Virus record (IMG/VR): IMGVR_UViG_2778261457_000007
Reading direction: 5' to 3' (one strand)
DNA from: a virus
Lineage: Duplodnaviria > Heunggongvirae > Uroviricota > Caudoviricetes
DNA length: 46,467 bases
Part shown: piece after piece, positions 1 through 46,467 of the stretch
Layout: the number at the start of each line of letters is the position of its first letter
How positions within the stretch are numbered: the first letter of the stretch is position 1
The notes under the pieces: model-generated
The model's database searches: none
Told to the model about the DNA's origin: nothing
The model's input: the letters and a program-made list of their open reading frames with translations, nothing else
Made by a program: the position numbers and the translations under genes

Positions 1-309
1 TCATTTCAGGCGCTTCGCGAAGTATGTCGCGGCCTTTTGGAGGATAGCCAGCTCTTCATCCCGTTCTGCCAGCTGGCGTTTGAGACGTGCAATCTCGGTA
101 GACATCTCCAGTTCACGTTCAGAAGACGTCTGCTGATTTTGCTGTTTACTGCGCCAGTTGTAGAGCTGTGATTCATACAGGCTGAGTTCACGGGCTGCGG
201 CAGTAACACCGATGCGTTCAGCAAGCTTCAGGGCTTCACTGCGAAATTCAGGCGAATGCTGTTTACGGGGTTTTTTACTGGTTGATACTGTTTTTGTCAT
301 GTGAGTCAC
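1..309 (-). CDS. insE: IS3 transposase OrfA (HTH subunit)
   Basis: 102-aa ORF MTKTVSTSKKPRKQHSPEFRSEALKLAERIG..., recognised as IS3 OrfA; stop codon at window position 1-3. Confidence 0.85.
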   Translation of the reverse strand: MTHMTKTVSTSKKPRKQHSPEFRSEALKLAERIGVTAAARELSLYESQLYNWRSKQQNQQTSSERELEMSTEIARLKRQLAERDEELAILQKAATYFAKRLK

Positions 310-365
310 CTCTGACTGAGAGTTTACTCACTTAGCCGCGTGTCCACTATTGCTGGGTAAGATCA
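1..365 (-). mobile_element. IS3 element, partial (left end with orfA; orfB lies beyond the window start)
   Basis: orfA translation matches IS3 OrfA from memory; terminus reads TGATCTTACCCAG... on the minus strand, ending at 365; element is cut by the window edge. Confidence 0.8.
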
Positions 366-422
366 CCCTTCCTTGCCGTAAATGGAAAGATACATCTAAT
401 TATAGAATTTATATGTTTTACC

Positions 423-998
423 CTACGGCAGTGCTGGCCATTCAATATCCTGTGAAGTTGACGTATCAACACGGTTCAGCAATACCCGATACTTTTTCCA
501 TGCTTCCAGCAACGAGATTTCTTCCTCCGTTGCAATTTCCAGATCTGCAGCATCCTGAAGCGGCGCAATATGCTCACTGGCTACCTGCATCAGGTTGTTT
601 TTTATTTCTTCCGCCTCCCGGATCCGGAACAGTTTTTCTGCTTCCGTATCCTTCACCCAGGCTGTGCCGTTCCACTTCTGAAACTCTCCTTCCGGCGATA
701 ACCAGGTAACATTTTCCGGTAACGGACCGAGTTCAGAAATAAATAACGCGTCGCCGGAAGCCACGTCATAAACCGTTTTACCCCGATGATCTTCAACGAG
801 ATGCCACGATGACTCATCACTGTTGAAAACAGCCACGAAGCCTGCCGGAATATCTGGCGGTGCAATATCGGTACTGTTTGCTGGCAGACCTGTATGAGGC
901 GGAATATATGCATCACCTTCACCAATAAATTCATTAGTTCCGGCCAGCAGATTATAAATTTTTATGGTCCGTGGTTGTTCACTCATTCTGAATGCCAT
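423..998 (-). CDS. tfa: tail fiber assembly protein
   Basis: 191 aa [24 protein letters not shown]... matches lambda Tfa from memory; start overlaps stf stop (TAATG). Confidence 0.9.
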
Positions 999-3900
999 TA
1001 TGCAAGCCTCACAATATAGTTAAATGCGATGTTTTTGACGGTGTTTTCCGCGTTACCAGCAGCGTTAACGGTGATGGTGTGTCCATGTGAACCAATCGCA
1101 ACGGAGTGCGTATGAGCACCAATACCGACAGTATGCGCGTGTGCACCTGCAGATGCTGCTGTGCCGGACAGTGAGTGGCTATGATTACCATCTGTACTGG
1201 TATTAGCTAACCACCCCGTAGACATACCTACTGAGCCTTGTACACCCCAGGTATTTTGACCTGAGCTTGTATAACCATATTGATAAGTATCTTTAAAAAC
1301 ACTGGGGTTAAATCGACGGCCATCTCTATGGCTGTGATTACCAGCTGCATTCGTGCTGCCACTTAAACTATGGGTATGCGCACCAGTGTTATTCGTGGAT
1401 TTAGTGCCGTAATCAAACGACGATGTGGTTTTCGTCCCCAAATCCGTACTGGATGCGCTGGCGCTGTGGGTATGCGATTTAATGCCGTCCTGTTCCTGAG
1501 ACAATACGGCCCGACCACTGGCAGGTTTGCCCTTAATCGTCCAGCCACGCATATCAGGGATCACGCCTGACGGATAAGCCGCTGCAAGTTTCGGGTATGC
1601 AGATTTGTCAAAAGCCTGCCCCTGCATCAGGGCATAACCAGACGGAACGGTATCTGATGGCCACGGGATTGGTGCGCCGACTGGGTAGCTTTCTGGTGGA
1701 AGATTTTTCGAGGTATAAACTTCTGCCCAGTCTTCCTCAAAACCATAGCCATCTCTTGAGGAACGGTAGAACAGACCTCCATTTCTGTAATGTGCCTTCA
1801 TCTGCAAGGTCCGGCAACTTCCGACTCCGGTATAGAAGTTAACCAGAATATAGGTGTCGCCAGAGCGGGTGACATTGTAAGCGCCTGATTCGGCATTCCA
1901 GGGAACGCCACCATCCGCATCGGCATATGTATCCGTTGCCCTTCTGGCAAAAGCAGCCACATGCGCGGCGGTTAAAGTAATATCTTTGGAACCATCAAAC
2001 TCAACACCAGAAACCCGTCTTGGCGTTTGCAGCTTTGTTGCTGTTAATGCATTACCGTTCAGACTTGCGGACAGTTTGGTTCCAATAACCAGTTCGCCGG
2101 TTGCGTTATCAATAGAAAACGGTCTTAATGTATTCCAGCCACCATAAACATCACCTTGATTGGTAAGCAGCAGGTGAGTTTTAGCGCCATCATTACGCCA
2201 TAATGCACCATACTCCCCACCTATCATTCGAATCTGATTACCACCACGCGCTACAATTTCGTCTGTGGCAAAAAGTTTTTTGCACGACAAGTTATCGTTA
2301 ACGATTAACGAATTAGACTCATAAAAACCACGCCCACTCTTAAAATCAAGGATAACGTCCGCCGCGATACATTCAGTCGCCGGATTTGTTGCCCCAAACT
2401 TATAGGTCGTATCATTAACAACGAGATCAGCACCAGGTGCGGATATTGACAGGCCATCTTCGATAAACGCAAAAACAGGGAAAGCTGCGCCATCAACATA
2501 GAACACAGAGCGCAAATCATCGCCCTTATTACTCATCATTATTGAGTGGATGGCTCGTTCATTGTTTTGATATTGCCAGAACATTCCATAAGCATAACGC
2601 CCCCTGTCAGTCCAGCCGCCAGGCATAACAAATCCGTTAAACTCGCAGTTATTCATCGGATCGCCTGCGGTTCGCGTTGCCGTGGTGATAATGACCCTTG
2701 ATGCCAGTTCGCTTACTGAGCCAGCAGAACGCATAACAACAACAGGGTAATATTTTCCAGATGTTGCACCTGCAGGAGCGTTAACCCGCACATAACGCAT
2801 ACCACGCTTATCAGCAAAGTCTGTTTTACTGACCGCGTTAATGTTGTTCAGGAAGCGTCCCTTATCGGGTATATCAGCGCCGTTCTGGTCTTTCTGCAGA
2901 CGTTTCTCTGCATTGTCATAGGCTGATTTTACTGCCTTTGGCGTTGCCGCCAGCGTTTCAGACGTACTGTTGGTCGCACTGCTTAGCTGAACTATCCCTT
3001 TCTGTGCTGTCGTTGCATCCTGTGCGGTGTATTTCCCGTTAGCCAGGTCATACGCGGCCTTAACGGCTTTTGGTGTTGCCGCCAGTGACTCGGAAGTGCT
3101 GTTAGTCGCACTACTGAGCTGTACTATCCCCTTTTTCGTCGTGCTCGCATCCTCAAGCGCCACGGCGGATGCAATATCCTCTGCCCGTTTTGCCGCTGTC
3201 TCAGCGCGCGTTGCTGCAGATTCCGCCGTACTTTTGCTCTGAGGTGCTGCCGTCGCACTGCCAGCAGCCTCTGTCGCCTTCGTGGATGCCGTCGTGGCGC
3301 TGCCCTTCGCTGCTGACGCCTGTCTGGTCGCCTCATCTTTTGAAGCAGACGCCGATGATGCCGATGACGCCGCCGAACTGGCGGACGATGCCGCTGCCGT
3401 TTTTGAGGATTCTGCACGGGTTTCCGACGCTTTTGCGTTCGTTTCGGATGTCTTCGCTGCGGAAGCAGACCTCGCTGCTGCCGTGGCCTGCTCAGTGGCT
3501 TCGCCAGCCTTCGTTGTGGCTGTTGAAGCAGACGATGCGGCACTTTCTGCCGACTTTCCGGCAGCGGTGGCACTGGCTGAGGCCTGCCCGGCACTTGTTG
3601 ACGCGGCGCTGGCAGATGATGCAGCCGCTGTTTTTGAGCCTGCCGCAGCCGAGGCGCTCTGTCCCGCTGCCGTTTCAGAAGACCTGGCGTTCGTCTCGGA
3701 CGTTTTTGCCGCCTTCGCGGAATTTCCTGCCGCCGTTGCCGAGGAAGCGGCACTACTGGCGCTCGATGATGCGTTCGTTTCTGATGATTTTGCCGCCTCT
3801 TTTGAAGCCGACGCATCCCGTGCTGAAGTGGCTGCTTCTGACGCTTTCGTGGTCGCGGTGGATGCAGAAGTGGCTGCTGATTGTTGTGACGCTGCCGCAT

Positions 3901-4528
3901 TCGTTTCTGACGTTTTCGCCGCACCGGCACTGGTAGCCGCCGCGCTTTTTGAGGACTCTGCAGCGGCAGCACTTTTTAATGCTTCAGTGGCCTTTGTTGA
4001 TGCCGTTCCTGCGCTGGAAGACGCTGACTGAGCCGACGAAGCAGCCTGTCCGGCTGACGTGCTGGCTGCGCGTGCTGAGCCTGCAGCATCAGTCGCATGG
4101 GTTGCCGCCTCACGGGCTGATGTGCTGGCATCGCTGGCTGACTTCTTCGCGGCCGCCGTGTTCTGTGCCACCGCGGACGCGTTACGCGCCACCTCTTCCA
4201 CCATCAGTTCAAAACGGCGCAGTGCCTCAGGACGGGCATCATCCTCCGTCATGGCACCGAGAAAATCATTCAGCGTACCGGGTCGGGAATCTTCATACAC
4301 GGTGATGGTCCCGGCATGTGACGGCGGGAATCCTTCCACCAACAGAATAACGCTGTACTGACCGTACTCAACGTCCATGCTGTAACGCCCGGCTTCATCC
4401 GGATTTTCTGAGGCCAGCGTGTTCACCACCACAGTGGTACTGTTACGTTTTGCTTTCAGCTGGATTGTGCAGTTCTGTACCGGTTTTCCTGTGCCGTCTT
4501 TCAGTACACCTGAAATCTTTACTGCCAT
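998..4528 (-). CDS. stf: side tail fiber protein
   Basis: N-terminus [26 protein letters not shown] as in lambda Stf; long Ala/Ser/Thr-rich repeats; His-rich C-terminus ([18 protein letters not shown]). ATG at 4528 preceded by GGGGTG; the ORF track begins at an upstream GTG (4534). Confidence 0.9.
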
Positions 4529-4539
4529 ATTCACCCCAC

Positions 4540-4565
4540 AAAAAAGCCCGCCTGAACCGGCGGGC
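4540..4565 (-). terminator. intrinsic terminator downstream of lom
   Basis: GCCCGCC-N6-GGCGGGC hairpin followed on the minus strand by a T-run (A-run 4540-4545 on plus). Confidence 0.6.
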
Positions 4566-4592
4566 TGTCATAACACTGTGTTACCTGGCTAA

Positions 4593-5192
4593 TCAGAATT
4601 TATAACCGACACCCACGATGAAACCGTCAGTGCGCCAGTCGCCACTGCCGGAACCTTCATAAGCGACATCAACGGCCACGGATTCGGTCGGGTTAAACTG
4701 CACGCCAGCCCCCCACGCCAGAGACGTGTTGCTGTGGCGACCGTCATTACTTCCGATCAGCACATCGTGCGTTTTCCCCGTATTGTCGGTCACCTGCAGA
4801 TAATCCCCGGAGAAAGTCGACACACGGCTGTAAGCCACACCCGCCATCGCATACGCGCTGAACCATTCATTCACGCGCACAGACGGCCCCGCCATCACGC
4901 TGAACCAGCGGTTACGCACGGAATCTTCATGCCAGCGGGTATCGCTGTAATGCGTTTTTTGCTCATCTTCAGCGTTGGCATAACTGAATGACGTAATCAG
5001 CCCCAGCGTGTCCGTAAACTCATAACGGTATTTCACGTTAATCCCGTTCAGATTATCGCTGCCGGGAGCGTTCGTACGGGCATGAAGATACCCTGCGCTC
5101 AGTGTGGCCTGCTGCTCAGACGCCCATGCAGGCGCACCGGATACGGCCAGACAGATGGCTGCGGACAAAATGGCTGCACAAACTTTACGCAT
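4593..5192 (-). CDS. lom: Lom/Ail-family outer membrane protein
   Basis: 199 aa [24 protein letters not shown]... signal peptide and beta-barrel-like sequence, ends GVGYKF; matches lambda Lom. Confidence 0.9.
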
Positions 5193-5212
5193 AATTACCT
5201 CTCGCTTTTCTG

Positions 5213-5240
5213 CAATAAAAAAGGCGCCATTTCTGGCGCC
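5213..5240 (-). terminator. intrinsic terminator between J and lom
   Basis: GGCGCC-N6-GGCGCC hairpin with a following T-run on the minus strand. Confidence 0.55.
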
Positions 5241-5259
5241 CGTATATGGGTTATAAAAT

Positions 5260-8200
5260 TCAGCTGATGCTGATGCCTGCGGTGGCTTTCTTCATCACCA
5301 CAACCAGCAAATCGCTGATACTTGCTGTGGGATACCAGTCATTTACCAGCCATGCTGACACCGAAAACTCCAGCGTCATGTGGCCGTGACCAGCTGGCAT
5401 ATCAATAACACCACTGTAAATCAGCGTATTATCCAGCGCGGTACGGTTATAAATTTCAGCACCATTTTTCTTCACTATCAGGCGGCATGACGAATAAATA
5501 TCGTTATTCTCCCGCTCATGTTTAGCGCCGCAGAATGCCACCGCCGGAATAACAATTTGCCTGTCAAAAGGCTGATCGTCATAAATCCTGACGGTAATGG
5601 TCCCTGATGGCCACCGCTCCGGTGCCCGGGAGTCCCGCGGGAAAGCCTTACCCACTGTTTTGACAATATCGCCTTCAATCTGGTTGGCTGACAGTTTCCC
5701 TTTAATCTGACAGTTCTCATTTATCGTAACGTTGTTGAGCGTCCCGGAGTTCGCATTCACACTGCCACTGATATCTGCATTTTTAGCGGTCAACTTTCCG
5801 TCCGGTGTCAGGGAAAATGCCGGAGGATTACCGCCGCTGGTAATGGTGGGAGCCGTCAGATATTTCAGGAACACTTCATTCATGAATATCTGATCACCCT
5901 GACCAACAAACATCGGTTTTGTGTTGCCATTTGCAGGATTAATCATCGCAATCCTGTCTGCCGCCAGCAGCACCTGACTCTGCATGCCGTCGGGGGTGTT
6001 CTCAATACCGGCACCGATACCCGCGATATAAAGGCGTCCGTCCTGCATCTGCTGCAGCTTCACAGCCCACATGCTGTTCAGATTATTATTTGTATCAACC
6101 TGAACCTTCTGTATCTGCTGGATCGCTGCACTCTGGTCTTCCAGTTTCTTATTGACGGTCTGTGTGATTTCATTGCTGACATCCGTAATGGATGTCCTGA
6201 TTTCAGCCAGGTCAGGCGCAAGCTGACCGTTATCAATCTGCGTCCACAGCTCCTGAGCCAGATGGGTTTTCCCTATCTCGCCTTTGAAAAAATCCAGATA
6301 GCCGGATGCGTCATCACTCGGCTGACCAACAGCCTCCACGAATGCCGATTTGCCAACGGTGTTCACACTGCGAACGTAAAAATAATAATTATGGCCCGGC
6401 CTGATATTGATACTGGCGGCTATCCAGTACAGCGCCGTGCCAAGATAGCGTGCTGTGGTTTCAACCTGCCTGATATCCGCAATCCGCTTTTCCGAGAACC
6501 AGAACTCAAACTGTACCGTCGGATCATAAACCGCAAGATGCGGCGTGGCGGTTATCTGAAAATAGCCCGGCGTCAGCTCAATCCGCGACGGCGCTGCCGG
6601 TGCGGCAATCCGGAACGATACCGACGCCGGATCGCCCTGCTGCCCCCACGCATTTACTGCCCGGACTGTCAGCCTGTAGTTCCCCAGAGCCAGTTGTGTG
6701 AAGCGGTAAGTGGTTTCCGTCGTCCGGGCCGTGCTGACCAGCCGCTCACTGCCGTCATCCGCTGCCACGGTCAGGCGAAGCATGAAACTCACGCCCTTCA
6801 CCACCTTCGGCGTGTCCCAGCGGGCCAGTACCTGATACTCCCCGCTGTCTGCGGTGACTTCGGCAGTCAGGTGATGCACTGCTGGCGGCGTGACACCATT
6901 CACCGTGCCGCTCTGGTCGCCGTCAAAGTGCGCCCCGTTATCCACGATAGCTTCTTTTTCCGGTACATGCTGCACGGCGGTGATGGCATACGTGCCGTCG
7001 TCGTTCTCACGGATACTCACGCAGCGGAACAGGCGCTGGCGCAGCGTCGGCAGCTTCAGCCCCCATACGCTGTATCCGGCAACGCCGTCAGGAACACGGC
7101 TCACTTTTACCTTCACGCCGTCGGTGACGGACTGGACCTCCACGCTGACCGGATTGCCACTTCCGTCAACCAGGCTTATCAGCGTGGTACCGGAGGATGG
7201 CAGCGTGATTTCACGGTCGAGCGTCAGCGTCCGGGTCTGGCTGTTCACCGCCAGCACGCGCCCGCCGGTGCTGATCCCCGCATAGTCATCATCGCAGATT
7301 TCAATGACATCGCCCGGCACATGGCGAAGCCCTTCCGCACCCACGCTGAAGTCCACGGTCTGCGTTTCCAGCAGTTCTGTTTTAATCAGCCACAGCCCGG
7401 CGCGGTGCGCCTGCCCCCGGCTGGTACAGCCAAAGGCATCCATCTTCGTGACGTTACGACCGTAACGGAGAATGGCCTGCGTATCTTCAACAAGCTCTGT
7501 CGCCGTCTCCCAGCCGTTATCCGGGTCAATCCAGTTCACCTCAACGGCATTATGACGGTCCTTCAGGGCACTGAAGCTGTAGCGGAACGGCGCGCCATCA
7601 TCCGGCATCACCACATTACTGCGGTTATAGGTCCACACCTTATCCGACGGTCGGTCCTGCACGAACGTCAGCGTCTGCCCGTTCCATACCGGCATACAGC
7701 GCATCGCCGAGCAGAAATCACTGAGAACATCCCACGCCTTGCGCTGTGTGGTCAGGTAGGCATTACAGGTGATGCGCGGCTCCGTGCCACCAAAGCCATC
7801 CGGCACCGACTGGTCGCAATTCTGGCCGATGACATACAGCGCCCATTTGTCCACATCCGCCGCACCGAGACGCTTCCCCATGCCGTAGCGCGGATGGGTC
7901 AGCATATCCCACAGACACCAGGCCATGTTGTTGCTGTATGCTGGCTTAAACGTTCCGTCCCAGATACCGCTGTATTGCCGCGTCTGCGGGTTATAGTTCG
8001 ACGGCACCTGCAGAATGCGCCCGCGAAGATGATAATTACGGCTCACCTGCTGGCTGCCGAACTGTTCCGAGTCCACCTGCACGCCGACCAGTGCCGTGTT
8101 CGGGTAGCACTGTTTCACATCGATGATTTCGGTGTATGACGACCAGAGCGTTTTGTTCTGCAGCTGGTCTGTGGTGCTGTCCGGCGTCATTCTGCGCATC

Positions 8201-8739
8201 CGGATATTAAACGGGCGCGGCGGCAGGTTATCCACCACCACCGAGGCCAGATACTGCGAGGTGGTTTTGCCCTTAATGGTGATGTCTTTTTCCGTCACCC
8301 AGCCACCATTACGCTGTATCTGAACCAGCAGGCGAACTTCCGACGGATTCCGGTCCCCCTTTGAGGTGGTTTCCACCAGTGCCTGCACACCGAAGGTAAA
8401 GCGCAGTCGGTCGATGTTTGCCGACGTGATGGCGCGGGTGATCGGCGTGTCGTATTTCACTTCCGTACCCAACACCGTCTCGGAGCCGGAGGATTCAAAT
8501 CCCTCCGGCGGAGTCTGCTCCTGCTCACCAGCCCGGAACACCACCGTGACACCGGCGATGTTGGTATTCCCATCACTGTCCAGCACCGACGTACTGTTCA
8601 GCAGCACGCTTTTTAATCCATCCACCGGACCTTCAATCGGCCCTTCACTGATGGCATCAATCACACTCAGCAACTGCGTGGACTTCAGGTTGTCCTTCGC
8701 TTCGCGCGGGGTATGCCCCTTACTGCTTCCTTTACCCAT
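5260..8739 (-). CDS. J: tail tip / host specificity protein J
   Basis: 1159 aa [24 protein letters not shown]...; lambda J-like over most of its length, with a C-terminal part that differs from lambda as I recall it. Confidence 0.9.
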
Positions 8740-8799
8740 TCCTCACGCTCCATAAACGACAAAACCGCCCGCAGGCGGTTTCACATAAAACATTTTGCA

Positions 8800-9471
8800 T
8801 CAGCGACCAATCACCACAACCTGACCACCGTCCCCTTCGTCTGCCGTGCTGATCTCCTGAGAAACCACGCGTGACCCCACGCGCATTTCCCCGTACAGAA
8901 CAGGCAGAACATTGCCCTGGGCAACCATGTTATCCAGTGAGGAGAAATAGGTGTTCTGCTTACCGTTATCCGTTGTCTGTGTACGGGGAGTTCTGGCTTT
9001 CGGTGCCAGCATCTGCGCCACACCACCGAGCACCATACTGGCACCGAGAGAAAACAGGATGCCGGTCATACCACCGGCCCCAATGGCTGCCCCCCATGCT
9101 GCAAGGGTGGCTCCGGCGGTAAAGAATGATCCGGCAATGGCGGCAGCCCCCAGGACAATCTGGAATACGCCACCTGACTTGGCCCCGGCGACTCTGGGAA
9201 CAATATGAATCACAGCGCCATCAGGCAGAGTCTCATGTAACTGCGCCGTTAACCCGGACGTGCTGACGTCCCGCCCGGCAATCCGTACCTGATACCAGCC
9301 GTCGCTCAGTTTCTGACGAAACGCCGGGAGCTGTGTGGCCAGTGCCCGGATGGCTTCAGCCCCCGTTTTCACACGAAGGTCGATGCGGCGACCAAATCGT
9401 TGTAAATCCCCGTAAAGGCAGATGCGCGCCATGCCCGGTGACGCCAGAGGGAGTGTGTGCGTCGCTGCCAT
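8800..9471 (-). CDS. I: tail assembly protein I
   Basis: 223 aa MAATHTLPLASPGMARICLYGDLQRFGRRIDLR...; overlaps the 3' end of K by 103 bp, as in lambda. Confidence 0.9.
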   Translation of the reverse strand: MAATHTLPLASPGMARICLYGDLQRFGRRIDLRVKTGAEAIRALATQLPAFRQKLSDGWYQVRIAGRDVSTSGLTAQLHETLPDGAVIHIVPRVAGAKSGGVFQIVLGAAAIAGSFFTAGATLAAWGAAIGAGGMTGILFSLGASMVLGGVAQMLAPKARTPRTQTTDNGKQNTYFSSLDNMVAQGNVLPVLYGEMRVGSRVVSQEISTADEGDGGQVVVIGR

Positions 9472-10112
9472 TTGTCGGTGTACCTCTCTCGTTTGCTCAG
9501 TTGTTCAGGAATATGGTGCAGCAGCTCGCCGTCGCCGCAGTAAATTGCGGCGTGATTCGGCACCGATGAACCAAAACAGCACAGCAGCACATCGCCCGGC
9601 TGTGCCGCTGACAACGGCACCTGATACAGCCCTGTGGCCTCCAGATTATCCAGATAGAGATTCTGGCCGTTACGCCACCAGTCATCCTCACGATGAAAGG
9701 CCGGCATCTCAATCCCCGCCAGATGATAAGCATCCCGGAACAGTGTGTAACAGTCCGTCACACCGTGCTCAAAGCGCCGCCCGGTGAGATGCGGCACACA
9801 GCGGAACTTATGAATCGTCCCCCGGCAGACCAGCCACCACGGCAAATCACTCTGCACCTGCAGCCGCCGGTCGGCCTCACTCAGCCAGGGCAGACCACCG
9901 GGGTGGCTGTGGACCAGCGCCACAATCTCACCCTGCATTTCTGCCTGCAGCCAGTCTTCCGGCGACATACGGAAATACGCCTCCGGCTCACCGGAGATAT
10001 TCACGCAGGGGAAATATCTTTCCCCCTCCGGCGTGCTTACCACGAAGCCGCACGACTCCGCTGGCGCACATCGCCGGGCGTGCGCCAGAATCGCTGATTC
10101 TGTCTGTGTCAT
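9369..10112 (-). CDS. K: tail assembly protein K (JAMM/MPN plus NlpC/P60-like)
   Basis: 247-aa ORF with an HSHPGG JAMM motif and Cys/His peptidase-like C-terminus; the reference lambda annotation (199 aa) corresponds to the internal Met at 9968. Confidence 0.8.
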   Translation of the reverse strand: MTQTESAILAHARRCAPAESCGFVVSTPEGERYFPCVNISGEPEAYFRMSPEDWLQAEMQGEIVALVHSHPGGLPWLSEADRRLQVQSDLPWWLVCRGTIHKFRCVPHLTGRRFEHGVTDCYTLFRDAYHLAGIEMPAFHREDDWWRNGQNLYLDNLEATGLYQVPLSAAQPGDVLLCCFGSSVPNHAAIYCGDGELLHHIPEQLSKRERYTDKWQRRTHSLWRHRAWRASAFTGIYNDLVAASTFV

Positions 10113-10117
10113 GGGAT

Positions 10118-10571
10118 TTACTGCGAAAGTTTGTTAATGGAAAGGAAGCCGCCAAAGTTGCCGACGTTATTGCGGAACTTACAACCGCTCAGGCATTTGC
10201 TGCATTTATCCTTCGTGATATCGGACGTTGGCTGGTCATATTCATCCGCGACAGCCGGACCGCTATAACCGCACTCGTCACCGCGATAGGTCCAGGTGCA
10301 GGTGTTGGCCAGCATGATACGTCCCGGAAAAACAGCGCCATCCGTTTCCGTCGGCGTGGACAGTACAAAGGAGGCACTCACCGCGCTCAGTTCGCTGCAC
10401 TGCTCAATGCGCCAGCGGCTGATCACCTCCTGCTCCGGATCGGCGCCACTGTTTCCGTTGACGAAGTTCACCGCATCCAGAAAACGGGCGTAAACCTTAC
10501 GCCGGACCACCGTTCCACCGACCAGACTCTGCAGATCTTCCATTCAGTGTTTCCTGCCGGATATCCTGCAT
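10118..10571 (-). pseudogene. L: tail tip protein L, disrupted (internal deletion of about 81 codons plus frameshift)
   Basis: ATG at 10571 overlaps the M stop and encodes MQDIRQETLN, then shifts frame and stops after 24 codons. The L C-terminal 141 aa (EDLQSLVGG...SINKLSQ) continues in another frame from 10543. Lambda L is 232 aa. Confidence 0.7.
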
Positions 10572-10900
10572 CAGTTCACCACCTGTTCAAACTCTGCGCT
10601 GAACTCAACACGCAGCATACTGACCCGCGACGACCATTTTGCGCAGGTCACCTTTATCTGCCGCCACTCATAAGGCGGCGTCCACAGAAAGGCTTTCCAG
10701 CCCCCGTGCTCTTCCAGAAACGACTCCAGTACCGTGGCCTCCTCACGGGGGACAGAAAGCGTCACGCTGTACGTTTTCAGGTTGGCATTCAGCCCGGCAG
10801 GCGCTCGCTGGGAATAGCCATCACCAAAGCGCACCTTTCTTACAGAAGGGGCCGAAGCCACATCCATACCGGGTTTCACTTTCCAGCGGAAGGTTTTCAT
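10571..10900 (-). CDS. M: minor tail protein M
   Basis: 109 aa MKTFRWKVKPGMDVASAPSVRKVRFGDGYSQ... matches lambda M. Confidence 0.9.
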   Translation of the reverse strand: MKTFRWKVKPGMDVASAPSVRKVRFGDGYSQRAPAGLNANLKTYSVTLSVPREEATVLESFLEEHGGWKAFLWTPPYEWRQIKVTCAKWSSRVSMLRVEFSAEFEQVVN

Positions 10901-13476
10901 CGTCCACCTCCGGAGAACAGACCACCATCGCGCATCTGTGCCTGGATTTCATCACGGGCACCCTTGCGGGCCATGTCATACACCGCCTTCATCATCTGTG
11001 GACCTGGCAGACCATTCGTACCGTCGTTCTGAATCACCACGTGATTGTTCTGATTAAAATTAATGCCTTCAGCCCGCCGCATCTGCGCCGGACTTCCGGC
11101 ACCGCCCACATAACCACCTTCCGCATAGCCCCGCATCAGGCGGTACAGGTTGCCGACACCAATCCGGCTGGTTGCCTCCTTCGTGAAGACAAATTCACCA
11201 CGGTGAACAATCCCCGCTGGCTCATATTTGCCGCCGGTTCCCGTAAATCCCCCGGTCGCAAAATGGAATTTCGCCGCAGCGGCCTGAATGGCTGTACCGC
11301 CTGACGCGGATGCGCCGCCACCAACAGCCCCGCCAATGGCGCTGCCGATACTCCCGACAATCCCCACCATTGCCTGCTTAAGCAGAATTTCTGTCATCAT
11401 GGACAGCACGGAGCGGGTGAAGCTGCGCCAGTTCTGTTCACTGCCGGTCAGCATCGCCGCCATATTCTGCGCAATACCATCAAAGGTCTGCGTGGCTGCA
11501 CTTTTAACCTGCGACATACTGTCCGTGGCACTCTCTTTCCACTCGCTCCAGCCGGACCTGAGGCCTGCCATCCAGTTCCCGCGAAGCAGGTCTTCAGCCG
11601 CCCAGGTCTTTTTCTGCTCTGACATGACGTTATTCAGCGCCAGAGGATTATCGCCATACTGTTCCTTCAGGCGCTGTTCCGTGGCTTCCCGTTCTGCCTG
11701 CCGGTCAGTCAGCCCCCGGCTTTTCGCATCAATAGCGGCCCGTTTTGCCCGTTGCTGCTGTGCGAATTTATCCGCCTGCTGCGCCAGCGCGTTCAGGCGC
11801 TCCTGATACGTAACCTTGTCGCCAAGTGCAGCCAGCTGGCGTTTGTACTCCAGCGTCTCATCTTTATGCGCCAGCAGGGATTTCTCCTGTGCAGACAGCT
11901 GGCGACGTTGCGCCGCCTCCTCCAGTACCGCGAACTGACTCTCCGCCTTCCACAAATCCCGGCGCTGCTGGCTGATTTTCTCATTTGCTCCGGCATGCTT
12001 CTCCAGCGTCCGGAGTTCTGCCTGAAGCGTCAGCAGGGCAGCATGAGCACTGTCTTCCTGACGATCGCCCGCAGACACCTTCACGCCGGACTGTTTCGGC
12101 TTTTTCAGCGTCGCTTCATAGTCCTTTTTCGCCGCCGCCATCAGCGTGTTGTAATCTGCCTGCAGAATTTTCCCGTCCTTCAGTGACTTGTTCAGTTCTT
12201 CCTGACGGGCGGTATATTTCTCCAGCGGCGTCTGCAGGCGTTCGTAAGCCTTCTGCGCCTCTTCGGTATATTTCAGCCGTGATGCCTCAGACTCGGCCCA
12301 GTCCTTTGCTGCCATCTCTCTGGCCTTTTCAAGATCGGCCTGCAACGTGGCGGCTGAAAGCCCAAGTTGCGCATTCGCTCTCTTCTCCCATGCTCCCCGG
12401 AGATTGGCAAGAAATGCTGAGGTTTTACCGCGCCGGTGGCTCCGGCTCTGATACCACTGCCATTTTTTGTCCGCCTCATCAAAAGCCTTTTCTGCTTTCT
12501 CCAGCATTCCCTGGGCAGTGTCCGGGCGACCAATATCCAGCACCGAATCCCACATGGATTTGAATGCCCGTGCTGTCCTGTCTGCCCAGGTCTCCAGCGT
12601 GCCCATGTTCTCTTTCAGGCGGCGGGTCTGGTCATCAAACCCTTTCGTTGCGGCCTCGTTCGCCGCCTGCAATGCCCCGGCTTCATCTCCGGAACGCTGC
12701 AACTGAGCAACATACGCAATCTGCTCCGCCGTCACGTTATGGAACTGACGTGCCATCGCTGTCAGTCCCGACGTCGGGTCTGTGGTCAGCTTCCCGAAGG
12801 CTTCAGCGACCTTGTCCACCTCCACGCCGGATGCAGAGGAGAAACGCGCCACACTCTGGCTGATCGCCTCAAACTGCTCACCACCACGCACACCGGCATT
12901 CACCAGCGCCGTCAGTGACTCGCTGGTCTGGTTAAACGTCAGCCCTGCCGCCTGCCCGGCTCTGGACAGGACCAGCATACGATCTGCCGTCAGTCCCGCC
13001 TGATTGCCGGAAAGGACCAGCGTTTTGTTGAAATCGGACAGGGTTGAGTTGCCCTGATACCAGGCATACGCCAGCGCACCGGTCGCCACCGCCAGCGAGG
13101 TGGCCCCCACCATCGGCAGGGTGATCGCACCGGCAAGCCCCCTGAACATGGGGATCATCCCGCCGAAGGAGTCCTTAACCTGACCACCCTGTTGCAGCAG
13201 GATCAGCCACGGGCTTTGCCCGCCTGCAAGCTGCGTGGCCACGTCGGTGAACTGTGCAGGCAGCATACGCATGGCGGCTTTATACTGCCCGACGGAAATC
13301 CCCGCTTTCTGTGCAGCCAGCGCCTGTCGGCTCAGCGACTGTTCAACGACTGCCGCTGTTTTTTTCGCATCAGTTTCCGTACCGGAAAAATGACGCCTGA
13401 CTCTGGCCATCTGCTCGTCAAATCTGGCCGCATCCAGACTTAAATCAACGACCAGATCGCCTACCGGTTCAGCCAT
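10897..13476 (-). CDS. H: tail tape measure protein H
   Basis: 859 aa MAEPVGDLVVDLSLDAARFDEQMARVRRHF...; coiled-coil-rich; matches lambda H. Confidence 0.9.
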   Translation of the reverse strand: MAEPVGDLVVDLSLDAARFDEQMARVRRHFSGTETDAKKTAAVVEQSLSRQALAAQKAGISVGQYKAAMRMLPAQFTDVATQLAGGQSPWLILLQQGGQVKDSFGGMIPMFRGLAGAITLPMVGATSLAVATGALAYAWYQGNSTLSDFNKTLVLSGNQAGLTADRMLVLSRAGQAAGLTFNQTSESLTALVNAGVRGGEQFEAISQSVARFSSASGVEVDKVAEAFGKLTTDPTSGLTAMARQFHNVTAEQIAYVAQLQRSGDEAGALQAANEAATKGFDDQTRRLKENMGTLETWADRTARAFKSMWDSVLDIGRPDTAQGMLEKAEKAFDEADKKWQWYQSRSHRRGKTSAFLANLRGAWEKRANAQLGLSAATLQADLEKAREMAAKDWAESEASRLKYTEEAQKAYERLQTPLEKYTARQEELNKSLKDGKILQADYNTLMAAAKKDYEATLKKPKQSGVKVSAGDRQEDSAHAALLTLQAELRTLEKHAGANEKISQQRRDLWKAESQFAVLEEAAQRRQLSAQEKSLLAHKDETLEYKRQLAALGDKVTYQERLNALAQQADKFAQQQRAKRAAIDAKSRGLTDRQAEREATEQRLKEQYGDNPLALNNVMSEQKKTWAAEDLLRGNWMAGLRSGWSEWKESATDSMSQVKSAATQTFDGIAQNMAAMLTGSEQNWRSFTRSVLSMMTEILLKQAMVGIVGSIGSAIGGAVGGGASASGGTAIQAAAAKFHFATGGFTGTGGKYEPAGIVHRGEFVFTKEATSRIGVGNLYRLMRGYAEGGYVGGAGSPAQMRRAEGINFNQNNHVVIQNDGTNGLPGPQMMKAVYDMARKGARDEIQAQMRDGGLFSGGGR

Positions 13477-14307
13477 ACCGGACTCCTCCTGCGATCCCTT
13501 CTGATACTGTCATCAGCATTACGTCATCCTCCGTCATGTCCGCCACATCCGGGGAAGCGGGGATAACTTCATTCCCGTCCGGGCCAAAACGAACGCCTCC
13601 GGCAAGCCCTGCCGCTTTCTGCATCAGCACATCATCTTCAGGCTCTTCGTCAGCCTCGCGCCGGTTCAGCAGACTGAAATCCAGCGGATGCATCTCCGGA
13701 TCGCTGAAAAACAGGCTGAGCACGGTGTACGTCAGCCCGGAAAAGTGCATATCCAGCAGAACATCATGAAAATAATGGGTACTGTAAAAGCGGTGCCAGT
13801 CGGCATACTCCGTGGATGACATCCCGGCAAGCATGGCGCGCCAGTCGGGTCGCCCCATCTCACGCGCCAGTTTCAGGGCAAAACTCAGCTCACCGTCGAA
13901 CACTTTCCCGCAGAAACAGGCTCTGCAGGCCCGGCGTCCTCTGCCTGTTCAGGAGCATCATTCACCACAAACTCATACATACCGGACAGCCGGTACACCA
14001 CGTTTTCAGCATGAGAAATTGCCTCTGTGGGCCAGGTGGTAAGCACTTCCTGCTCAATCTGTTTAACGGCTTCATTCATGGAAGGCAGCTTTGTCTTCTT
14101 CGGATGGTTATGCCACAGGGACATCGCCACCAGAAACGCGCCGGTTCTGATGGCGTCTTCCACAGTAAACTTCCGGTTGCTGTCTGACTCCGCCTGTTCT
14201 GCCTGCCGTTTCATCAGGGCGAGATGCTCAATACGCTGCAGGGCTGACAGTTCAGAAAGCGTGACGGTCACACCGTTATGTTCAAATGATTCGGTTTTCA
14301 GGAACAT
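13469..14307 (-). CDS. T: tail assembly chaperone G-T fusion (programmed -1 frameshift product)
   Basis: T-frame ORF 13469-13903 overlaps the 3' end of G; slippery heptamer G GGA AAG lies in the G zero frame at 13903-13909 (minus strand). Confidence 0.8.
13885..14307 (-). CDS. G: tail assembly chaperone G
   Basis: 140 aa MFLKTESFEHNGVTVTLSELSALQRIEHL... matches lambda G. Confidence 0.9.
   Translation of the reverse strand: MFLKTESFEHNGVTVTLSELSALQRIEHLALMKRQAEQAESDSNRKFTVEDAIRTGAFLVAMSLWHNHPKKTKLPSMNEAVKQIEQEVLTTWPTEAISHAENVVYRLSGMYEFVVNDAPEQAEDAGPAEPVSAGKCSTVS
13903..13909 (-). promoter_or_regulatory. G/T -1 ribosomal frameshift slippery site (GGGAAAG)
   Basis: heptamer read directly on the minus strand, in the X XXY YYZ register of the G frame. 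Confidence 0.75.
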
Positions 14308-14322
14308 CGCTGACTCTCCGGA

Positions 14323-15063
14323 TTAACTGGCGGTGACGTTGATTTCTGCAACCGCAGCAAACTCACCATTACCGGATACGACCGGAATGTTGACCTTGCC
14401 TGCAGCAACACCTTTCACGGTGATGGTCATACCACTGACCGACACGGTGGCTTTTGTTTTATCCGCAGACACCGCACGGAAGCTCTTGTCGGTTGCGCCA
14501 TCCGGCTGGAATGCCACGGTCAGCGTGGTGCTCTGCCCTTTCACTACGGAAGCACTGGCGGGTGTCACCGTCATGCCGGTTGTCGCCGTCACCGTGCTGC
14601 GATCTTCTGCCATCGACGGACGTCCCACATTGGTGACCTTCACCGTGCGGGTAATCACTTCCTTCGCCGTCACCGCCTTACCGATACTGCTGACCCAGCC
14701 ACGGAACACATCGACCGTGCCGTTCGGGAAGCGGATTTTATAGGCACGGGTATCGCCTTCATTAAACCACGCCAGCAGCGCCTGCTGCCCCTGCTCTCCG
14801 GGCATCCACGCCAGCGTGAAGCTGGTATCTCCGGCAGATTTCTGCCCCTGCCCGGTCGCAGTCCAGTCTGCATCTTCATCATCGAGATAGCTGTCGTCAT
14901 AAGACTCAGCGGTCAGTTCGCCGGGCGTCAGGTCTTTAACTTTTGCCAGACGCGACCAGTCAACGTCTGAAAGCGGATTCGCATAAGGGTCACCACTCCC
15001 CTTATAAACCCACAGGGTGGTCCCGGCCCCTTTCACCGGCATTACAGGATTTGGTACAGGCAT
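14323..15063 (-). CDS. V: major tail tube protein V
   Basis: [22 protein letters not shown]... matches lambda V; ATG at 15063 preceded by GAGGA; the ORF track extends to an upstream in-frame start at 15093. Confidence 0.9.
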
Positions 15064-15070
15064 AGCGTCC

Positions 15071-15466
15071 TCACATTTCATAGGTAATGACATAAGTCAG
15101 ATCGGCTGAACTCCACAGGCCCGCATCATCGTCGCGCCGATAGTCATAGCCGCTGGTCACCATACTGGTGATCAAATCTGACAGTGCCGGGATATCACTC
15201 ATCACCGGATAAATCCGGGACTCCATCCACGCATCCAGCTCTGAATCCGGCACCTGAGCAGGCAGGAAAACTTCAATATGCAGCTCCGCCTGCCAGGTAT
15301 CGCTGTCCAGCTCTTCGCCCGTGTATTCAGCGCCGGTGAGATAAACGGCAATTGCCGGAAAATCTTCCTCATCAAAAACAGCGGGGCGACCATCAAAAAG
15401 CGTCGCCCCGGTGTCATGCTTCTCCAGTGCATCCAGTACGGCTGCTCGGAGTTCAGTATGTTTCAT
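15071..15466 (-). CDS. U: tail terminator protein U
   Basis: 131 aa [28 protein letters not shown]... matches lambda U. Confidence 0.9.
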
Positions 15467-16041
15467 CGCTTTATTACCATCCTCAGTTGATGCTGCAGCG
15501 CATAGCCCAGCTCTTTCGGAAGACGCTCACGCCGTATCCGCTCAATATTCTGTTTAAACGCCGTGGTCAGCGGCACCGCCATCGGGATTTTCACCACATC
15601 AATGGGGTAACGATTTTTCCCGGCCACACGCTGCATGACATGCCAGCGGCCATTTTTCAGTTGCTGAATAAACGCGCCGGGAATACGACGGTTTCCCACC
15701 ACAAGCACGCTGCCGCCACCTTTCAGGGCTGAACGCTGCCCCTTTTTACGACGCCTGCGTCGGGACAGGACAATCCGCGCGTTACCCAGCTTTATTACGG
15801 GCAAATCCCCCCGGTTAACCTTGATTCTGGCCTGCGGATTTTTGACCGTGGCCCTTTTCAGCCTGGCCCTTTCCTTTACCAGTTTCCGGCGTACCTTTGT
15901 CTCACGGGCAACCTGTGACGCCGACTGCGATATCGCGGATGAAGCAACGCGGTTAATGGCCATTGCGGCGGCACCGGGCACCGCCGTTCTGCTGATACGG
16001 CTGAGGTTTTCAACGGCCTGCTCAAGACCTTTTATGGCCAT
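15463..16041 (-). CDS. Z: tail completion protein Z
   Basis: 192 aa MAIKGLEQAVENLSRISRTAVPGAAAMAINR... matches lambda Z. Confidence 0.9.
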   Translation of the reverse strand: MAIKGLEQAVENLSRISRTAVPGAAAMAINRVASSAISQSASQVARETKVRRKLVKERARLKRATVKNPQARIKVNRGDLPVIKLGNARIVLSRRRRRKKGQRSALKGGGSVLVVGNRRIPGAFIQQLKNGRWHVMQRVAGKNRYPIDVVKIPMAVPLTTAFKQNIERIRRERLPKELGYALQHQLRMVIKR

Positions 16042-16052
16042 ACATCCCCCTT

Positions 16053-16406
16053 TCAGCGGCGACGGTTAACGGCAGGCGGTACGCCCCGCCCAAGCCAGAG
16101 ATGACAGCTTCCGCCATCATCTGGCGAAATCCGGTCTATCCAGAAGTTTTCCTCACCGATGGTCAGCGTGTCGCCGCGCCGCAGCTGCCGCACATCATCA
16201 GTCCGGACAAACAGGGACGGGCTGGAGCCTTCAACGCGCACGCCCTGTCCGGCATAGCTGATATTTTCAGGGTCATCAAAAACACCACGTATCACAGCAC
16301 CGGACTGCTCACCGGATGTCATGGTGGCTGACGTTCCCATGTACCCGCGTATCGTTTCATCGGCGCGGGCAATGGCAGCATCGAACAGGTTATCGAAATC
16401 AGCCAC
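16053..16406 (-). CDS. FII: head-tail joining protein FII
   Basis: 117 aa MADFDNLFDAAIARADETIRGYMG... matches lambda FII. Confidence 0.9.
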   Translation of the reverse strand: MADFDNLFDAAIARADETIRGYMGTSATMTSGEQSGAVIRGVFDDPENISYAGQGVRVEGSSPSLFVRTDDVRQLRRGDTLTIGEENFWIDRISPDDGGSCHLWLGRGVPPAVNRRR

Positions 16407-16417
16407 AGCGCCTCCCG

Positions 16418-16813
16418 TTATTGCATTCTGGCCAGGCCGCGCTCTGTCATTTCAGCTGCCACACCGGCAGAGACACGGAACGCCGTTCCCGGCAGCACAA
16501 ATGCCACAGGCTCATCCCGCGTGGCGTGAAGTGCATCAGTATGCAGCGTCACCAGTGCCACGACCGTGACCAGAGCAGCCGTATCAATCACGGTATCCGG
16601 CTGCGCTGATACCACCTCATTTTCATGTCCGGTCAGCGCATTTTCCGGGCTGACAGATGTGTCCTGACCGGCAGCGTCATCCGTGTCATCAAGCTCCTCT
16701 TCCAGCTCTGCCACACGGAGCACCAGTTCTTCTTTCGTCCCCGTCAGGCTGACATCACGGTTCAGTTGCTCACCCAGCACCTGAAGACGGGCAATCAGTT
16801 CATCTTTCGTCAT
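16418..16813 (-). CDS. FI: DNA packaging protein FI
   Basis: MTKDELIARLQVLGEQLNRDVSLTG... matches lambda FI; ATG at 16813 preceded by GGAGGA; ORF track start is further upstream. Confidence 0.85.
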   Translation of the reverse strand: MTKDELIARLQVLGEQLNRDVSLTGTKEELVLRVAELEEELDDTDDAAGQDTSVSPENALTGHENEVVSAQPDTVIDTAALVTVVALVTLHTDALHATRDEPVAFVLPGTAFRVSAGVAAEMTERGLARMQ

Positions 16814-16854
16814 GGACTCCTCCACAGAGAGAAAATGGCCCCGAAGGGCCATGA

Positions 16855-17880
16855 TTACGCCAGTTGTACGGACACGAACGCATCAGGGTCAGCCAGCAGC
16901 ATCAGCGGTGCTGACTGAATCATGGTGAACTCACGCGCCGGATCGCCGGTGGTCACCCAGTTTTTCGGGTAGCGGGCAGAGGCGTTAATACCTTCGCGCT
17001 GTGCGTCCGCATCCTGAATGCAGCCATAGGTGCGCAGACCGCGTGCCTGAGTGTTCCCCAGCACCATCGTGTTGTCCGGCAGGAAGTTCTTTTTGACGTC
17101 GTTTTCCACGTACTGTCCGGAATACACGACGATCGCCGTATCGCCATACATCCCCTTATAGGACACCGCTTCGCCCAGGTCTTTTACCGCTGTCTCCAGC
17201 TCGGAATTAGAGCCGCGACGGGTATCCAGCTTCTCCTTGACGGCTTTGAAGGAACGGAACAGCGCCCAGCCTTTCGGATCAAACACGATGATATTCACCA
17301 CACCGCTGGCGTTCAGCGCGTAGGCTTCGATATCGTCGGTCGGGTCATACGTGGACTTGTCACGCTTGCTCCACTCCGTACCGCCGGACTGTGTGATGTT
17401 GTTCGCCGCACTGCGGCCCATATCCACCTCAACCGGATCGAAGGCTTCACCGGTCATGGTGTATTTGCCCTTAAGCACAGCAGAAACTGCCTGCATCTCT
17501 TCGACCTGAGCAATGGCCAGCTCTTCGTCTCGCATGTTCTGCATGATGATGCGACGGCGGCGGTAAGCCGGGTCCGCCAGATTCTGCGGATCTTCATCCG
17601 GCAGGCGACGCAGGGTCATCTGCGGATTCACCTCATGCTTGGGTTTGACATATCCCGGCGTAAATTCAGAGGTGGAGCCGCCACGGGAACGGATAACCTC
17701 ACCGGAAACAATCGGCGAAACGTACAGCGCCATGTTTACCAGTCCCGGAATTTGTGAGAGATAGACTTTCTCCGTGGTGAAGGGATAGCTCTCACGGAAA
17801 AAGAGACGCAGAAACAGCGGATCAAACTTAAATTTCTGCTCATTTGCCGCCAGCAGCTGGGCGGTTGTGTACATCGACAT
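16855..17880 (-). CDS. E: major capsid protein E
   Basis: MSMYTTAQLLAANEQKFKFDPLFLRLFFRESYPF... matches lambda E (341 aa); ATG at 17880. Confidence 0.9.
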   Translation of the reverse strand: MSMYTTAQLLAANEQKFKFDPLFLRLFFRESYPFTTEKVYLSQIPGLVNMALYVSPIVSGEVIRSRGGSTSEFTPGYVKPKHEVNPQMTLRRLPDEDPQNLADPAYRRRRIIMQNMRDEELAIAQVEEMQAVSAVLKGKYTMTGEAFDPVEVDMGRSAANNITQSGGTEWSKRDKSTYDPTDDIEAYALNASGVVNIIVFDPKGWALFRSFKAVKEKLDTRRGSNSELETAVKDLGEAVSYKGMYGDTAIVVYSGQYVENDVKKNFLPDNTMVLGNTQARGLRTYGCIQDADAQREGINASARYPKNWVTTGDPAREFTMIQSAPLMLLADPDAFVSVQLA

Positions 17881-17935
17881 AAAAAAATCCCGTAAAAAAA
17901 GCCGCACAGGCGGCCTTTAGTGATGAAGGGTAAGG

Positions 17936-18268
17936 TTAAACGATGCTGATTGCCGTTCCGGCAAACGCGGTCCGTTTTTTCGTCTCGTCGCTGGCAGCCT
18001 CCGGCCAGAGCACATCCTCATAACGGAACGTGCCGGACTTGTAGAACGTCAGCGTGGTGCTGGTCTGGTCAGCATCAACCGCCAGAATGCCAACGGCAGT
18101 ACCGTCGGTGGTGCCATCCCACGCAACCAGCTTACGGGTGGAGGTGTCCAGCATCAGCGGGGTCATTGCAGGCGCTTTCGCACTCAATCCGCCGGGCGCG
18201 GTTGCCGTATGTGCCGGGTCACTGTTGCCCAGCGGCTGGTAATGGGTAAAGGTTTCTTTGCTCGTCAT
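17936..18268 (-). CDS. D: head decoration protein D
   Basis: [33 protein letters not shown]... matches lambda D; ATG at 18268. Confidence 0.9.
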
Positions 18269-18277
18269 AAACATCCC

Positions 18278-19577
18278 TTACACTGGTGTGTTCAGCAAAT
18301 CGTTAACGGCATCAGATGCCGGGTTACCTGCAGCCAGTGGTGCCGGTGCCCCCTGCATCAGACGATCCAGCGCAGTGTCACTGCGCGCCTGTGCACTCTG
18401 TGGTGCAGCTGCCAGAATGCGGCGGGCCGTTTCCACGGTCATACCGGGGGTTTCGGCCAGCACACGTGCCTGTTCTTCGCGTCCGTGAGCTTCCTCACAG
18501 TTGAGGATCCCCATAATGCGGCTGTTTTCTGCCGCAACCGCAGCGGTGATCTGCGCGTTCACGTCCGGCTGCGCCGCGCTGGCGTTTTCGCCCTCCGTCG
18601 CTTGCACCACGTCAGTAACGTCAGCCTGCGAAGCAGTGGCTGAAACAGTTGTTGATTGAGTCTCTTTGGTCATTCGCCCTCCTGAGAGACGGGATTTACG
18701 TGCATCCAGTGCATCACGCATAACGGTGATCGCATCGGTGCTGTTGACAAGTTCATCAGCCAGTCCGGCATCAATGGCCTCCTGACCGCTGTACATTGCA
18801 GCCTCGGTATCCAGCACAGCCTGCACGGACAGGCCGGTATATGCCGACACCTTCTGCGCAAACATCCGGCGGGTTGCATCCATCCGGGACTGCAGTGTCT
18901 CCCGGACATCACCCGGTAGATGGCTGTAGGGGTTGCCATCCACCTTATGGCTGCCGCTGTAAATCAGCGTGATTTCCACGCCCTGTTTCTCCAGCGCAGC
19001 GCCGTAATTACTGTGAGCCATCATGACGCCGATGGAGCCTGTCCGGGCGGTCTGCGTGACCAGACGCCGGGAGGCGGCGCTGGCAAGCAGCTGACCTGCA
19101 CTGCAGTTCATGTCGTTGGCCAGCGCCCATACCGGCTTTATGTCACGCACACGGGCGATGATGTCAGCACAGTCAAATGCTCCCGCCACCATCCCGCCCG
19201 GTGTGTCCATATCGAGCAGAATGCCGTCCACCATCGGATCGCTGGCAGCCTGTTGCAGACGAGCGATAATGCCGTTGTAACCGGTCATTCCCGAATACGG
19301 CTGCAGCGCCCGCGTCCGGCTGACCAGCGTACCGGACACCGGCAGCACGGCGATGCCGTTCATGACCTGATAACTGCGGGCCTGTCGTGGTCCGTCATCA
19401 TCACCGGATAACGCCAGCGCCGCGGGTGCCTCTCCGGCAGTCAGGCTATCGCCGGATACTGCATCCGTCAGGCGACTGATCCCAAGCTGGCCTGCAAGCG
19501 CACAAAAGAAAACCCGCGCATAGGCGGGTTCAAGCATCAGCGGCTCATTAAAAGCCATGCTGGCAATATGCGGGAGA

Positions 19578-19597
<20 letters not shown>
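18278..19597 (-). CDS. C: capsid assembly protease C (S49 family; scaffold Nu3 nested in frame at the 3' end)
   Basis: VTAELRNLPHIASMAFNEPLMLEPAYARVFF... matches lambda C; GTG at 19597 preceded by GAGGAGGAG; overlaps the B 3' end by 20 bp. Confidence 0.85.
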
Positions 19598-23278
<3,681 letters not shown>

Positions 23279-23304
<26 letters not shown>

Positions 23305-23824
23305 TCAGCAACCCCGGTATCAGTTCATCCAGCGCGGCTGCTTTGTTCATGGCTTTGATGATATCCCGTTTCAGGAAATCAACATGTCGGTTTTCCAGTT
23401 CCGGAAAACGCCGCTGCACCGACAGGGGGATCCCGTCGAGAATACTGGCAATTTCACCTGCGATCCGCGACAGCACGAAAGTACAGAATGCGGTTTCCAC
23501 CACTTCAGCGGAGTCTCTGGCATTTTTCAGCTCCTGTGCGTCGGCCTGCGCACGCGTAAGTCGATGGCGTTCGTACTCAATAGTCCCTGGCTGGAGATCT
23601 GTCTCGCTGGCCTGCCGCAGTTCTTCAACTTCCCGGCGCAGCTTTTCGTTCTCAATTTCAGCATCCCTTTCGGCATACCATCTTATAACGGCGGCAGAGT
23701 CATAAAGCACCTCATTACCCTTGCCACCGCCTCGCAGAACGGGCATTCCCTGTTCCTGCCAGTTCTGAATGGTACGGATACTCGCACCGAAAATGTCAGC
23801 CAGCTGCTTTTTGTTGACTTCCAT
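23279..23824 (-). CDS. nu1: terminase small subunit Nu1
   Basis: 181 aa MEVNKKQLADIFGASIRTIQNWQEQGMPVLRG... (HTH); matches lambda Nu1. Confidence 0.9.
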
Positions 23825-23829
23825 TGTTC

Positions 23830-24050
23830 ATTCCACGGCCAAAAACAGAGAAAGGAAACGACAGAGGCCCAAAAGCTCGTTTTCAGCACCTGTCGTTTCC
23901 TTTCTTTTCAGGGGGTATTTTAAATAAAAACATTAAGTTACGACGAAGAAGAACGGAAATGCCTTAAACCGGAAAATTTTCATAAATAGCGAAAACCCGC
24001 GAGGTCGCCGCCCCGTAACCTGTCGGATCGCCGGAAAGGACCCGCAAAAT
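23830..24050. other. cos site (cosB, cosN, cosQ region) in inverted orientation
   Basis: AGGTCGCCGCCC at 24002-24013 is the reverse complement of the lambda cohesive end GGGCGGCGACCT; flanking sequence matches the lambda left-end and right-end sequences as recalled. Confidence 0.85.
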
Positions 24051-24212
24051 GATAATAATTATCATCTGCATGTCACAACGTGCATCTACGCCATCAAACC
24101 ACGTCAAATAATCAATTATGACGCAGATATCGTATTAATTGATCTGCATCAACTTAACGTAAAAACAACTTCAGACAATACAAATCAGCGACACTGAATA
24201 CGGGACAACCTC

Positions 24213-24446
24213 ATGTCAACGAAGAACAGAACCCGCAGAACAACAACCCGCAACATCCGCTTTCCTAACCAAATGATTGAACAAATTAACATCGCTCTTG
24301 AGCAAAAAGGGTCCGGGAATTTCTCAGCCTGGGTCATTGAAGCCTGCCGCCGGAGACTGTGCTCAGAAAAAAGAGTTTCTTCTGAAGCAAACAAAGAAAA
24401 GAGTGACATTACTGAATTGCTCAGAAAACAGGTCAGACCAGATTGA
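24213..24446 (+). CDS. small phage protein (YlcI-like, DUF3950-type)
   Basis: 77 aa MSTKNRTRRTTTRNIRFPNQMIEQINIALEQKG...; resembles the DLP12 YlcI-type small protein, from memory. Confidence 0.5.
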   Translation: MSTKNRTRRTTTRNIRFPNQMIEQINIALEQKGSGNFSAWVIEACRRRLCSEKRVSSEANKEKSDITELLRKQVRPD

Positions 24447-24503
24447 AGCAATTTAGATAATCGTGCAGACTACGCCCCCTCATATCACATGGAAGGTTTA
24501 TCT

Positions 24504-24914
24504 ATGGATCAGGTAGTCATTTTTAAACAAATATTTGATAAAGTTCGAAACGATTTAAACTATCAATGGTTTTATTCTGAGCTAAAACGTCACAATGTCT
24601 CACATTACATTTACTATTTAGCCACAGAGAATGTTCATATTGTATTAAAAAATGATAATACAGTGTTATTAAAGGGCCTAAAAAACATTGTGTCTGTCAA
24701 ATTTTCAAAGGATAGGCATCTTATAGAAACGACCTCTAATAAGCTGAAATCCAGAGAGATCACATTTCAGGAATACAGAAGAAACCTTGCTAAAGCAGGA
24801 GTTTTTCGGTGGGTTACAAATATCCACGAACAAAAAAGATATTACTATACCTTTGATAATTCATTACTATTTACTGAAAGCATCCAGAAAACTACACAGA
24901 TCTTACCACGCTAA
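24504..24914 (+). CDS. DUF1398-family phage protein (YbcV-like)
   Basis: [39 protein letters not shown]...; ATG at 24504 preceded by GGAAGG. Confidence 0.55.
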
Positions 24915-25065
24915 ACCATAACGTCCGGCTTCTCTCACTCCTGAGCCGGACTGCATTGGTTTAATAAAAACCATCAACAATTGTGATTTAGATATTCGGA
25001 ACCATTCAAATATAACAAAACCCCGTAAAAACGAGGTTTATGGATAAATTTTATTATTGAATACA

Positions 25066-25239
25066 TCAGATTAAATTAATCTTGACATCATAGCTTTCAA
25101 GACCCGTCATTTTTTCCCGTGCGGTAAACTGAATACTGGTAACTTCTTTCCCGGTCTTTTTCTTAAGTTCAATAATTTTTTTTGTTATATATTCAGAAAT
25201 ATCTGCTTCTGCTTTTGTTTTTAAGTTTTCAATATTCAT
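25066..25239 (-). CDS. gnsB: GnsA/GnsB-family small protein
   Basis: 57-aa ORF (below the ORF-track cutoff) MNIENLKTKAEADISEYITKKIIELKKKTGKEVTSIQFTAREKMTGLESYDVKINLI; AGAGGA 5 nt upstream of the ATG; GnsB-like by recall. Confidence 0.6.
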   Translation of the reverse strand: MNIENLKTKAEADISEYITKKIIELKKKTGKEVTSIQFTAREKMTGLESYDVKINLI

Positions 25240-25410
25240 CATTTCCTCTTTTAGTCTGTTATGACTTTCCAGTTACACAGTAAGTCGATTATATGGTGCA
25301 AACGTGTAAAAGATAAGATGAAACATCGCAATAATCAACATACGATAGTCTAAATTTTACACAAACAGACAAAGAGAATTTTCCTGAATTATCAATGCAA
25401 TAGCATCAAA

Positions 25411-25641
25411 TCAACTCAAGAGCCTTATTGCTGCTTCCAGAATTTCTTCTGAAGTAACATGTCGATCCGCGGCTACATAAATGACTTTATGATCTCCGGT
25501 CAGAGATGGAAACCCTGCGGCCATTACAGTAAGGTGTGTTTTTTCGCCATTTGGATATTCACGCATGATGGTGTTAACTCCAGTCATCGCTGGCACTACC
25601 ACTGCTGGTTCAGAGTTAAAAAAAACTATGATTTTTTTCAT
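25411..25641 (-). CDS. hypothetical protein (76 aa)
   Basis: MKKIIVFFNSEPAVVVPAMTGVNTIMREYPNGEKTHL...; internal ATG chosen over the ORF-track start; function unknown. Confidence 0.35.
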   Translation of the reverse strand: MKKIIVFFNSEPAVVVPAMTGVNTIMREYPNGEKTHLTVMAAGFPSLTGDHKVIYVAADRHVTSEEILEAAIRLLS

Positions 25642-25912
25642 GATGTTACCGTAGTATGTGAGTATCCATCGAATAGACACCAAGCCAAAAAGCTCCCGAA
25701 GGAGCCTTCATTTTCACTTTTTTAAATCCAACGACAGACGGCTGGCATTTAAGTATTGTGAAATATTATCAAATGTAATCATCATTGATTTACAAAAGAT
25801 ACATTTTGCCCCGAAAGGATTCATGTCAGAAACATCAAAAGATGATGTTCTATACTGGGAACCATGACAACACGGGCATCTAAAGTGAATATGGTTTGTA
25901 ATATTGTCTACC

Positions 25913-26125
25913 TCAAAGCGCCACTACATGAACAGCGGCAGGACCTTTAGGTCCGTTCTCAATACCAAATTCAACTTCCTGATTCTCAGTTAATGTTTTG
26001 AAATCGTTGCTCTGAATTGCTGAGAAATGGACAAACACATCTTTGCTGCCATCTTTCGGCGTGATGAAACCAAAACCTTTTTCAGGGTTAAACCATTTCA
26101 CTAAACCAGTCATTTTGTTAGACAT
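25913..26125 (-). CDS. cspI: cold-shock protein (CspA family)
   Basis: 70 aa [38 protein letters not shown]... with RNP1/RNP2 motifs; long upstream untranslated region. Confidence 0.8.
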
Positions 26126-26487
26126 AATTATTACCTTTTGAAGAAATTAGCCCTTGGGCAGAATGGTCCGAAAAAAAATATCAGAGAGAAAAACCAACAA
26201 GGAAATCTCAAGAGGTACAAATAATAAAATTATAACAATGACTGCTTCAGATAAATTTGTAACAAACCAGAACACCATTAACGCATGATTAACCACCCAT
26301 AGCAAGGATTACTTTTGTAAAGAAAAACACAGCAATGAAAGAATAGCTTTATTTATTAATAAAACGTGTCATTCTGATTAAGACCTTTTATCTTACCCTT
26401 AAGATTTCAGGAATTTTGGCTCATGGAAGAGTCCTTTTTATTTAAATTTTACATTCCGCGATGTAAATGTTCCGATTTAATATTACC

Positions 26488-27511
<1,024 letters not shown>

Positions 27512-27515
<4 letters not shown>

Positions 27516-27823
27516 AGATATTTATGATGAGGACGCTCGTGCTTATTGGCAGGATTTTCAATCTTAAAGGAGTACTGATGCTGCAGATAAGACTCAACTT
27601 TTTCTGACAATTTTTCTGCTACTTCCAGGAAGACTTGCCGGACGCTCCTTCTGGCTGCTGCCTCATAAAACTCCAGCGCAGCTCCTTCAACACGGTCCAT
27701 GGCGACATCCAGGTCAAAAATTTCACCGTCAAAGCGTTCTTTGTCCTGTAAGGCTACAGTTACCGTAACTTTATTCTCAAAATTACGGACTCCTTTCACA
27801 ACCAGTTCATAGTCTTGAGTCAT
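27512..27823 (-). CDS. YdfR-like protein (DUF1327) inside the lysis cassette
   Basis: 103 aa MTQDYELVVKGVRNFENKVTVTVALQDKERFDGEIFD...; located between holin and endolysin. Confidence 0.55.
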
Positions 27824-27827
27824 TGGA

Positions 27828-28043
27828 TTACTCTCCTCTCGCAGCCTTACGCCTGTCTTCTTTAATCTTGAAATAAAGATTTGTCAGATACGTCAGCAGG
27901 CCAAAAACCAGGCTACCCAGCACACCGATTGCAGCCCACTGTGACGGAGTTACTTTATCGAGTAACTGCAATGCCCAGAAACCAGCATTACCCGCCGATG
28001 TGCCATAGGCAACACCTGTTGTTAACTTATCCATTGATTTCAT
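27828..28043 (-). CDS. pinholin (phage 21 S-type class II holin) with dual-start motif
   Basis: [28 protein letters not shown]...[32 protein letters not shown]; Met-Lys-Ser-Met dual start; GAGGA upstream of the ATG at 28043. Confidence 0.85.
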
Positions 28044-28261
28044 ATCCTCACCCCGATGTACACGGATGGTGCAATATGTTTGAAAAGATCGGAGTCTACG
28101 GGGTAGTTTTGACAGCACACGTTGTTCTCAACGGCGCTAAAAAACATACACATTAAAAATGTGGGTAATTATTTTGAAAGAAAATCATATATAAAATAAT
28201 AATACGAGAAATGTTTTCATATTTAGTGTACTGTATACGGCCATTTATACAGGAAATGCCT

Positions 28262-28432
28262 ATGTCAGAACGTAAAGACTCAAAATCACGCCGTAATTAT
28301 CTCGTTAAATGTTCCTGCCCAAACTGCACCCAAGAGTCAGAACACAGTTTTTCAAGAGTACAAAAAGGTGCCCTTTTGATCTGCCCTCATTGCAACAAAG
28401 TATTCCAGACAAATCTTAAAGCTGTAGCCTGA
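28262..28432 (+). CDS. small CxxC...CxxC zinc-ribbon protein
   Basis: MSERKDSKSRRNYLVKCSCPNCTQESEHSFSRVQKGALLICPHCNKVFQTNLKAVA; AGGAA upstream of the ATG at 28262; function unknown. Confidence 0.4.
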   Translation: MSERKDSKSRRNYLVKCSCPNCTQESEHSFSRVQKGALLICPHCNKVFQTNLKAVA

Positions 28433-28795
28433 TTGATTTTATTAGTAACAAGTATTTTTTATATTTTAATAATATATTTAAAGCAGATAATAAAAAACCC
28501 GCCTGAGCGGGTTTGAGATTGTGGTGCTTTTTGTGGGAGTCATCCACTTACGCACTTTGTTTTGCGATGCCAGCAGTTAGCTTCTGCTGTGAAACTATTC
28601 ATGCAGCAAACCTGCACTTCACCACAATGGTTAGCATACTTTTCCTGATTAAGATTTTGCCAAATATGCTGGCCATTGTTTCATGTATTGGACCTCCTTA
28701 CTTTTTATTAAAGAGATCCAATATTCACTACTCTGTCCGTATCTCTACTCAGGCATCAGCCTTCTTCGTTATCGTATACAGACGAGCGATGAATT

Positions 28796-29011
28796 TTAAT
28801 CAGTAATGATGACATTTACTGCTGCAGGACCTTTAGCACCACTCTCTATAGAGAAGGTAACCTTTTGACCTTCAAATAAGGTTCGATAATTATCATTCTG
28901 AATCGCAGAAAAATGCACAAACACATCTTTACTACCATCAACAGGAGAAATAAAGCCGAAACCTTTATCAGCGTTAAACCATTTTACTAAACCAGTCATT
29001 TTATTTGACAT
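28796..29011 (-). CDS. cspB: cold-shock protein (CspA family)
   Basis: 71 aa [46 protein letters not shown]... Confidence 0.8.
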
Positions 29012-29321
29012 TCTACATTCCTTAACTTGAGCCTTTCGGCATAAATGGTTTGCATAACAGAAACGACTTCGTACTTAATTGGAGAGACTCAAAGAAGGAA
29101 TAAGTGAATAACACCTGAAATGAGAACTGCTTTAGTAAACTACTTCGTATATCGTCTGTTCTTCAAACCGACGCAGTCATTAACTCATAGTTGAACATAT
29201 GAAGCAATGTTTATTTTAGACATCCAGCCACCTTCAATCCTATCAAAAAAGTAGTTTTCTCCAGGAACGTGTGTATGGTGCACCAGGTTATCAGTATTAA
29301 GGAGTTTTTCTGTCCCCTAAA

Positions 29322-29522
29322 ATGACAGGAATTGTCAAAAACTTTGACGGCAAAAGCGGCAAGGGTCTTATCACCCCATCCGATGGTCGTATCGATGTCC
29401 AGCTTCATGTTTCAGCGCTCAATCTCCGCGATGCAGAAGAAATTACCACCGGATTACGCGTGGAATTTTACCGGATAAATGGTCTGCGTGGCCCTTCAGC
29501 TGCCAATGTTTACCTTTCATGA
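29322..29522 (+). CDS. cspF: cold-shock-domain protein (CspF/CspH-like), start codon ambiguous
   Basis: [35 protein letters not shown]...; a TAAGGAG box sits 17 nt upstream of this ATG but 5 nt upstream of an in-frame CTG at 29310. Confidence 0.7.
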
Positions 29523-29576
29523 GCTATATTAAAGCTTTAATTTCAGGCCCCATCGGATCACACATGGAGAGTTTTT

Positions 29577-29666
29577 ATGAATAACCCCGTCTGTCTTGAT
29601 GACTGGTTGATTGGCTTTAAAATCTTATGCTGTACTTTGGCCGTAATAGCTCTGCTAATAATATAA
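29577..29666 (+). CDS. candidate 29-aa hydrophobic small protein
   Basis: GGAGAG 5 nt upstream of the ATG; [29 protein letters not shown]; not in the ORF track (shorter than 60 aa). Confidence 0.3.
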
Positions 29667-29804
29667 TAAGCAGACTCATTGTGTTTAGGGACATTGTACT
29701 GGAAGAAAACATTTTAAACATCAGGCAAATAACCAAGTCACCAGCTAAATAATAAGTTAACAGACATGAGTCCCGGGATGAGATTCAACATTACCATTGC
29801 CCCA

Positions 29805-29836
29805 TTTAAAGCACAAAACCCGCTCATCAGCGGGTT
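29805..29836 (-). terminator. late-operon terminator tR' downstream of the late promoter
   Basis: AACCCGCT-N4-AGCGGGTT hairpin followed on the minus strand by TTTTGTGCTTT; lies about 50 nt downstream of the predicted promoter. Confidence 0.65.
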
Positions 29837-29883
29837 TTCTACTTTTTCTTAACGTCGGGTATACAAAGCCCATCGTTGAAAAA

Positions 29884-29912
29884 ATTTTATCCATATTTTT
29901 TGAAAAATGCAA
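29884..29912 (-). promoter_or_regulatory. late promoter PR' (Q-utilisation region)
   Basis: minus strand reads TTGCAT-17 nt-TAAAAT just downstream of the Q stop; typical position for a lambdoid late promoter with qut. Confidence 0.6.
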
Positions 29913-29943
29913 ACATCATGTCGCCATCTTCAGCAAAAATCAT

Positions 29944-30696
29944 TTATCTCGTCACCTTCCTCAATTGCGCTTCCGCGTATGCTTCTTCCTGCCAGCACTT
30001 TGTTACCAGTTTACCAATGACGTCCGCATACCCCTTATACCACTGATAATCGGTCAGGTCTGGTACCAGCTTCTGGACATGACGTCGTGCCAGCGTGGTC
30101 GGTAAACGACTAAACCGGTTTCCATTACAACGCCCACAAATCTTATATACCGGTACGCCATGAAACCGGGTTCTTTTTTCATCCAGAACAATCCCTTTAC
30201 CCTTACACCCTCTGCACGCTGTGCTGGCTTCGCCCTTACCATGGCAATGCTGACATAGTTCCTTCACCCATTCTTCCTTGATTACAGATTCCCCGCGTCT
30301 GTAGTGTTTCACCACTTCGCGCAATACATTATAAAATCCCGTACCTGAACAATGCTCACAGCGAGCCTTACTTGCCGCAGACCTGGAGTAATCAGCAAAG
30401 GCAAAACTCACGAGGTAAGGAATAATCTGTAACCGGATTTCTTCACTCAATTTGTTCAATGTCGGGTTATCCAGTGCCATCGCGTAATTTAGCAGGCCTT
30501 CAATCGCAAACTGAGGGTCCTGAACACCAACTTTTGCCAGAAATAAGGCCAACCCAAGTGGTGCTTTCGACTGCACCATCCCCTGCGCTGCCATTACATC
30601 CGTAATTGTTAAACAACCGGTGCCTGTCGCTGGAGCGTCATCGCTCAATTTTGGAGATTTTGGGGAGTAATATTTTGGTAAGGCTTCAAGGTTCAT
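29944..30696 (-). CDS. late-gene antiterminator Q (phage 82/21-type)
   Basis: MNLEALPKYYSPKSPKLSDDAPATGTGCLTITDV... with Cys/His zinc-binding cluster (CEHCSGTG...CQHCHGKG...CRGCKGKG); ATG at 30696 preceded by GGAG; QuuQ-like by recall. Confidence 0.8.
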   Translation of the reverse strand: MNLEALPKYYSPKSPKLSDDAPATGTGCLTITDVMAAQGMVQSKAPLGLALFLAKVGVQDPQFAIEGLLNYAMALDNPTLNKLSEEIRLQIIPYLVSFAFADYSRSAASKARCEHCSGTGFYNVLREVVKHYRRGESVIKEEWVKELCQHCHGKGEASTACRGCKGKGIVLDEKRTRFHGVPVYKICGRCNGNRFSRLPTTLARRHVQKLVPDLTDYQWYKGYADVIGKLVTKCWQEEAYAEAQLRKVTR

Positions 30697-30709
30697 GCTC
30701 GTTCTCCAC

Positions 30710-31759
30710 TTACGCCAGTACGCCAATTGCCAGCGCGCGATCGATAAAACGAAATATCAGCTCCAGTTGGGAGCCATACTTATCTTCAAATGCCACTGTA
30801 TCCGTATGCAGCTCGTTGTGATGCTTTCTGCACAAAGGCAACACAAAGAGATCATGTGCTTTTGTTCCCATTCCGCCCTGCCCGTGACCAATCAGATGAT
30901 GCGGATCGTCGGCTGGCATACCGCAGCAAGCACACGGCTGTGTCTTAACCCAACGTGTGTATTTCTCCTTAACCCAGCGGCGACGTTTAGGCAGCTTCAT
31001 GAAAGATTCCGGAGACTCTGGATCAACGGTGATGCTTACCACCGTCTTTTCCTGTGGTGATTTTTGTTGCTGGTGGGCGTAAGGCAACGGTGCAAGATTT
31101 TTTGTGCGTTGTTTCAATATGCTGGTGGCGGTCTGCTCTCCCGGTACGATGTCGCTTTCGCGGTACACCGAGCAGATTTTTTCCGCTGGTAATCCCAGCG
31201 AACGACGCGATACAGCCTCAGGTAGTGCATCCACCACCTGATTGCAGACCGTCCACCAGGATAATTCAGCCAAAGATAATTCCCGCTCCTGCGTACCGCT
31301 TATTGCGTGACGGATGACGTCAATCACCCATGCTGTCAGATTTTGTTGAGCAAGCAGCTCCAGTGATTCCGATGTCTGGTCACGCAGTTGGTTGTCGCAG
31401 TGCCAGCACAACACCATTGCGCCGGTACCATAACGGTGAATGACTGTTTCAGTGTGATGGTAATCGCCATTAGGCCACTGGCAGGATGTAACATGACGTA
31501 ATAGCCAGTCGGACAATGCGCCAACGCCGCCAGCAGCACGAATCACCCGTTCGTTACTAAAAAACGGCAGCAATGTTTTGTCTTCCGCCAGCGGCTGGCG
31601 AACGGCAGGAACGACTCCGGATGGCAGATTACGCATGCTTTTTGGTTCCGGTTCCACCAGCACTCGAGGATTATGAAATATCTGTATGGATTCACGGCCC
31701 GGCTTAAGGACCACCAGCCCAAGCTCAGGCACCAGAACAGGTCTAAGTAATACCCGCAC
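30710..31759 (-). CDS. DUF968 protein (YdfU-like) with C-terminal HNH-like Cys/His motif
   Basis: 349 aa from the GTG at 31759, which is preceded by GGAGGT; C-terminus CACCGMPADDPHHLIGHGQGG...CRKHHNELH; the ORF track starts at an upstream GTG (31798). Confidence 0.6.
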   Translation of the reverse strand: MRVLLRPVLVPELGLVVLKPGRESIQIFHNPRVLVEPEPKSMRNLPSGVVPAVRQPLAEDKTLLPFFSNERVIRAAGGVGALSDWLLRHVTSCQWPNGDYHHTETVIHRYGTGAMVLCWHCDNQLRDQTSESLELLAQQNLTAWVIDVIRHAISGTQERELSLAELSWWTVCNQVVDALPEAVSRRSLGLPAEKICSVYRESDIVPGEQTATSILKQRTKNLAPLPYAHQQQKSPQEKTVVSITVDPESPESFMKLPKRRRWVKEKYTRWVKTQPCACCGMPADDPHHLIGHGQGGMGTKAHDLFVLPLCRKHHNELHTDTVAFEDKYGSQLELIFRFIDRALAIGVLA

Positions 31760-31760
31760 G

Positions 31761-32039
31761 TTACCTCCAGATCCGTTGCTGGAAAGTGCGGGACGCACGT
31801 GGTGGGCGTTCGGAATAAGGCAGCCTGACAGAGATTATCCAGTGCCGATAGTCGAGACTGAGAGCTTTCTTAACCTCGAACCCGCGCCTGCGGTAAGAAT
31901 GAATCAGCCATTCGGCCTGTTCTGCAGTGCATGGAGGGTGCTGGAACCATTCAGACTTGAATGCGTGAGAATACCGCCCGTGCGTGCAGGCAAGAACGGG
32001 CGAATTATCAGAATTGTAATATTTTGCGTTGCGTGCCAT
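31761..32039 (-). CDS. hypothetical protein (92 aa)
   Basis: MARNAKYYNSDNSPVLACTHGRYSHAFKSEWFQHPPC...; co-oriented with neighbours, stop abuts the DUF968 start; unknown function. Confidence 0.4.
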   Translation of the reverse strand: MARNAKYYNSDNSPVLACTHGRYSHAFKSEWFQHPPCTAEQAEWLIHSYRRRGFEVKKALSLDYRHWIISVRLPYSERPPRASRTFQQRIWR

Positions 32040-32105
32040 CGGTTTTCTCCGGTGGCACGGTGTTACTCAGCGGGAGTTCAGCCCCGCGCAAGATTGTAGA
32101 TGAGT

Positions 32106-32357
32106 TTATTCTCCTGAAAAAGCAGAAAAGCCAGCTTTTATTCCGATCTCTTTCAATGCCTGTAATGAAGTGACAAACTCACCTTCGCGCAAGATAAATC
32201 CGTCCGTGACCCGAGCATCCACAAAATTAATTAACGCAGCCCCATTCTTTCGCAAACACATAATGCGGTAATGACTAACAAGATTTCCATTTTCAACGCA
32301 CACAGCATAGAGGCCATCTTCACAAAAAATTTTACGCAGTTCTTCGATGTTCATCAT
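32106..32357 (-). CDS. rem: hypothetical protein (83 aa), at the position of Qin rem
   Basis: MMNIEELRKIFCEDGLYAVCVENGNLVSHYRIMCL...; symbol assigned from gene order and length (K-12 rem is 83 aa by recall); tentative. Confidence 0.4.
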   Translation of the reverse strand: MMNIEELRKIFCEDGLYAVCVENGNLVSHYRIMCLRKNGAALINFVDARVTDGFILREGEFVTSLQALKEIGIKAGFSAFSGE

Positions 32358-32473
32358 CAGAATCCTTCCGGATAATTAGCTCTCCCCTTTAAGGGACCAT
32401 CCCTCTTATCCCTGCGCGCTACTTAAGTATTTTTGATTCTATTCCGGCACCGTCCAGAACTTCAAACGCGTTG

Positions 32474-32505
32474 AAAATAAAAACAAAAACCCGCCGAAGC
32501 GGGTT
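32474..32505 (-). terminator. intrinsic terminator downstream of hokD
   Basis: AACCCGCTTCGGCGGGTT hairpin followed by TTTTTGTTTTTATTTT on the minus strand. Confidence 0.65.
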
Positions 32506-32573
32506 AAGTGCGGGTGCGTTGAGGATGCCTGCCACATCAGAGGTGGCGAGGGATTTCTCCCCCGCCGGGTCTC

Positions 32574-32729
32574 TTACTCCTCAGGTTCGTAAGCTGTGAA
32601 GACAGCGACCTCCGTCTGGCCGGTTCGGATTCGTACCTCGCAGAGGTCTTTCCTCGTTACCAGTGCCGTCACTATGACGGTTAAACAGATGACGATCAGG
32701 GCGATTAACATCGCCTTTTGCTGCTTCAT
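32574..32729 (-). CDS. hokD: Hok-family membrane toxin (RelF)
   Basis: 51-aa ORF not in the track: MKQQKAMLIALIVICLTVIVTALVTRKDLCEVRIRTGQTEVAVFTAYEPEE; recognised as HokD. Confidence 0.85.
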   Translation of the reverse strand: MKQQKAMLIALIVICLTVIVTALVTRKDLCEVRIRTGQTEVAVFTAYEPEE

Positions 32730-32800
32730 AGCCTGCTTCTCCTGTCAACGCAAAGCAGAAGTGTCACCTTCGGTGCGAAACAGAGATGTCATGCTTTGGT

Positions 32801-33088
32801 TCAGAGAATGCGTTTGACCGCCTCGCTATATACTTCCGAGCGTTCTCTTTTCCCAACAGAAATCACGAAAACGACAACTTTCTCGTCTATAACCTGGTAT
32901 ACAAGGCGATAGCCTGAAGACCGGAGCTTAATCTTGTAACAATCAGGCATACCACGGAGCTTGTTTGCTTCAATCCGGGGTGACTCAAGTACTTCAACCA
33001 GCTTCTTTTTCAACTGTTCACGTACCGTCGAGCCCAGCTTTCGCCATTCCTTTAGTGCCCGCTCGTCAAAATCCAGAAAATACGCCAT
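32801..33088 (-). CDS. relE: RelE mRNA interferase toxin
   Basis: 95 aa MAYFLDFDERALKEWRKLGSTVREQLKKKLVEVLESPR... Confidence 0.9.
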   Translation of the reverse strand: MAYFLDFDERALKEWRKLGSTVREQLKKKLVEVLESPRIEANKLRGMPDCYKIKLRSSGYRLVYQVIDEKVVVFVISVGKRERSEVYSEAVKRIL

Positions 33089-33327
33089 CAGAGTTCATCC
33101 AGCGTCACACGTACTGGCTTAGGATTACGAAGCCGTTCTTTCACTATCTCCACAAGTTCAGCATCTTCATCACTCAGGAGTGTCTGTTTGAACGGCAAGC
33201 GTTCATTGTCAGCGATATACTCGAGCATGAGACGAAGCGCTTCAGAAGGAGTTACACCCATTTTTTCAAGCGCGGCGTAAGAACGCGCTTTAAGTTCATC
33301 GTCAATACGCAGGTTAATGCTACCCAT
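33088..33327 (-). CDS. relB: RelB antitoxin
   Basis: 79 aa MGSINLRIDDELKARSYAALEKMGVTPSEALRLMLEYIADNERLPF...; stop overlaps the relE start. Confidence 0.9.
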   Translation of the reverse strand: MGSINLRIDDELKARSYAALEKMGVTPSEALRLMLEYIADNERLPFKQTLLSDEDAELVEIVKERLRNPKPVRVTLDEL

Positions 33328-33400
33328 GTCTTACACCTCTTGTAATTACAAATGTCATTACAAGTATCGCACTACAACATGCTTAGGGCAAGTCACGAAG
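33328..33400 (-). promoter_or_regulatory. relBE promoter and operator (relO)
   Basis: TTGTAATTACAA / ATTACAA hexad repeats immediately upstream of the relB ATG. Confidence 0.6.
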
Positions 33401-33809
33401 GAAGTCAGAAAGTAGTCGTAAGAACGGTGATCACTGTCCGCTTTGTGCCAGGAGCAGCCATTGCTAAGTCCATCCTGTATTGTGCAGGTCAGCTCGTTTT
33501 TAAAGAGTCCGGCCATCATCTTACTGGTACAGACACCATATACTTTGTGACGGTCAGGCTACATATGCACAACTCAACTTATTCATCTATTTTTTGCTTT
33601 AGCATGTCAGTGTTGCTTTCTCGTCGGCGGGTGAGCGGTGACCTGACCTGTCGATAAAGGAACGTAACACGTTTTATGCAACACCCGCATGCGGCAGAAA
33701 ATTATTGCCGAACGTTTACCCCTGTCAACAAGCTTTACTTTCTGAGGCGCGCCAGCCCGCGAGGAAAACAATCTGAACATCAAACAATTAATGACACAAG
33801 AAATACGAT

Positions 33810-33836
33810 TAAAGATTTTTTTGTACATGCCGATAG
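33810..33836 (+). promoter_or_regulatory. sigma-28 (FliA) promoter of flxA
   Basis: TAAAGATT-N11-GCCGATAG, close to the FliA consensus TAAAGTTT-N11-GCCGATAA, about 25 nt upstream of the flxA ATG. Confidence 0.65.
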
Positions 33837-33859
33837 TGCTTTTTTAAAAGGAGAAATCT

Positions 33860-34192
33860 ATGTCTGTCACAATTCAGGGAAATACCTCAACCGTTATTTC
33901 AAACAACTCCGCCCCGGAAGGAACATCAGAAATAGCCAAAATCACAAGACAAATTCAGGTGCTGACTGAAAAGCTTGGGAAAATCTCATCGGAAGAGGGG
34001 ATGACGACACAGCAGAAAAAAGAAATGGCTGCATTGGTACAGAAGCAAATTGAAAGCCTCTGGGCTCAACTGGAGCAGTTGTTAAGGCAGCAGGCAGAGA
34101 AAAAGAATGAAGACGCGACAGTTCAGCCTGATAAAAAAGAAGAGAAAAAAGACGATACAAATACCGCTGGCACCATTGATATTTACGTCTAA
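33860..34192 (+). CDS. flxA: FlxA (FliA-regulated prophage protein)
   Basis: 110 aa MSVTIQGNTSTVISNNSAPEGTSEIAKITRQIQVLTEKLGK...; AGGAG upstream of the ATG. Confidence 0.85.
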   Translation: MSVTIQGNTSTVISNNSAPEGTSEIAKITRQIQVLTEKLGKISSEEGMTTQQKKEMAALVQKQIESLWAQLEQLLRQQAEKKNEDATVQPDKKEEKKDDTNTAGTIDIYV

Positions 34193-34628
34193 GTGACAGC
34201 CGTATTGTGGCCCTCATCGGGCCACTTTTCGCCATCAGCCTTTTCTTTAAAGACATATTATCTTTGTATCATTTCTGATAGTTAACATTACAAGATATAA
34301 GTAATGGACGCACTCCCAATTAGTCTATTTAAATCGCCACGAGTTTAACTGACAACCCATGATCAATTATGAATTGCAACTATTTCTGTAGTCACTTTTG
34401 TGGGGACAGTCCACAAAACTGCCAACTTCCGCTTCTTGCTCTTAGCGGACATTAGCATAGGCTATTTACCATAACGCCTCATTACGCGCACCGCCCAGAC
34501 TGACTCAGCGCGTTTCTGGCATATCCCCGGTAAAACAAGTAACAAACCACCCGAAAATGAACACCAGAAACGCGACTTAAGAATCTACCCTATGAATGGA
34601 TATGCACTCAACCGAATCGATCTTGGTT

Positions 34629-35969
34629 TCAATCTTTTTTATCGGGATCAGGCTTCTTTTTAGGTAACTTCGGGGGCTTAACTTGCTGATGACTTTGCGT
34701 TCGGCGCGTAAGCCAGGGATGGTCAGCTTTAGGTTTAACATAGTATTTTGAGCGTAAATCAATACGGGCATTATCCACTCGTTCATGGACACTCTTTTCA
34801 TCATCCAGTGGTATAGGCTCCGGGCCATCAACATACTTTTCCCAGCCCAGCGCTTTCCCGTCATACAGAACGTTAATTTCACCGTCAAAGTTCTCGCATA
34901 CAGTAACAACCGAATGCCTAAGTCGATATCCCCGGCTCTCACTGCGTACCTGAAACGCACTGCTTTTGTACTGGAAAGTGAGATTTTTAGACAGAACGCG
35001 CTTCGCCTGTAGGCTGAAGATATAACCCAGTTCCTCTTCAGAATGGTGCACATCAAGATGAGCATTATCAGTAGTACGAGGCGACGTAGCGAACCGGTTG
35101 TTATAGGCTTCAATAAAGGTCGGCAACCATGCATTTGCTGTTTCAATATCACTGATATTCTGAAGCCGCATTTCTTTGACCAGCCTGTCCTGTAGTGTCT
35201 GATTGGCGCGCTCTACCCGCCCTTTTGCCTGCGGGCTGTTGGCATGGATTGGCTCGATGCCCAGTGTCTTTATCGCACGAGTGAACTGGGTCAGCTCACC
35301 TTCCCGCTCTGGGTTATTTACCCTGAATATACTGTGTCTATCAGAGTAGAGAGCGAGCGGTACGCCATGATCATTAAGGTAACCCCGGAGGGTTTCCATG
35401 TAAGCCCGGGTTGTTTCAGCAGGCACAAAACGCAACGCCATCAACGCACTGGTGGCATCATCAATGAAAACGATCAGTGTACATCTGGGGCCTCGATTTT
35501 CAAACCAGTCATGAGGTGAGCCATCAATCTGGATCAGTTCACCGTAAGATGGTCGTCGCATGCGGCGTTGATATATACGGGCAATTTTACGACGGCGTTC
35601 ACGCCATAACCCCTCTTCTATCATCCACTTTCTGAGAGTTTCAACGGATAAAGATAAACCGTGTATCTCGCGCAATTTTTCGCACGCAAACGTAGGTCCA
35701 AAATCAGCGTAACGGCCTTTGAGGAGTGAAATTACTGTTGCTCTGAATTCAGTAGAAAAGGAATTATTAGGACGCTTTCCACGTCGGTGGGAAACCAGAC
35801 CAGAAGGCCCTTCATTTCTATACCGTTGCACCAGACGTTTAACCTGCCGAATAGAAATGCCAATGCGTGCCGCAGCTTGTTCCTGAGTAATATGTCGATT
35901 AATTGACTCCTGAATAATCTGAAGTCGGTGGAGTTCCTTATGACTCATCGTAACAGTCTCTTTGATCAT
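34629..35969 (-). CDS. DDE transposase / integrase-core (rve-type) protein with N-terminal HTH; IS-like element, boundaries unresolved
   Basis: 446 aa MIKETVTMSHKELHRLQIIQESINRHITQEQAAARIGISIRQVKRL..., integrase-core-like middle region and lysine-rich tail; GGGGGA upstream of the ATG; IS family not determinable without a search. Confidence 0.7.
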   Translation of the reverse strand: MIKETVTMSHKELHRLQIIQESINRHITQEQAAARIGISIRQVKRLVQRYRNEGPSGLVSHRRGKRPNNSFSTEFRATVISLLKGRYADFGPTFACEKLREIHGLSLSVETLRKWMIEEGLWRERRRKIARIYQRRMRRPSYGELIQIDGSPHDWFENRGPRCTLIVFIDDATSALMALRFVPAETTRAYMETLRGYLNDHGVPLALYSDRHSIFRVNNPEREGELTQFTRAIKTLGIEPIHANSPQAKGRVERANQTLQDRLVKEMRLQNISDIETANAWLPTFIEAYNNRFATSPRTTDNAHLDVHHSEEELGYIFSLQAKRVLSKNLTFQYKSSAFQVRSESRGYRLRHSVVTVCENFDGEINVLYDGKALGWEKYVDGPEPIPLDDEKSVHERVDNARIDLRSKYYVKPKADHPWLTRRTQSHQQVKPPKLPKKKPDPDKKD

Positions 35970-36303
35970 GAAAAATCCCCCAGAGAATTGTCTGGGGACA
36001 TTTTAGAATGGTTCAAAGGGGACATTACAGCTTGGTGTTAACAATAGCCTGCTTCTCCGTGCCTTTCGGCACGTAAGAGGCTAACCTACATGTGTCTAGC
36101 ATGAAATTGGCCTCAGATTAATGTTAAGCGTCTTGCAGGACGCGTAATGTTAACTGGGGCTTTTCTCTATCTGCCGTTGGTGTCCATGCCCGAGGCAGAT
36201 AGCCTCAAGCACCCGCAGTCATTCTACTTAACTAAGATTTCCCCGCAAACCGTTTTTGTCCAGCACAGTAAATATCCAACTAAACCAATGGAGTTCGCTG
36301 TAT

Positions 36304-36483
36304 TTACCGCCAGTATTCAATGCACATGACCGCCATGAACACCCCTAAAAAAAGGGCATTTATATATCCAAATATTAATATCAAAACATCAACTTTTTCC
36401 ATATACCTTGCTGTGAAGATGATGGGCATACATGATGCGAACAACCAGAACGCAACAAACAAAAACTGCAATGCGTTTTTCAT
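36304..36483 (-). CDS. candidate small two-TM membrane protein (59 aa)
   Basis: AGGAGG 5 nt upstream of the ATG at 36483; MKNALQFLFVAFWLFASCMPIIFTARYMEKVDVLILIFGYINALFLGVFMAVMCIEYWR. Confidence 0.4.
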   Translation of the reverse strand: MKNALQFLFVAFWLFASCMPIIFTARYMEKVDVLILIFGYINALFLGVFMAVMCIEYWR

Positions 36484-37634
36484 TATTCCTCCTACAATCA
36501 ATGTGCAATTACATTTAAACACACCTCAATTTGGCCGGACATATAAATATCTAAACCAGAAAAAATCACTTACATAGCGTTACAAACTCTTTAGTCTAAA
36601 GGTTCATCGTAAAACATTCCCCATACTTATCAGTCCGTTCCGCGCCAGGTAGCTCATTGCCTTATCTGGCAACCTGTAATCAGGTTTCCGCTTTTTCAGT
36701 TGGCTGGTCGTTTAACCGACATAGTTAATCCATTAATCTAGTTGCCGGATGTTGGTGGATTTTCGCGTTTTAGTTGTTCATAAAAGTGCACAGCTTTAAC
36801 CAGTTCTTCTGATGTAACCGGGACTGGTGAGGCAGTGAATAAGGCCTGAATTTGATAGTTCGGCCTGTCGTTACAATCCTCTTTTTTCGGTACATATTTC
36901 CAGTCACCAGACCACTACTTCCCCTGAAAGTCCGTAACGCTTTTTTCACGTAGCGATATCGCCATGCCACTGGTTTTGCTTGCCCCGCCGTTTCATGCCC
37001 TTCCTGATAATTAATCTCGCTCATTCATCGCCCCACTCATCACAATATGCTTCGACCGGAGTTTTTCCCGCTTCATAGTCATCACGTTAGGATTCGACAT
37101 CAGCAGCACTTCCACCGCGTAATTCACCATAGTCCATTAATAGTTCATCCCGCTCTTCAAAACTGATGTTATATTTAGCTGAACAAAAATCAGCCACTTT
37201 GTTCTTCCTCATCGTCTTTTATTTCGTGGTATGAGTAATTGCAGTAGTTAAAGAAAATTTCTTATGCTCCGTCATGAATTTCATCAGGTGTTGCGTCATC
37301 GTCCACTTCGAATACATCCTCAAAATCTCCACCAGCTATTTCCGTTTCAATAATAATTTTGAACTTTCGCATTTCACTACCGCCCTTTCGGGCGGCCTCC
37401 TGATGTTCTGAGGGTGCAGAAATCCATCCGGTTAAGGATTAAGTTTTATTTACAGAACTGAATTTAATTATTCAGATATACGTATCTGTAACCTTACGAA
37501 TCTACTCACTGGATGCCTCTTTCATAAAAATAATCCAGTGGGTTTTATCGTTTTTTCCCTGTTCGTTGACAGATAACAGGCTTTCTATCTGTCAGTGCCA
37601 GAATCTGGCTTACCGGTATTTGCGTTTCATTCCA

Positions 37635-37991
37635 TTAAAAAATCAGAACGCCGTGCGGCCTCAACACCCGAAAAGCTTCTTTAAATCTCTGTCGCAAATC
37701 ATCACGCCAGGCATCTTTATTCAGCCGTCCATATTTCTTTCCCATCCAGGCGTTATCACCAACACGCTCAAGATGCGGAGGGTCTAATACAACCATCGAA
37801 AAAGATGCGTCTGCAAATGATAATGCACGAAAATCTGCGATAATGTCAGGGCTGATAATCAAGCGTCTCCCATTGCGTAATGTGTATCCTTCTTTTCTGA
37901 TATCGCTGAATATCGCCCGTTTGTCAGACTTATCGAACCAGAACATGCGGCTGCCACAGCACATATCAAGAATGGTTGCCGGTGCACTCAC
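37635..37991 (-). CDS. small DNA/RNA amino-methyltransferase-like protein, possibly truncated
   Basis: 118 aa with motif-I-like ILDMCCGSRMF and motif-IV DPPH about 55 residues later, then stop; GTG start overlaps the upstream stop (GTGA). Confidence 0.5.
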   Translation of the reverse strand: MSAPATILDMCCGSRMFWFDKSDKRAIFSDIRKEGYTLRNGRRLIISPDIIADFRALSFADASFSMVVLDPPHLERVGDNAWMGKKYGRLNKDAWRDDLRQRFKEAFRVLRPHGVLIF

Positions 37992-38410
37992 TGCGCCACG
38001 TCCTGAAAATTACCCTGATAGAAAGCCAGTATGCGCTGCATAACTTCGCTCTTCCGGCACTCGCGACAGATTATGTTTAGGCGACTGTCGTAGCGACGTA
38101 TTTCTCCGTCAGGTGATGACCAGATAAGGTCCGGATCAACCATAGCAGGTTTCTTCACCTTTGCCCTCGAGAGTTTTTTGCGGGCGTTTTGCCAGTCCTT
38201 ACGCGCCTGTTCAGAGGGGAATAACCCGTAGCCGGAGTTGTATACATCGCCACTGGCTACCAGCTCTCTGGCAAGAACGCTCATCAGATATCTAGTCGCA
38301 CCTGTTTTAGCTTCCAGTTGCCGTAACGTCTCACGGCCGCTCTGGCGCACGAGTTCCACCACCTGCCATTTAATTTTTTCCCGCTCTTCTTGTGTAAAAA
38401 CTTTTGCCAC
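37988..38410 (-). CDS. hypothetical protein (140 aa), translationally coupled to the methyltransferase-like gene
   Basis: MAKVFTQEEREKIKWQVVELVRQSGRETLRQLEAKTGATRYLMSVLARELV...; Cys pair ICRECRK; unknown function. Confidence 0.45.
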   Translation of the reverse strand: MAKVFTQEEREKIKWQVVELVRQSGRETLRQLEAKTGATRYLMSVLARELVASGDVYNSGYGLFPSEQARKDWQNARKKLSRAKVKKPAMVDPDLIWSSPDGEIRRYDSRLNIICRECRKSEVMQRILAFYQGNFQDVAQ

Positions 38411-38450
38411 AAGTCCCCCTTAAAATTACCTCATGACCTGAAATCAACAC

Positions 38451-39416
38451 TTATCCTCTGAAACCAGGCGGAATTTCTGTATCCGGTTCAGAAATATGAT
38501 TAACACAACGCTGTACAGGTGAACGTCCCAGGCGGATGACCAGTTCGTCCCATTTTTCGCGGAGCTTTGACGGGCTCATGATGTTTTTTACCCAGAATGG
38601 ATCTCGCTGAACCCGACCAAACATTTCGCAAATTTGTCTGTGGCTTCTGCCATCCAGCATCCGCATTGTGCGCACGTCATTGGCCCAGGCAGTCCAGTTA
38701 GGCTCTTTTGGTCGCATGATCTCGCCATCATCACTGGCTGCCTGTTCGTAGAGACCCACGATCCGCCCCCAGATCCACTGCGCACACGCCAAATCCTCCC
38801 TGCTACCCCACTGGCGTTTTTTCGCACTAAACACAACCGCGTCGGAGTTCCGGGTTAAAGAATCCTGTTCAGTCGTCTGCGGGTCCGGTTGCGAAGCTTC
38901 CGGACGAAAAGTGTTTTTATTCTCTGTAGTAATCTCTGTTGTATTCTCTGTAAGATCATCAGGCCATTTTGACCCGATGACATTGGGTCGTTTTGAACCA
39001 ATGGAGCGTTTCATTTTGACCTCTTCCATCGTGTCATTTTGACCTGATGGAGCGGCGCATTTTGAACCGATGGATTCGCTCAATTTGCCACCATCTAAAA
39101 GCTCGCTCCCATAGTTGATCGTGTAGAAATTGGTCATATCGCGCTTTGATTTATTGAGCTTTTCACAACGCAAAAGCCCCAGCGTTTTCAGACTTGCAAA
39201 CGCGCGCTTTAACGTTGACTCTGACCAGAATGGGAACTGTTCCAGCCATTGTTCCGTTGTGTTATAAATCCAGCGAACACCATCACATTCCATGCCGGAG
39301 TTGGTATCTCTCAACCAGTAGTGCAGTTGTTGCAAAACAATGGCTTCGTTTAAGCCAATTTTCATTGCCAGCTGCGTGTTTATAACCAGTGGGCGTTCAG
39401 CAAAAAGAAGGCTCAT
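38451..39416 (-). CDS. phage replication initiator (O-analog, N-terminal winged-helix-like domain)
   Basis: MSLLFAERPLVINTQLAMKIGLNEAIVLQQLHYWL...; contains the iteron array in its coding sequence; ORF track starts at an upstream TTG (39470). Confidence 0.65.
   Translation of the reverse strand: MSLLFAERPLVINTQLAMKIGLNEAIVLQQLHYWLRDTNSGMECDGVRWIYNTTEQWLEQFPFWSESTLKRAFASLKTLGLLRCEKLNKSKRDMTNFYTINYGSELLDGGKLSESIGSKCAAPSGQNDTMEEVKMKRSIGSKRPNVIGSKWPDDLTENTTEITTENKNTFRPEASQPDPQTTEQDSLTRNSDAVVFSAKKRQWGSREDLACAQWIWGRIVGLYEQAASDDGEIMRPKEPNWTAWANDVRTMRMLDGRSHRQICEMFGRVQRDPFWVKNIMSPSKLREKWDELVIRLGRSPVQRCVNHISEPDTEIPPGFRG
38965..39080. repeat. iteron array, five direct repeats at about 23-bp spacing (candidate replication origin)
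   Basis: CATTTTGACC / TTTTGAACC cores at 38967, 38991, 39014, 39037 and 39060; adjacent TCTCTGT-repeat A/T-rich tract at 38910-38950. Confidence 0.6.
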
Positions 39417-39918
39417 AATTCCATCCAGCTTTTTGTTGGTATTGCTGTCGATACGCAAGCTTGAAAGCAATTGCTTTTTCTATAAGTTCGTCAGTTTCAC
39501 GATCCACTACGGCAGGATCAGCAAAAAGCAGTCCGGACTCCACCACATCGCCATATTCTTTGTTTAACCCGGCGATCATGCACGTGATGCTTTTTCCGTC
39601 AGTAATTTCACGATACAACCTGAAATCACTAATCCGGATAGCCTCCATAATCGCAGGCACTAGCGCCGTGAACTTTTCACGCTTATCCCTGGTGTCGATA
39701 GCCTTCCAGCGTTCGAATATCTTCACTCGATTAACACCAAGCGCTCGCTGATCAACCGCGCCACCTTCATCTGTGACACGCTGAACATCGATGTTCGGGC
39801 GCTCTTTCAAAGCCCAGAATGCTTCAGTGATTAATATCGTCGCCTGCTCCTGTGTCATTCCTGGTCGACATATCCAGGCATCCAGAGCCTCACGAGCCTG
39901 TTCAGGAGTGATTTTCAT
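39397..39918 (-). CDS. hypothetical protein (173 aa) between dicC and the replication gene
   Basis: MKITPEQAREALDAWICRPGMTQEQATILITEAFWALKERP...; overlaps both neighbours by short stretches. Confidence 0.45.
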   Translation of the reverse strand: MKITPEQAREALDAWICRPGMTQEQATILITEAFWALKERPNIDVQRVTDEGGAVDQRALGVNRVKIFERWKAIDTRDKREKFTALVPAIMEAIRISDFRLYREITDGKSITCMIAGLNKEYGDVVESGLLFADPAVVDRETDELIEKAIAFKLAYRQQYQQKAGWNYEPSFC

Positions 39919-40129
39919 TGTTCAACCGCCCCGCCCGCTTCGTCTTACGATATTCATCATAAACTTTGGGATCATACTGAAGCTCCCCGCCAGATGCCTC
40001 CTGTAGACGCATCGCGCGACCTTCAGGAACCAGTATCCCCCAAGCAGCAACACTTGCCAGCCTCACTCCTGCGGCATTGGCAAGCTTTGTTTTGCTGCCA
40101 AAAAAAGTAATTGCGTCAACTTTAAGCAT
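39902..40129 (-). CDS. dicC: Cro-like regulator DicC
   Basis: MLKVDAITFFGSKTKLANAAGVRLASVAAWGILVPEGRAMRLQEASGGELQYDPKVY...; ATG at 40129 preceded by GAGGGGGG; divergent from dicA. Confidence 0.8.
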   Translation of the reverse strand: MLKVDAITFFGSKTKLANAAGVRLASVAAWGILVPEGRAMRLQEASGGELQYDPKVYDEYRKTKRAGRLNNENHS

Positions 40130-40142
40130 CAAAGCCCCCCTC

Positions 40143-40162
40143 TTGTTAGACTTTTCTAACAT
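40143..40162. promoter_or_regulatory. operator palindrome in the dicC-dicA divergent promoter region
   Basis: TTGTTAGA-CTTT-TCTAACA inverted repeat read directly. Confidence 0.6.
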
Positions 40163-40210
40163 TATTGTGCGCGGGATACCTAAGTCAAGAAAAATTAGAA
40201 TTACCTAACT

Positions 40211-40618
40211 ATGGATACAAGAACCCTGGGCCAGCGAGTTCTGGCGCGACGAAAAGAATTACGCTTAACACAACGAGAAGCCGCGCGCCTCGCTGGAGTT
40301 GCTCACGTCACAATTTCACAATGGGAAAGAGACGAAACCCAGCCAGTCGGAAAACGATTGTTTGCTTTAGCGGATGCTCTGAAGTGCTCACCTACATGGC
40401 TAATGTTTGGTGACGAAGACAAGGCACCAGTGCCTGCACAAGAACTTCATGTGGAAACAGAGCTAACTCCCAACCACAAAGAATTGATCGAATTATTCGA
40501 TGCTCTTCCATCTTCCGAGCAGGAAGCCTTGCTGTCTGAAATGCGCGCAAGAGTAGAAAACTTCAACAAACTCTTCGAAGAAATGCTTAAAGCGCGTAAA
40601 AATAAATCAATAAAATAA
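40211..40618 (+). CDS. dicA: XRE-family repressor DicA
   Basis: 135 aa with HTH (LTQREAARLAGVAHVTISQWERDETQP) and conserved C-terminus EMRARVENFNKLFEEMLKARK; DicA-like by recall. Confidence 0.85.
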   Translation: MDTRTLGQRVLARRKELRLTQREAARLAGVAHVTISQWERDETQPVGKRLFALADALKCSPTWLMFGDEDKAPVPAQELHVETELTPNHKELIELFDALPSSEQEALLSEMRARVENFNKLFEEMLKARKNKSIK

Positions 40619-40653
40619 CATTCTTTTCAAGTGATTAGTTGCGCCCACCCTTT

Positions 40654-40708
40654 TTGTTAGATCAATCTAACAAAAAACACTTGCCTCTCATGTTAGGTTA
40701 TTCTAAAT
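40654..40708. promoter_or_regulatory. second operator cluster downstream of dicA, upstream of ydfA
   Basis: TTGTTAGA-TCAA-TCTAACAA at 40654-40673 plus a degenerate copy TGTTAGG-TTAT-TCTAAAT at 40691-40708. Confidence 0.55.
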
Positions 40709-40786
40709 TATTTTCCATCAAGACACCGCACGGTGTTCTCAGCAAACAGTTCCGCTACCCCGGCGTTAAGGGGAAATGAGGTCAGC

Positions 40787-40942
40787 ATGGATACTATCGA
40801 TCTTGGCAACAGCGAATCTCTGGTATGTGGCGTGTTCCCCAACCAGGACGGTACGTTCACCGCGATGACGTATACCAAAAGCAAAACGTTTAAAACCGAA
40901 AATGGTGCCCGTCGCTGGCTGGAAAGAAACCCAGGTGAGTGA
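40787..40942 (+). CDS. ydfA: YdfA (DUF1391) small protein
   Basis: MDTIDLGNSESLVCGVFPNQDGTFTAMTYTKSKTFKTENGARRWLERNPGE (51 aa). Confidence 0.75.
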   Translation: MDTIDLGNSESLVCGVFPNQDGTFTAMTYTKSKTFKTENGARRWLERNPGE

Positions 40943-40943
40943 T

Positions 40944-41072
40944 ATGGATTTCGACACAATCATGGAAAAGGCTTACGAAGAATACTTCGAAGGTCTTGCC
41001 GACGGCGAAGAAGCTCTCAGCTTCAACGAATTTAAACAGGCGCTTTCCAGTTCGGCAAAATCTAACGGCTGA
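40944..41072 (+). CDS. ydfB: YdfB small protein
   Basis: 42-aa ORF MDFDTIMEKAYEEYFEGLADGEEALSFNEFKQALSSSAKSNG, starting 2 nt after the ydfA stop. Confidence 0.65.
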   Translation: MDFDTIMEKAYEEYFEGLADGEEALSFNEFKQALSSSAKSNG

Positions 41073-41101
41073 TAAGCGAAACAGCACCGCGAGGAATCAG
41101 T

Positions 41102-41320
41102 ATGCAGAAACGAGAACCCGTCATCATCGCGCCAGACTATACCGATGATGAACTTTATGAGTGGATGCGCCAGAAAATTAATGCAGCGCAGGATTTGAAA
41201 TGGGCCAATGAAACCAGGGCTAAGCAGGCTGAAAATCTGTCCGCTCTGGAGCAGGATATCACCAATCTGGAAAAAGCAGCGGCATTAAGCATTGCCAGAA
41301 TGATTACATACCCGCGTTAG
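41102..41320 (+). CDS. ydfC: YdfC small protein
   Basis: 72 aa MQKREPVIIAPDYTDDELYEWMRQKINAAQDLKWANETRAKQAENLSALEQ... Confidence 0.75.
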   Translation: MQKREPVIIAPDYTDDELYEWMRQKINAAQDLKWANETRAKQAENLSALEQDITNLEKAAALSIARMITYPR

Positions 41321-41660
41321 TAGCTAATCAACAAAGCTAAGGTTAGTAATTAAGGAGTTCTCCACGGGTGAGGTGGAGTGCGTGCGCCGGACACGGGTGA
41401 GCATCCGGCACTGACAGTTTACTGAAAGGATATTTCCCTGAAAAGTCAGACCATAACGCGAAAGCGCACGGCGAGGTAGCTGGTTCATAGATAGCCTGTC
41501 GTTAAATTTTCGTCGACCGTGCGCTTCCGGTTGTGGCAACCCGCGAAATGGCGCGGCGGTAAGTATGGCGGGGTTATTCCTTCCCCGTTGAGGACACCGG
41601 GTTGTCAGGTTGACCATACGCTTAAGTGACAACCCCGCTGCAACGCCCTCTGTTATCAAT

Positions 41661-41713
41661 TTTCTGGTGACGTTTGGCGGTATTAGTTTTACTCCGTGAC
41701 TGCTCTGCCGCCC
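41661..41713 (+). ncRNA. dicF: DicF small regulatory RNA
   Basis: TTTCTGGTGACGTTTGGCGGTATTAGTTTTACTCCGTGACTGCTCTGCCGCCC followed by TTTTT; matches DicF from memory apart from one position. Confidence 0.85.
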
Positions 41714-41887
41714 TTTTTAAAGTGAATTTTGTGATGTGGTGAATGCGGCTGAGCGCACGCGGAACAGTTAAAACCAAAAACAGTGTTATGGGTGGATTCT
41801 CTGTATCCGGCGTTAATTGTTAACTGGTTAACGTCACCTGGAGGCACCAGGCACTGCATCACAAAATTCATTGTTGAGGACGCGATA

Positions 41888-42076
41888 ATGAAAACGTTAT
41901 TACCAAACGTTAATACGTCTGAAGGTTGTTTTGAAATTGGTGTCACTATCAGTAACCCAGTATTTACTGAAGATGCCATTAACAAGAGAAAACAAGAACG
42001 GGAGCTATTAAATAAAATATGCATTGTTTCAATGCTGGCTCGTTTACGTCTGATGCCAAAAGGATGTGCACAATGA
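41888..42076 (+). CDS. dicB: cell-division inhibitor DicB
   Basis: MKTLLPNVNTSEGCFEIGVTISNPVFTEDAINKRKQERELLNKICIVSMLARLRLMPKGCAQ (62 aa); GAGGA upstream of the ATG. Confidence 0.85.
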   Translation: MKTLLPNVNTSEGCFEIGVTISNPVFTEDAINKRKQERELLNKICIVSMLARLRLMPKGCAQ

Positions 42077-42264
42077 ATTCAGCATTTGTGCTTGTTCTGA
42101 CAGTTTTTCTTGTTTCCGGAGAGCCAGTTGATATTGCAGTCAGTGTGCACAGGACAATGCAGGAGTGTATGACTGCAGCAACCGAACAGAAAATTCCCGG
42201 TAACTGTTACCCGGTCGATAAAGTTATTCACCAGGATAATATCGAAATCCCGGCAGGTCTTTAA
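42073..42264 (+). CDS. ydfD: YdfD small membrane protein
   Basis: MNSAFVLVLTVFLVSGEPVDIAVSVHRTMQECMTAATEQKIPGNCYPVDKVIHQDNIEIPAGL (63 aa); ATGA overlap with the dicB stop. Confidence 0.8.
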   Translation: MNSAFVLVLTVFLVSGEPVDIAVSVHRTMQECMTAATEQKIPGNCYPVDKVIHQDNIEIPAGL

Positions 42265-42356
42265 AACAGTTCCGTAATAAATATCCGGTTTCATTCTTAT
42301 ATGCCAGCAATGGCAGGGATTTGTTCATCCTTAAATCTGTCATGAGGTTAAAACAA

Positions 42357-44828
42357 ATGAGTAAAGTCTTTATTTGCGCCGCTATTCCTGACGAACTGGC
42401 AACAAGGGAAGAAGGCGCTGTGGCTGTAGCCACAGCCATTGAAGCTGGCGACGAACGCCGTGCTCGAGCAAAATTTCACTGGCAATTCCTGGAACATTAT
42501 CCGGCTGCTCAGGACTGCGCTTATAAATTTATTGTCTGCGAGGATAAACCTGGCATACCCCGCCCTGCCCTCGATTCATGGGATGCTGAATATATGCAGG
42601 AAAACCGCTGGGATGAGGAGTCTGCTTCTTTTGTCCCGGTTGAGACTGAATCCGATCCGATGAACGTCACTTTTGACAAGCTGGCCCCTGAAGTACAGAA
42701 CGCTGTCATGGTTAAGTTCGACACATGTGAAAACATCACCGTTGATATGGTTATTAGCGCACAGGAATTGTTGCAGGAAGACATGGCAACATTCGACGGA
42801 CATATCGTTGAAGCGTTGATGAAAATGCCAGAAGTTAACGCCATGTATCCGGAGCTTAAGTTGCACGCCATTGGGTGGGTTAAGCATAAATGTATTCCTG
42901 GTGCTAAATGGCCCGAAATTCAGGCAGAGATGCGCATCTGGAAAAAACGTCGCGAAGGTGAACGCAAGGAAACCGGAAAATACACGTCTGTTGTTGATCT
43001 CGCCCGCGCCAGAGCCAATCAACAGTACACTGAAAATTCAACAGGAAAAATCAGCCCGGTCATTGCTGCCATTCATCGCGAATACAAGCAGACATGGAAA
43101 ACACTGGATGACGAACTGGCCTACGCTCTCTGGCCTGGTGATGTGGATGCCGGAAACATTGACGGCAGCATCCATCGCTGGGCAAAAAAAGAAGTTATCG
43201 ACAACGACCGCGAAGACTGGAAGCGTATCTCGGCATCAATGCGCAAACAGCCTGATGCCCTTCGCTACGACCGCCAAACTATTTTTGGCCTTGTCCGTGA
43301 GCGTCCGATCGACATTCACAAAGATCCCGTAGCACTGAACAAATATATCTGCGAATACCTGACGACAAAGGGCGTGTTTGAGAATGAAGAAACAGACCTG
43401 GGCACTGTTGATGTTCTCCAGTCATCAGAAACACAAACTGATGCAGTGGAAACTGAGGTATCTGATATCCCAAAAAATGAAACCGCGCCGGAAGCTGAAC
43501 CATCTGTAGAGCGTGAGGGGCCGTTCTATTTCCTCTTCGCAGATAAGGACGGAGAAAAATACGGTCGCGCAAACAAACTCTCTGGTCTGGATAATGCACT
43601 GGCTGCTGGCGCCACTGAAATCACAAAAGAAGAATATTTTGCCCGAAAAAATGGCACATACACGGGCTTACCGCAAAATGTAGATACCGCTGAAGATTCA
43701 GAACAACCAGAGCCGATAAAAGTTACCGCTGACGAAGTAAACAAAATTATGCAGGCAGCCAATATCAGCCAGCCTGACGCCGATAAGTTGCTTGCTGCAT
43801 CACGTGGTGAATTTGTTGAAGGGATTAGTGACCCGAATGATCCGAAATGGGTTAAGGGGCTCCAGACCCGCGATTCTGTGAACCAGAACCAGCATGAATC
43901 GGAACGGAACTACCAAAAAGCGGAACAAAACAGTCCAAATGCGTTACAAAACGAGCCAGAAACGAAACAGCCTGAACCAGTAGCGCAACAGGAAGTGGAA
44001 AAAGTCTGCACCGCCTGCGGTCAGACCGGCGGCGGCAACTGCCCTGATTGTGGCGCGGTGATGGGCGACGCAACATACCAAGAAACATTCGATGAAGAGT
44101 ATCAGGTTGAAGTTCAGGAAGATGATCCGGAGGAAATGGAAGGCGCTGAACATCCACACAAGGAGAACACTGGCGGCAATCAGCATCACAATAGCGATAA
44201 TGAAACTGGCGAGACGGCAGATCACCCAATTAAGGTGAACGGTCATCACGAAATCACATCCACCAGCAGGACGTGTGACCATCTAATGATCGACCTTGAA
44301 ACCATGGGAAAAAATCCTGATGCCCCGATCATCTCAATAGGTGCAATATTTTTCGATCCGCAAACCGGAGATATGGGACCGGAATTTAGTAAGACTATCG
44401 ATCTGGAAACTGCTGGCGGAGTCATTGATCGGGACACCATTAAATGGTGGCTTAAGCAATCACGCGAAGCGCAATCTGCCATTATGACCGATGAAATCCC
44501 GTTAGATGATGCACTGTTACAATTGCGAGAATTTATCGACGAAAACTCCGGTGAATTTTTTGTTCAGGTTTGGGGAAATGGAGCCAACTTCGACAACACG
44601 ATTTTGCGCCGTTCATACGAACGGCAGGGGATCCCCTGCCCGTGGCGTTACTACAACGATCGCGATGTACGCACAATCGTTGAGCTGGGGAAAGCCATAG
44701 ACTTCGATGCCAGAACGGCTATTCCATTCGAAGGTGAGCGCCATAATGCACTTGATGACGCCCGTTACCAGGCAAAATACGTTTCAGTTATCTGGCAAAA
44801 ACTGATCCCGAGTCAGGCTGATTCTTAA
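42357..44828 (+). CDS. large multidomain protein (YdfE-like) with zinc ribbon and C-terminal DEDDh 3'-5' exonuclease domain
   Basis: 823 aa from MSKVFICAAIPDELATREEG (GAGG upstream of the ATG); zinc ribbon CTACGQTGGGNCPDCG; exonuclease motifs MIDLET, WGNGANFD, HNALDDARY. Confidence 0.7.
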   Translation: MSKVFICAAIPDELATREEGAVAVATAIEAGDERRARAKFHWQFLEHYPAAQDCAYKFIVCEDKPGIPRPALDSWDAEYMQENRWDEESASFVPVETESDPMNVTFDKLAPEVQNAVMVKFDTCENITVDMVISAQELLQEDMATFDGHIVEALMKMPEVNAMYPELKLHAIGWVKHKCIPGAKWPEIQAEMRIWKKRREGERKETGKYTSVVDLARARANQQYTENSTGKISPVIAAIHREYKQTWKTLDDELAYALWPGDVDAGNIDGSIHRWAKKEVIDNDREDWKRISASMRKQPDALRYDRQTIFGLVRERPIDIHKDPVALNKYICEYLTTKGVFENEETDLGTVDVLQSSETQTDAVETEVSDIPKNETAPEAEPSVEREGPFYFLFADKDGEKYGRANKLSGLDNALAAGATEITKEEYFARKNGTYTGLPQNVDTAEDSEQPEPIKVTADEVNKIMQAANISQPDADKLLAASRGEFVEGISDPNDPKWVKGLQTRDSVNQNQHESERNYQKAEQNSPNALQNEPETKQPEPVAQQEVEKVCTACGQTGGGNCPDCGAVMGDATYQETFDEEYQVEVQEDDPEEMEGAEHPHKENTGGNQHHNSDNETGETADHPIKVNGHHEITSTSRTCDHLMIDLETMGKNPDAPIISIGAIFFDPQTGDMGPEFSKTIDLETAGGVIDRDTIKWWLKQSREAQSAIMTDEIPLDDALLQLREFIDENSGEFFVQVWGNGANFDNTILRRSYERQGIPCPWRYYNDRDVRTIVELGKAIDFDARTAIPFEGERHNALDDARYQAKYVSVIWQKLIPSQADS

Positions 44829-44900
44829 TGTTCAACTGTCGCCGGTTGTGACTGGTATTCTGCAACCGGCGCTCGTCTGATGTAAGAGATAAAGAAATCG

Positions 44901-45152
44901 ATGAGCGAAGTAATCATGATTGTCTCTCCCGGCAAATGGGTATCCGAAGAGCAGTTAATTGCGCTGAAAGGAATAAAAAAAGGTACGTTAAAAAAGGCCC
45001 GGGAAAAATCGTTTATGGAAGGAAGGGAATATAAGCATGTCGCTCATGACGGTATGCCATGGGATAACAGTCCATGCTTTTACAACCTGGAAGAAATTGA
45101 TCGCTGGATTGAGCGCCAGGCATCAGCGAGACCAAGACGTCATCTTACTTGA
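44901..45152 (+). CDS. excisionase-like protein
   Basis: 83 aa MSEVIMIVSPGKWVSEEQLIALKGIKKGTLKKAREKSFMEGREYKH...; immediately upstream of the integrase. Confidence 0.6.
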   Translation: MSEVIMIVSPGKWVSEEQLIALKGIKKGTLKKAREKSFMEGREYKHVAHDGMPWDNSPCFYNLEEIDRWIERQASARPRRHLT

Positions 45153-45186
45153 CTAAAAGTCACACTAACTAATGAGAGAAGTTGAA

Positions 45187-46467
45187 ATGAAATATCCGAC
45201 AGGCGTGGAAAACCATGGAGGGAAATTACGTATCTGGTTTGTTTATAAAGACGTAAGAGTCAGGGAAAATCTGGGGGTTCCTGACACAGCAAAAAACAGG
45301 CGCGTTGCAGGTGAACTACGCTCCTCTGTTTGTTACGCAATAAAAACTGGTGTTTTCGACTATGCAAAACAGTTTCCCTCCTCACGCAATCTGGAAAAAT
45401 TTGGTGAGGCCCGACAAGATTTAACCATAAAAGAACTGGCTGAAAAATTTCTGGCACTGAAAGAAACTGAAGTCGCCAAAACATCACTCAACACATACCG
45501 TGCCGTCATCAAAAATATCCTGAGCATAATCGGTGAAAAAAATCTTGCCTCATCGATTAATAAAGAAAAATTACTGGAGGTTCGTAAAGAGTTACTGACT
45601 GGATACCAGATCCCCAAAAGTAACTATATTGTTACACAACCAGGGAGATCGGCTGTAACTGTAAATAATTACATGACAAATCTTAACGCCGTGTTCCAGT
45701 TTGGTGTTGATAACGGTTACCTGGCAGATAATCCGTTTAAGGGGATCTCGCCATTAAAGGAATCAAGAACCATTCCGGATCCTCTTTCGCGGGAAGAATT
45801 TATCCGTCTTATCGATGCGTGCAGAAATCAGCAAGCAAAAAATTTATGGTGTGTTTCTGTTTATACTGGAGTTCGCCCTGGTGAGCTGTGTGCACTTGGA
45901 TGGGAGGACATAGATCTGAAAAATGGAACAATGATGATCAGGAGAAATTTAGCAAAAGACCGTTTCACGGTACCAAAAACACAGGCGGGAACCAATCGGG
46001 TCATTCATCTTATTAAGCCAGCAATCGACGCTCTCCGGAGTCAGATGACATTAACGAGACTGAGCAAAGAGCATATCATTGATGTTCACCTCAGAGAGTA
46101 TGGCAGAACAGAAAAACAAAAATGCACCTTTGTTTTTCAACCTGAAGTGTCAGCGAGAGTAAAAAATTATGGTGACCATTTTACCGTTGACTCAATAAGG
46201 CAGATGTGGGACGCAGCGATAAAACGTGCCGGACTCCGCCATCGAAAATCATATCAGTCGAGACATACTTATGCCTGCTGGTCGCTGACAGCTGGTGCTA
46301 ACCCGGCATTTATAGCAAACCAGATGGGCCATGCAGATGCGCAAATGGTATTTCAGGTATACGGAAAATGGATGTCTGAAAACAATAATGCACAGGTAGC
46401 TTTGTTAAATACACAGTTAAGCGAGTTTGCCCCAACCATGCCCCATAACGAAGCAATGAAAAATTAA
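45187..46467 (+). CDS. tyrosine recombinase / phage integrase
   Basis: MKYPTGVENHGGKLRIWFVY...; catalytic-domain features (RHTYACW, terminal VYGKW); start ambiguous between 45172 and 45187; stop at the window end. Confidence 0.8.
   Translation: MKYPTGVENHGGKLRIWFVYKDVRVRENLGVPDTAKNRRVAGELRSSVCYAIKTGVFDYAKQFPSSRNLEKFGEARQDLTIKELAEKFLALKETEVAKTSLNTYRAVIKNILSIIGEKNLASSINKEKLLEVRKELLTGYQIPKSNYIVTQPGRSAVTVNNYMTNLNAVFQFGVDNGYLADNPFKGISPLKESRTIPDPLSREEFIRLIDACRNQQAKNLWCVSVYTGVRPGELCALGWEDIDLKNGTMMIRRNLAKDRFTVPKTQAGTNRVIHLIKPAIDALRSQMTLTRLSKEHIIDVHLREYGRTEKQKCTFVFQPEVSARVKNYGDHFTVDSIRQMWDAAIKRAGLRHRKSYQSRHTYACWSLTAGANPAFIANQMGHADAQMVFQVYGKWMSENNNAQVALLNTQLSEFAPTMPHNEAMKN

Follow-up and report, generated by a model that had tools for sequence, protein, structure and literature searches.

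In phage lambda, L is among the genes required for tail assembly, a pathway in which J acts first and in which I, L and K join ahead of H and V (PMC3224144). Cryo-EM of the lambda tail divides the product of L (gpL; NP_040597; PDB 8IYK, 8IYL, 8K35, 8XCG and 9E7M) into two domains: residues 1-166 form the HDI β-sandwich, which builds the last tail ring with gpJ and docks onto the gpM ring, and residues 154-232 form an Fe-S domain, in which Cys173, Cys182, Cys205 and Cys212 coordinate a [4Fe-4S] cluster (PMC10721106). Lambdoid prophages that are complete but for the inactivation of a single essential gene are well known; in the defective lambdoid prophages of O157 Sakai, small deletions, frameshifts or IS elements disable genomes that are otherwise complete, and these prophages can be rescued by others (PMC2669165). 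The case described below is of the same kind but belongs to another prophage lineage and consists of a single private lesion in a tail gene, known from sequence alone.

The Qin (Kim) locus of Escherichia coli K-12 is a cryptic prophage, and it is devoid of head and tail genes. In the 46,467-nucleotide stretch of DNA analysed here (the window), the E. coli Qin locus is occupied by a full-length lambdoid prophage whose late genes lie on the minus strand, as judged through the annotation of the closest complete genome. This prophage is like K-12 Qin in its neighbourhood and in its cargo (pinQ, ydfK, nohA, cspB/F/I, rzpQ/rrrQ/essD, ydfT/ydfU, rem, hokD/sok, relBE, flxA, dicB, DicF, and int by rspB), and unlike it in that it retains a lambda-type morphogenesis module in which a single gene is broken. 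This gene is L; as in lambda, it lies between M and K and its start overlaps the stop of M, and the parts of it that are retained are about 99% identical to lambda L in DNA. In contrast to lambda L, it is without 245 bp (codons 11-92) and its frame is broken, so that a full-length gpL is impossible.

Source, locus and nearest relatives

The window corresponds to part of contig NNVV01000002.1 (264 kb) of the draft assembly GCA_002485875.1, with which the compared stretch of 20.4 kb is identical. It begins at contig position 48, within an IS3 copy, and contigs that break off within an IS element are characteristic of short-read drafts. The closest complete genome is that of E. coli N1286 (NZ_CP178401.1, 4716220-4762931); base-by-base comparison over the 46,467 positions gives six single-base differences and one 245-bp gap. 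In the N1286 annotation, the prophage reads pinQ, IS3, tfa, stf, lom, J through Nu1, the Qin cargo (ynfO, ydfO, gnsB, cspI/B/F, lysis genes, ydfT/ydfU, rem, hokD, relBE, flxA, dicB and ydfD), exonuclease, xis, and int next to rspB. Placement at the Qin locus follows from int adjoining rspB and from this cargo, seen both in the N1286 annotation and by Rfam on the window itself, where DicF, sok and two cspA-type elements are found. The cspA-type thermoregulator leaders of cspI and cspB (25886-26271 and 28749-29172, minus strand) and the sok antitoxin RNA of hokD (36043-36214, minus strand) are expected Qin cargo. Rfam also places an IS009 RNA, likewise expected, at 457-655 (minus strand), inside the tfa region; a search of the window for tRNA genes was negative.

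Between int and tfa, PhiR42_1 (PV340562.1) and the prophages of N1286 and JNEC-KY180 are collinear with the window, a truncated IS remnant included, and differ from it in that the 699-bp L is intact in all of them. PhiR42_1 is recorded as an Escherichia phage and deposited as a complete phage genome, the host named being ECOR13, a different strain. Taken by itself, this record suggests that the backbone could still yield phage; had PhiR42_1 come from plaques, full-length Qin relatives would be live phages. A literature search found no publications describing PhiR42_1 (PV340562) or the assembly NNVV / GCA_002485875.

The single-base differences from N1286 include five in coding sequence, all five of them nonsynonymous: at 3244 (stf A429P), 21223 (W T54A), 22055 (terminase A D417G), 40021 (cro-like S37G) and 43595 (exonuclease K413N). 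Judged against lambda and PhiR42_1, the changes in W and in the exonuclease are derived in the window and that in the terminase is derived in N1286; five coding changes are too few for a test of relaxed selection. The DicF small RNA (41662-41713, plus strand; Rfam RF00039, 70.8 bits) carries a C-to-T change private to the window at 41684, position 23 of its 52 nt, which turns GGTATCAG into GGTATTAG; both N1286 and PhiR42_1 have C at this position.

The deletion in gene L

The gene order M-L-K-I-J is retained. M ends with the TGA at 10573-10571 and L starts with the ATG at 10571-10569, both on the minus strand, so that the two genes overlap by one base, as the initial annotation had described and as in lambda. 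From there on, the L locus spans 10118-10571 (minus strand), or 454 nt, that is, 699 minus 245. Base-by-base comparison with the intact L of N1286 shows that nucleotides 32-276 of L (or, equivalently, 31-275) have been lost, and that the window keeps L nucleotides 1-30, one G that is either nucleotide 31 or nucleotide 276, and nucleotides 277-699. The junction lies at 10540..10541, with the single G common to both endpoints at 10541. What has been removed is codons 11-92 less one base; these 245 bp amount to 81.7 codons, in agreement with an earlier estimate of about 81 made against the 232 residues of lambda gpL, a length that is itself correct, and the frame is shifted as a result. Alignment to define the endpoints had been called for; once run, it gave the same 245-bp gap against lambda L and against N1286 and no full-length in-frame L. 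The endpoints given here are those of the exact base-by-base comparison with N1286, in which the gap follows L nucleotide 31, and not those of the MAFFT alignment with lambda L, in which the gap came out 44 nt upstream of its true place, behind GAACA close to the end of M.

The same 245-bp gap is seen against the record of PhiR42_1, and in lambda and about 80 other phage records the match to a 1001-bp query is split in two and spans 1245-1246 bp. The missing 245 bp were not found elsewhere in the window, where only chance matches of at most 19 nt occur.

Two open reading frames stand in place of an uninterrupted L frame of about 232 residues with a whole HDI domain (1-166). The first, at 10497..10571 (minus strand), keeps the native ATG and Shine-Dalgarno sequence (SD) and has 24 codons, 10 native and 14 out of frame, before a TAA; as the initial annotation had read it, it encodes MQDIRQETLN and then leaves the frame, continuing with GRSAESGRWNGGPA up to the stop, so that the whole peptide is MQDIRQETLNGRSAESGRWNGGPA. 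The second, at 10118..10543 (minus strand), is the 141-codon frame that had been taken for the last 141 residues of gpL in another frame. The frame and its length stand, whereas the number of native residues does not: the first Met codon is created by the deletion junction and is followed by 140 native residues, gpL 93-232. Accordingly, tblastn with lambda gpL matches the window over residues 93-232 only, and the 141-residue product matches Phage_tail_L (PF05100) with 217.7 bits (E = 1.4e-64) over profile positions 65-206 of 206, whereas the intact L of N1286 covers positions 1-206. This fragment comprises the HDI domain's C-terminal half together with the entire Fe-S domain, and Cys173, 182, 205 and 212 are all present.

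The fragment may be produced from the junction ATG. This codon has an in-frame TGA directly upstream and a weak AGGA 8 nt upstream, and its predicted pairing with the anti-SD (-5.7 kcal/mol) is comparable to that of some genuine late-gene starts. That the junction ATG is a new start favoured by selection was considered and found to lack support, about 20% of random ATGs within the module scoring as well for SD.

Origin and distribution of the deletion

Within 30 nt of both endpoints, neither microhomology nor direct or inverted repeats longer than 5 nt were found, and none of those present is in register. An origin by slippage or by collapse of repeats is thus unsupported; since the endpoints share a single G and nothing longer, the event has the look of an illegitimate deletion independent of homology, not of slippage between repeats. 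In spontaneous deletions of E. coli the microhomology is usually longer than 1 nt, and a single shared nucleotide is slightly unusual.

The M-L flanking stretch is widespread: it occurs in 4,193 of 5,426 complete E. coli genomes, at a median of 2 and a maximum of 7 places per carrying genome, and the 245 bp are present throughout among the best matches. The junction itself is found in none of these collections: a 50-mer centred on it is absent from the 5,426 complete E. coli genomes, and a 37-mer across it is absent from IMG/VR, the GTDB species representatives and JGI metagenome contigs. Among database records, the 141-residue L product appears on NNVV01000002.1 alone. The deletion allele is thus private to one assembly and, as the surrounding prophage is nearly identical to siblings in which L is intact, it is either very recent or an artefact.

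This raises the question as to whether the strain really has an intact 699-bp L, the deletion being an error of assembly or sequencing. The source is a short-read draft with a contig ending inside an IS3 copy, the allele is known from a single assembly, and the several near-identical copies of L that are frequent in E. coli genomes complicate assembly graphs. A false join in a k-mer graph nevertheless needs a k-mer common to both sides, and here the endpoints share 1 nt and no nearby repeat exceeds 5 nt, which likewise makes collapse of a repeat by the assembler unlikely; the flanks are, moreover, free of other errors by comparison with N1286. Since the endpoints have no k-mer in common, an artefact is judged improbable, and a genuine deletion is assumed in what follows.

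The remainder of the morphogenesis module and of the prophage

Apart from L, every head and tail gene had been described as reading through, and this holds. The proteins Nu1, A, W, B, C, D, E, FI, FII, Z, U, V, G, T, H, M, K, I and J each match the corresponding lambda protein, 19 in all, over its whole length in a single stretch without stops, with 83-99.8% identity. The lambda-type module thus has 19 of its 20 genes complete and in order, L being the exception and matched over residues 93-232 only. On the minus strand, M (distal tail protein, 109 aa) lies at 10571..10900 and is intact, with 98.2% identity to lambda gpM over residues 1-109; K (247 aa) at 9369..10112, I at 8800..9471 (99.6% to lambda gpI over residues 1-223) and J, the central tail fibre (1159 aa), at 5260..8739 are intact as well; and Nu1, A, W, B, C/Nu3, D, E, FI, FII, Z, U, V, G, T and H, all full length, occupy 10897..23824. 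Near the end of G, at 13909, lies G GGA AAG, the slippery heptamer of the G-T programmed -1 frameshift site, and the G frame reads it in the X XXY YYZ register. The earlier interpretation, in which L is broken within a module that is otherwise intact, is thereby supported.

In lambda, K is annotated with 199 aa, compared with 247 aa in the window, where a JAB/MPN domain precedes the NlpC/P60 domain; the start of the 199-aa form has a good SD (-9.5 kcal/mol). The ATG of the long form lies 6 nt past the L stop and lacks its own SD, and translation of this form may therefore depend on ribosomes that complete L, that is, on translational coupling. Coupling of K to L would make a second, indirect effect of the deletion possible.

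Beyond the module, the prophage shows damage. The early-right region contains a truncated transposase gene of the IS1202-like ISEsa1, along with a methyltransferase gene and a hypothetical gene that both carry frameshifts (34899-35969 and about 36600-37950), and an IS3 copy (1-309), in which the source contig ends, lies against tfa on the tail-fibre side. The ISEsa1 remnant is common to the window, N1286 and PhiR42_1; being shared with these two relatives, the early-region lesions predate the deletion in L. The prophage could accordingly have been dead already, in which case the loss of L would be without phenotype and merely a further erosion of a cryptic element. Besides the truncated ISEsa1 gene, the two frameshifted genes (as annotated in N1286) and the IS3 copy next to tfa, the cryptic state of Qin in K-12 speaks for this possibility. 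It is set against the full length and the 83-99.8% identity to lambda of the 19 other morphogenesis proteins; against the int, xis, exonuclease, cI/cro-like, O-like, Q and lysis genes, none of which is flagged as a pseudogene in the N1286 annotation; and against the collinear PhiR42_1, which has the same IS remnant and was deposited as a complete phage, although its viability is suggested by the record alone. An already dead prophage is thus a possible explanation but a rather doubtful one.

Consequences for tail assembly

The gpL of the intact sibling and that of lambda have all but 2 of 232 residues in common (M95L and Y124G), and lambda genetics and structure can thus be transferred directly. 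The statement of the initial annotation that gpL is needed for tail assembly agrees with the listing of L among the required genes (PMC3224144). The deleted residues 11-92 make up about half of the HDI domain, and on structural grounds there is a strong case that gpL function is lost; although the Fe-S domain survives, the loss of half of HDI makes an L-null, tail-less phenotype the best reading, and the prophage by itself probably cannot build tails. Taken as a whole, it is very likely that an illegitimate deletion in L of a lambdoid prophage at the Qin locus has abolished the function of this tail-tip gene.

The mechanism proposed is as follows. An illegitimate deletion with almost no homology between its ends has taken 245 bp out of L and shifted its frame. 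Translation from the native L start would now yield a 24-residue peptide, and the weak start created by the junction would give, at best, a 141-residue fragment without gpL residues 1-92. As it is gpL residues 1-166 that form HDI, such a fragment would be unable to complete the tail-tip initiator (J, I, L and K, then H and M), and the tail tube would not be nucleated. Upon induction, and provided that the early functions work, DNA-filled heads without tails would be expected, and no infectious particles would be released unless another resident lambdoid prophage gave gpL.

That the 141-residue fragment might on its own act as a functional gpL, given the retention of the four Fe-S cysteines and the presence of a possible SD and ATG, is barely conceivable: residues 1-92 of the 166-residue HDI, the builder of the last tail ring, are absent (PMC10721106), and no other genome has so short an L at an internal position. 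It is also very improbable, if slightly less far-fetched, that the fragment, made in stable form from the junction ATG, might attach to gpJ or gpI and so poison tail-tip assembly in co-resident or superinfecting lambda-like phages; were this true, a broken structural gene would be a dominant-negative, defence-like factor.

A different issue is whether the prophage still spreads, either with gpL supplied in trans by another lambdoid prophage or after repair of L by recombination. The M-L stretch occurs in most complete E. coli genomes (4,193 of 5,426), those that have it carrying 2 copies at the median and 7 at most; defective O157 prophages are rescued through prophage-prophage interactions (PMC2669165), and temperate phages recombine with defective prophages (PMC3945230). 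Supply in trans would, however, require a compatible L elsewhere in the source genome that is expressed at the same time. Continued spread by either route is plausible in principle but considered unlikely, though by no means negligible, and the reading retained is that of a prophage disabled in tail assembly by the loss of gpL function.

Significance

The lesion in L is a case of ordinary prophage decay and not a novel type of feature; it has little significance beyond annotation and raises no new biological questions. In practical terms, L should be annotated as a pseudogene in GCA_002485875.1 and the prophage as defective in tail assembly. With one private lesion and six SNPs between it and its intact siblings, the prophage offers a clean case of the first step of prophage decay, handy for measuring the rate of prophage inactivation or for the production of tail-less head donors.

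Follow-up and report, generated by a model that had tools for sequence, protein, structure and literature searches.

A 118-codon methyltransferase-like ORF in a Qin-type prophage is very probably the front part of a pseudogene

Introduction

On the minus strand of a 46,467-nt stretch of Caudoviricetes DNA (IMG/VR record IMGVR_UViG_2778261457_000007; "the window" hereafter), a 118-aa ORF with methyltransferase motifs begins on the stop codon of an ORF encoding a 140-aa protein. Is so short an ORF a complete methylase or what is left of a longer one, and do the two overlapping genes act as a pair? An original prediction, made from the sequence alone, took the 118-aa ORF either for a minimal or orphan methylase or for the 5' remnant of a gamma-class enzyme that had degraded, and regarded it as coupled to a helix-turn-helix-like protein of unknown function. 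We conclude, with a probability of about 93%, that the 118-aa ORF is the front part of a methyltransferase pseudogene, the gene having been inactivated by a stop codon and a frameshift. The pseudogene status is already known, in that the public PGAP/RefSeq annotation flags this locus.

Results

Positions 30000 to 46467 of the window are 100% identical to a chromosomal region in several E. coli strains. PGAP annotation of those identical regions assigns them to a Qin-type lambdoid prophage of E. coli. Its late and accessory genes (ydfT antiterminator, ydfU, rem, hokD, relBE, flxA, ydfW) are followed by an ISEsa1 transposase fragment, two pseudogenes and then the gene of the 140-aa protein, a member of the DUF977 family. 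Beyond the DUF977 gene come an O-like replication gene, a YdaT/cII-like gene, cro and a cI-like repressor gene, and the remainder of the element consists of ydfABC, dicB, ydfD, an exonuclease gene, xis and int. A DicF antisense sRNA (RF00039, 70.8 bits) is found between ydfC and dicB at 41662-41713 on the plus strand, which confirms the Qin type. The hokD and relBE genes carried by the same element lie at 32574-33327.

The O-like replication initiator (38451-39416, minus strand, PGAP coordinates; phrog_391, E-value 6.3e-91) lies directly upstream of the DUF977 gene, which thus occupies the "ren" slot. There is no separate P/DnaC-type helicase loader between the two genes. A weak match links the last 20 residues of the initiator to the C-terminal end of primosomal DnaT (NCBIfam NF002770, E-value 0.006). 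The locus under study therefore lies distally in the early-right operon of a Qin-type lambdoid prophage, just past the replication gene. The order along the minus strand would be cro, a cII/YdaT-like gene, the O-like initiator, the Ren-like DUF977 gene, the small orphan methyltransferase gene and further decayed early genes.

One such decayed early gene lies at 36604-37024 (minus strand), just downstream of the methyltransferase pseudogene, and is annotated by PGAP as "hypothetical protein; frameshifted; internal stop"; the DNA flanking it matches regions annotated as Ead/Ea22-like in other phages. The entire distal early region is undergoing erosion. Further on, a full-length Rfam match to the sok antitoxin RNA (RF01794, 104 bits; 36043-36214, minus strand), which carries no PGAP annotation in the identical locus, adjoins the truncated ISEsa1 (IS1202-like) transposase fragment at 34899-35969 (minus strand). 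No intact hok-like ORF is present beside the sok match, and the segment looks like a remnant of a hok/sok type I toxin-antitoxin system severed by the insertion sequence. No nuclease or other defence partner adjoins the methyltransferase gene, its neighbours being the replication gene, the Ren-like gene and decayed early genes. A promoter and terminator scan of 36500-40300 returned promoters at a level not above expectation.

Both ORFs and both motifs of the original prediction are present. The 118-aa ORF (37635-37991, minus strand, GTG start) exhibits ILDMCCGSRMF at residues 7-17 and DPPH at residues 70-73, and it corresponds to the N-terminal 73% of the methyltransferase. It matches the phrog_954 "DNA methyltransferase" profile with an E-value of 9e-60 (profile positions 52-165 of 229) and the PADLOC model MTase_II (PDLC03288) with an E-value of 1e-46 (positions 3-122 of 169). 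Pfam and NCBIfam gave marginal hits to the generic Methyltransf_11/25 models only, and no family-level model. Over its 118 residues the ORF is 87-89% identical to intact E. coli members. The phrog_954 match, together with the Pfam DUF977 match of the upstream protein (E-value 5.5e-29), indicates that neither ORF is a chance ORF. The overlap was also read correctly: the minus-strand sequence of 37988-37991 is GTGA, so that the methyltransferase gene opens with a GTG lying over the TGA that closes the DUF977 gene, an arrangement invariant in six E. coli loci. A Shine-Dalgarno sequence AGGA is read 9 nt upstream of the GTG. The Gly-to-Arg "substitution" proposed for motif I turned out to be no lesion. 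In an alignment of 34 diverse family members the consensus of this motif is ILDACCGSRMF, the position in question is R or K across the family (peptide pattern [SGA][RK]), and the motif I pattern LDxCCGx[RK] (residues 7-15) is present in the ORF together with the invariant D70-P71-P72-H73.

The actual lesions lie further downstream. The original prediction omitted that the end of the ORF at 37635 is a nonsense mutation and that homology continues to 37502. The whole pseudogene, of a ~162-aa orphan class I SAM-dependent methyltransferase, spans 37502-37991 (minus strand) according to tblastn, DNA alignment and PGAP. A premature TAA (37635-37637; changed base 37637; DNA alignment column 359) stands in place of the Lys119 codon AAA. 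Past this stop, homology runs in frame for 27 more codons, and the frame then changes at codon 145-146. There, a GGG run (37557-37559; alignment column 437) contains a 1-nt insertion relative to the GG of intact alleles, and the frame is shifted. Accordingly, a tblastn search with P0008, an intact 162-aa E. coli homolog (89% identical), matched residues 1-146 in one frame, with the in-frame stop inside, and residues 145-162 in the next. Translated through the stop, the window reads "...GVLIF*WNETQIPVSQILALTDRKPVICQRTGKK", still matching the "...GVLIFKWNETQIPVSQILALTDEKPAIGQRTGKNDKTHWIIFVK" of a 160-aa Klebsiella phage homolog, and the tail "KNDKTHWIIFMKEASSE*" is found in the neighbouring frame. 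Deletion of one G from the run at 37557-37559 restores the ending "...QRTGKNDKTHWIIFMKEASSE*". The end of this frame-restored translation is the ancestral stop TAG (37502-37504), and the PGAP pseudogene ends at this position too. At the identical locus, PGAP annotates 37502-37946 as [quoted passage not shown].

A longer homolog, whose existence would reveal truncation, was found. Intact relatives measure 157-162 aa in E. coli (157 aa in strains 2014C-3655 and CAU16175) and 157-170 aa elsewhere (Salmonella, Klebsiella and others). Among the family members listed, those shorter than ~145 aa are truncated copies of the same kind or come from short contigs. The idea of a minimal or orphan methylase complete at 118 aa does not agree with the longer gene carried by related genomes, and the degraded 5' fragment is the part of the original prediction that holds, given the TAA at K119, the 1-nt insertion and the longer relatives.

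The homopolymer context of the insertion (GGGAAAAAAC) is a common site of sequencing error and of slippage. One may therefore ask whether the two lesions arose in sequencing or assembly, or whether programmed recoding bypasses them to yield a full-length enzyme. However, the same two lesions were found in all the independently assembled Qin-type copies that were fetched, namely phage PhiR42_1 and the chromosomes of ATCC 8739, CFSAN064036 and ZYS9073. An exact 35-mer with the TAA, designed so that every 28-nt seed word spans the mutated base, is present in 475 of 5426 complete E. coli genomes, with one chromosomal copy each; its Lys version is present in 386 genomes. Recoding would need both readthrough of the TAA and a +1 shift ~80 nt later. 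We rejected it on the grounds that two separate events are required and that other conserved residues are mutated too, the extra substitutions at conserved sites indicating decay. The probability left to error or recoding is negligible.

Independent decay of the gene is seen in further lineages. The methyltransferase of O157:H7 SS52 (3097-3570 of the extracted locus) has W95*. The copy of phage HannyBb (2434-2640 of the extracted locus) has an internal deletion after about residue 58, which leaves 68 aa. In O104:H4 2009EL-2071 (2499-2993 of the extracted locus) the ORF is annotated as intact, yet two invariant positions are changed in it, by G114R and K119N.

In the 34-member alignment, D9, D30, R32, P48, D70, P71, P72, H73, E105, R108, G114, K119, W120 and P138 are invariant. 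The TAA replaces K119 (conserved in 34/34 diverse homologs), and W120 and P138 are lost with what follows it. An AlphaFold model of the intact protein (mean pLDDT 92.9) resembles class I SAM methyltransferases, and a methyltransferase fold is supported. The model has strands at residues 7-11, 26-30, 34-37, 43-46 and 64-70 and helices at 82-87 and 95-109 in its N-terminal part. In its C-terminal part it has a strand at 110-121, a helix at 127-131 and strands at 138-144 and 150-156. Relative to this model, the fragment lacks the end of strand 110-121, the last helix 127-131 and the final two sheet strands 138-144 and 150-156, and the window copy is without the complete family core (residues 5-158). 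From the missing K119, W120, P138, last helix and two strands we infer that the product of the 118-aa ORF would be unstable and catalytically dead.

Signs of relaxed constraint are also seen. In the window allele, two positions that are conserved in 32 of the 34 sequences are changed (F69L and G102R), and P58S and G141C are present in addition. Codon changes unique to its lineage number 12 non-synonymous versus 10 synonymous, against 15 versus 68 for the intact Klebsiella phage lineage (Fisher p = 0.0016). This pattern of codon changes fits what drift after inactivation would produce. The otherwise invariant Lys119 codon became TAA by an A-to-T change, and the frame was lost to a 1-nt insertion further on. 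The A-to-T change also extends a T-run to T6 after a weak hairpin (37646-37669, minus strand; 8 pairs, 3 of them G-C), a terminator-like match at the level of pattern only.

The 118-aa ORF is probably still translatable, since its GTG start, its AGGA Shine-Dalgarno sequence and its overlap with the upstream stop are all kept. These features, together with the retained motif I and DPPH, could be taken to mean that the ORF is functional in its own right, as a minimal or orphan methyltransferase or a SAM-binding regulator. It is also widespread, hundreds of genomes keeping it with at least 95% identity, and it has been deposited as a normal "class I SAM-dependent methyltransferase" CDS in some records (e.g. 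WP_001310834.1 and the PhiR42_1 CDS). Yet such a protein would have to do without three invariant residues and two core beta-strands, with homology extending beyond its stop, substitutions at the near-invariant F69 and G102, and a raised non-synonymous/synonymous ratio. Its preservation is equally explained by recent vertical inheritance within one prophage lineage. We consider a function of the ORF in its own right highly unlikely, and retain the reading of a pseudogene.

The parent gene of this pseudogene is a minimal orphan class I SAM methyltransferase without a target-recognition domain (TRD), widespread in temperate phages. The family comprises 2030 clusters at 50% identity, nearly all aligned over residues 5-158 of the 162-aa query. 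The intact protein matches the REBASE-derived PADLOC models MTase_II (E-value 2.4e-71) and oMTase (PDLC03730; E-value 1.3e-47), which indicates that the family is already filed in curated collections under orphan or type II DNA methylases. Members occur in the temperate phages Listeria A118 (34528-34998, annotated "DNA methyltransferase"), Lactobacillus A2 and phig1e, and Enterococcus phiFL1A and phiEf11, further in pneumococcal and S. pyogenes prophages, and in Gordonia, Acinetobacter, Vibrio and Porphyromonas phages. Identities to those phage members are 45-64%, and 34% to a haloarchaeal virus member (HSTV-1, 28891-29373). The literature search found no experimentally characterised member of the family, and "DNA methyltransferase" is an annotation only.

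The gamma-class parentage contained in the original prediction did not survive. A gamma-class N6-adenine DNA methyltransferase was ruled out because the full-length relatives (157-170 aa) end after beta-strand 7 and have no TRD. A match of this class by a DNA methylase profile or structure was likewise not obtained. The Pfam N6_N4_Mtase match of the methyltransferase is below cutoff (E-value 0.12), and the nearest folds found for the intact protein by Foldseek are generic class I SAM methyltransferases and m2G RNA methyltransferases, with 8s9m at rank 39 as the only DNA methyltransferase among the matches listed. A PDB sequence search with a full-length homolog gave nothing significant, and a family-profile search of the PDB weakly retrieved only generic methyltransferases, Trm11 and an RsmD-like protein. 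M.EcoGIX was considered as a relative and dropped, being a plasmid-borne single-strand-specific methyltransferase that does not belong to this prophage family.

The gene upstream is intact. It encodes a 140-aa DUF977/LygF "Ren-like" protein (37988-38410, minus strand, GTG start; Pfam PF06163, phrog_142). The PF06163 match covers profile positions 1-134 of 134 with 101.4 bits against a cutoff of 22.1. The helix-turn-helix-like segment noticed originally is consistent with a published profile analysis that placed DUF977 in the winged-helix class (PMC2686095). In the AF2 model, residues 10-80 (pLDDT above 87) form three helices, a wing and one further helix; the C-terminal half is of low confidence, and the input alignment is shallow, all homologs being at least 86% identical. 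Foldseek matches of this model to MarR, GntR and IclR winged helices are weak (E-value of 0.01 or higher). The protein gave no PADLOC hit, and the literature search found no functional study of the LygF phage protein.

The relationship to Ren is seen at several levels. The 140-aa protein matches phrog_142 "Ren-like exclusion protein" with an E-value of 1.7e-47, and lambda Ren itself matches this profile with 1.6e-41. Over its residues 112-131 the protein shares 50% identity with residues 73-92 of Ren. The lambda gene order is O-P-ren-ninB, and the DUF977 gene lies directly downstream of replication genes in the window and in other E. coli prophage loci. Lambda ren mutants are sensitive to Rex exclusion. 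A recent preprint describes Ren as "likely involved in DNA replication" and reports that it contacts Rex proteins in two-hybrid assays (bioRxiv 10.1101/2021.04.19.439022). By this likeness, the 140-aa protein is probably a Ren-like winged-helix protein belonging to the replication module, and it would work independently of the methyltransferase.

Is it nevertheless one half of a pair? The order of a DUF977 gene followed by the methyltransferase gene recurs across E. coli prophages with different replication modules. We counted the pairing at the 80 closest viral-contig loci encoding the methyltransferase (64-95% identical), 79 of which could be assessed, a flank being too short to judge at one locus. 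DUF977 lies directly upstream of the methyltransferase at 11 loci, lies upstream with other genes between at another 11, and was not detected within 3 kb at 57; very distant winged-helix partners would escape this tblastn scan with two enterobacterial queries. Individual genomes illustrate the same variety. Two genes separate DUF977 from the methyltransferase in Klebsiella phage ST846-OXA48phi9.2, the O157 methyltransferase copies are preceded by an unrelated gene, and in phages of Listeria, Enterococcus, Streptococcus and Gordonia other genes stand alongside the family members. Rac/Qin-like E. coli prophages do share the overlap, but the coupled pair is a weak reading, a DUF977 gene lying directly upstream in only 11/79 loci.

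The strongest form of the coupling idea is a two-component enzyme, of which the window would be a decayed example and in which the winged helix of DUF977 targets the methyltransferase to DNA in trans. The 4-nt overlapped pairing does occur in several distinct E. coli backbones, with O-like and with YdaU/YdaV/DUF1627 replication modules, and the intact methyltransferase has no TRD of its own. Against this, DUF977 is undetectable within 3 kb at 57/79 loci and separated by genes at 11/79, it remains intact in 475-genome-scale lineages with a dead methyltransferase, and lambda carries Ren without a methyltransferase. A two-component enzyme is thus extremely unlikely. Since adjacency holds at just 11/79 loci, and since DUF977 is intact beside a dead methyltransferase in the window and the other Qin-type copies fetched, we conclude that the adjacency reflects modular gene order in a tightly packed lambdoid early operon and not a functional two-protein unit.

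Discussion

The locus is an ordinary case of accessory-gene decay in a Qin-type prophage, cryptic or semi-cryptic, and as such it matters little. Its practical consequence is one of annotation hygiene: surveys of methylomes or of restriction-modification systems should leave the 118-aa ORF out of their counts of active methylases. The family of ~160-aa TRD-less proteins, whose conservation across phyla is unusual (phages of Proteobacteria, Firmicutes, Actinobacteria and Bacteroidetes), may merit study through an intact member and not through the window copy. As a long shot, the substrate of the intact family might be no sequence-specific DNA site but, for instance, DNA methylated without specificity, single-stranded DNA or a conserved host RNA, and in enterobacterial prophages the Ren-like winged-helix protein encoded upstream might target the enzyme in trans. 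It is a similarly long shot that the fragment in the window has been kept as a SAM-binding or regulatory peptide.

The closest systems for the methyltransferase are found within its own family, PHROG 954 (P0008, Klebsiella phage QBP07693.1, A118), with which it shares motif I LDxCCGxR, DPPH and the early-operon slot after the replication genes, whereas the window copy is cut at K119, has a frameshift beyond it and carries substitutions at F69 and G102. The (D/N)PP(Y/F)-type RNA amino-group methyltransferases (Trm11, TrmN, RsmC and Trm14; m2G) are also among the closest known systems. Gamma-class N6-adenine DNA methyltransferases resemble it in that motif I precedes motif IV and in the DPP-aromatic motif. 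For the 140-aa protein, the comparison group consists of lambda Ren and the DUF977 proteins (LygF, Rac-type YdaW-like). Its likeness to lambda Ren lies in the C-terminal xECRxSxxMxRxLAxY segment, in phrog_142 and in the slot directly after a replication gene; it differs from Ren in being 44 aa longer and in that only the C-terminal 20 aa of the two proteins align pairwise.

Follow-up and report, generated by a model that had tools for sequence, protein, structure and literature searches.

A putative replication origin within the O-like initiator gene of a Qin/lambda-type temperate phage

The initiator gene and its product

The window analyzed here, i.e., the whole stretch of 46,467 nucleotides (IMG/VR record IMGVR_UViG_2778261457_000007), corresponds to a Qin-like temperate phage of lambda morphology. 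Its early-right operon lies on the minus strand and comprises a Cro-like gene (39902-40162), a cII/YdaT-like gene (39397-39918), an O-like initiator gene encoding 321 aa (38451-39416), a DUF977/Ren-like gene as the next one (37988-38410) and, beyond the latter, a methyltransferase gene; a cI-like repressor gene (40211-40618, plus strand) is divergent from this operon. The initiator gene has the lambdoid placement, directly downstream of cro/cII-type genes and divergent from a cI-type repressor gene. Its reading frame, recognized in the list of open reading frames, starts with ATG (MSLLFAERP) and ends with a stop codon at 38451-38453, and the gene is 99.8% identical to its counterpart in Escherichia phage PhiR42_1 (from ECOR13), where the same coding sequence carries the annotation 'DNA replication protein O' and, in a record deposited as a complete phage genome, is the sole replication gene. 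A profile search matched the protein to PHROG 391, 'replication initiation O-like' (E 6.3e-91; residues 35-339 of a 339-aa ORF aligned with profile positions 11-298 of 298). This match, along with the lambda O-like C-terminal domain described below and the position after cro/cII-like genes, bears out the original prediction, which had taken the gene for a replication initiator. The NCBI and UniRef label of the protein is 'hypothetical protein', and Pfam and NCBIfam scans matched no family for the initiator, nor for nine homologues of its N-terminal domain, all winged-helix hints from these scans being below threshold. No P-type loader/helicase gene adjoins the initiator gene, which is followed by the DUF977/Ren-like and methyltransferase genes, and no P, DnaC-like loader, helicase or primase gene is annotated anywhere in PhiR42_1.

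An AlphaFold2 model built from a 97-sequence alignment divides the protein into two domains, a linker and a tail. The N-terminal domain (aa 1-110; 39087-39416, minus strand), which presumably binds the iterons, is modelled confidently (pLDDT 82-95) and has a winged-helix fold of the pSK41 Rep/DnaD-N type. The inter-domain linker (aa 111-178; 38883-39086, minus strand) is predicted to be disordered and spans the whole putative origin; the mean pLDDT between aa 111 and 190 is 35-56 per 10-residue block, and residues 129-178 all fall below 50. The low-confidence segment, aa 111-178, is exactly the stretch encoded by the iterons and the cassette described in the next section; hence, the putative origin DNA is predicted to code also for a disordered linker between two domains. 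The C-terminal domain (aa 179-296; 38529-38882, minus strand) is helical (pLDDT 72-87) and homologous to the lambda O C-domain, with 34% identity over 148 aa (BLASTP, E 5e-26).

The disordered tail ends with 20 residues, QRCVNHISEPDTEIPPGFRG (38454-38513, minus strand), of which 15 are identical to residues 160-179 of E. coli DnaT (PDB 9zbt, 2ru8; E 2e-4). This tail was the sole match in a sequence search of the PDB, which returned nothing for the N- or C-domain. The initiator did not reach a full-length match to the NCBIfam DnaT family (NF002770; 16.2 bits vs a cutoff of 201), as only the last 20 residues align. A tail of the form (D/E)Y..IPxGFRG terminates many lambda-O-type C-domains. We used a Walker-A ORF within 1.5 kb downstream as a rough indicator that a loader or helicase gene is present; such an ORF is absent for 65 of the 66 distinct tail-bearing proteins and present for 12 of the 61 tail-less ones. 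The 2026 preprimosome and 2014 DnaT structure papers assign no role to DnaT residues 154-179 (PMC13377028, PMC4132743), and a literature search yielded no report of phage initiators with a tail resembling that of DnaT.

Six iterons and an ACAGAGA cassette

As originally predicted, the repeats and the adjoining A/T-rich tract both lie within the initiator coding sequence. Five direct repeats spaced by about 23 bp had been proposed; pattern matching and Tandem Repeats Finder (period 23, 3.7 copies, score 70) confirmed the repeats and their spacing, but the array comprises six units, and the five cores start 2 nt further left than previously given (at 38965, 38989, 39012, 39035 and 39058). On the plus strand, the core CATTTTGAMC occurs at 38965-38974, 39012-39021, 39035-39044 and 39058-39067, and a fifth core with one mismatch (CGTTTTGAAC) at 38989-38998, giving spacings of 24, 23, 23 and 23 bp. 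The corresponding minus-strand pattern GKTCAAAAYG has six exact matches in the window (0.66 expected; a count of six was reached in 0 of 100 shuffles), five of them within 38965-39067. The remaining match, at 4207, is within chance, and the window contains no second iteron-like cluster. The sixth copy of the array is degenerate (core CAAATTG at 39081-39087) but stays in the 23-bp register.

The six 23-bp iterons together occupy 38957-39095 in the middle of the gene, and each of them is dyad-symmetric about a CAAA(A/T)TG core or central A-tract (e.g., CATCgGGTCAAAATGgCCtGATG). In the direction of the gene (minus strand), they are iteron 1 (GATGGTGGCAAATTGAGCGAATC; 39073-39095), the degenerate copy recognized by its register with iteron 2; iteron 2 (CATCGGTTCAAAATGCGCCGCTC; 39050-39072); iteron 3 (CATCAGGTCAAAATGACACGATG; 39027-39049), with the dyad arms CATC..GATG; iteron 4 (GAAGAGGTCAAAATGAAACGCTC; 39004-39026); iteron 5 (CATTGGTTCAAAACGACCCAATG; 38981-39003); and iteron 6 (CATCGGGTCAAAATGGCCTGATG; 38957-38979), which adjoins the cassette. 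Iterons 2 to 6 were identified by pattern matching and by a separate repeat search, which also gave 23-nt units.

The tract of TCTCTGT repeats that had been reported to flank the iterons was corroborated, and consists of three 12-bp ACAGAGA-N-TAC-N units on the minus strand at 38916-38953 (ACAGAGAATACA, ACAGAGATTACT and ACAGAGAATAAA), with an A+T content of ~66%; the 36 bp of the three 12-mers themselves are 38916-38951. We refer to it as the cassette and regard it as a candidate DNA-unwinding or helicase-entry element. The pattern ACAGAGAWTA has four matches in the window against 0.08 expected, three of them in the cassette. The least stable 41-mer of the initiator gene is 38914-38954, with a nearest-neighbour free energy of -45.6 kcal/mol (window mean -57.1, sd 4.9), and thus ranks among the least stable 1.3% of the window. 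Many A/T-rich stretches elsewhere in the window are more extreme than the cassette. A GATC site, read directly from the sequence, marks the junction of iteron 6 and the cassette (38955-38958); in 66 of 175 distinct origin regions, a GATC precedes the cassette by at most 14 nt, while ~5% would be expected. Since a scan for DnaA boxes gave two matches in the window, where four are expected, and none inside the putative origin, there is no evidence for DnaA dependence.

Conservation of the repeats and their probable function

The N-terminal 110 residues are 45-76% identical across phages and prophages of several bacterial groups, namely Escherichia, Klebsiella, Erwinia/Pantoea, Pseudomonas, Campylobacterales, Staphylococcus, Bacillus and Lactobacillales. 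Directly after this domain, nearly all homologues contain 2-6 repeats at 22-24 bp (autocorrelation peak at 23) with a central CAAA(A/T)TG and lineage-specific symmetric arms, such as GGT..ACC in E. coli, GGGA..TCCC in Pantoea and GGAT..ATCC in Limosilactobacillus, followed by 2-5 copies of ACAGAGA-N-TAC-N. In 110 of the 165 origin regions, 17-20 nt separate the first copy of the cassette from the last iteron core. The cassette pattern ACAGAGANTACNACAGAGANTAC has more than 120 exact matches in IMG/VR, nearly all of them mid-ORF, 135-185 codons into initiator-sized genes whose N-domains chain into one cluster and whose C-domains form 12 unrelated clusters. The genes adjoining the homologous initiators are highly diverse (HNH endonuclease, methylases, primase-helicase or nothing), so the N-domain is the constant partner of the repeats. 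Some Bacillus/Neobacillus family members possess neither iterons nor cassette, and therefore the N-domain can exist without an in-gene origin. Across loci, the complementarity of the two arms of an iteron is 0.56 (0.25 expected). Arm identity is 0.59 within a locus; between loci, it drops from 0.63 to 0.44 with increasing N-domain divergence (Spearman 0.34), these co-variation statistics being confounded by shared ancestry. Hence, we infer that the iterons behave like cognate binding sites of the N-domain.

A search of IMG/VR with the N-domain returned relatives that were all 97-100% identical in this domain and 90-100% over the whole gene. The original prediction had suggested comparing the repeat number across related prophages, and in 57 distinct close relatives both iteron number and spacing are constant. 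Polymorphism among these relatives reaches its minimum at iterons 5-6 and the cassette, iteron 6 being nearly invariant, but in the origin region as a whole it is only moderately below that of the flanks, and iteron 4 varies more than any other iteron. The constancy in number does not extend to six database proteins of 290 aa, in which a clean 93-bp deletion (23+23+23+24) from iteron 2 to iteron 6 leaves two iterons, iteron 6 among them, and the cassette in an otherwise intact-looking module. In lambda, in-frame deletions in the iteron region are classical ori-minus lesions. Either few iterons suffice in these variants, or the prophages that carry them are dead.

One could argue that the repeats serve the protein: a reiterated peptide (SIGSK, TENT/TEIT) would have a function as a repeat or linker, and the repetitive DNA would be a by-product of it. 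The region is translated, and the reiterated SIGSK noted in the original prediction is present in part, twice as such and once as VIGSK, along with three occurrences of TE(N/I)T. However, the 23-bp period puts the iteron cores in frames 1, 0, 2, 1 and 1, i.e., in all three reading frames, the encoded region is predicted to be disordered, and the natural in-frame deletion removes 31 aa, which is most of it. Moreover, the synonymous positions of the cassette are invariant: in 36 distinct and diverse homologues, including phages with 58-60% G+C, the Thr codon is ACA in 95 of 95 cases and the Glu codon GAG in 95 of 95, compared with 17% and 51%, respectively, elsewhere in the same genes (the cassettes were picked at the protein level, as in-frame TExT repeats). 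The copies of the motif are 11 bp apart in Staphylococcus phage 96, in one Paenalcaligenes prophage, and in Campylobacterales and Limosilactobacillus prophages; they are therefore read in different frames, and the peptide is altered. Because the cores occupy three frames and the cassette codons are fixed, we conclude from these comparisons that both repeat types are apparently maintained as nucleic-acid elements, selected as DNA and not as peptide, and we reject the peptide-repeat explanation, contradicted by the frame and codon evidence, as scarcely credible. The fixed synonymous codons could in principle reflect a signal at the mRNA rather than the DNA level.

Selection on the DNA could also have other causes than replication. 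The cassette lies exactly at the point where C-domains are swapped, with the 12 unrelated clusters following it; its 40 bp are 97.5% identical in Stx-phage O genes that have different, GGGAAA-type iterons and a different N-domain, only distantly related to that of the initiator (hhalign E 1.4e-4), and in Klebsiella phages the same N-domain, iterons and cassette are joined to a different C-domain. It might thus be kept mainly as a recombination linker at the N-/C-domain boundary, for the shuffling of lambdoid initiator modules, and not as an origin element. We consider this very unlikely, since recombination alone can neither fix synonymous sites between phages of Proteobacteria and Firmicutes, nor keep the 11-bp-spaced motif in other frames, nor hold the distance between cassette and last iteron constant; recombination and origin roles of the cassette are, moreover, not mutually exclusive. 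The conserved low-stability cassette at its fixed distance of 17-20 nt from the last iteron is placed as an opening site would be, and not like an operator, the same layout is a proven origin in lambda and pSK41, and the window offers no other iteron-like cluster. These observations also make it rather improbable that the iterons are initiator-binding sites mainly for control (autoregulation of O, copy-number handcuffing or exclusion of related phages) and that replication starts elsewhere, even though control and exclusion roles of plasmid and lambda iterons have been described (PMC3349717, PMC4857107).

Since the two kinds of repeat are under selection as DNA and accompany the N-domain across phyla, which supports the reading as an origin, we postulate that this segment, embedded centrally in the initiator gene of a Qin/lambda-type temperate phage, is very probably the origin from which that phage replicates vegetatively. 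The candidate origin of the original prediction draws its support here from comparison. From the repeats, their geometry and co-occurrence with the N-domain, together with the fold and homologies of the protein, the following course of events may be proposed. Transcription from the cro-side early promoter would yield the 321-aa initiator, whose N-terminal winged-helix dimers would bind the six dyad-symmetric iterons, the arms of which converge on a central A-tract, and would build an O-some-like nucleoprotein complex. The resulting stress would be relieved by opening of the adjacent, least stable duplex, i.e., the three ACAGAGA-N-TAC-N 12-mers. Host DnaB would then be brought in by the lambda-O-like C-domain and/or the DnaT-like tail; as the phage has no P, DnaC-like loader or helicase, recruitment through one of these two parts of the initiator would be expected. 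Going further, we tentatively speculate that the ACAGAGA 11/12-mers may be a sequence-specific opening or helicase-entry signal, shared from Proteobacteria to Firmicutes phages and read as dsDNA or ssDNA by a winged-helix initiator superfamily, and that the E. coli branch may have swapped a phage loader for the C-terminal 20 residues of host DnaT, which would connect the phage origin to the DnaT-dependent DnaB/DnaC loading pathway of the host.

The location of an origin inside the initiator gene is a well-known arrangement and is expected here. Less expected are the cross-phylum, codon-frozen ACAGAGA cassette, the DnaT-like tail, and the unannotated status of a module that is common in E. coli: of 5,426 complete genomes, 1,996 (37%) contain it, the RefSeq label of its gene is almost always 'hypothetical protein', and no Pfam family is matched. 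With the module recognized, both origin and initiator can be annotated in a prophage type that is very common, and two testable leads arise, i.e., a candidate opening element with a sequence conserved across phyla and an initiator that may mimic the tail of host DnaT. Literature searches found no paper on the origin of this initiator family and no binding, footprint, mini-replicon or marker-frequency report on the family itself, and a full-text search of a literature library for the cassette sequence retrieved unrelated primers only and no paper printing the motif.

Comparison with known replication systems

Like lambda ori in gene O, the putative origin lies in the middle of an initiator gene of the early-right operon; the lambda-type origins compared also included those of Stx phages 933W/P27, P22 (gene 18) and phage L (gene 18). 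These likewise consist of 4-6 dyad-symmetric iterons of ~20 bp with a spacing of 20-24 bp, followed by an A/T-rich opening region (PMC7466680, PMC8022706). The order of elements along the gene, iterons and then A/T-rich repeats, is that of the annotated lambda ori, in accordance with the ori-inside-O arrangement suggested originally. In lambda and Stx phages, the origin is formed by iterons and an A/T-rich tract mid-O, unwinding needs only two iterons and the A/T tract, and O binds A/T-rich single strands (PMC7466680); an origin inside the initiator gene is routinely inferred by phage annotators (PMC8022706). The assertion that the repeat sequence is unrelated to that of lambda holds for the arms, which differ from those of the annotated lambda iterons (including TCCCTCAAAACGAGGGA), but not for the centre, as lambda iterons (TCAAAACG, TCAAATTG) likewise have CAAA(A/T)(C/T)G in the middle, bordered by dyad arms. 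Similarly, the C-domains are homologous, whereas the lambda O N-domain (Pfam Phage_rep_O) has no detectable sequence similarity to that of the initiator (hhalign of the N-domain profile against lambda O aa 1-138, probability 0.1%). Unlike lambda, in which the opening region is a generic A/T tract, the initiator gene contains a sequence-conserved 12-mer repeat; furthermore, its phage has no P gene, loader or helicase, and the DnaT-like tail replaces the lambda O C-terminus.

The RepA_N initiators (pSK41/pTZ2162 Rep; PLE RepA) are likewise proteins of ~320 aa with a DNA-binding N-domain, a central linker encoded by the ori (dispensable in pSK41) and an exchangeable C-domain. Their semi-palindromic boxes of ~22 bp also converge on an A-tract (GTGTCAAAAGGACAC), lie centrally in the gene and are followed by short A/T-rich tandem repeats; in the pSK41 rep sequence, we found four 22-bp boxes and then A/T-rich 15-mers (GATACTGATTTTATT), which differ from the ACAGAGA 12-mers. 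The pSK41 Rep boxes (GTCAAAAGG) share the CAAA(A/T)(C/T)G centre and dyad arms with the iterons. It was reported that the N-domain of pSK41 Rep binds the four boxes central in rep, that its C-domain is host-specific and its ori-encoded central domain a dispensable linker (PMC5703833), and that RepA_N iterons consist of inverted repeats directed towards a poly-A tract (PMC7145576). For the initiator described here, dispensability of the linker is suggested only by the natural 31-aa deletion. The C-domain of pSK41 Rep binds DnaG, whereas that of the initiator is lambda-O-like, and, in contrast to the RepA_N plasmids, the initiator family occurs mostly in phages, many of them of Gram-negative hosts. 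The RepA_N family PF06970 was not matched, nine family members giving no Pfam match at E<=1, and hhalign of the N-domain against the pSK41 Rep N-terminal domain gave a probability of 0.1%. Since profile comparison detects no N-domain homology, we do not claim membership of either the lambda O or the RepA_N N-domain family.

The likeness to E. coli DnaT (primosomal protein i) is confined to the last 20 residues of the initiator. DNA-unwinding elements of the oriC type are 13-mer repeats. The cassette resembles such elements of oriC and plasmids in consisting of three short, low-stability tandem repeats beside an initiator-binding array, often with GATC at the edge, but it differs from them in its sequence, its purine-rich coding strand, its conservation across phyla and its location inside an ORF. 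The repeats of plasmid unwinding elements are described as bound by Rep proteins as ssDNA (PMC10602881). Because of the comparisons with lambda, pSK41 and the RepA_N initiators, we conclude that the window combines a RepA_N-like N-domain and iteron design with a lambda-O-like C-domain, and that the module links lambda O, through the C-domain, with the RepA_N plasmid initiators, through the N-domain fold and the design of the iterons.

DnaT-like tail of the initiator and its downstream neighbours

We found that the initiator ends in a DnaT-like C-terminal tail (QRCVNHISEPDTEIPPGFRG; window 38454-38513, minus strand), which shares 15 of 20 residues with the C-terminal end of host DnaT (residues 160-179), and that a tail of the (D/E)Y..IPxGFRG type is common in lambda-O-type C-domains. 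The presence of the tail correlates with the lack of a Walker-A ORF (loader or helicase) further downstream, such an ORF being found for only 1 of 66 tail-bearing proteins vs. 12 of 61 tail-less ones.

Natural variation, prevalence and annotation of the initiator gene

Natural variants of the initiator gene carry a clean in-frame deletion of 93 bp, running from iteron 2 to iteron 6 (L292:3290-3470, NCBI DBLUCI010000006.1; database proteins P0016-P0021). These variants keep two iterons and the ACAGAGA cassette, and their flanking module looks intact.

The origin region is present in 1,996 of the 5,426 complete E. coli genomes in RefSeq, where the initiator gene is nearly always labelled 'hypothetical protein'. 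In some records, a 448-aa 'toxin YdaT family protein' represents the initiator fused to the upstream YdaT/cII-like gene (the proteins P0001, P0002 and P0004 illustrate the annotation and the fusion); the overlap between the two genes measures 20 nt in the window. Most database matches to the N-domain profile (P0121-P0240) are just 100-190 aa long and end within the iteron region or shortly past it, a hint that the repeats often interrupt gene calls or assemblies.

Surroundings of the cassette

A GATC site lies directly 5' of the cassette (window 38955-38958); of the 175 distinct origin regions compared, 66 have a GATC shortly before the cassette, approximately 5% being expected. The initiator gene is often followed by a DNA methyltransferase gene, as in the window (37635-37991) and in the comparison loci L002 and L003, where it is a Dam gene. 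Possibly, the origin GATC and the methyltransferase gene are linked through methylation.

The 40-bp cassette is 97.5% identical between the window and the O genes of Stx phages, including the Stx2a phage Stx2_14040 (LC567818; L004:2500-2560) and about 20 others. The Stx-phage O genes differ from the window in their iterons, which are of the GGGAAA type, and are followed by a helicase gene. The common cassette has the look of a mosaic junction where the N- and C-domains meet.

Likeness to pSK41 rep and lambda

A TCAAAA-centred core is common to three initiator families, whose N-domains possess no detectable mutual sequence homology. In pSK41 rep (L294:13600-13760), four 22-bp boxes (GTGTCAAAAGGACAC) are followed by A/T-rich tandem 15-mers (GATACTGATTTTATT), and this two-part layout, boxes and then A/T-rich repeats, is the same in pSK41 rep, the window initiator gene and lambda.

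Follow-up and report, generated by a model that had tools for sequence, protein, structure and literature searches.

Four putative operators in a 2+2 arrangement around the dicA homologue of a Qin-like prophage of Escherichia coli

In a Qin-like lambdoid prophage of Escherichia coli, the homologue of the repressor gene dicA is flanked by four 20-bp dyads in two pairs, which are very probably the operators of the prophage immunity switch. The sites, designated A and B upstream and C and D downstream of dicA, follow the consensus TTGTTAGR-N4-YCTAACAA and overlap the predicted promoters of dicC, of dicA and of the ydfABC-dicF-dicB operon (Table 1). From sequence comparison we infer that the DicA and DicC proteins of this allele bind all four sites, the individual roles of sites B and D being less certain. 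All positions refer to the window, i.e. the whole 46,467-bp stretch of DNA that was analysed.

Table 1. Coordinates of the sites, genes and predicted elements in the window
Feature	Position	Strand	Sequence or basis
Site A, equivalent of K-12 Oc	40143..40162		TTGTTAGA-CTTT-TCTAACAT; exact pattern match
Site B	40192..40211		AAATTAGA-ATTA-CCTAACTA; inverted repeat partner and core match
Site C	40654..40673		TTGTTAGA-TCAA-TCTAACAA; exact pattern match, perfect palindrome
Site D	40690..40709		ATGTTAGG-TTAT-TCTAAATT; direct repeat and core match
Predicted dicCp	40161..40188	-	-35 TTGACT (40188-40183), 16-nt spacer, -10 AATAAT (40166-40161)
Predicted dicBp	40681..40709	+	-35 TTGCCT (40681-40686), 17-nt spacer, -10 TAAATT (40704-40709)
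dicC homologue, Cro-type regulator, 75 aa	39902..40129	-	Pfam P22_Cro, 4.9e-12
dicA homologue, repressor, 135 aa	40211..40618	+	Pfam HTH_3, 1.5e-14; N-terminal HTH
Putative exchangeable immunity cassette: N-terminal half of dicC, sites A and B, dicA, sites C and D	40020..40720		Alignment with K-12 Qin
Conserved structured leader (hairpin, CTCAG, GTTC, pseudoknot)	40712..40780	+	Covariance model, 78.8 bits
Presumably controlled operon ydfA-ydfB-ydfC-dicF-dicB	40787..42076	+	Pfam, Rfam, RefSeq
ydfA	40787-40942	+	Pfam DUF1391, 1.3e-27
ydfB	40944-41072	+	RefSeq annotation of identical locus
ydfC	41102-41320	+	RefSeq annotation of identical locus
dicF RNA	41662-41713	+	Rfam DicF, 70.8 bits
dicB	41888-42076	+	Pfam DicB, 1.9e-40
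rem, 83-aa ORF	32106..32357	-	100% identical to K-12 Rem

The prophage and its immunity genes

The window is a lambdoid, Qin-like prophage. Over the 1.6 kb around dicA, its sequence matches chromosomal prophage DNA of many E. coli strains at 100% identity, and 101 of 5,426 complete E. coli genomes (~2%) carry at least 80% of this region. From position 30710 to its end, the window is collinear with an identical RefSeq record, in which rem, hokD, relBE, replication genes, a YdaT-family gene, a Cro/CI family regulator and an HTH protein are followed by ydfA, ydfB, ydfC, dicB, ydfD, an exonuclease, xis and int. K-12 Qin has the same gene order (a ydaT-like gene, dicC, dicA, ydfABC, dicF and dicB). 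The names dicC, dicA, ydfA, dicF and dicB, which the first-pass annotation had assigned from the letters of the sequence, are borne out by Pfam, Rfam and the RefSeq annotation of the identical locus; an identical E. coli record labels the dicC homologue Cro/CI family regulator or DicC.

The DicC homologue is 86% identical to K-12 DicC, the differences clustering in the N-terminal, DNA-binding part. The nearest solved structure for the HTH domain of the DicA homologue is the N-terminal domain of P22 C2 (1adr_A, 1.3e-18; 2r1j_L, 3.6e-18; residues 1-71). A Peptidase_S24 domain was not found in the DicA homologue with Pfam, i.e. the self-cleavage domain is absent, and at the C-terminus it has a short conserved region of 65 residues that is not of the S24 kind. 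At the protein level, DicA is only 57% identical to its K-12 counterpart, whereas Rem is completely conserved.

Four dyads flank dicA

The initial description was that of three copies of one pattern bracketing dicA: a perfect one in the divergent promoter region between dicC and dicA, a second perfect palindrome downstream of dicA and upstream of ydfA, and a degenerate third. Both perfect copies hold, because TTGTTAGA-N4-TCTAACA occurs without mismatch in the window only at 40143-40161 and 40654-40672. The exact pattern TTGTTAGANNNNTCTAACA is likewise confined to 40143-40161 and 40654-40672/40655-40673, the second copy being the same on both strands. When the whole 46.5-kb window was shuffled with preservation of dinucleotides, 0.00 occurrences of the exact 19-mer were expected as compared to the two loci found, and six strand-matches with up to three mismatches stand against 0.77 expected; a chance origin of the repeated dyads was therefore rejected. 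The degenerate copy, ATGTTAGGTTATTCTAAATT, is also real, but its limits are 40690-40709 instead of 40691-40708, and it is not a decayed site, its right half being the -10 hexamer of the predicted dicBp. One copy at 40192-40211, AAATTAGAATTACCTAACTA, had been missed, so that the repeats around dicA number four, in a 2+2 arrangement, rather than three; the final base of this site B is the A of the dicA ATG. In a repeat search, copies A and C were grouped with CCTCTCATGTTAGGTTATTCTAAAT at 40684-40708 (72% identity to the first copy over 25 nt), and an inverted partner of this third copy is located directly 5' of the dicA start codon, at 40187-40209 (83% complementary over 23 nt).

Of the core TTAGR-N4-YCTAA, the 46,467-bp window has exactly four copies, namely sites A-D, as compared to 0.10 expected. 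To rank the sites, every 20-mer of the window was scored against TTGTTAG-N6-CTAACAA, with a maximum of 14. Site A reaches 13/14 and site C 14/14, and a score of at least 10/14 is attained only 10 times in 46,448 positions. A three-mismatch match at 37921 (11/14) was discarded, as it is situated inside a pseudogene region and belongs to the chance tail of the score distribution. A third site per intergenic region, as described in the K-12 literature, was not found at 10/14 or above on either side of dicA.

Overlap of the sites with predicted promoters

A promoter scan of 39900-41000 returned dicCp as its sole sigma-70-like site, with 10 of 12 consensus positions. Judged from the spacing, its transcripts would start near 40154, within site A, and read into dicC; site A thus spans the edge of the dicCp -10 hexamer and the predicted start. 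On the other side of dicA, dicBp matches the consensus at 8 of 12 positions, which is below the threshold of the scan, and is therefore absent from its output. This promoter was placed where it is because TTGnnn-17-TAAnnT, followed by C(C/T)CATC(A/G)A, is conserved across loci; the aligned K-12 sequence reads TTGACC-17-TAATCT, and the predicted start is near 40717, within the conserved CCATCAA. Site D stretches across the dicBp spacer and -10 hexamer; site C, whose centre is positioned ~53 bp upstream of the predicted start, lies just upstream of the -35 hexamer.

The poorer fit of sites B and D to the consensus results from the bases that each has in common with a promoter -10 hexamer. In 11 of 12 tabulated loci, the call for L023 being unreliable, the final base of site D is a T, which is the -7 T of the -10 hexamer, and sites A and C usually end in A. 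Since the operator consensus CTAACAA would cost the -10 hexamer its essential last T, the degeneracy of site D is explained by its double duty. Site B contains TAGAAT (40196-40201; TAGCAT in K-12), a candidate -10 hexamer of dicAp that ends 9 nt before the dicA ATG, and its centre is conserved as ATTA or ATTG, whereas the centres of the other sites vary, as would suit a -10 hexamer of the form TAGNAT. A Shine-Dalgarno sequence was not seen in the sequence read upstream of the dicA ATG, and the presumably weak dicA promoter, with a predicted start near 40208, may give rise to a near-leaderless dicA mRNA. A leaderless repressor mRNA is known for lambda cI. The mRNA of paaR2, the repressor gene of CP-933P, has likewise been reported to be leaderless (PMC8630535).

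Conservation and covariation across dicA loci

Using the DicA alignment, 57 loci were fetched from reference genomes, several of which are close relatives and not all independent. The 2+2 layout recurs around dicA homologues in ~25 enterobacterial genomes. Among loci with a ..SQWE recognition helix, the upstream sites are found at -68/-69 from the dicA ATG (site A, ~25 loci) and at -19 (site B, most TTAG-type loci); site C follows 35-42 bp after the dicA stop codon and site D 34-36 bp beyond site C (11 of 12 tabulated loci). These positions are conserved in Escherichia, Citrobacter, Buttiauxella, Serratia, Rosenbergiella, Yersinia and Rahnella. Almost all loci have the divergent dicC partner, but ydfA occurs, among the fetched loci, only in those of Escherichia and Shigella. 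The dicC-dicA pair, the downstream sites and the TTGnnn-17-TAAnnT promoter persist where the next gene is not ydfA, which indicates that the sites are part of the repressor module rather than tied to ydfA.

Where the recognition helix is a different one (..SLWE, ..FKWE), different dyads occupy these places, each repeated downstream of the dicA of its locus, e.g. an ATTGAG-TTTT-CTCAAT dyad with the ..SLWE helix and CCTTAGG-type dyads in the Enterobacter/Pantoea group. This covariation was assessed in 15 representative loci by scoring each upstream site against each downstream region and permuting the pairings 20,000 times. The cognate pairings sum to 348, as compared to 306 +/- 7 for the permuted ones, and 0 of 20,000 permutations reach 348; as the 15 loci are phylogenetically related, this figure is to be taken as an indication and not as a probability. 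In every one of the 15 loci, the cognate scores also exceed those of a control stretch inside dicA. The covariation, which is the strongest evidence of this analysis on the point, supports the notion that both sides of dicA are read by the same proteins. The proposal that one repressor system governs both the dicC/dicA switch and ydfABC-dicF-dicB, made when the repeats were first noticed, is thus supported by site conservation and covariation, and also by the K-12 literature.

The palindrome around site C, with its 12-nt arms at 40651-40662 and 40665-40676, may alternatively be read at the level of RNA, as the terminator hairpin of the dicA transcript instead of a protein site, since the RNA forms an 11-bp stem 33 nt past the dicA stop codon. 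We consider this extremely improbable: no U-run follows the palindrome on either strand, the terminator scan is silent, and the fold of the region is not unusual (z-score -1.5). Moreover, the half-site equals that of site A and changes together with it in other immunity types, and the palindrome arms are imperfect in several loci, which identifies the half-site rather than base pairing as the conserved feature.

An allele of distinct specificity

In the alignment with K-12 Qin, identity drops to 33-83% inside ~40013-40721, whereas the flanks are nearly identical, at 93-100% in 39653-40012 and 90-100% in 40722-41381, except for an 80% segment at 40812-40841. The diverged block extends from the middle of dicC to the predicted start of the ydfA transcript and holds all four sites; its sharp boundaries are the signature of an exchangeable immunity cassette, in which the operators travel along. 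K-12 Qin has its sites at the same four positions (1266, ~1316, 1778 and 1813 of locus L001) and with the same half-site core TTGTTAG..CTAACAA. The inner base pair of the TTAG core differs, being purine/pyrimidine in the window and pyrimidine/purine in the K-12 class, and site C, a perfect palindrome in the window, is degenerate in K-12 Qin (ATGTTAGCTATAGCATACAA). Loci of the window type (VAHVTISQWE, n=5) have a purine at dyad position 8 in 18 of 20 sites and a pyrimidine at position 13 in 20 of 20; in loci of the K-12 type (ISHVSVSQWE, n=4), position 8 is a pyrimidine and position 13 a purine in 16 of 16 sites each. The comparison suggests that positions 8 and 13 help to set the alleles apart, and one swapped base pair beside the TTAG core (R/Y vs Y/R) may separate the immunity type of the window from that of K-12 Qin. 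Given a repressor of only 57% identity and the swapped inner base pair, the two prophages are probably hetero-immune.

How the switch may operate

The arrangement of sites and promoters suggests the following course of events: In the prophage, a DicA dimer would bind site A with its P22 C2-like HTH and block dicCp at the -10 hexamer and start, keeping dicC off. DicA on sites C and D would block dicBp at its spacer and -10 hexamer, site C helping from upstream, and thereby silence ydfABC-dicF-dicB. In K-12, DicA is inactivated by Rem, heat or urea. Upon inactivation, the Cro-like DicC would be made and recognize the same set of sites. Site B, situated over the candidate dicA -10 hexamer and the start codon, is the likely place for DicC, or for DicA in excess, to lower dicA expression. 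As the predicted -35 hexamer of dicCp falls inside the predicted spacer region of dicAp, relief of promoter competition could explain the reported activation of dicA by DicA, which is speculation. Sites C and D are 34-36 bp apart, which does not correspond to an integral number of helical turns, and a simple side-by-side cooperativity is therefore not obvious.

Much of this scheme has precedents in K-12 Qin, for which later papers credit Bejar et al. (1988) with the description of an immunity locus of lambdoid type and of predicted operators in the dicA-dicC and dicA-dicBp intergenic regions (PMC10448788). In vivo, Oc (TTGTTAGTCATAACTAACAA) is bound by K-12 DicA, which represses dicC and raises its own expression; the binding is abolished by a single A-to-C change in Oc (A16) (PMC3441716). 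A16 is present in all four sites of the window. Rem is the antirepressor of K-12 DicA, and its overexpression derepresses a dicBp-lacZ fusion 165-fold (PMC10448788). Induction of DicC lowers dicA RNA 48- to 84-fold (bioRxiv 10.1101/2024.09.21.614188).

Other K-12 data could be taken to mean that sites C, D and B are mainly DicC sites, while DicA acts only via site A and represses dicBp indirectly or through other contacts. It is DicC, and not DicA, that ChIP-seq in K-12 directly places on either flank of dicA, with the strongest DicC signal at its own locus and sites inferred on either side of the gene (bioRxiv 10.1101/2024.09.21.614188). The weaker predicted sites Om and Oa of the K-12 dicA promoter region were not bound by DicA when tested alone in vivo (PMC3441716), for which reason site B, and perhaps site D, may not bind DicA unaided, and a survey from 2020 lists the DicA site at dicB as low-evidence and of unknown location (PMC7567609). 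Nevertheless, such a division of labour appears unlikely. Site C fits the consensus better than site A, the equivalent of the DicA-bound Oc (14/14 vs 13/14), and repressor and Cro generally share their operators in lambdoid switches such as those of lambda and P22. Furthermore, an ectopic dicBp-lacZ fusion in K-12 is derepressed 22-fold by deletion of dicA and unaffected by deletion of dicC (PMC10448788), which makes a DicC-only role of the downstream sites unlikely.

The same fusion bears on the idea that, in addition to local occlusion of the promoters, DicA oligomers bridge the pairs A/B and C/D, which are ~511 bp apart, into a DNA loop needed for tight repression and dicA autoregulation, a layout that has a parallel in the OL-OR looping of lambda. 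The 2+2 layout around a short repressor gene is conserved with near-constant spacing, and the conserved helical C-terminal region of DicA could mediate oligomerization. PaaR2, the related repressor of CP-933P, octamerizes and has operators on the PL side (PMC8630535). However, the constant spacing is trivial given the conserved length of dicA, and the ectopic K-12 fusion is still repressed by DicA without sites A and B nearby (PMC10448788), which leaves a requirement for looping rather doubtful.

Relation to other lambdoid switches

The region has the hallmarks of a Qin-type switch, namely a divergent pair of Cro-like dicC and HTH-type dicA, an Oc-type dyad TTGTTAG-N6-CTAACAA between them, related operators at the promoter of ydfABC-dicF-dicB, and a short repressor without S24 domain together with a rem gene. 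Two features of lambda and P22 in the strict sense are not seen here: three operators per side, as only two were found, and an S24 self-cleaving domain of the repressor.

The similarity to P22 is most evident in the proteins. The N-terminal domain of DicA aligns with P22 C2 over 71 residues, including ..V.ISQWER.ET.P, and DicC is a member of the P22_Cro family. The P22 operators are likewise dyads of two half-sites around a 4-bp centre. The differences concern the half-site (ATTTAAG in P22 vs TGTTAGR in the window), the number of operators per promoter region (two rather than three) and the C-terminal self-cleaving domain of C2, which the 135-aa DicA does not have. In the distantly related locus L038, the dyad reads AATTAAAG-N4-CTTAAATT, which we take to be close to the P22 operator consensus.

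Lambda CI and Cro are likewise encoded by a divergent pair. As in lambda, the shared operators lie over three promoters (a rightward one, a leftward early one and that of the repressor gene), and the repressor mRNA is probably near-leaderless. The lambda operators have no sequence relationship to the sites of the window and are arranged 3+3 instead of 2+2. Whereas the lambda repressor is RecA-cleavable, DicA is without such a domain, and induction in K-12 proceeds via the antirepressor Rem.

CP-933P of E. coli O157:H7 has PaaR2/YdaS at the same genomic position as dicA/dicC, with footprinted palindromes on PR- and PRM-like promoters and, downstream of the repressor operon, further operators at a PL-like promoter (PMC8630535). 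CP-933P differs in its repressor family, in the half-site GTTTAGTAA, in having four equally spaced intergenic palindromes, and in the co-transcription of the repressor with a toxin-antitoxin pair (PMC8630535).

A conserved leader RNA downstream of dicBp

A conserved structured leader RNA of the dicBp transcript adjoins the operators without being part of them and occurs once in the window. Elsewhere, at least 56 distinct versions were found, in genomes and viral contigs, including active phages such as mEp460, and the element accompanies DicA-type immunity regions irrespective of the genes that follow. It is built from a hairpin, the stem sequence of which differs between lineages, then a conserved CTCAG and an A-rich stretch, GTTC, and finally a small hairpin CGCY..RGCG. 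Pairing between the C-rich loop of the small hairpin and a G-run 4-5 nt downstream can give a pseudoknot, the pairing variants including CCCT/AGGG, GCC/GGC and GCCG/CGGC. In the alignment, which is based on the covariance model, 88.7% of the cells pair, as compared to 28-44% when the structure is slid, and changes on both sides are observed at four pairs.

Rfam gave no family in 40100-40900 even at E values up to 10, and at the gathering threshold DicF is the sole relevant match. A search of the literature on ydfA, dicF and antitermination yielded nothing. No second copy on the PR side, in analogy to putL/putR and nutL/nutR, turned up when the window was searched with the covariance model without filters. 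A relationship to HK022 putL was dismissed: the HK022 PL region is without evident similarity, and HK022 is absent from the BLAST matches of the leader.

Very tentatively, the region upstream of ydfA may be seen as a two-layer control module, in which an operator-covered promoter is combined with a new cis-acting RNA of the early-left transcript. A cis-acting role of the leader in elongation or antitermination of this transcript is a guess; one possibility is a put-like, protein-independent antiterminator, allowing read-through of the DicF terminator to dicB and to exo, xis and int.

Significance for Qin-type prophages

Since the predicted K-12 operators, the binding of DicA to Oc, the derepression of dicBp and the DicC ChIP data have been published, the operator architecture is already known from K-12 Qin, and the window is a new allele of a known system. 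The operators themselves matter little in this respect, and real potential for discovery lies only in the unannotated leader RNA. The map of repressor sites at dicBp, a location that the 2020 survey gave as unknown, is now precise and phylogenetically supported, and the weakness of two of the sites is accounted for by the bases that they share with -10 hexamers. Dyad positions 8 and 13 are proposed as a testable determinant of cross-immunity specificity among Qin-type prophages, and the known control of the toxic division inhibitors dicB and dicF is extended to a second immunity type.

Leader RNA of the predicted dicBp transcript

The 5' end of the transcript predicted to start at dicBp, the promoter of the ydfABC-dicF-dicB operon, carries a conserved structured leader, which occurs once in the window. 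It consists, in order, of a hairpin, CTCAG followed by an A-rich stretch, GTTC, a second hairpin of the form CGCY[..CCCC]RGCG and a GGGG; this GGGG can pair with the loop of the second hairpin, which creates a pseudoknot. Across genomes and IMG/VR contigs the leader exists in at least 56 different versions; it is also present in active phages such as mEp460, and the genes 3' of it differ among its occurrences. No Rfam family matched the leader, and no similarity was evident between it and HK022 putL; other Rfam matches in the window are tabulated together with rem.

Leader, rem and Rfam-matched RNA features of the window
Feature	Position	Strand	Remark
Conserved structured leader	40712-40780	+	5' end of predicted dicBp transcript
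IS009 RNA	457-655	-	Rfam
cspA-type thermoregulator leader, first of two	25886-26271	-	Rfam; cold-shock gene of prophage
cspA-type thermoregulator leader, second of two	28749-29172	-	Rfam; cold-shock gene of prophage
sok antitoxin RNA of hokD	36043-36214	-	Rfam
rem	32106-32357	-	100% identical to K-12 Rem

In three Citrobacter/Buttiauxella dicA-homologue loci (L005, ~2060-2100; L007; L015), the leader precedes a short hairpin, AGCGCCC-TACT-GGACGCT, after which comes a boxA-like CGCTCTTTAACAA; this succession points to a nut-type site within the transcript that carries the leader. Loci L024 (~2000-2100) and L038 (~2090-2230) share another conserved stretch of ~130 nt, ...GAGTTACCCG...AAGTAGCCAGCCCGAGGCA.A.GAACATGACGGC..., located downstream of the operator-covered promoter and ahead of the leader element or first gene.

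Mosaicism and repressor specificity

Alignment with K-12 Qin delimits a diverged block with sharp mosaic edges (40013-40721), one at the predicted dicBp transcription start and the other in the middle of dicC, so that DicC is chimeric: its N-terminal half is new, and its C-terminal half is identical to that of K-12 DicC. K-12 Rem is an antirepressor of DicA (PMC10448788). Rem is fully conserved between the two prophages, yet their DicA proteins share just 57% identity. This leaves two readings: the target of Rem is the conserved C-terminal portion of DicA, or Rem and the repressor of the window do not match.

In the 20-bp operator dyads of the window (40143-40709) and of loci L004-L015, the base pair beside the TTAG core (positions 8/13) is purine/pyrimidine in the repressor class of the window and pyrimidine/purine in the K-12 class, a rule obeyed by 34 to 36 of the 36 sites of both classes together. 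This base pair is a candidate determinant of hetero-immunity.
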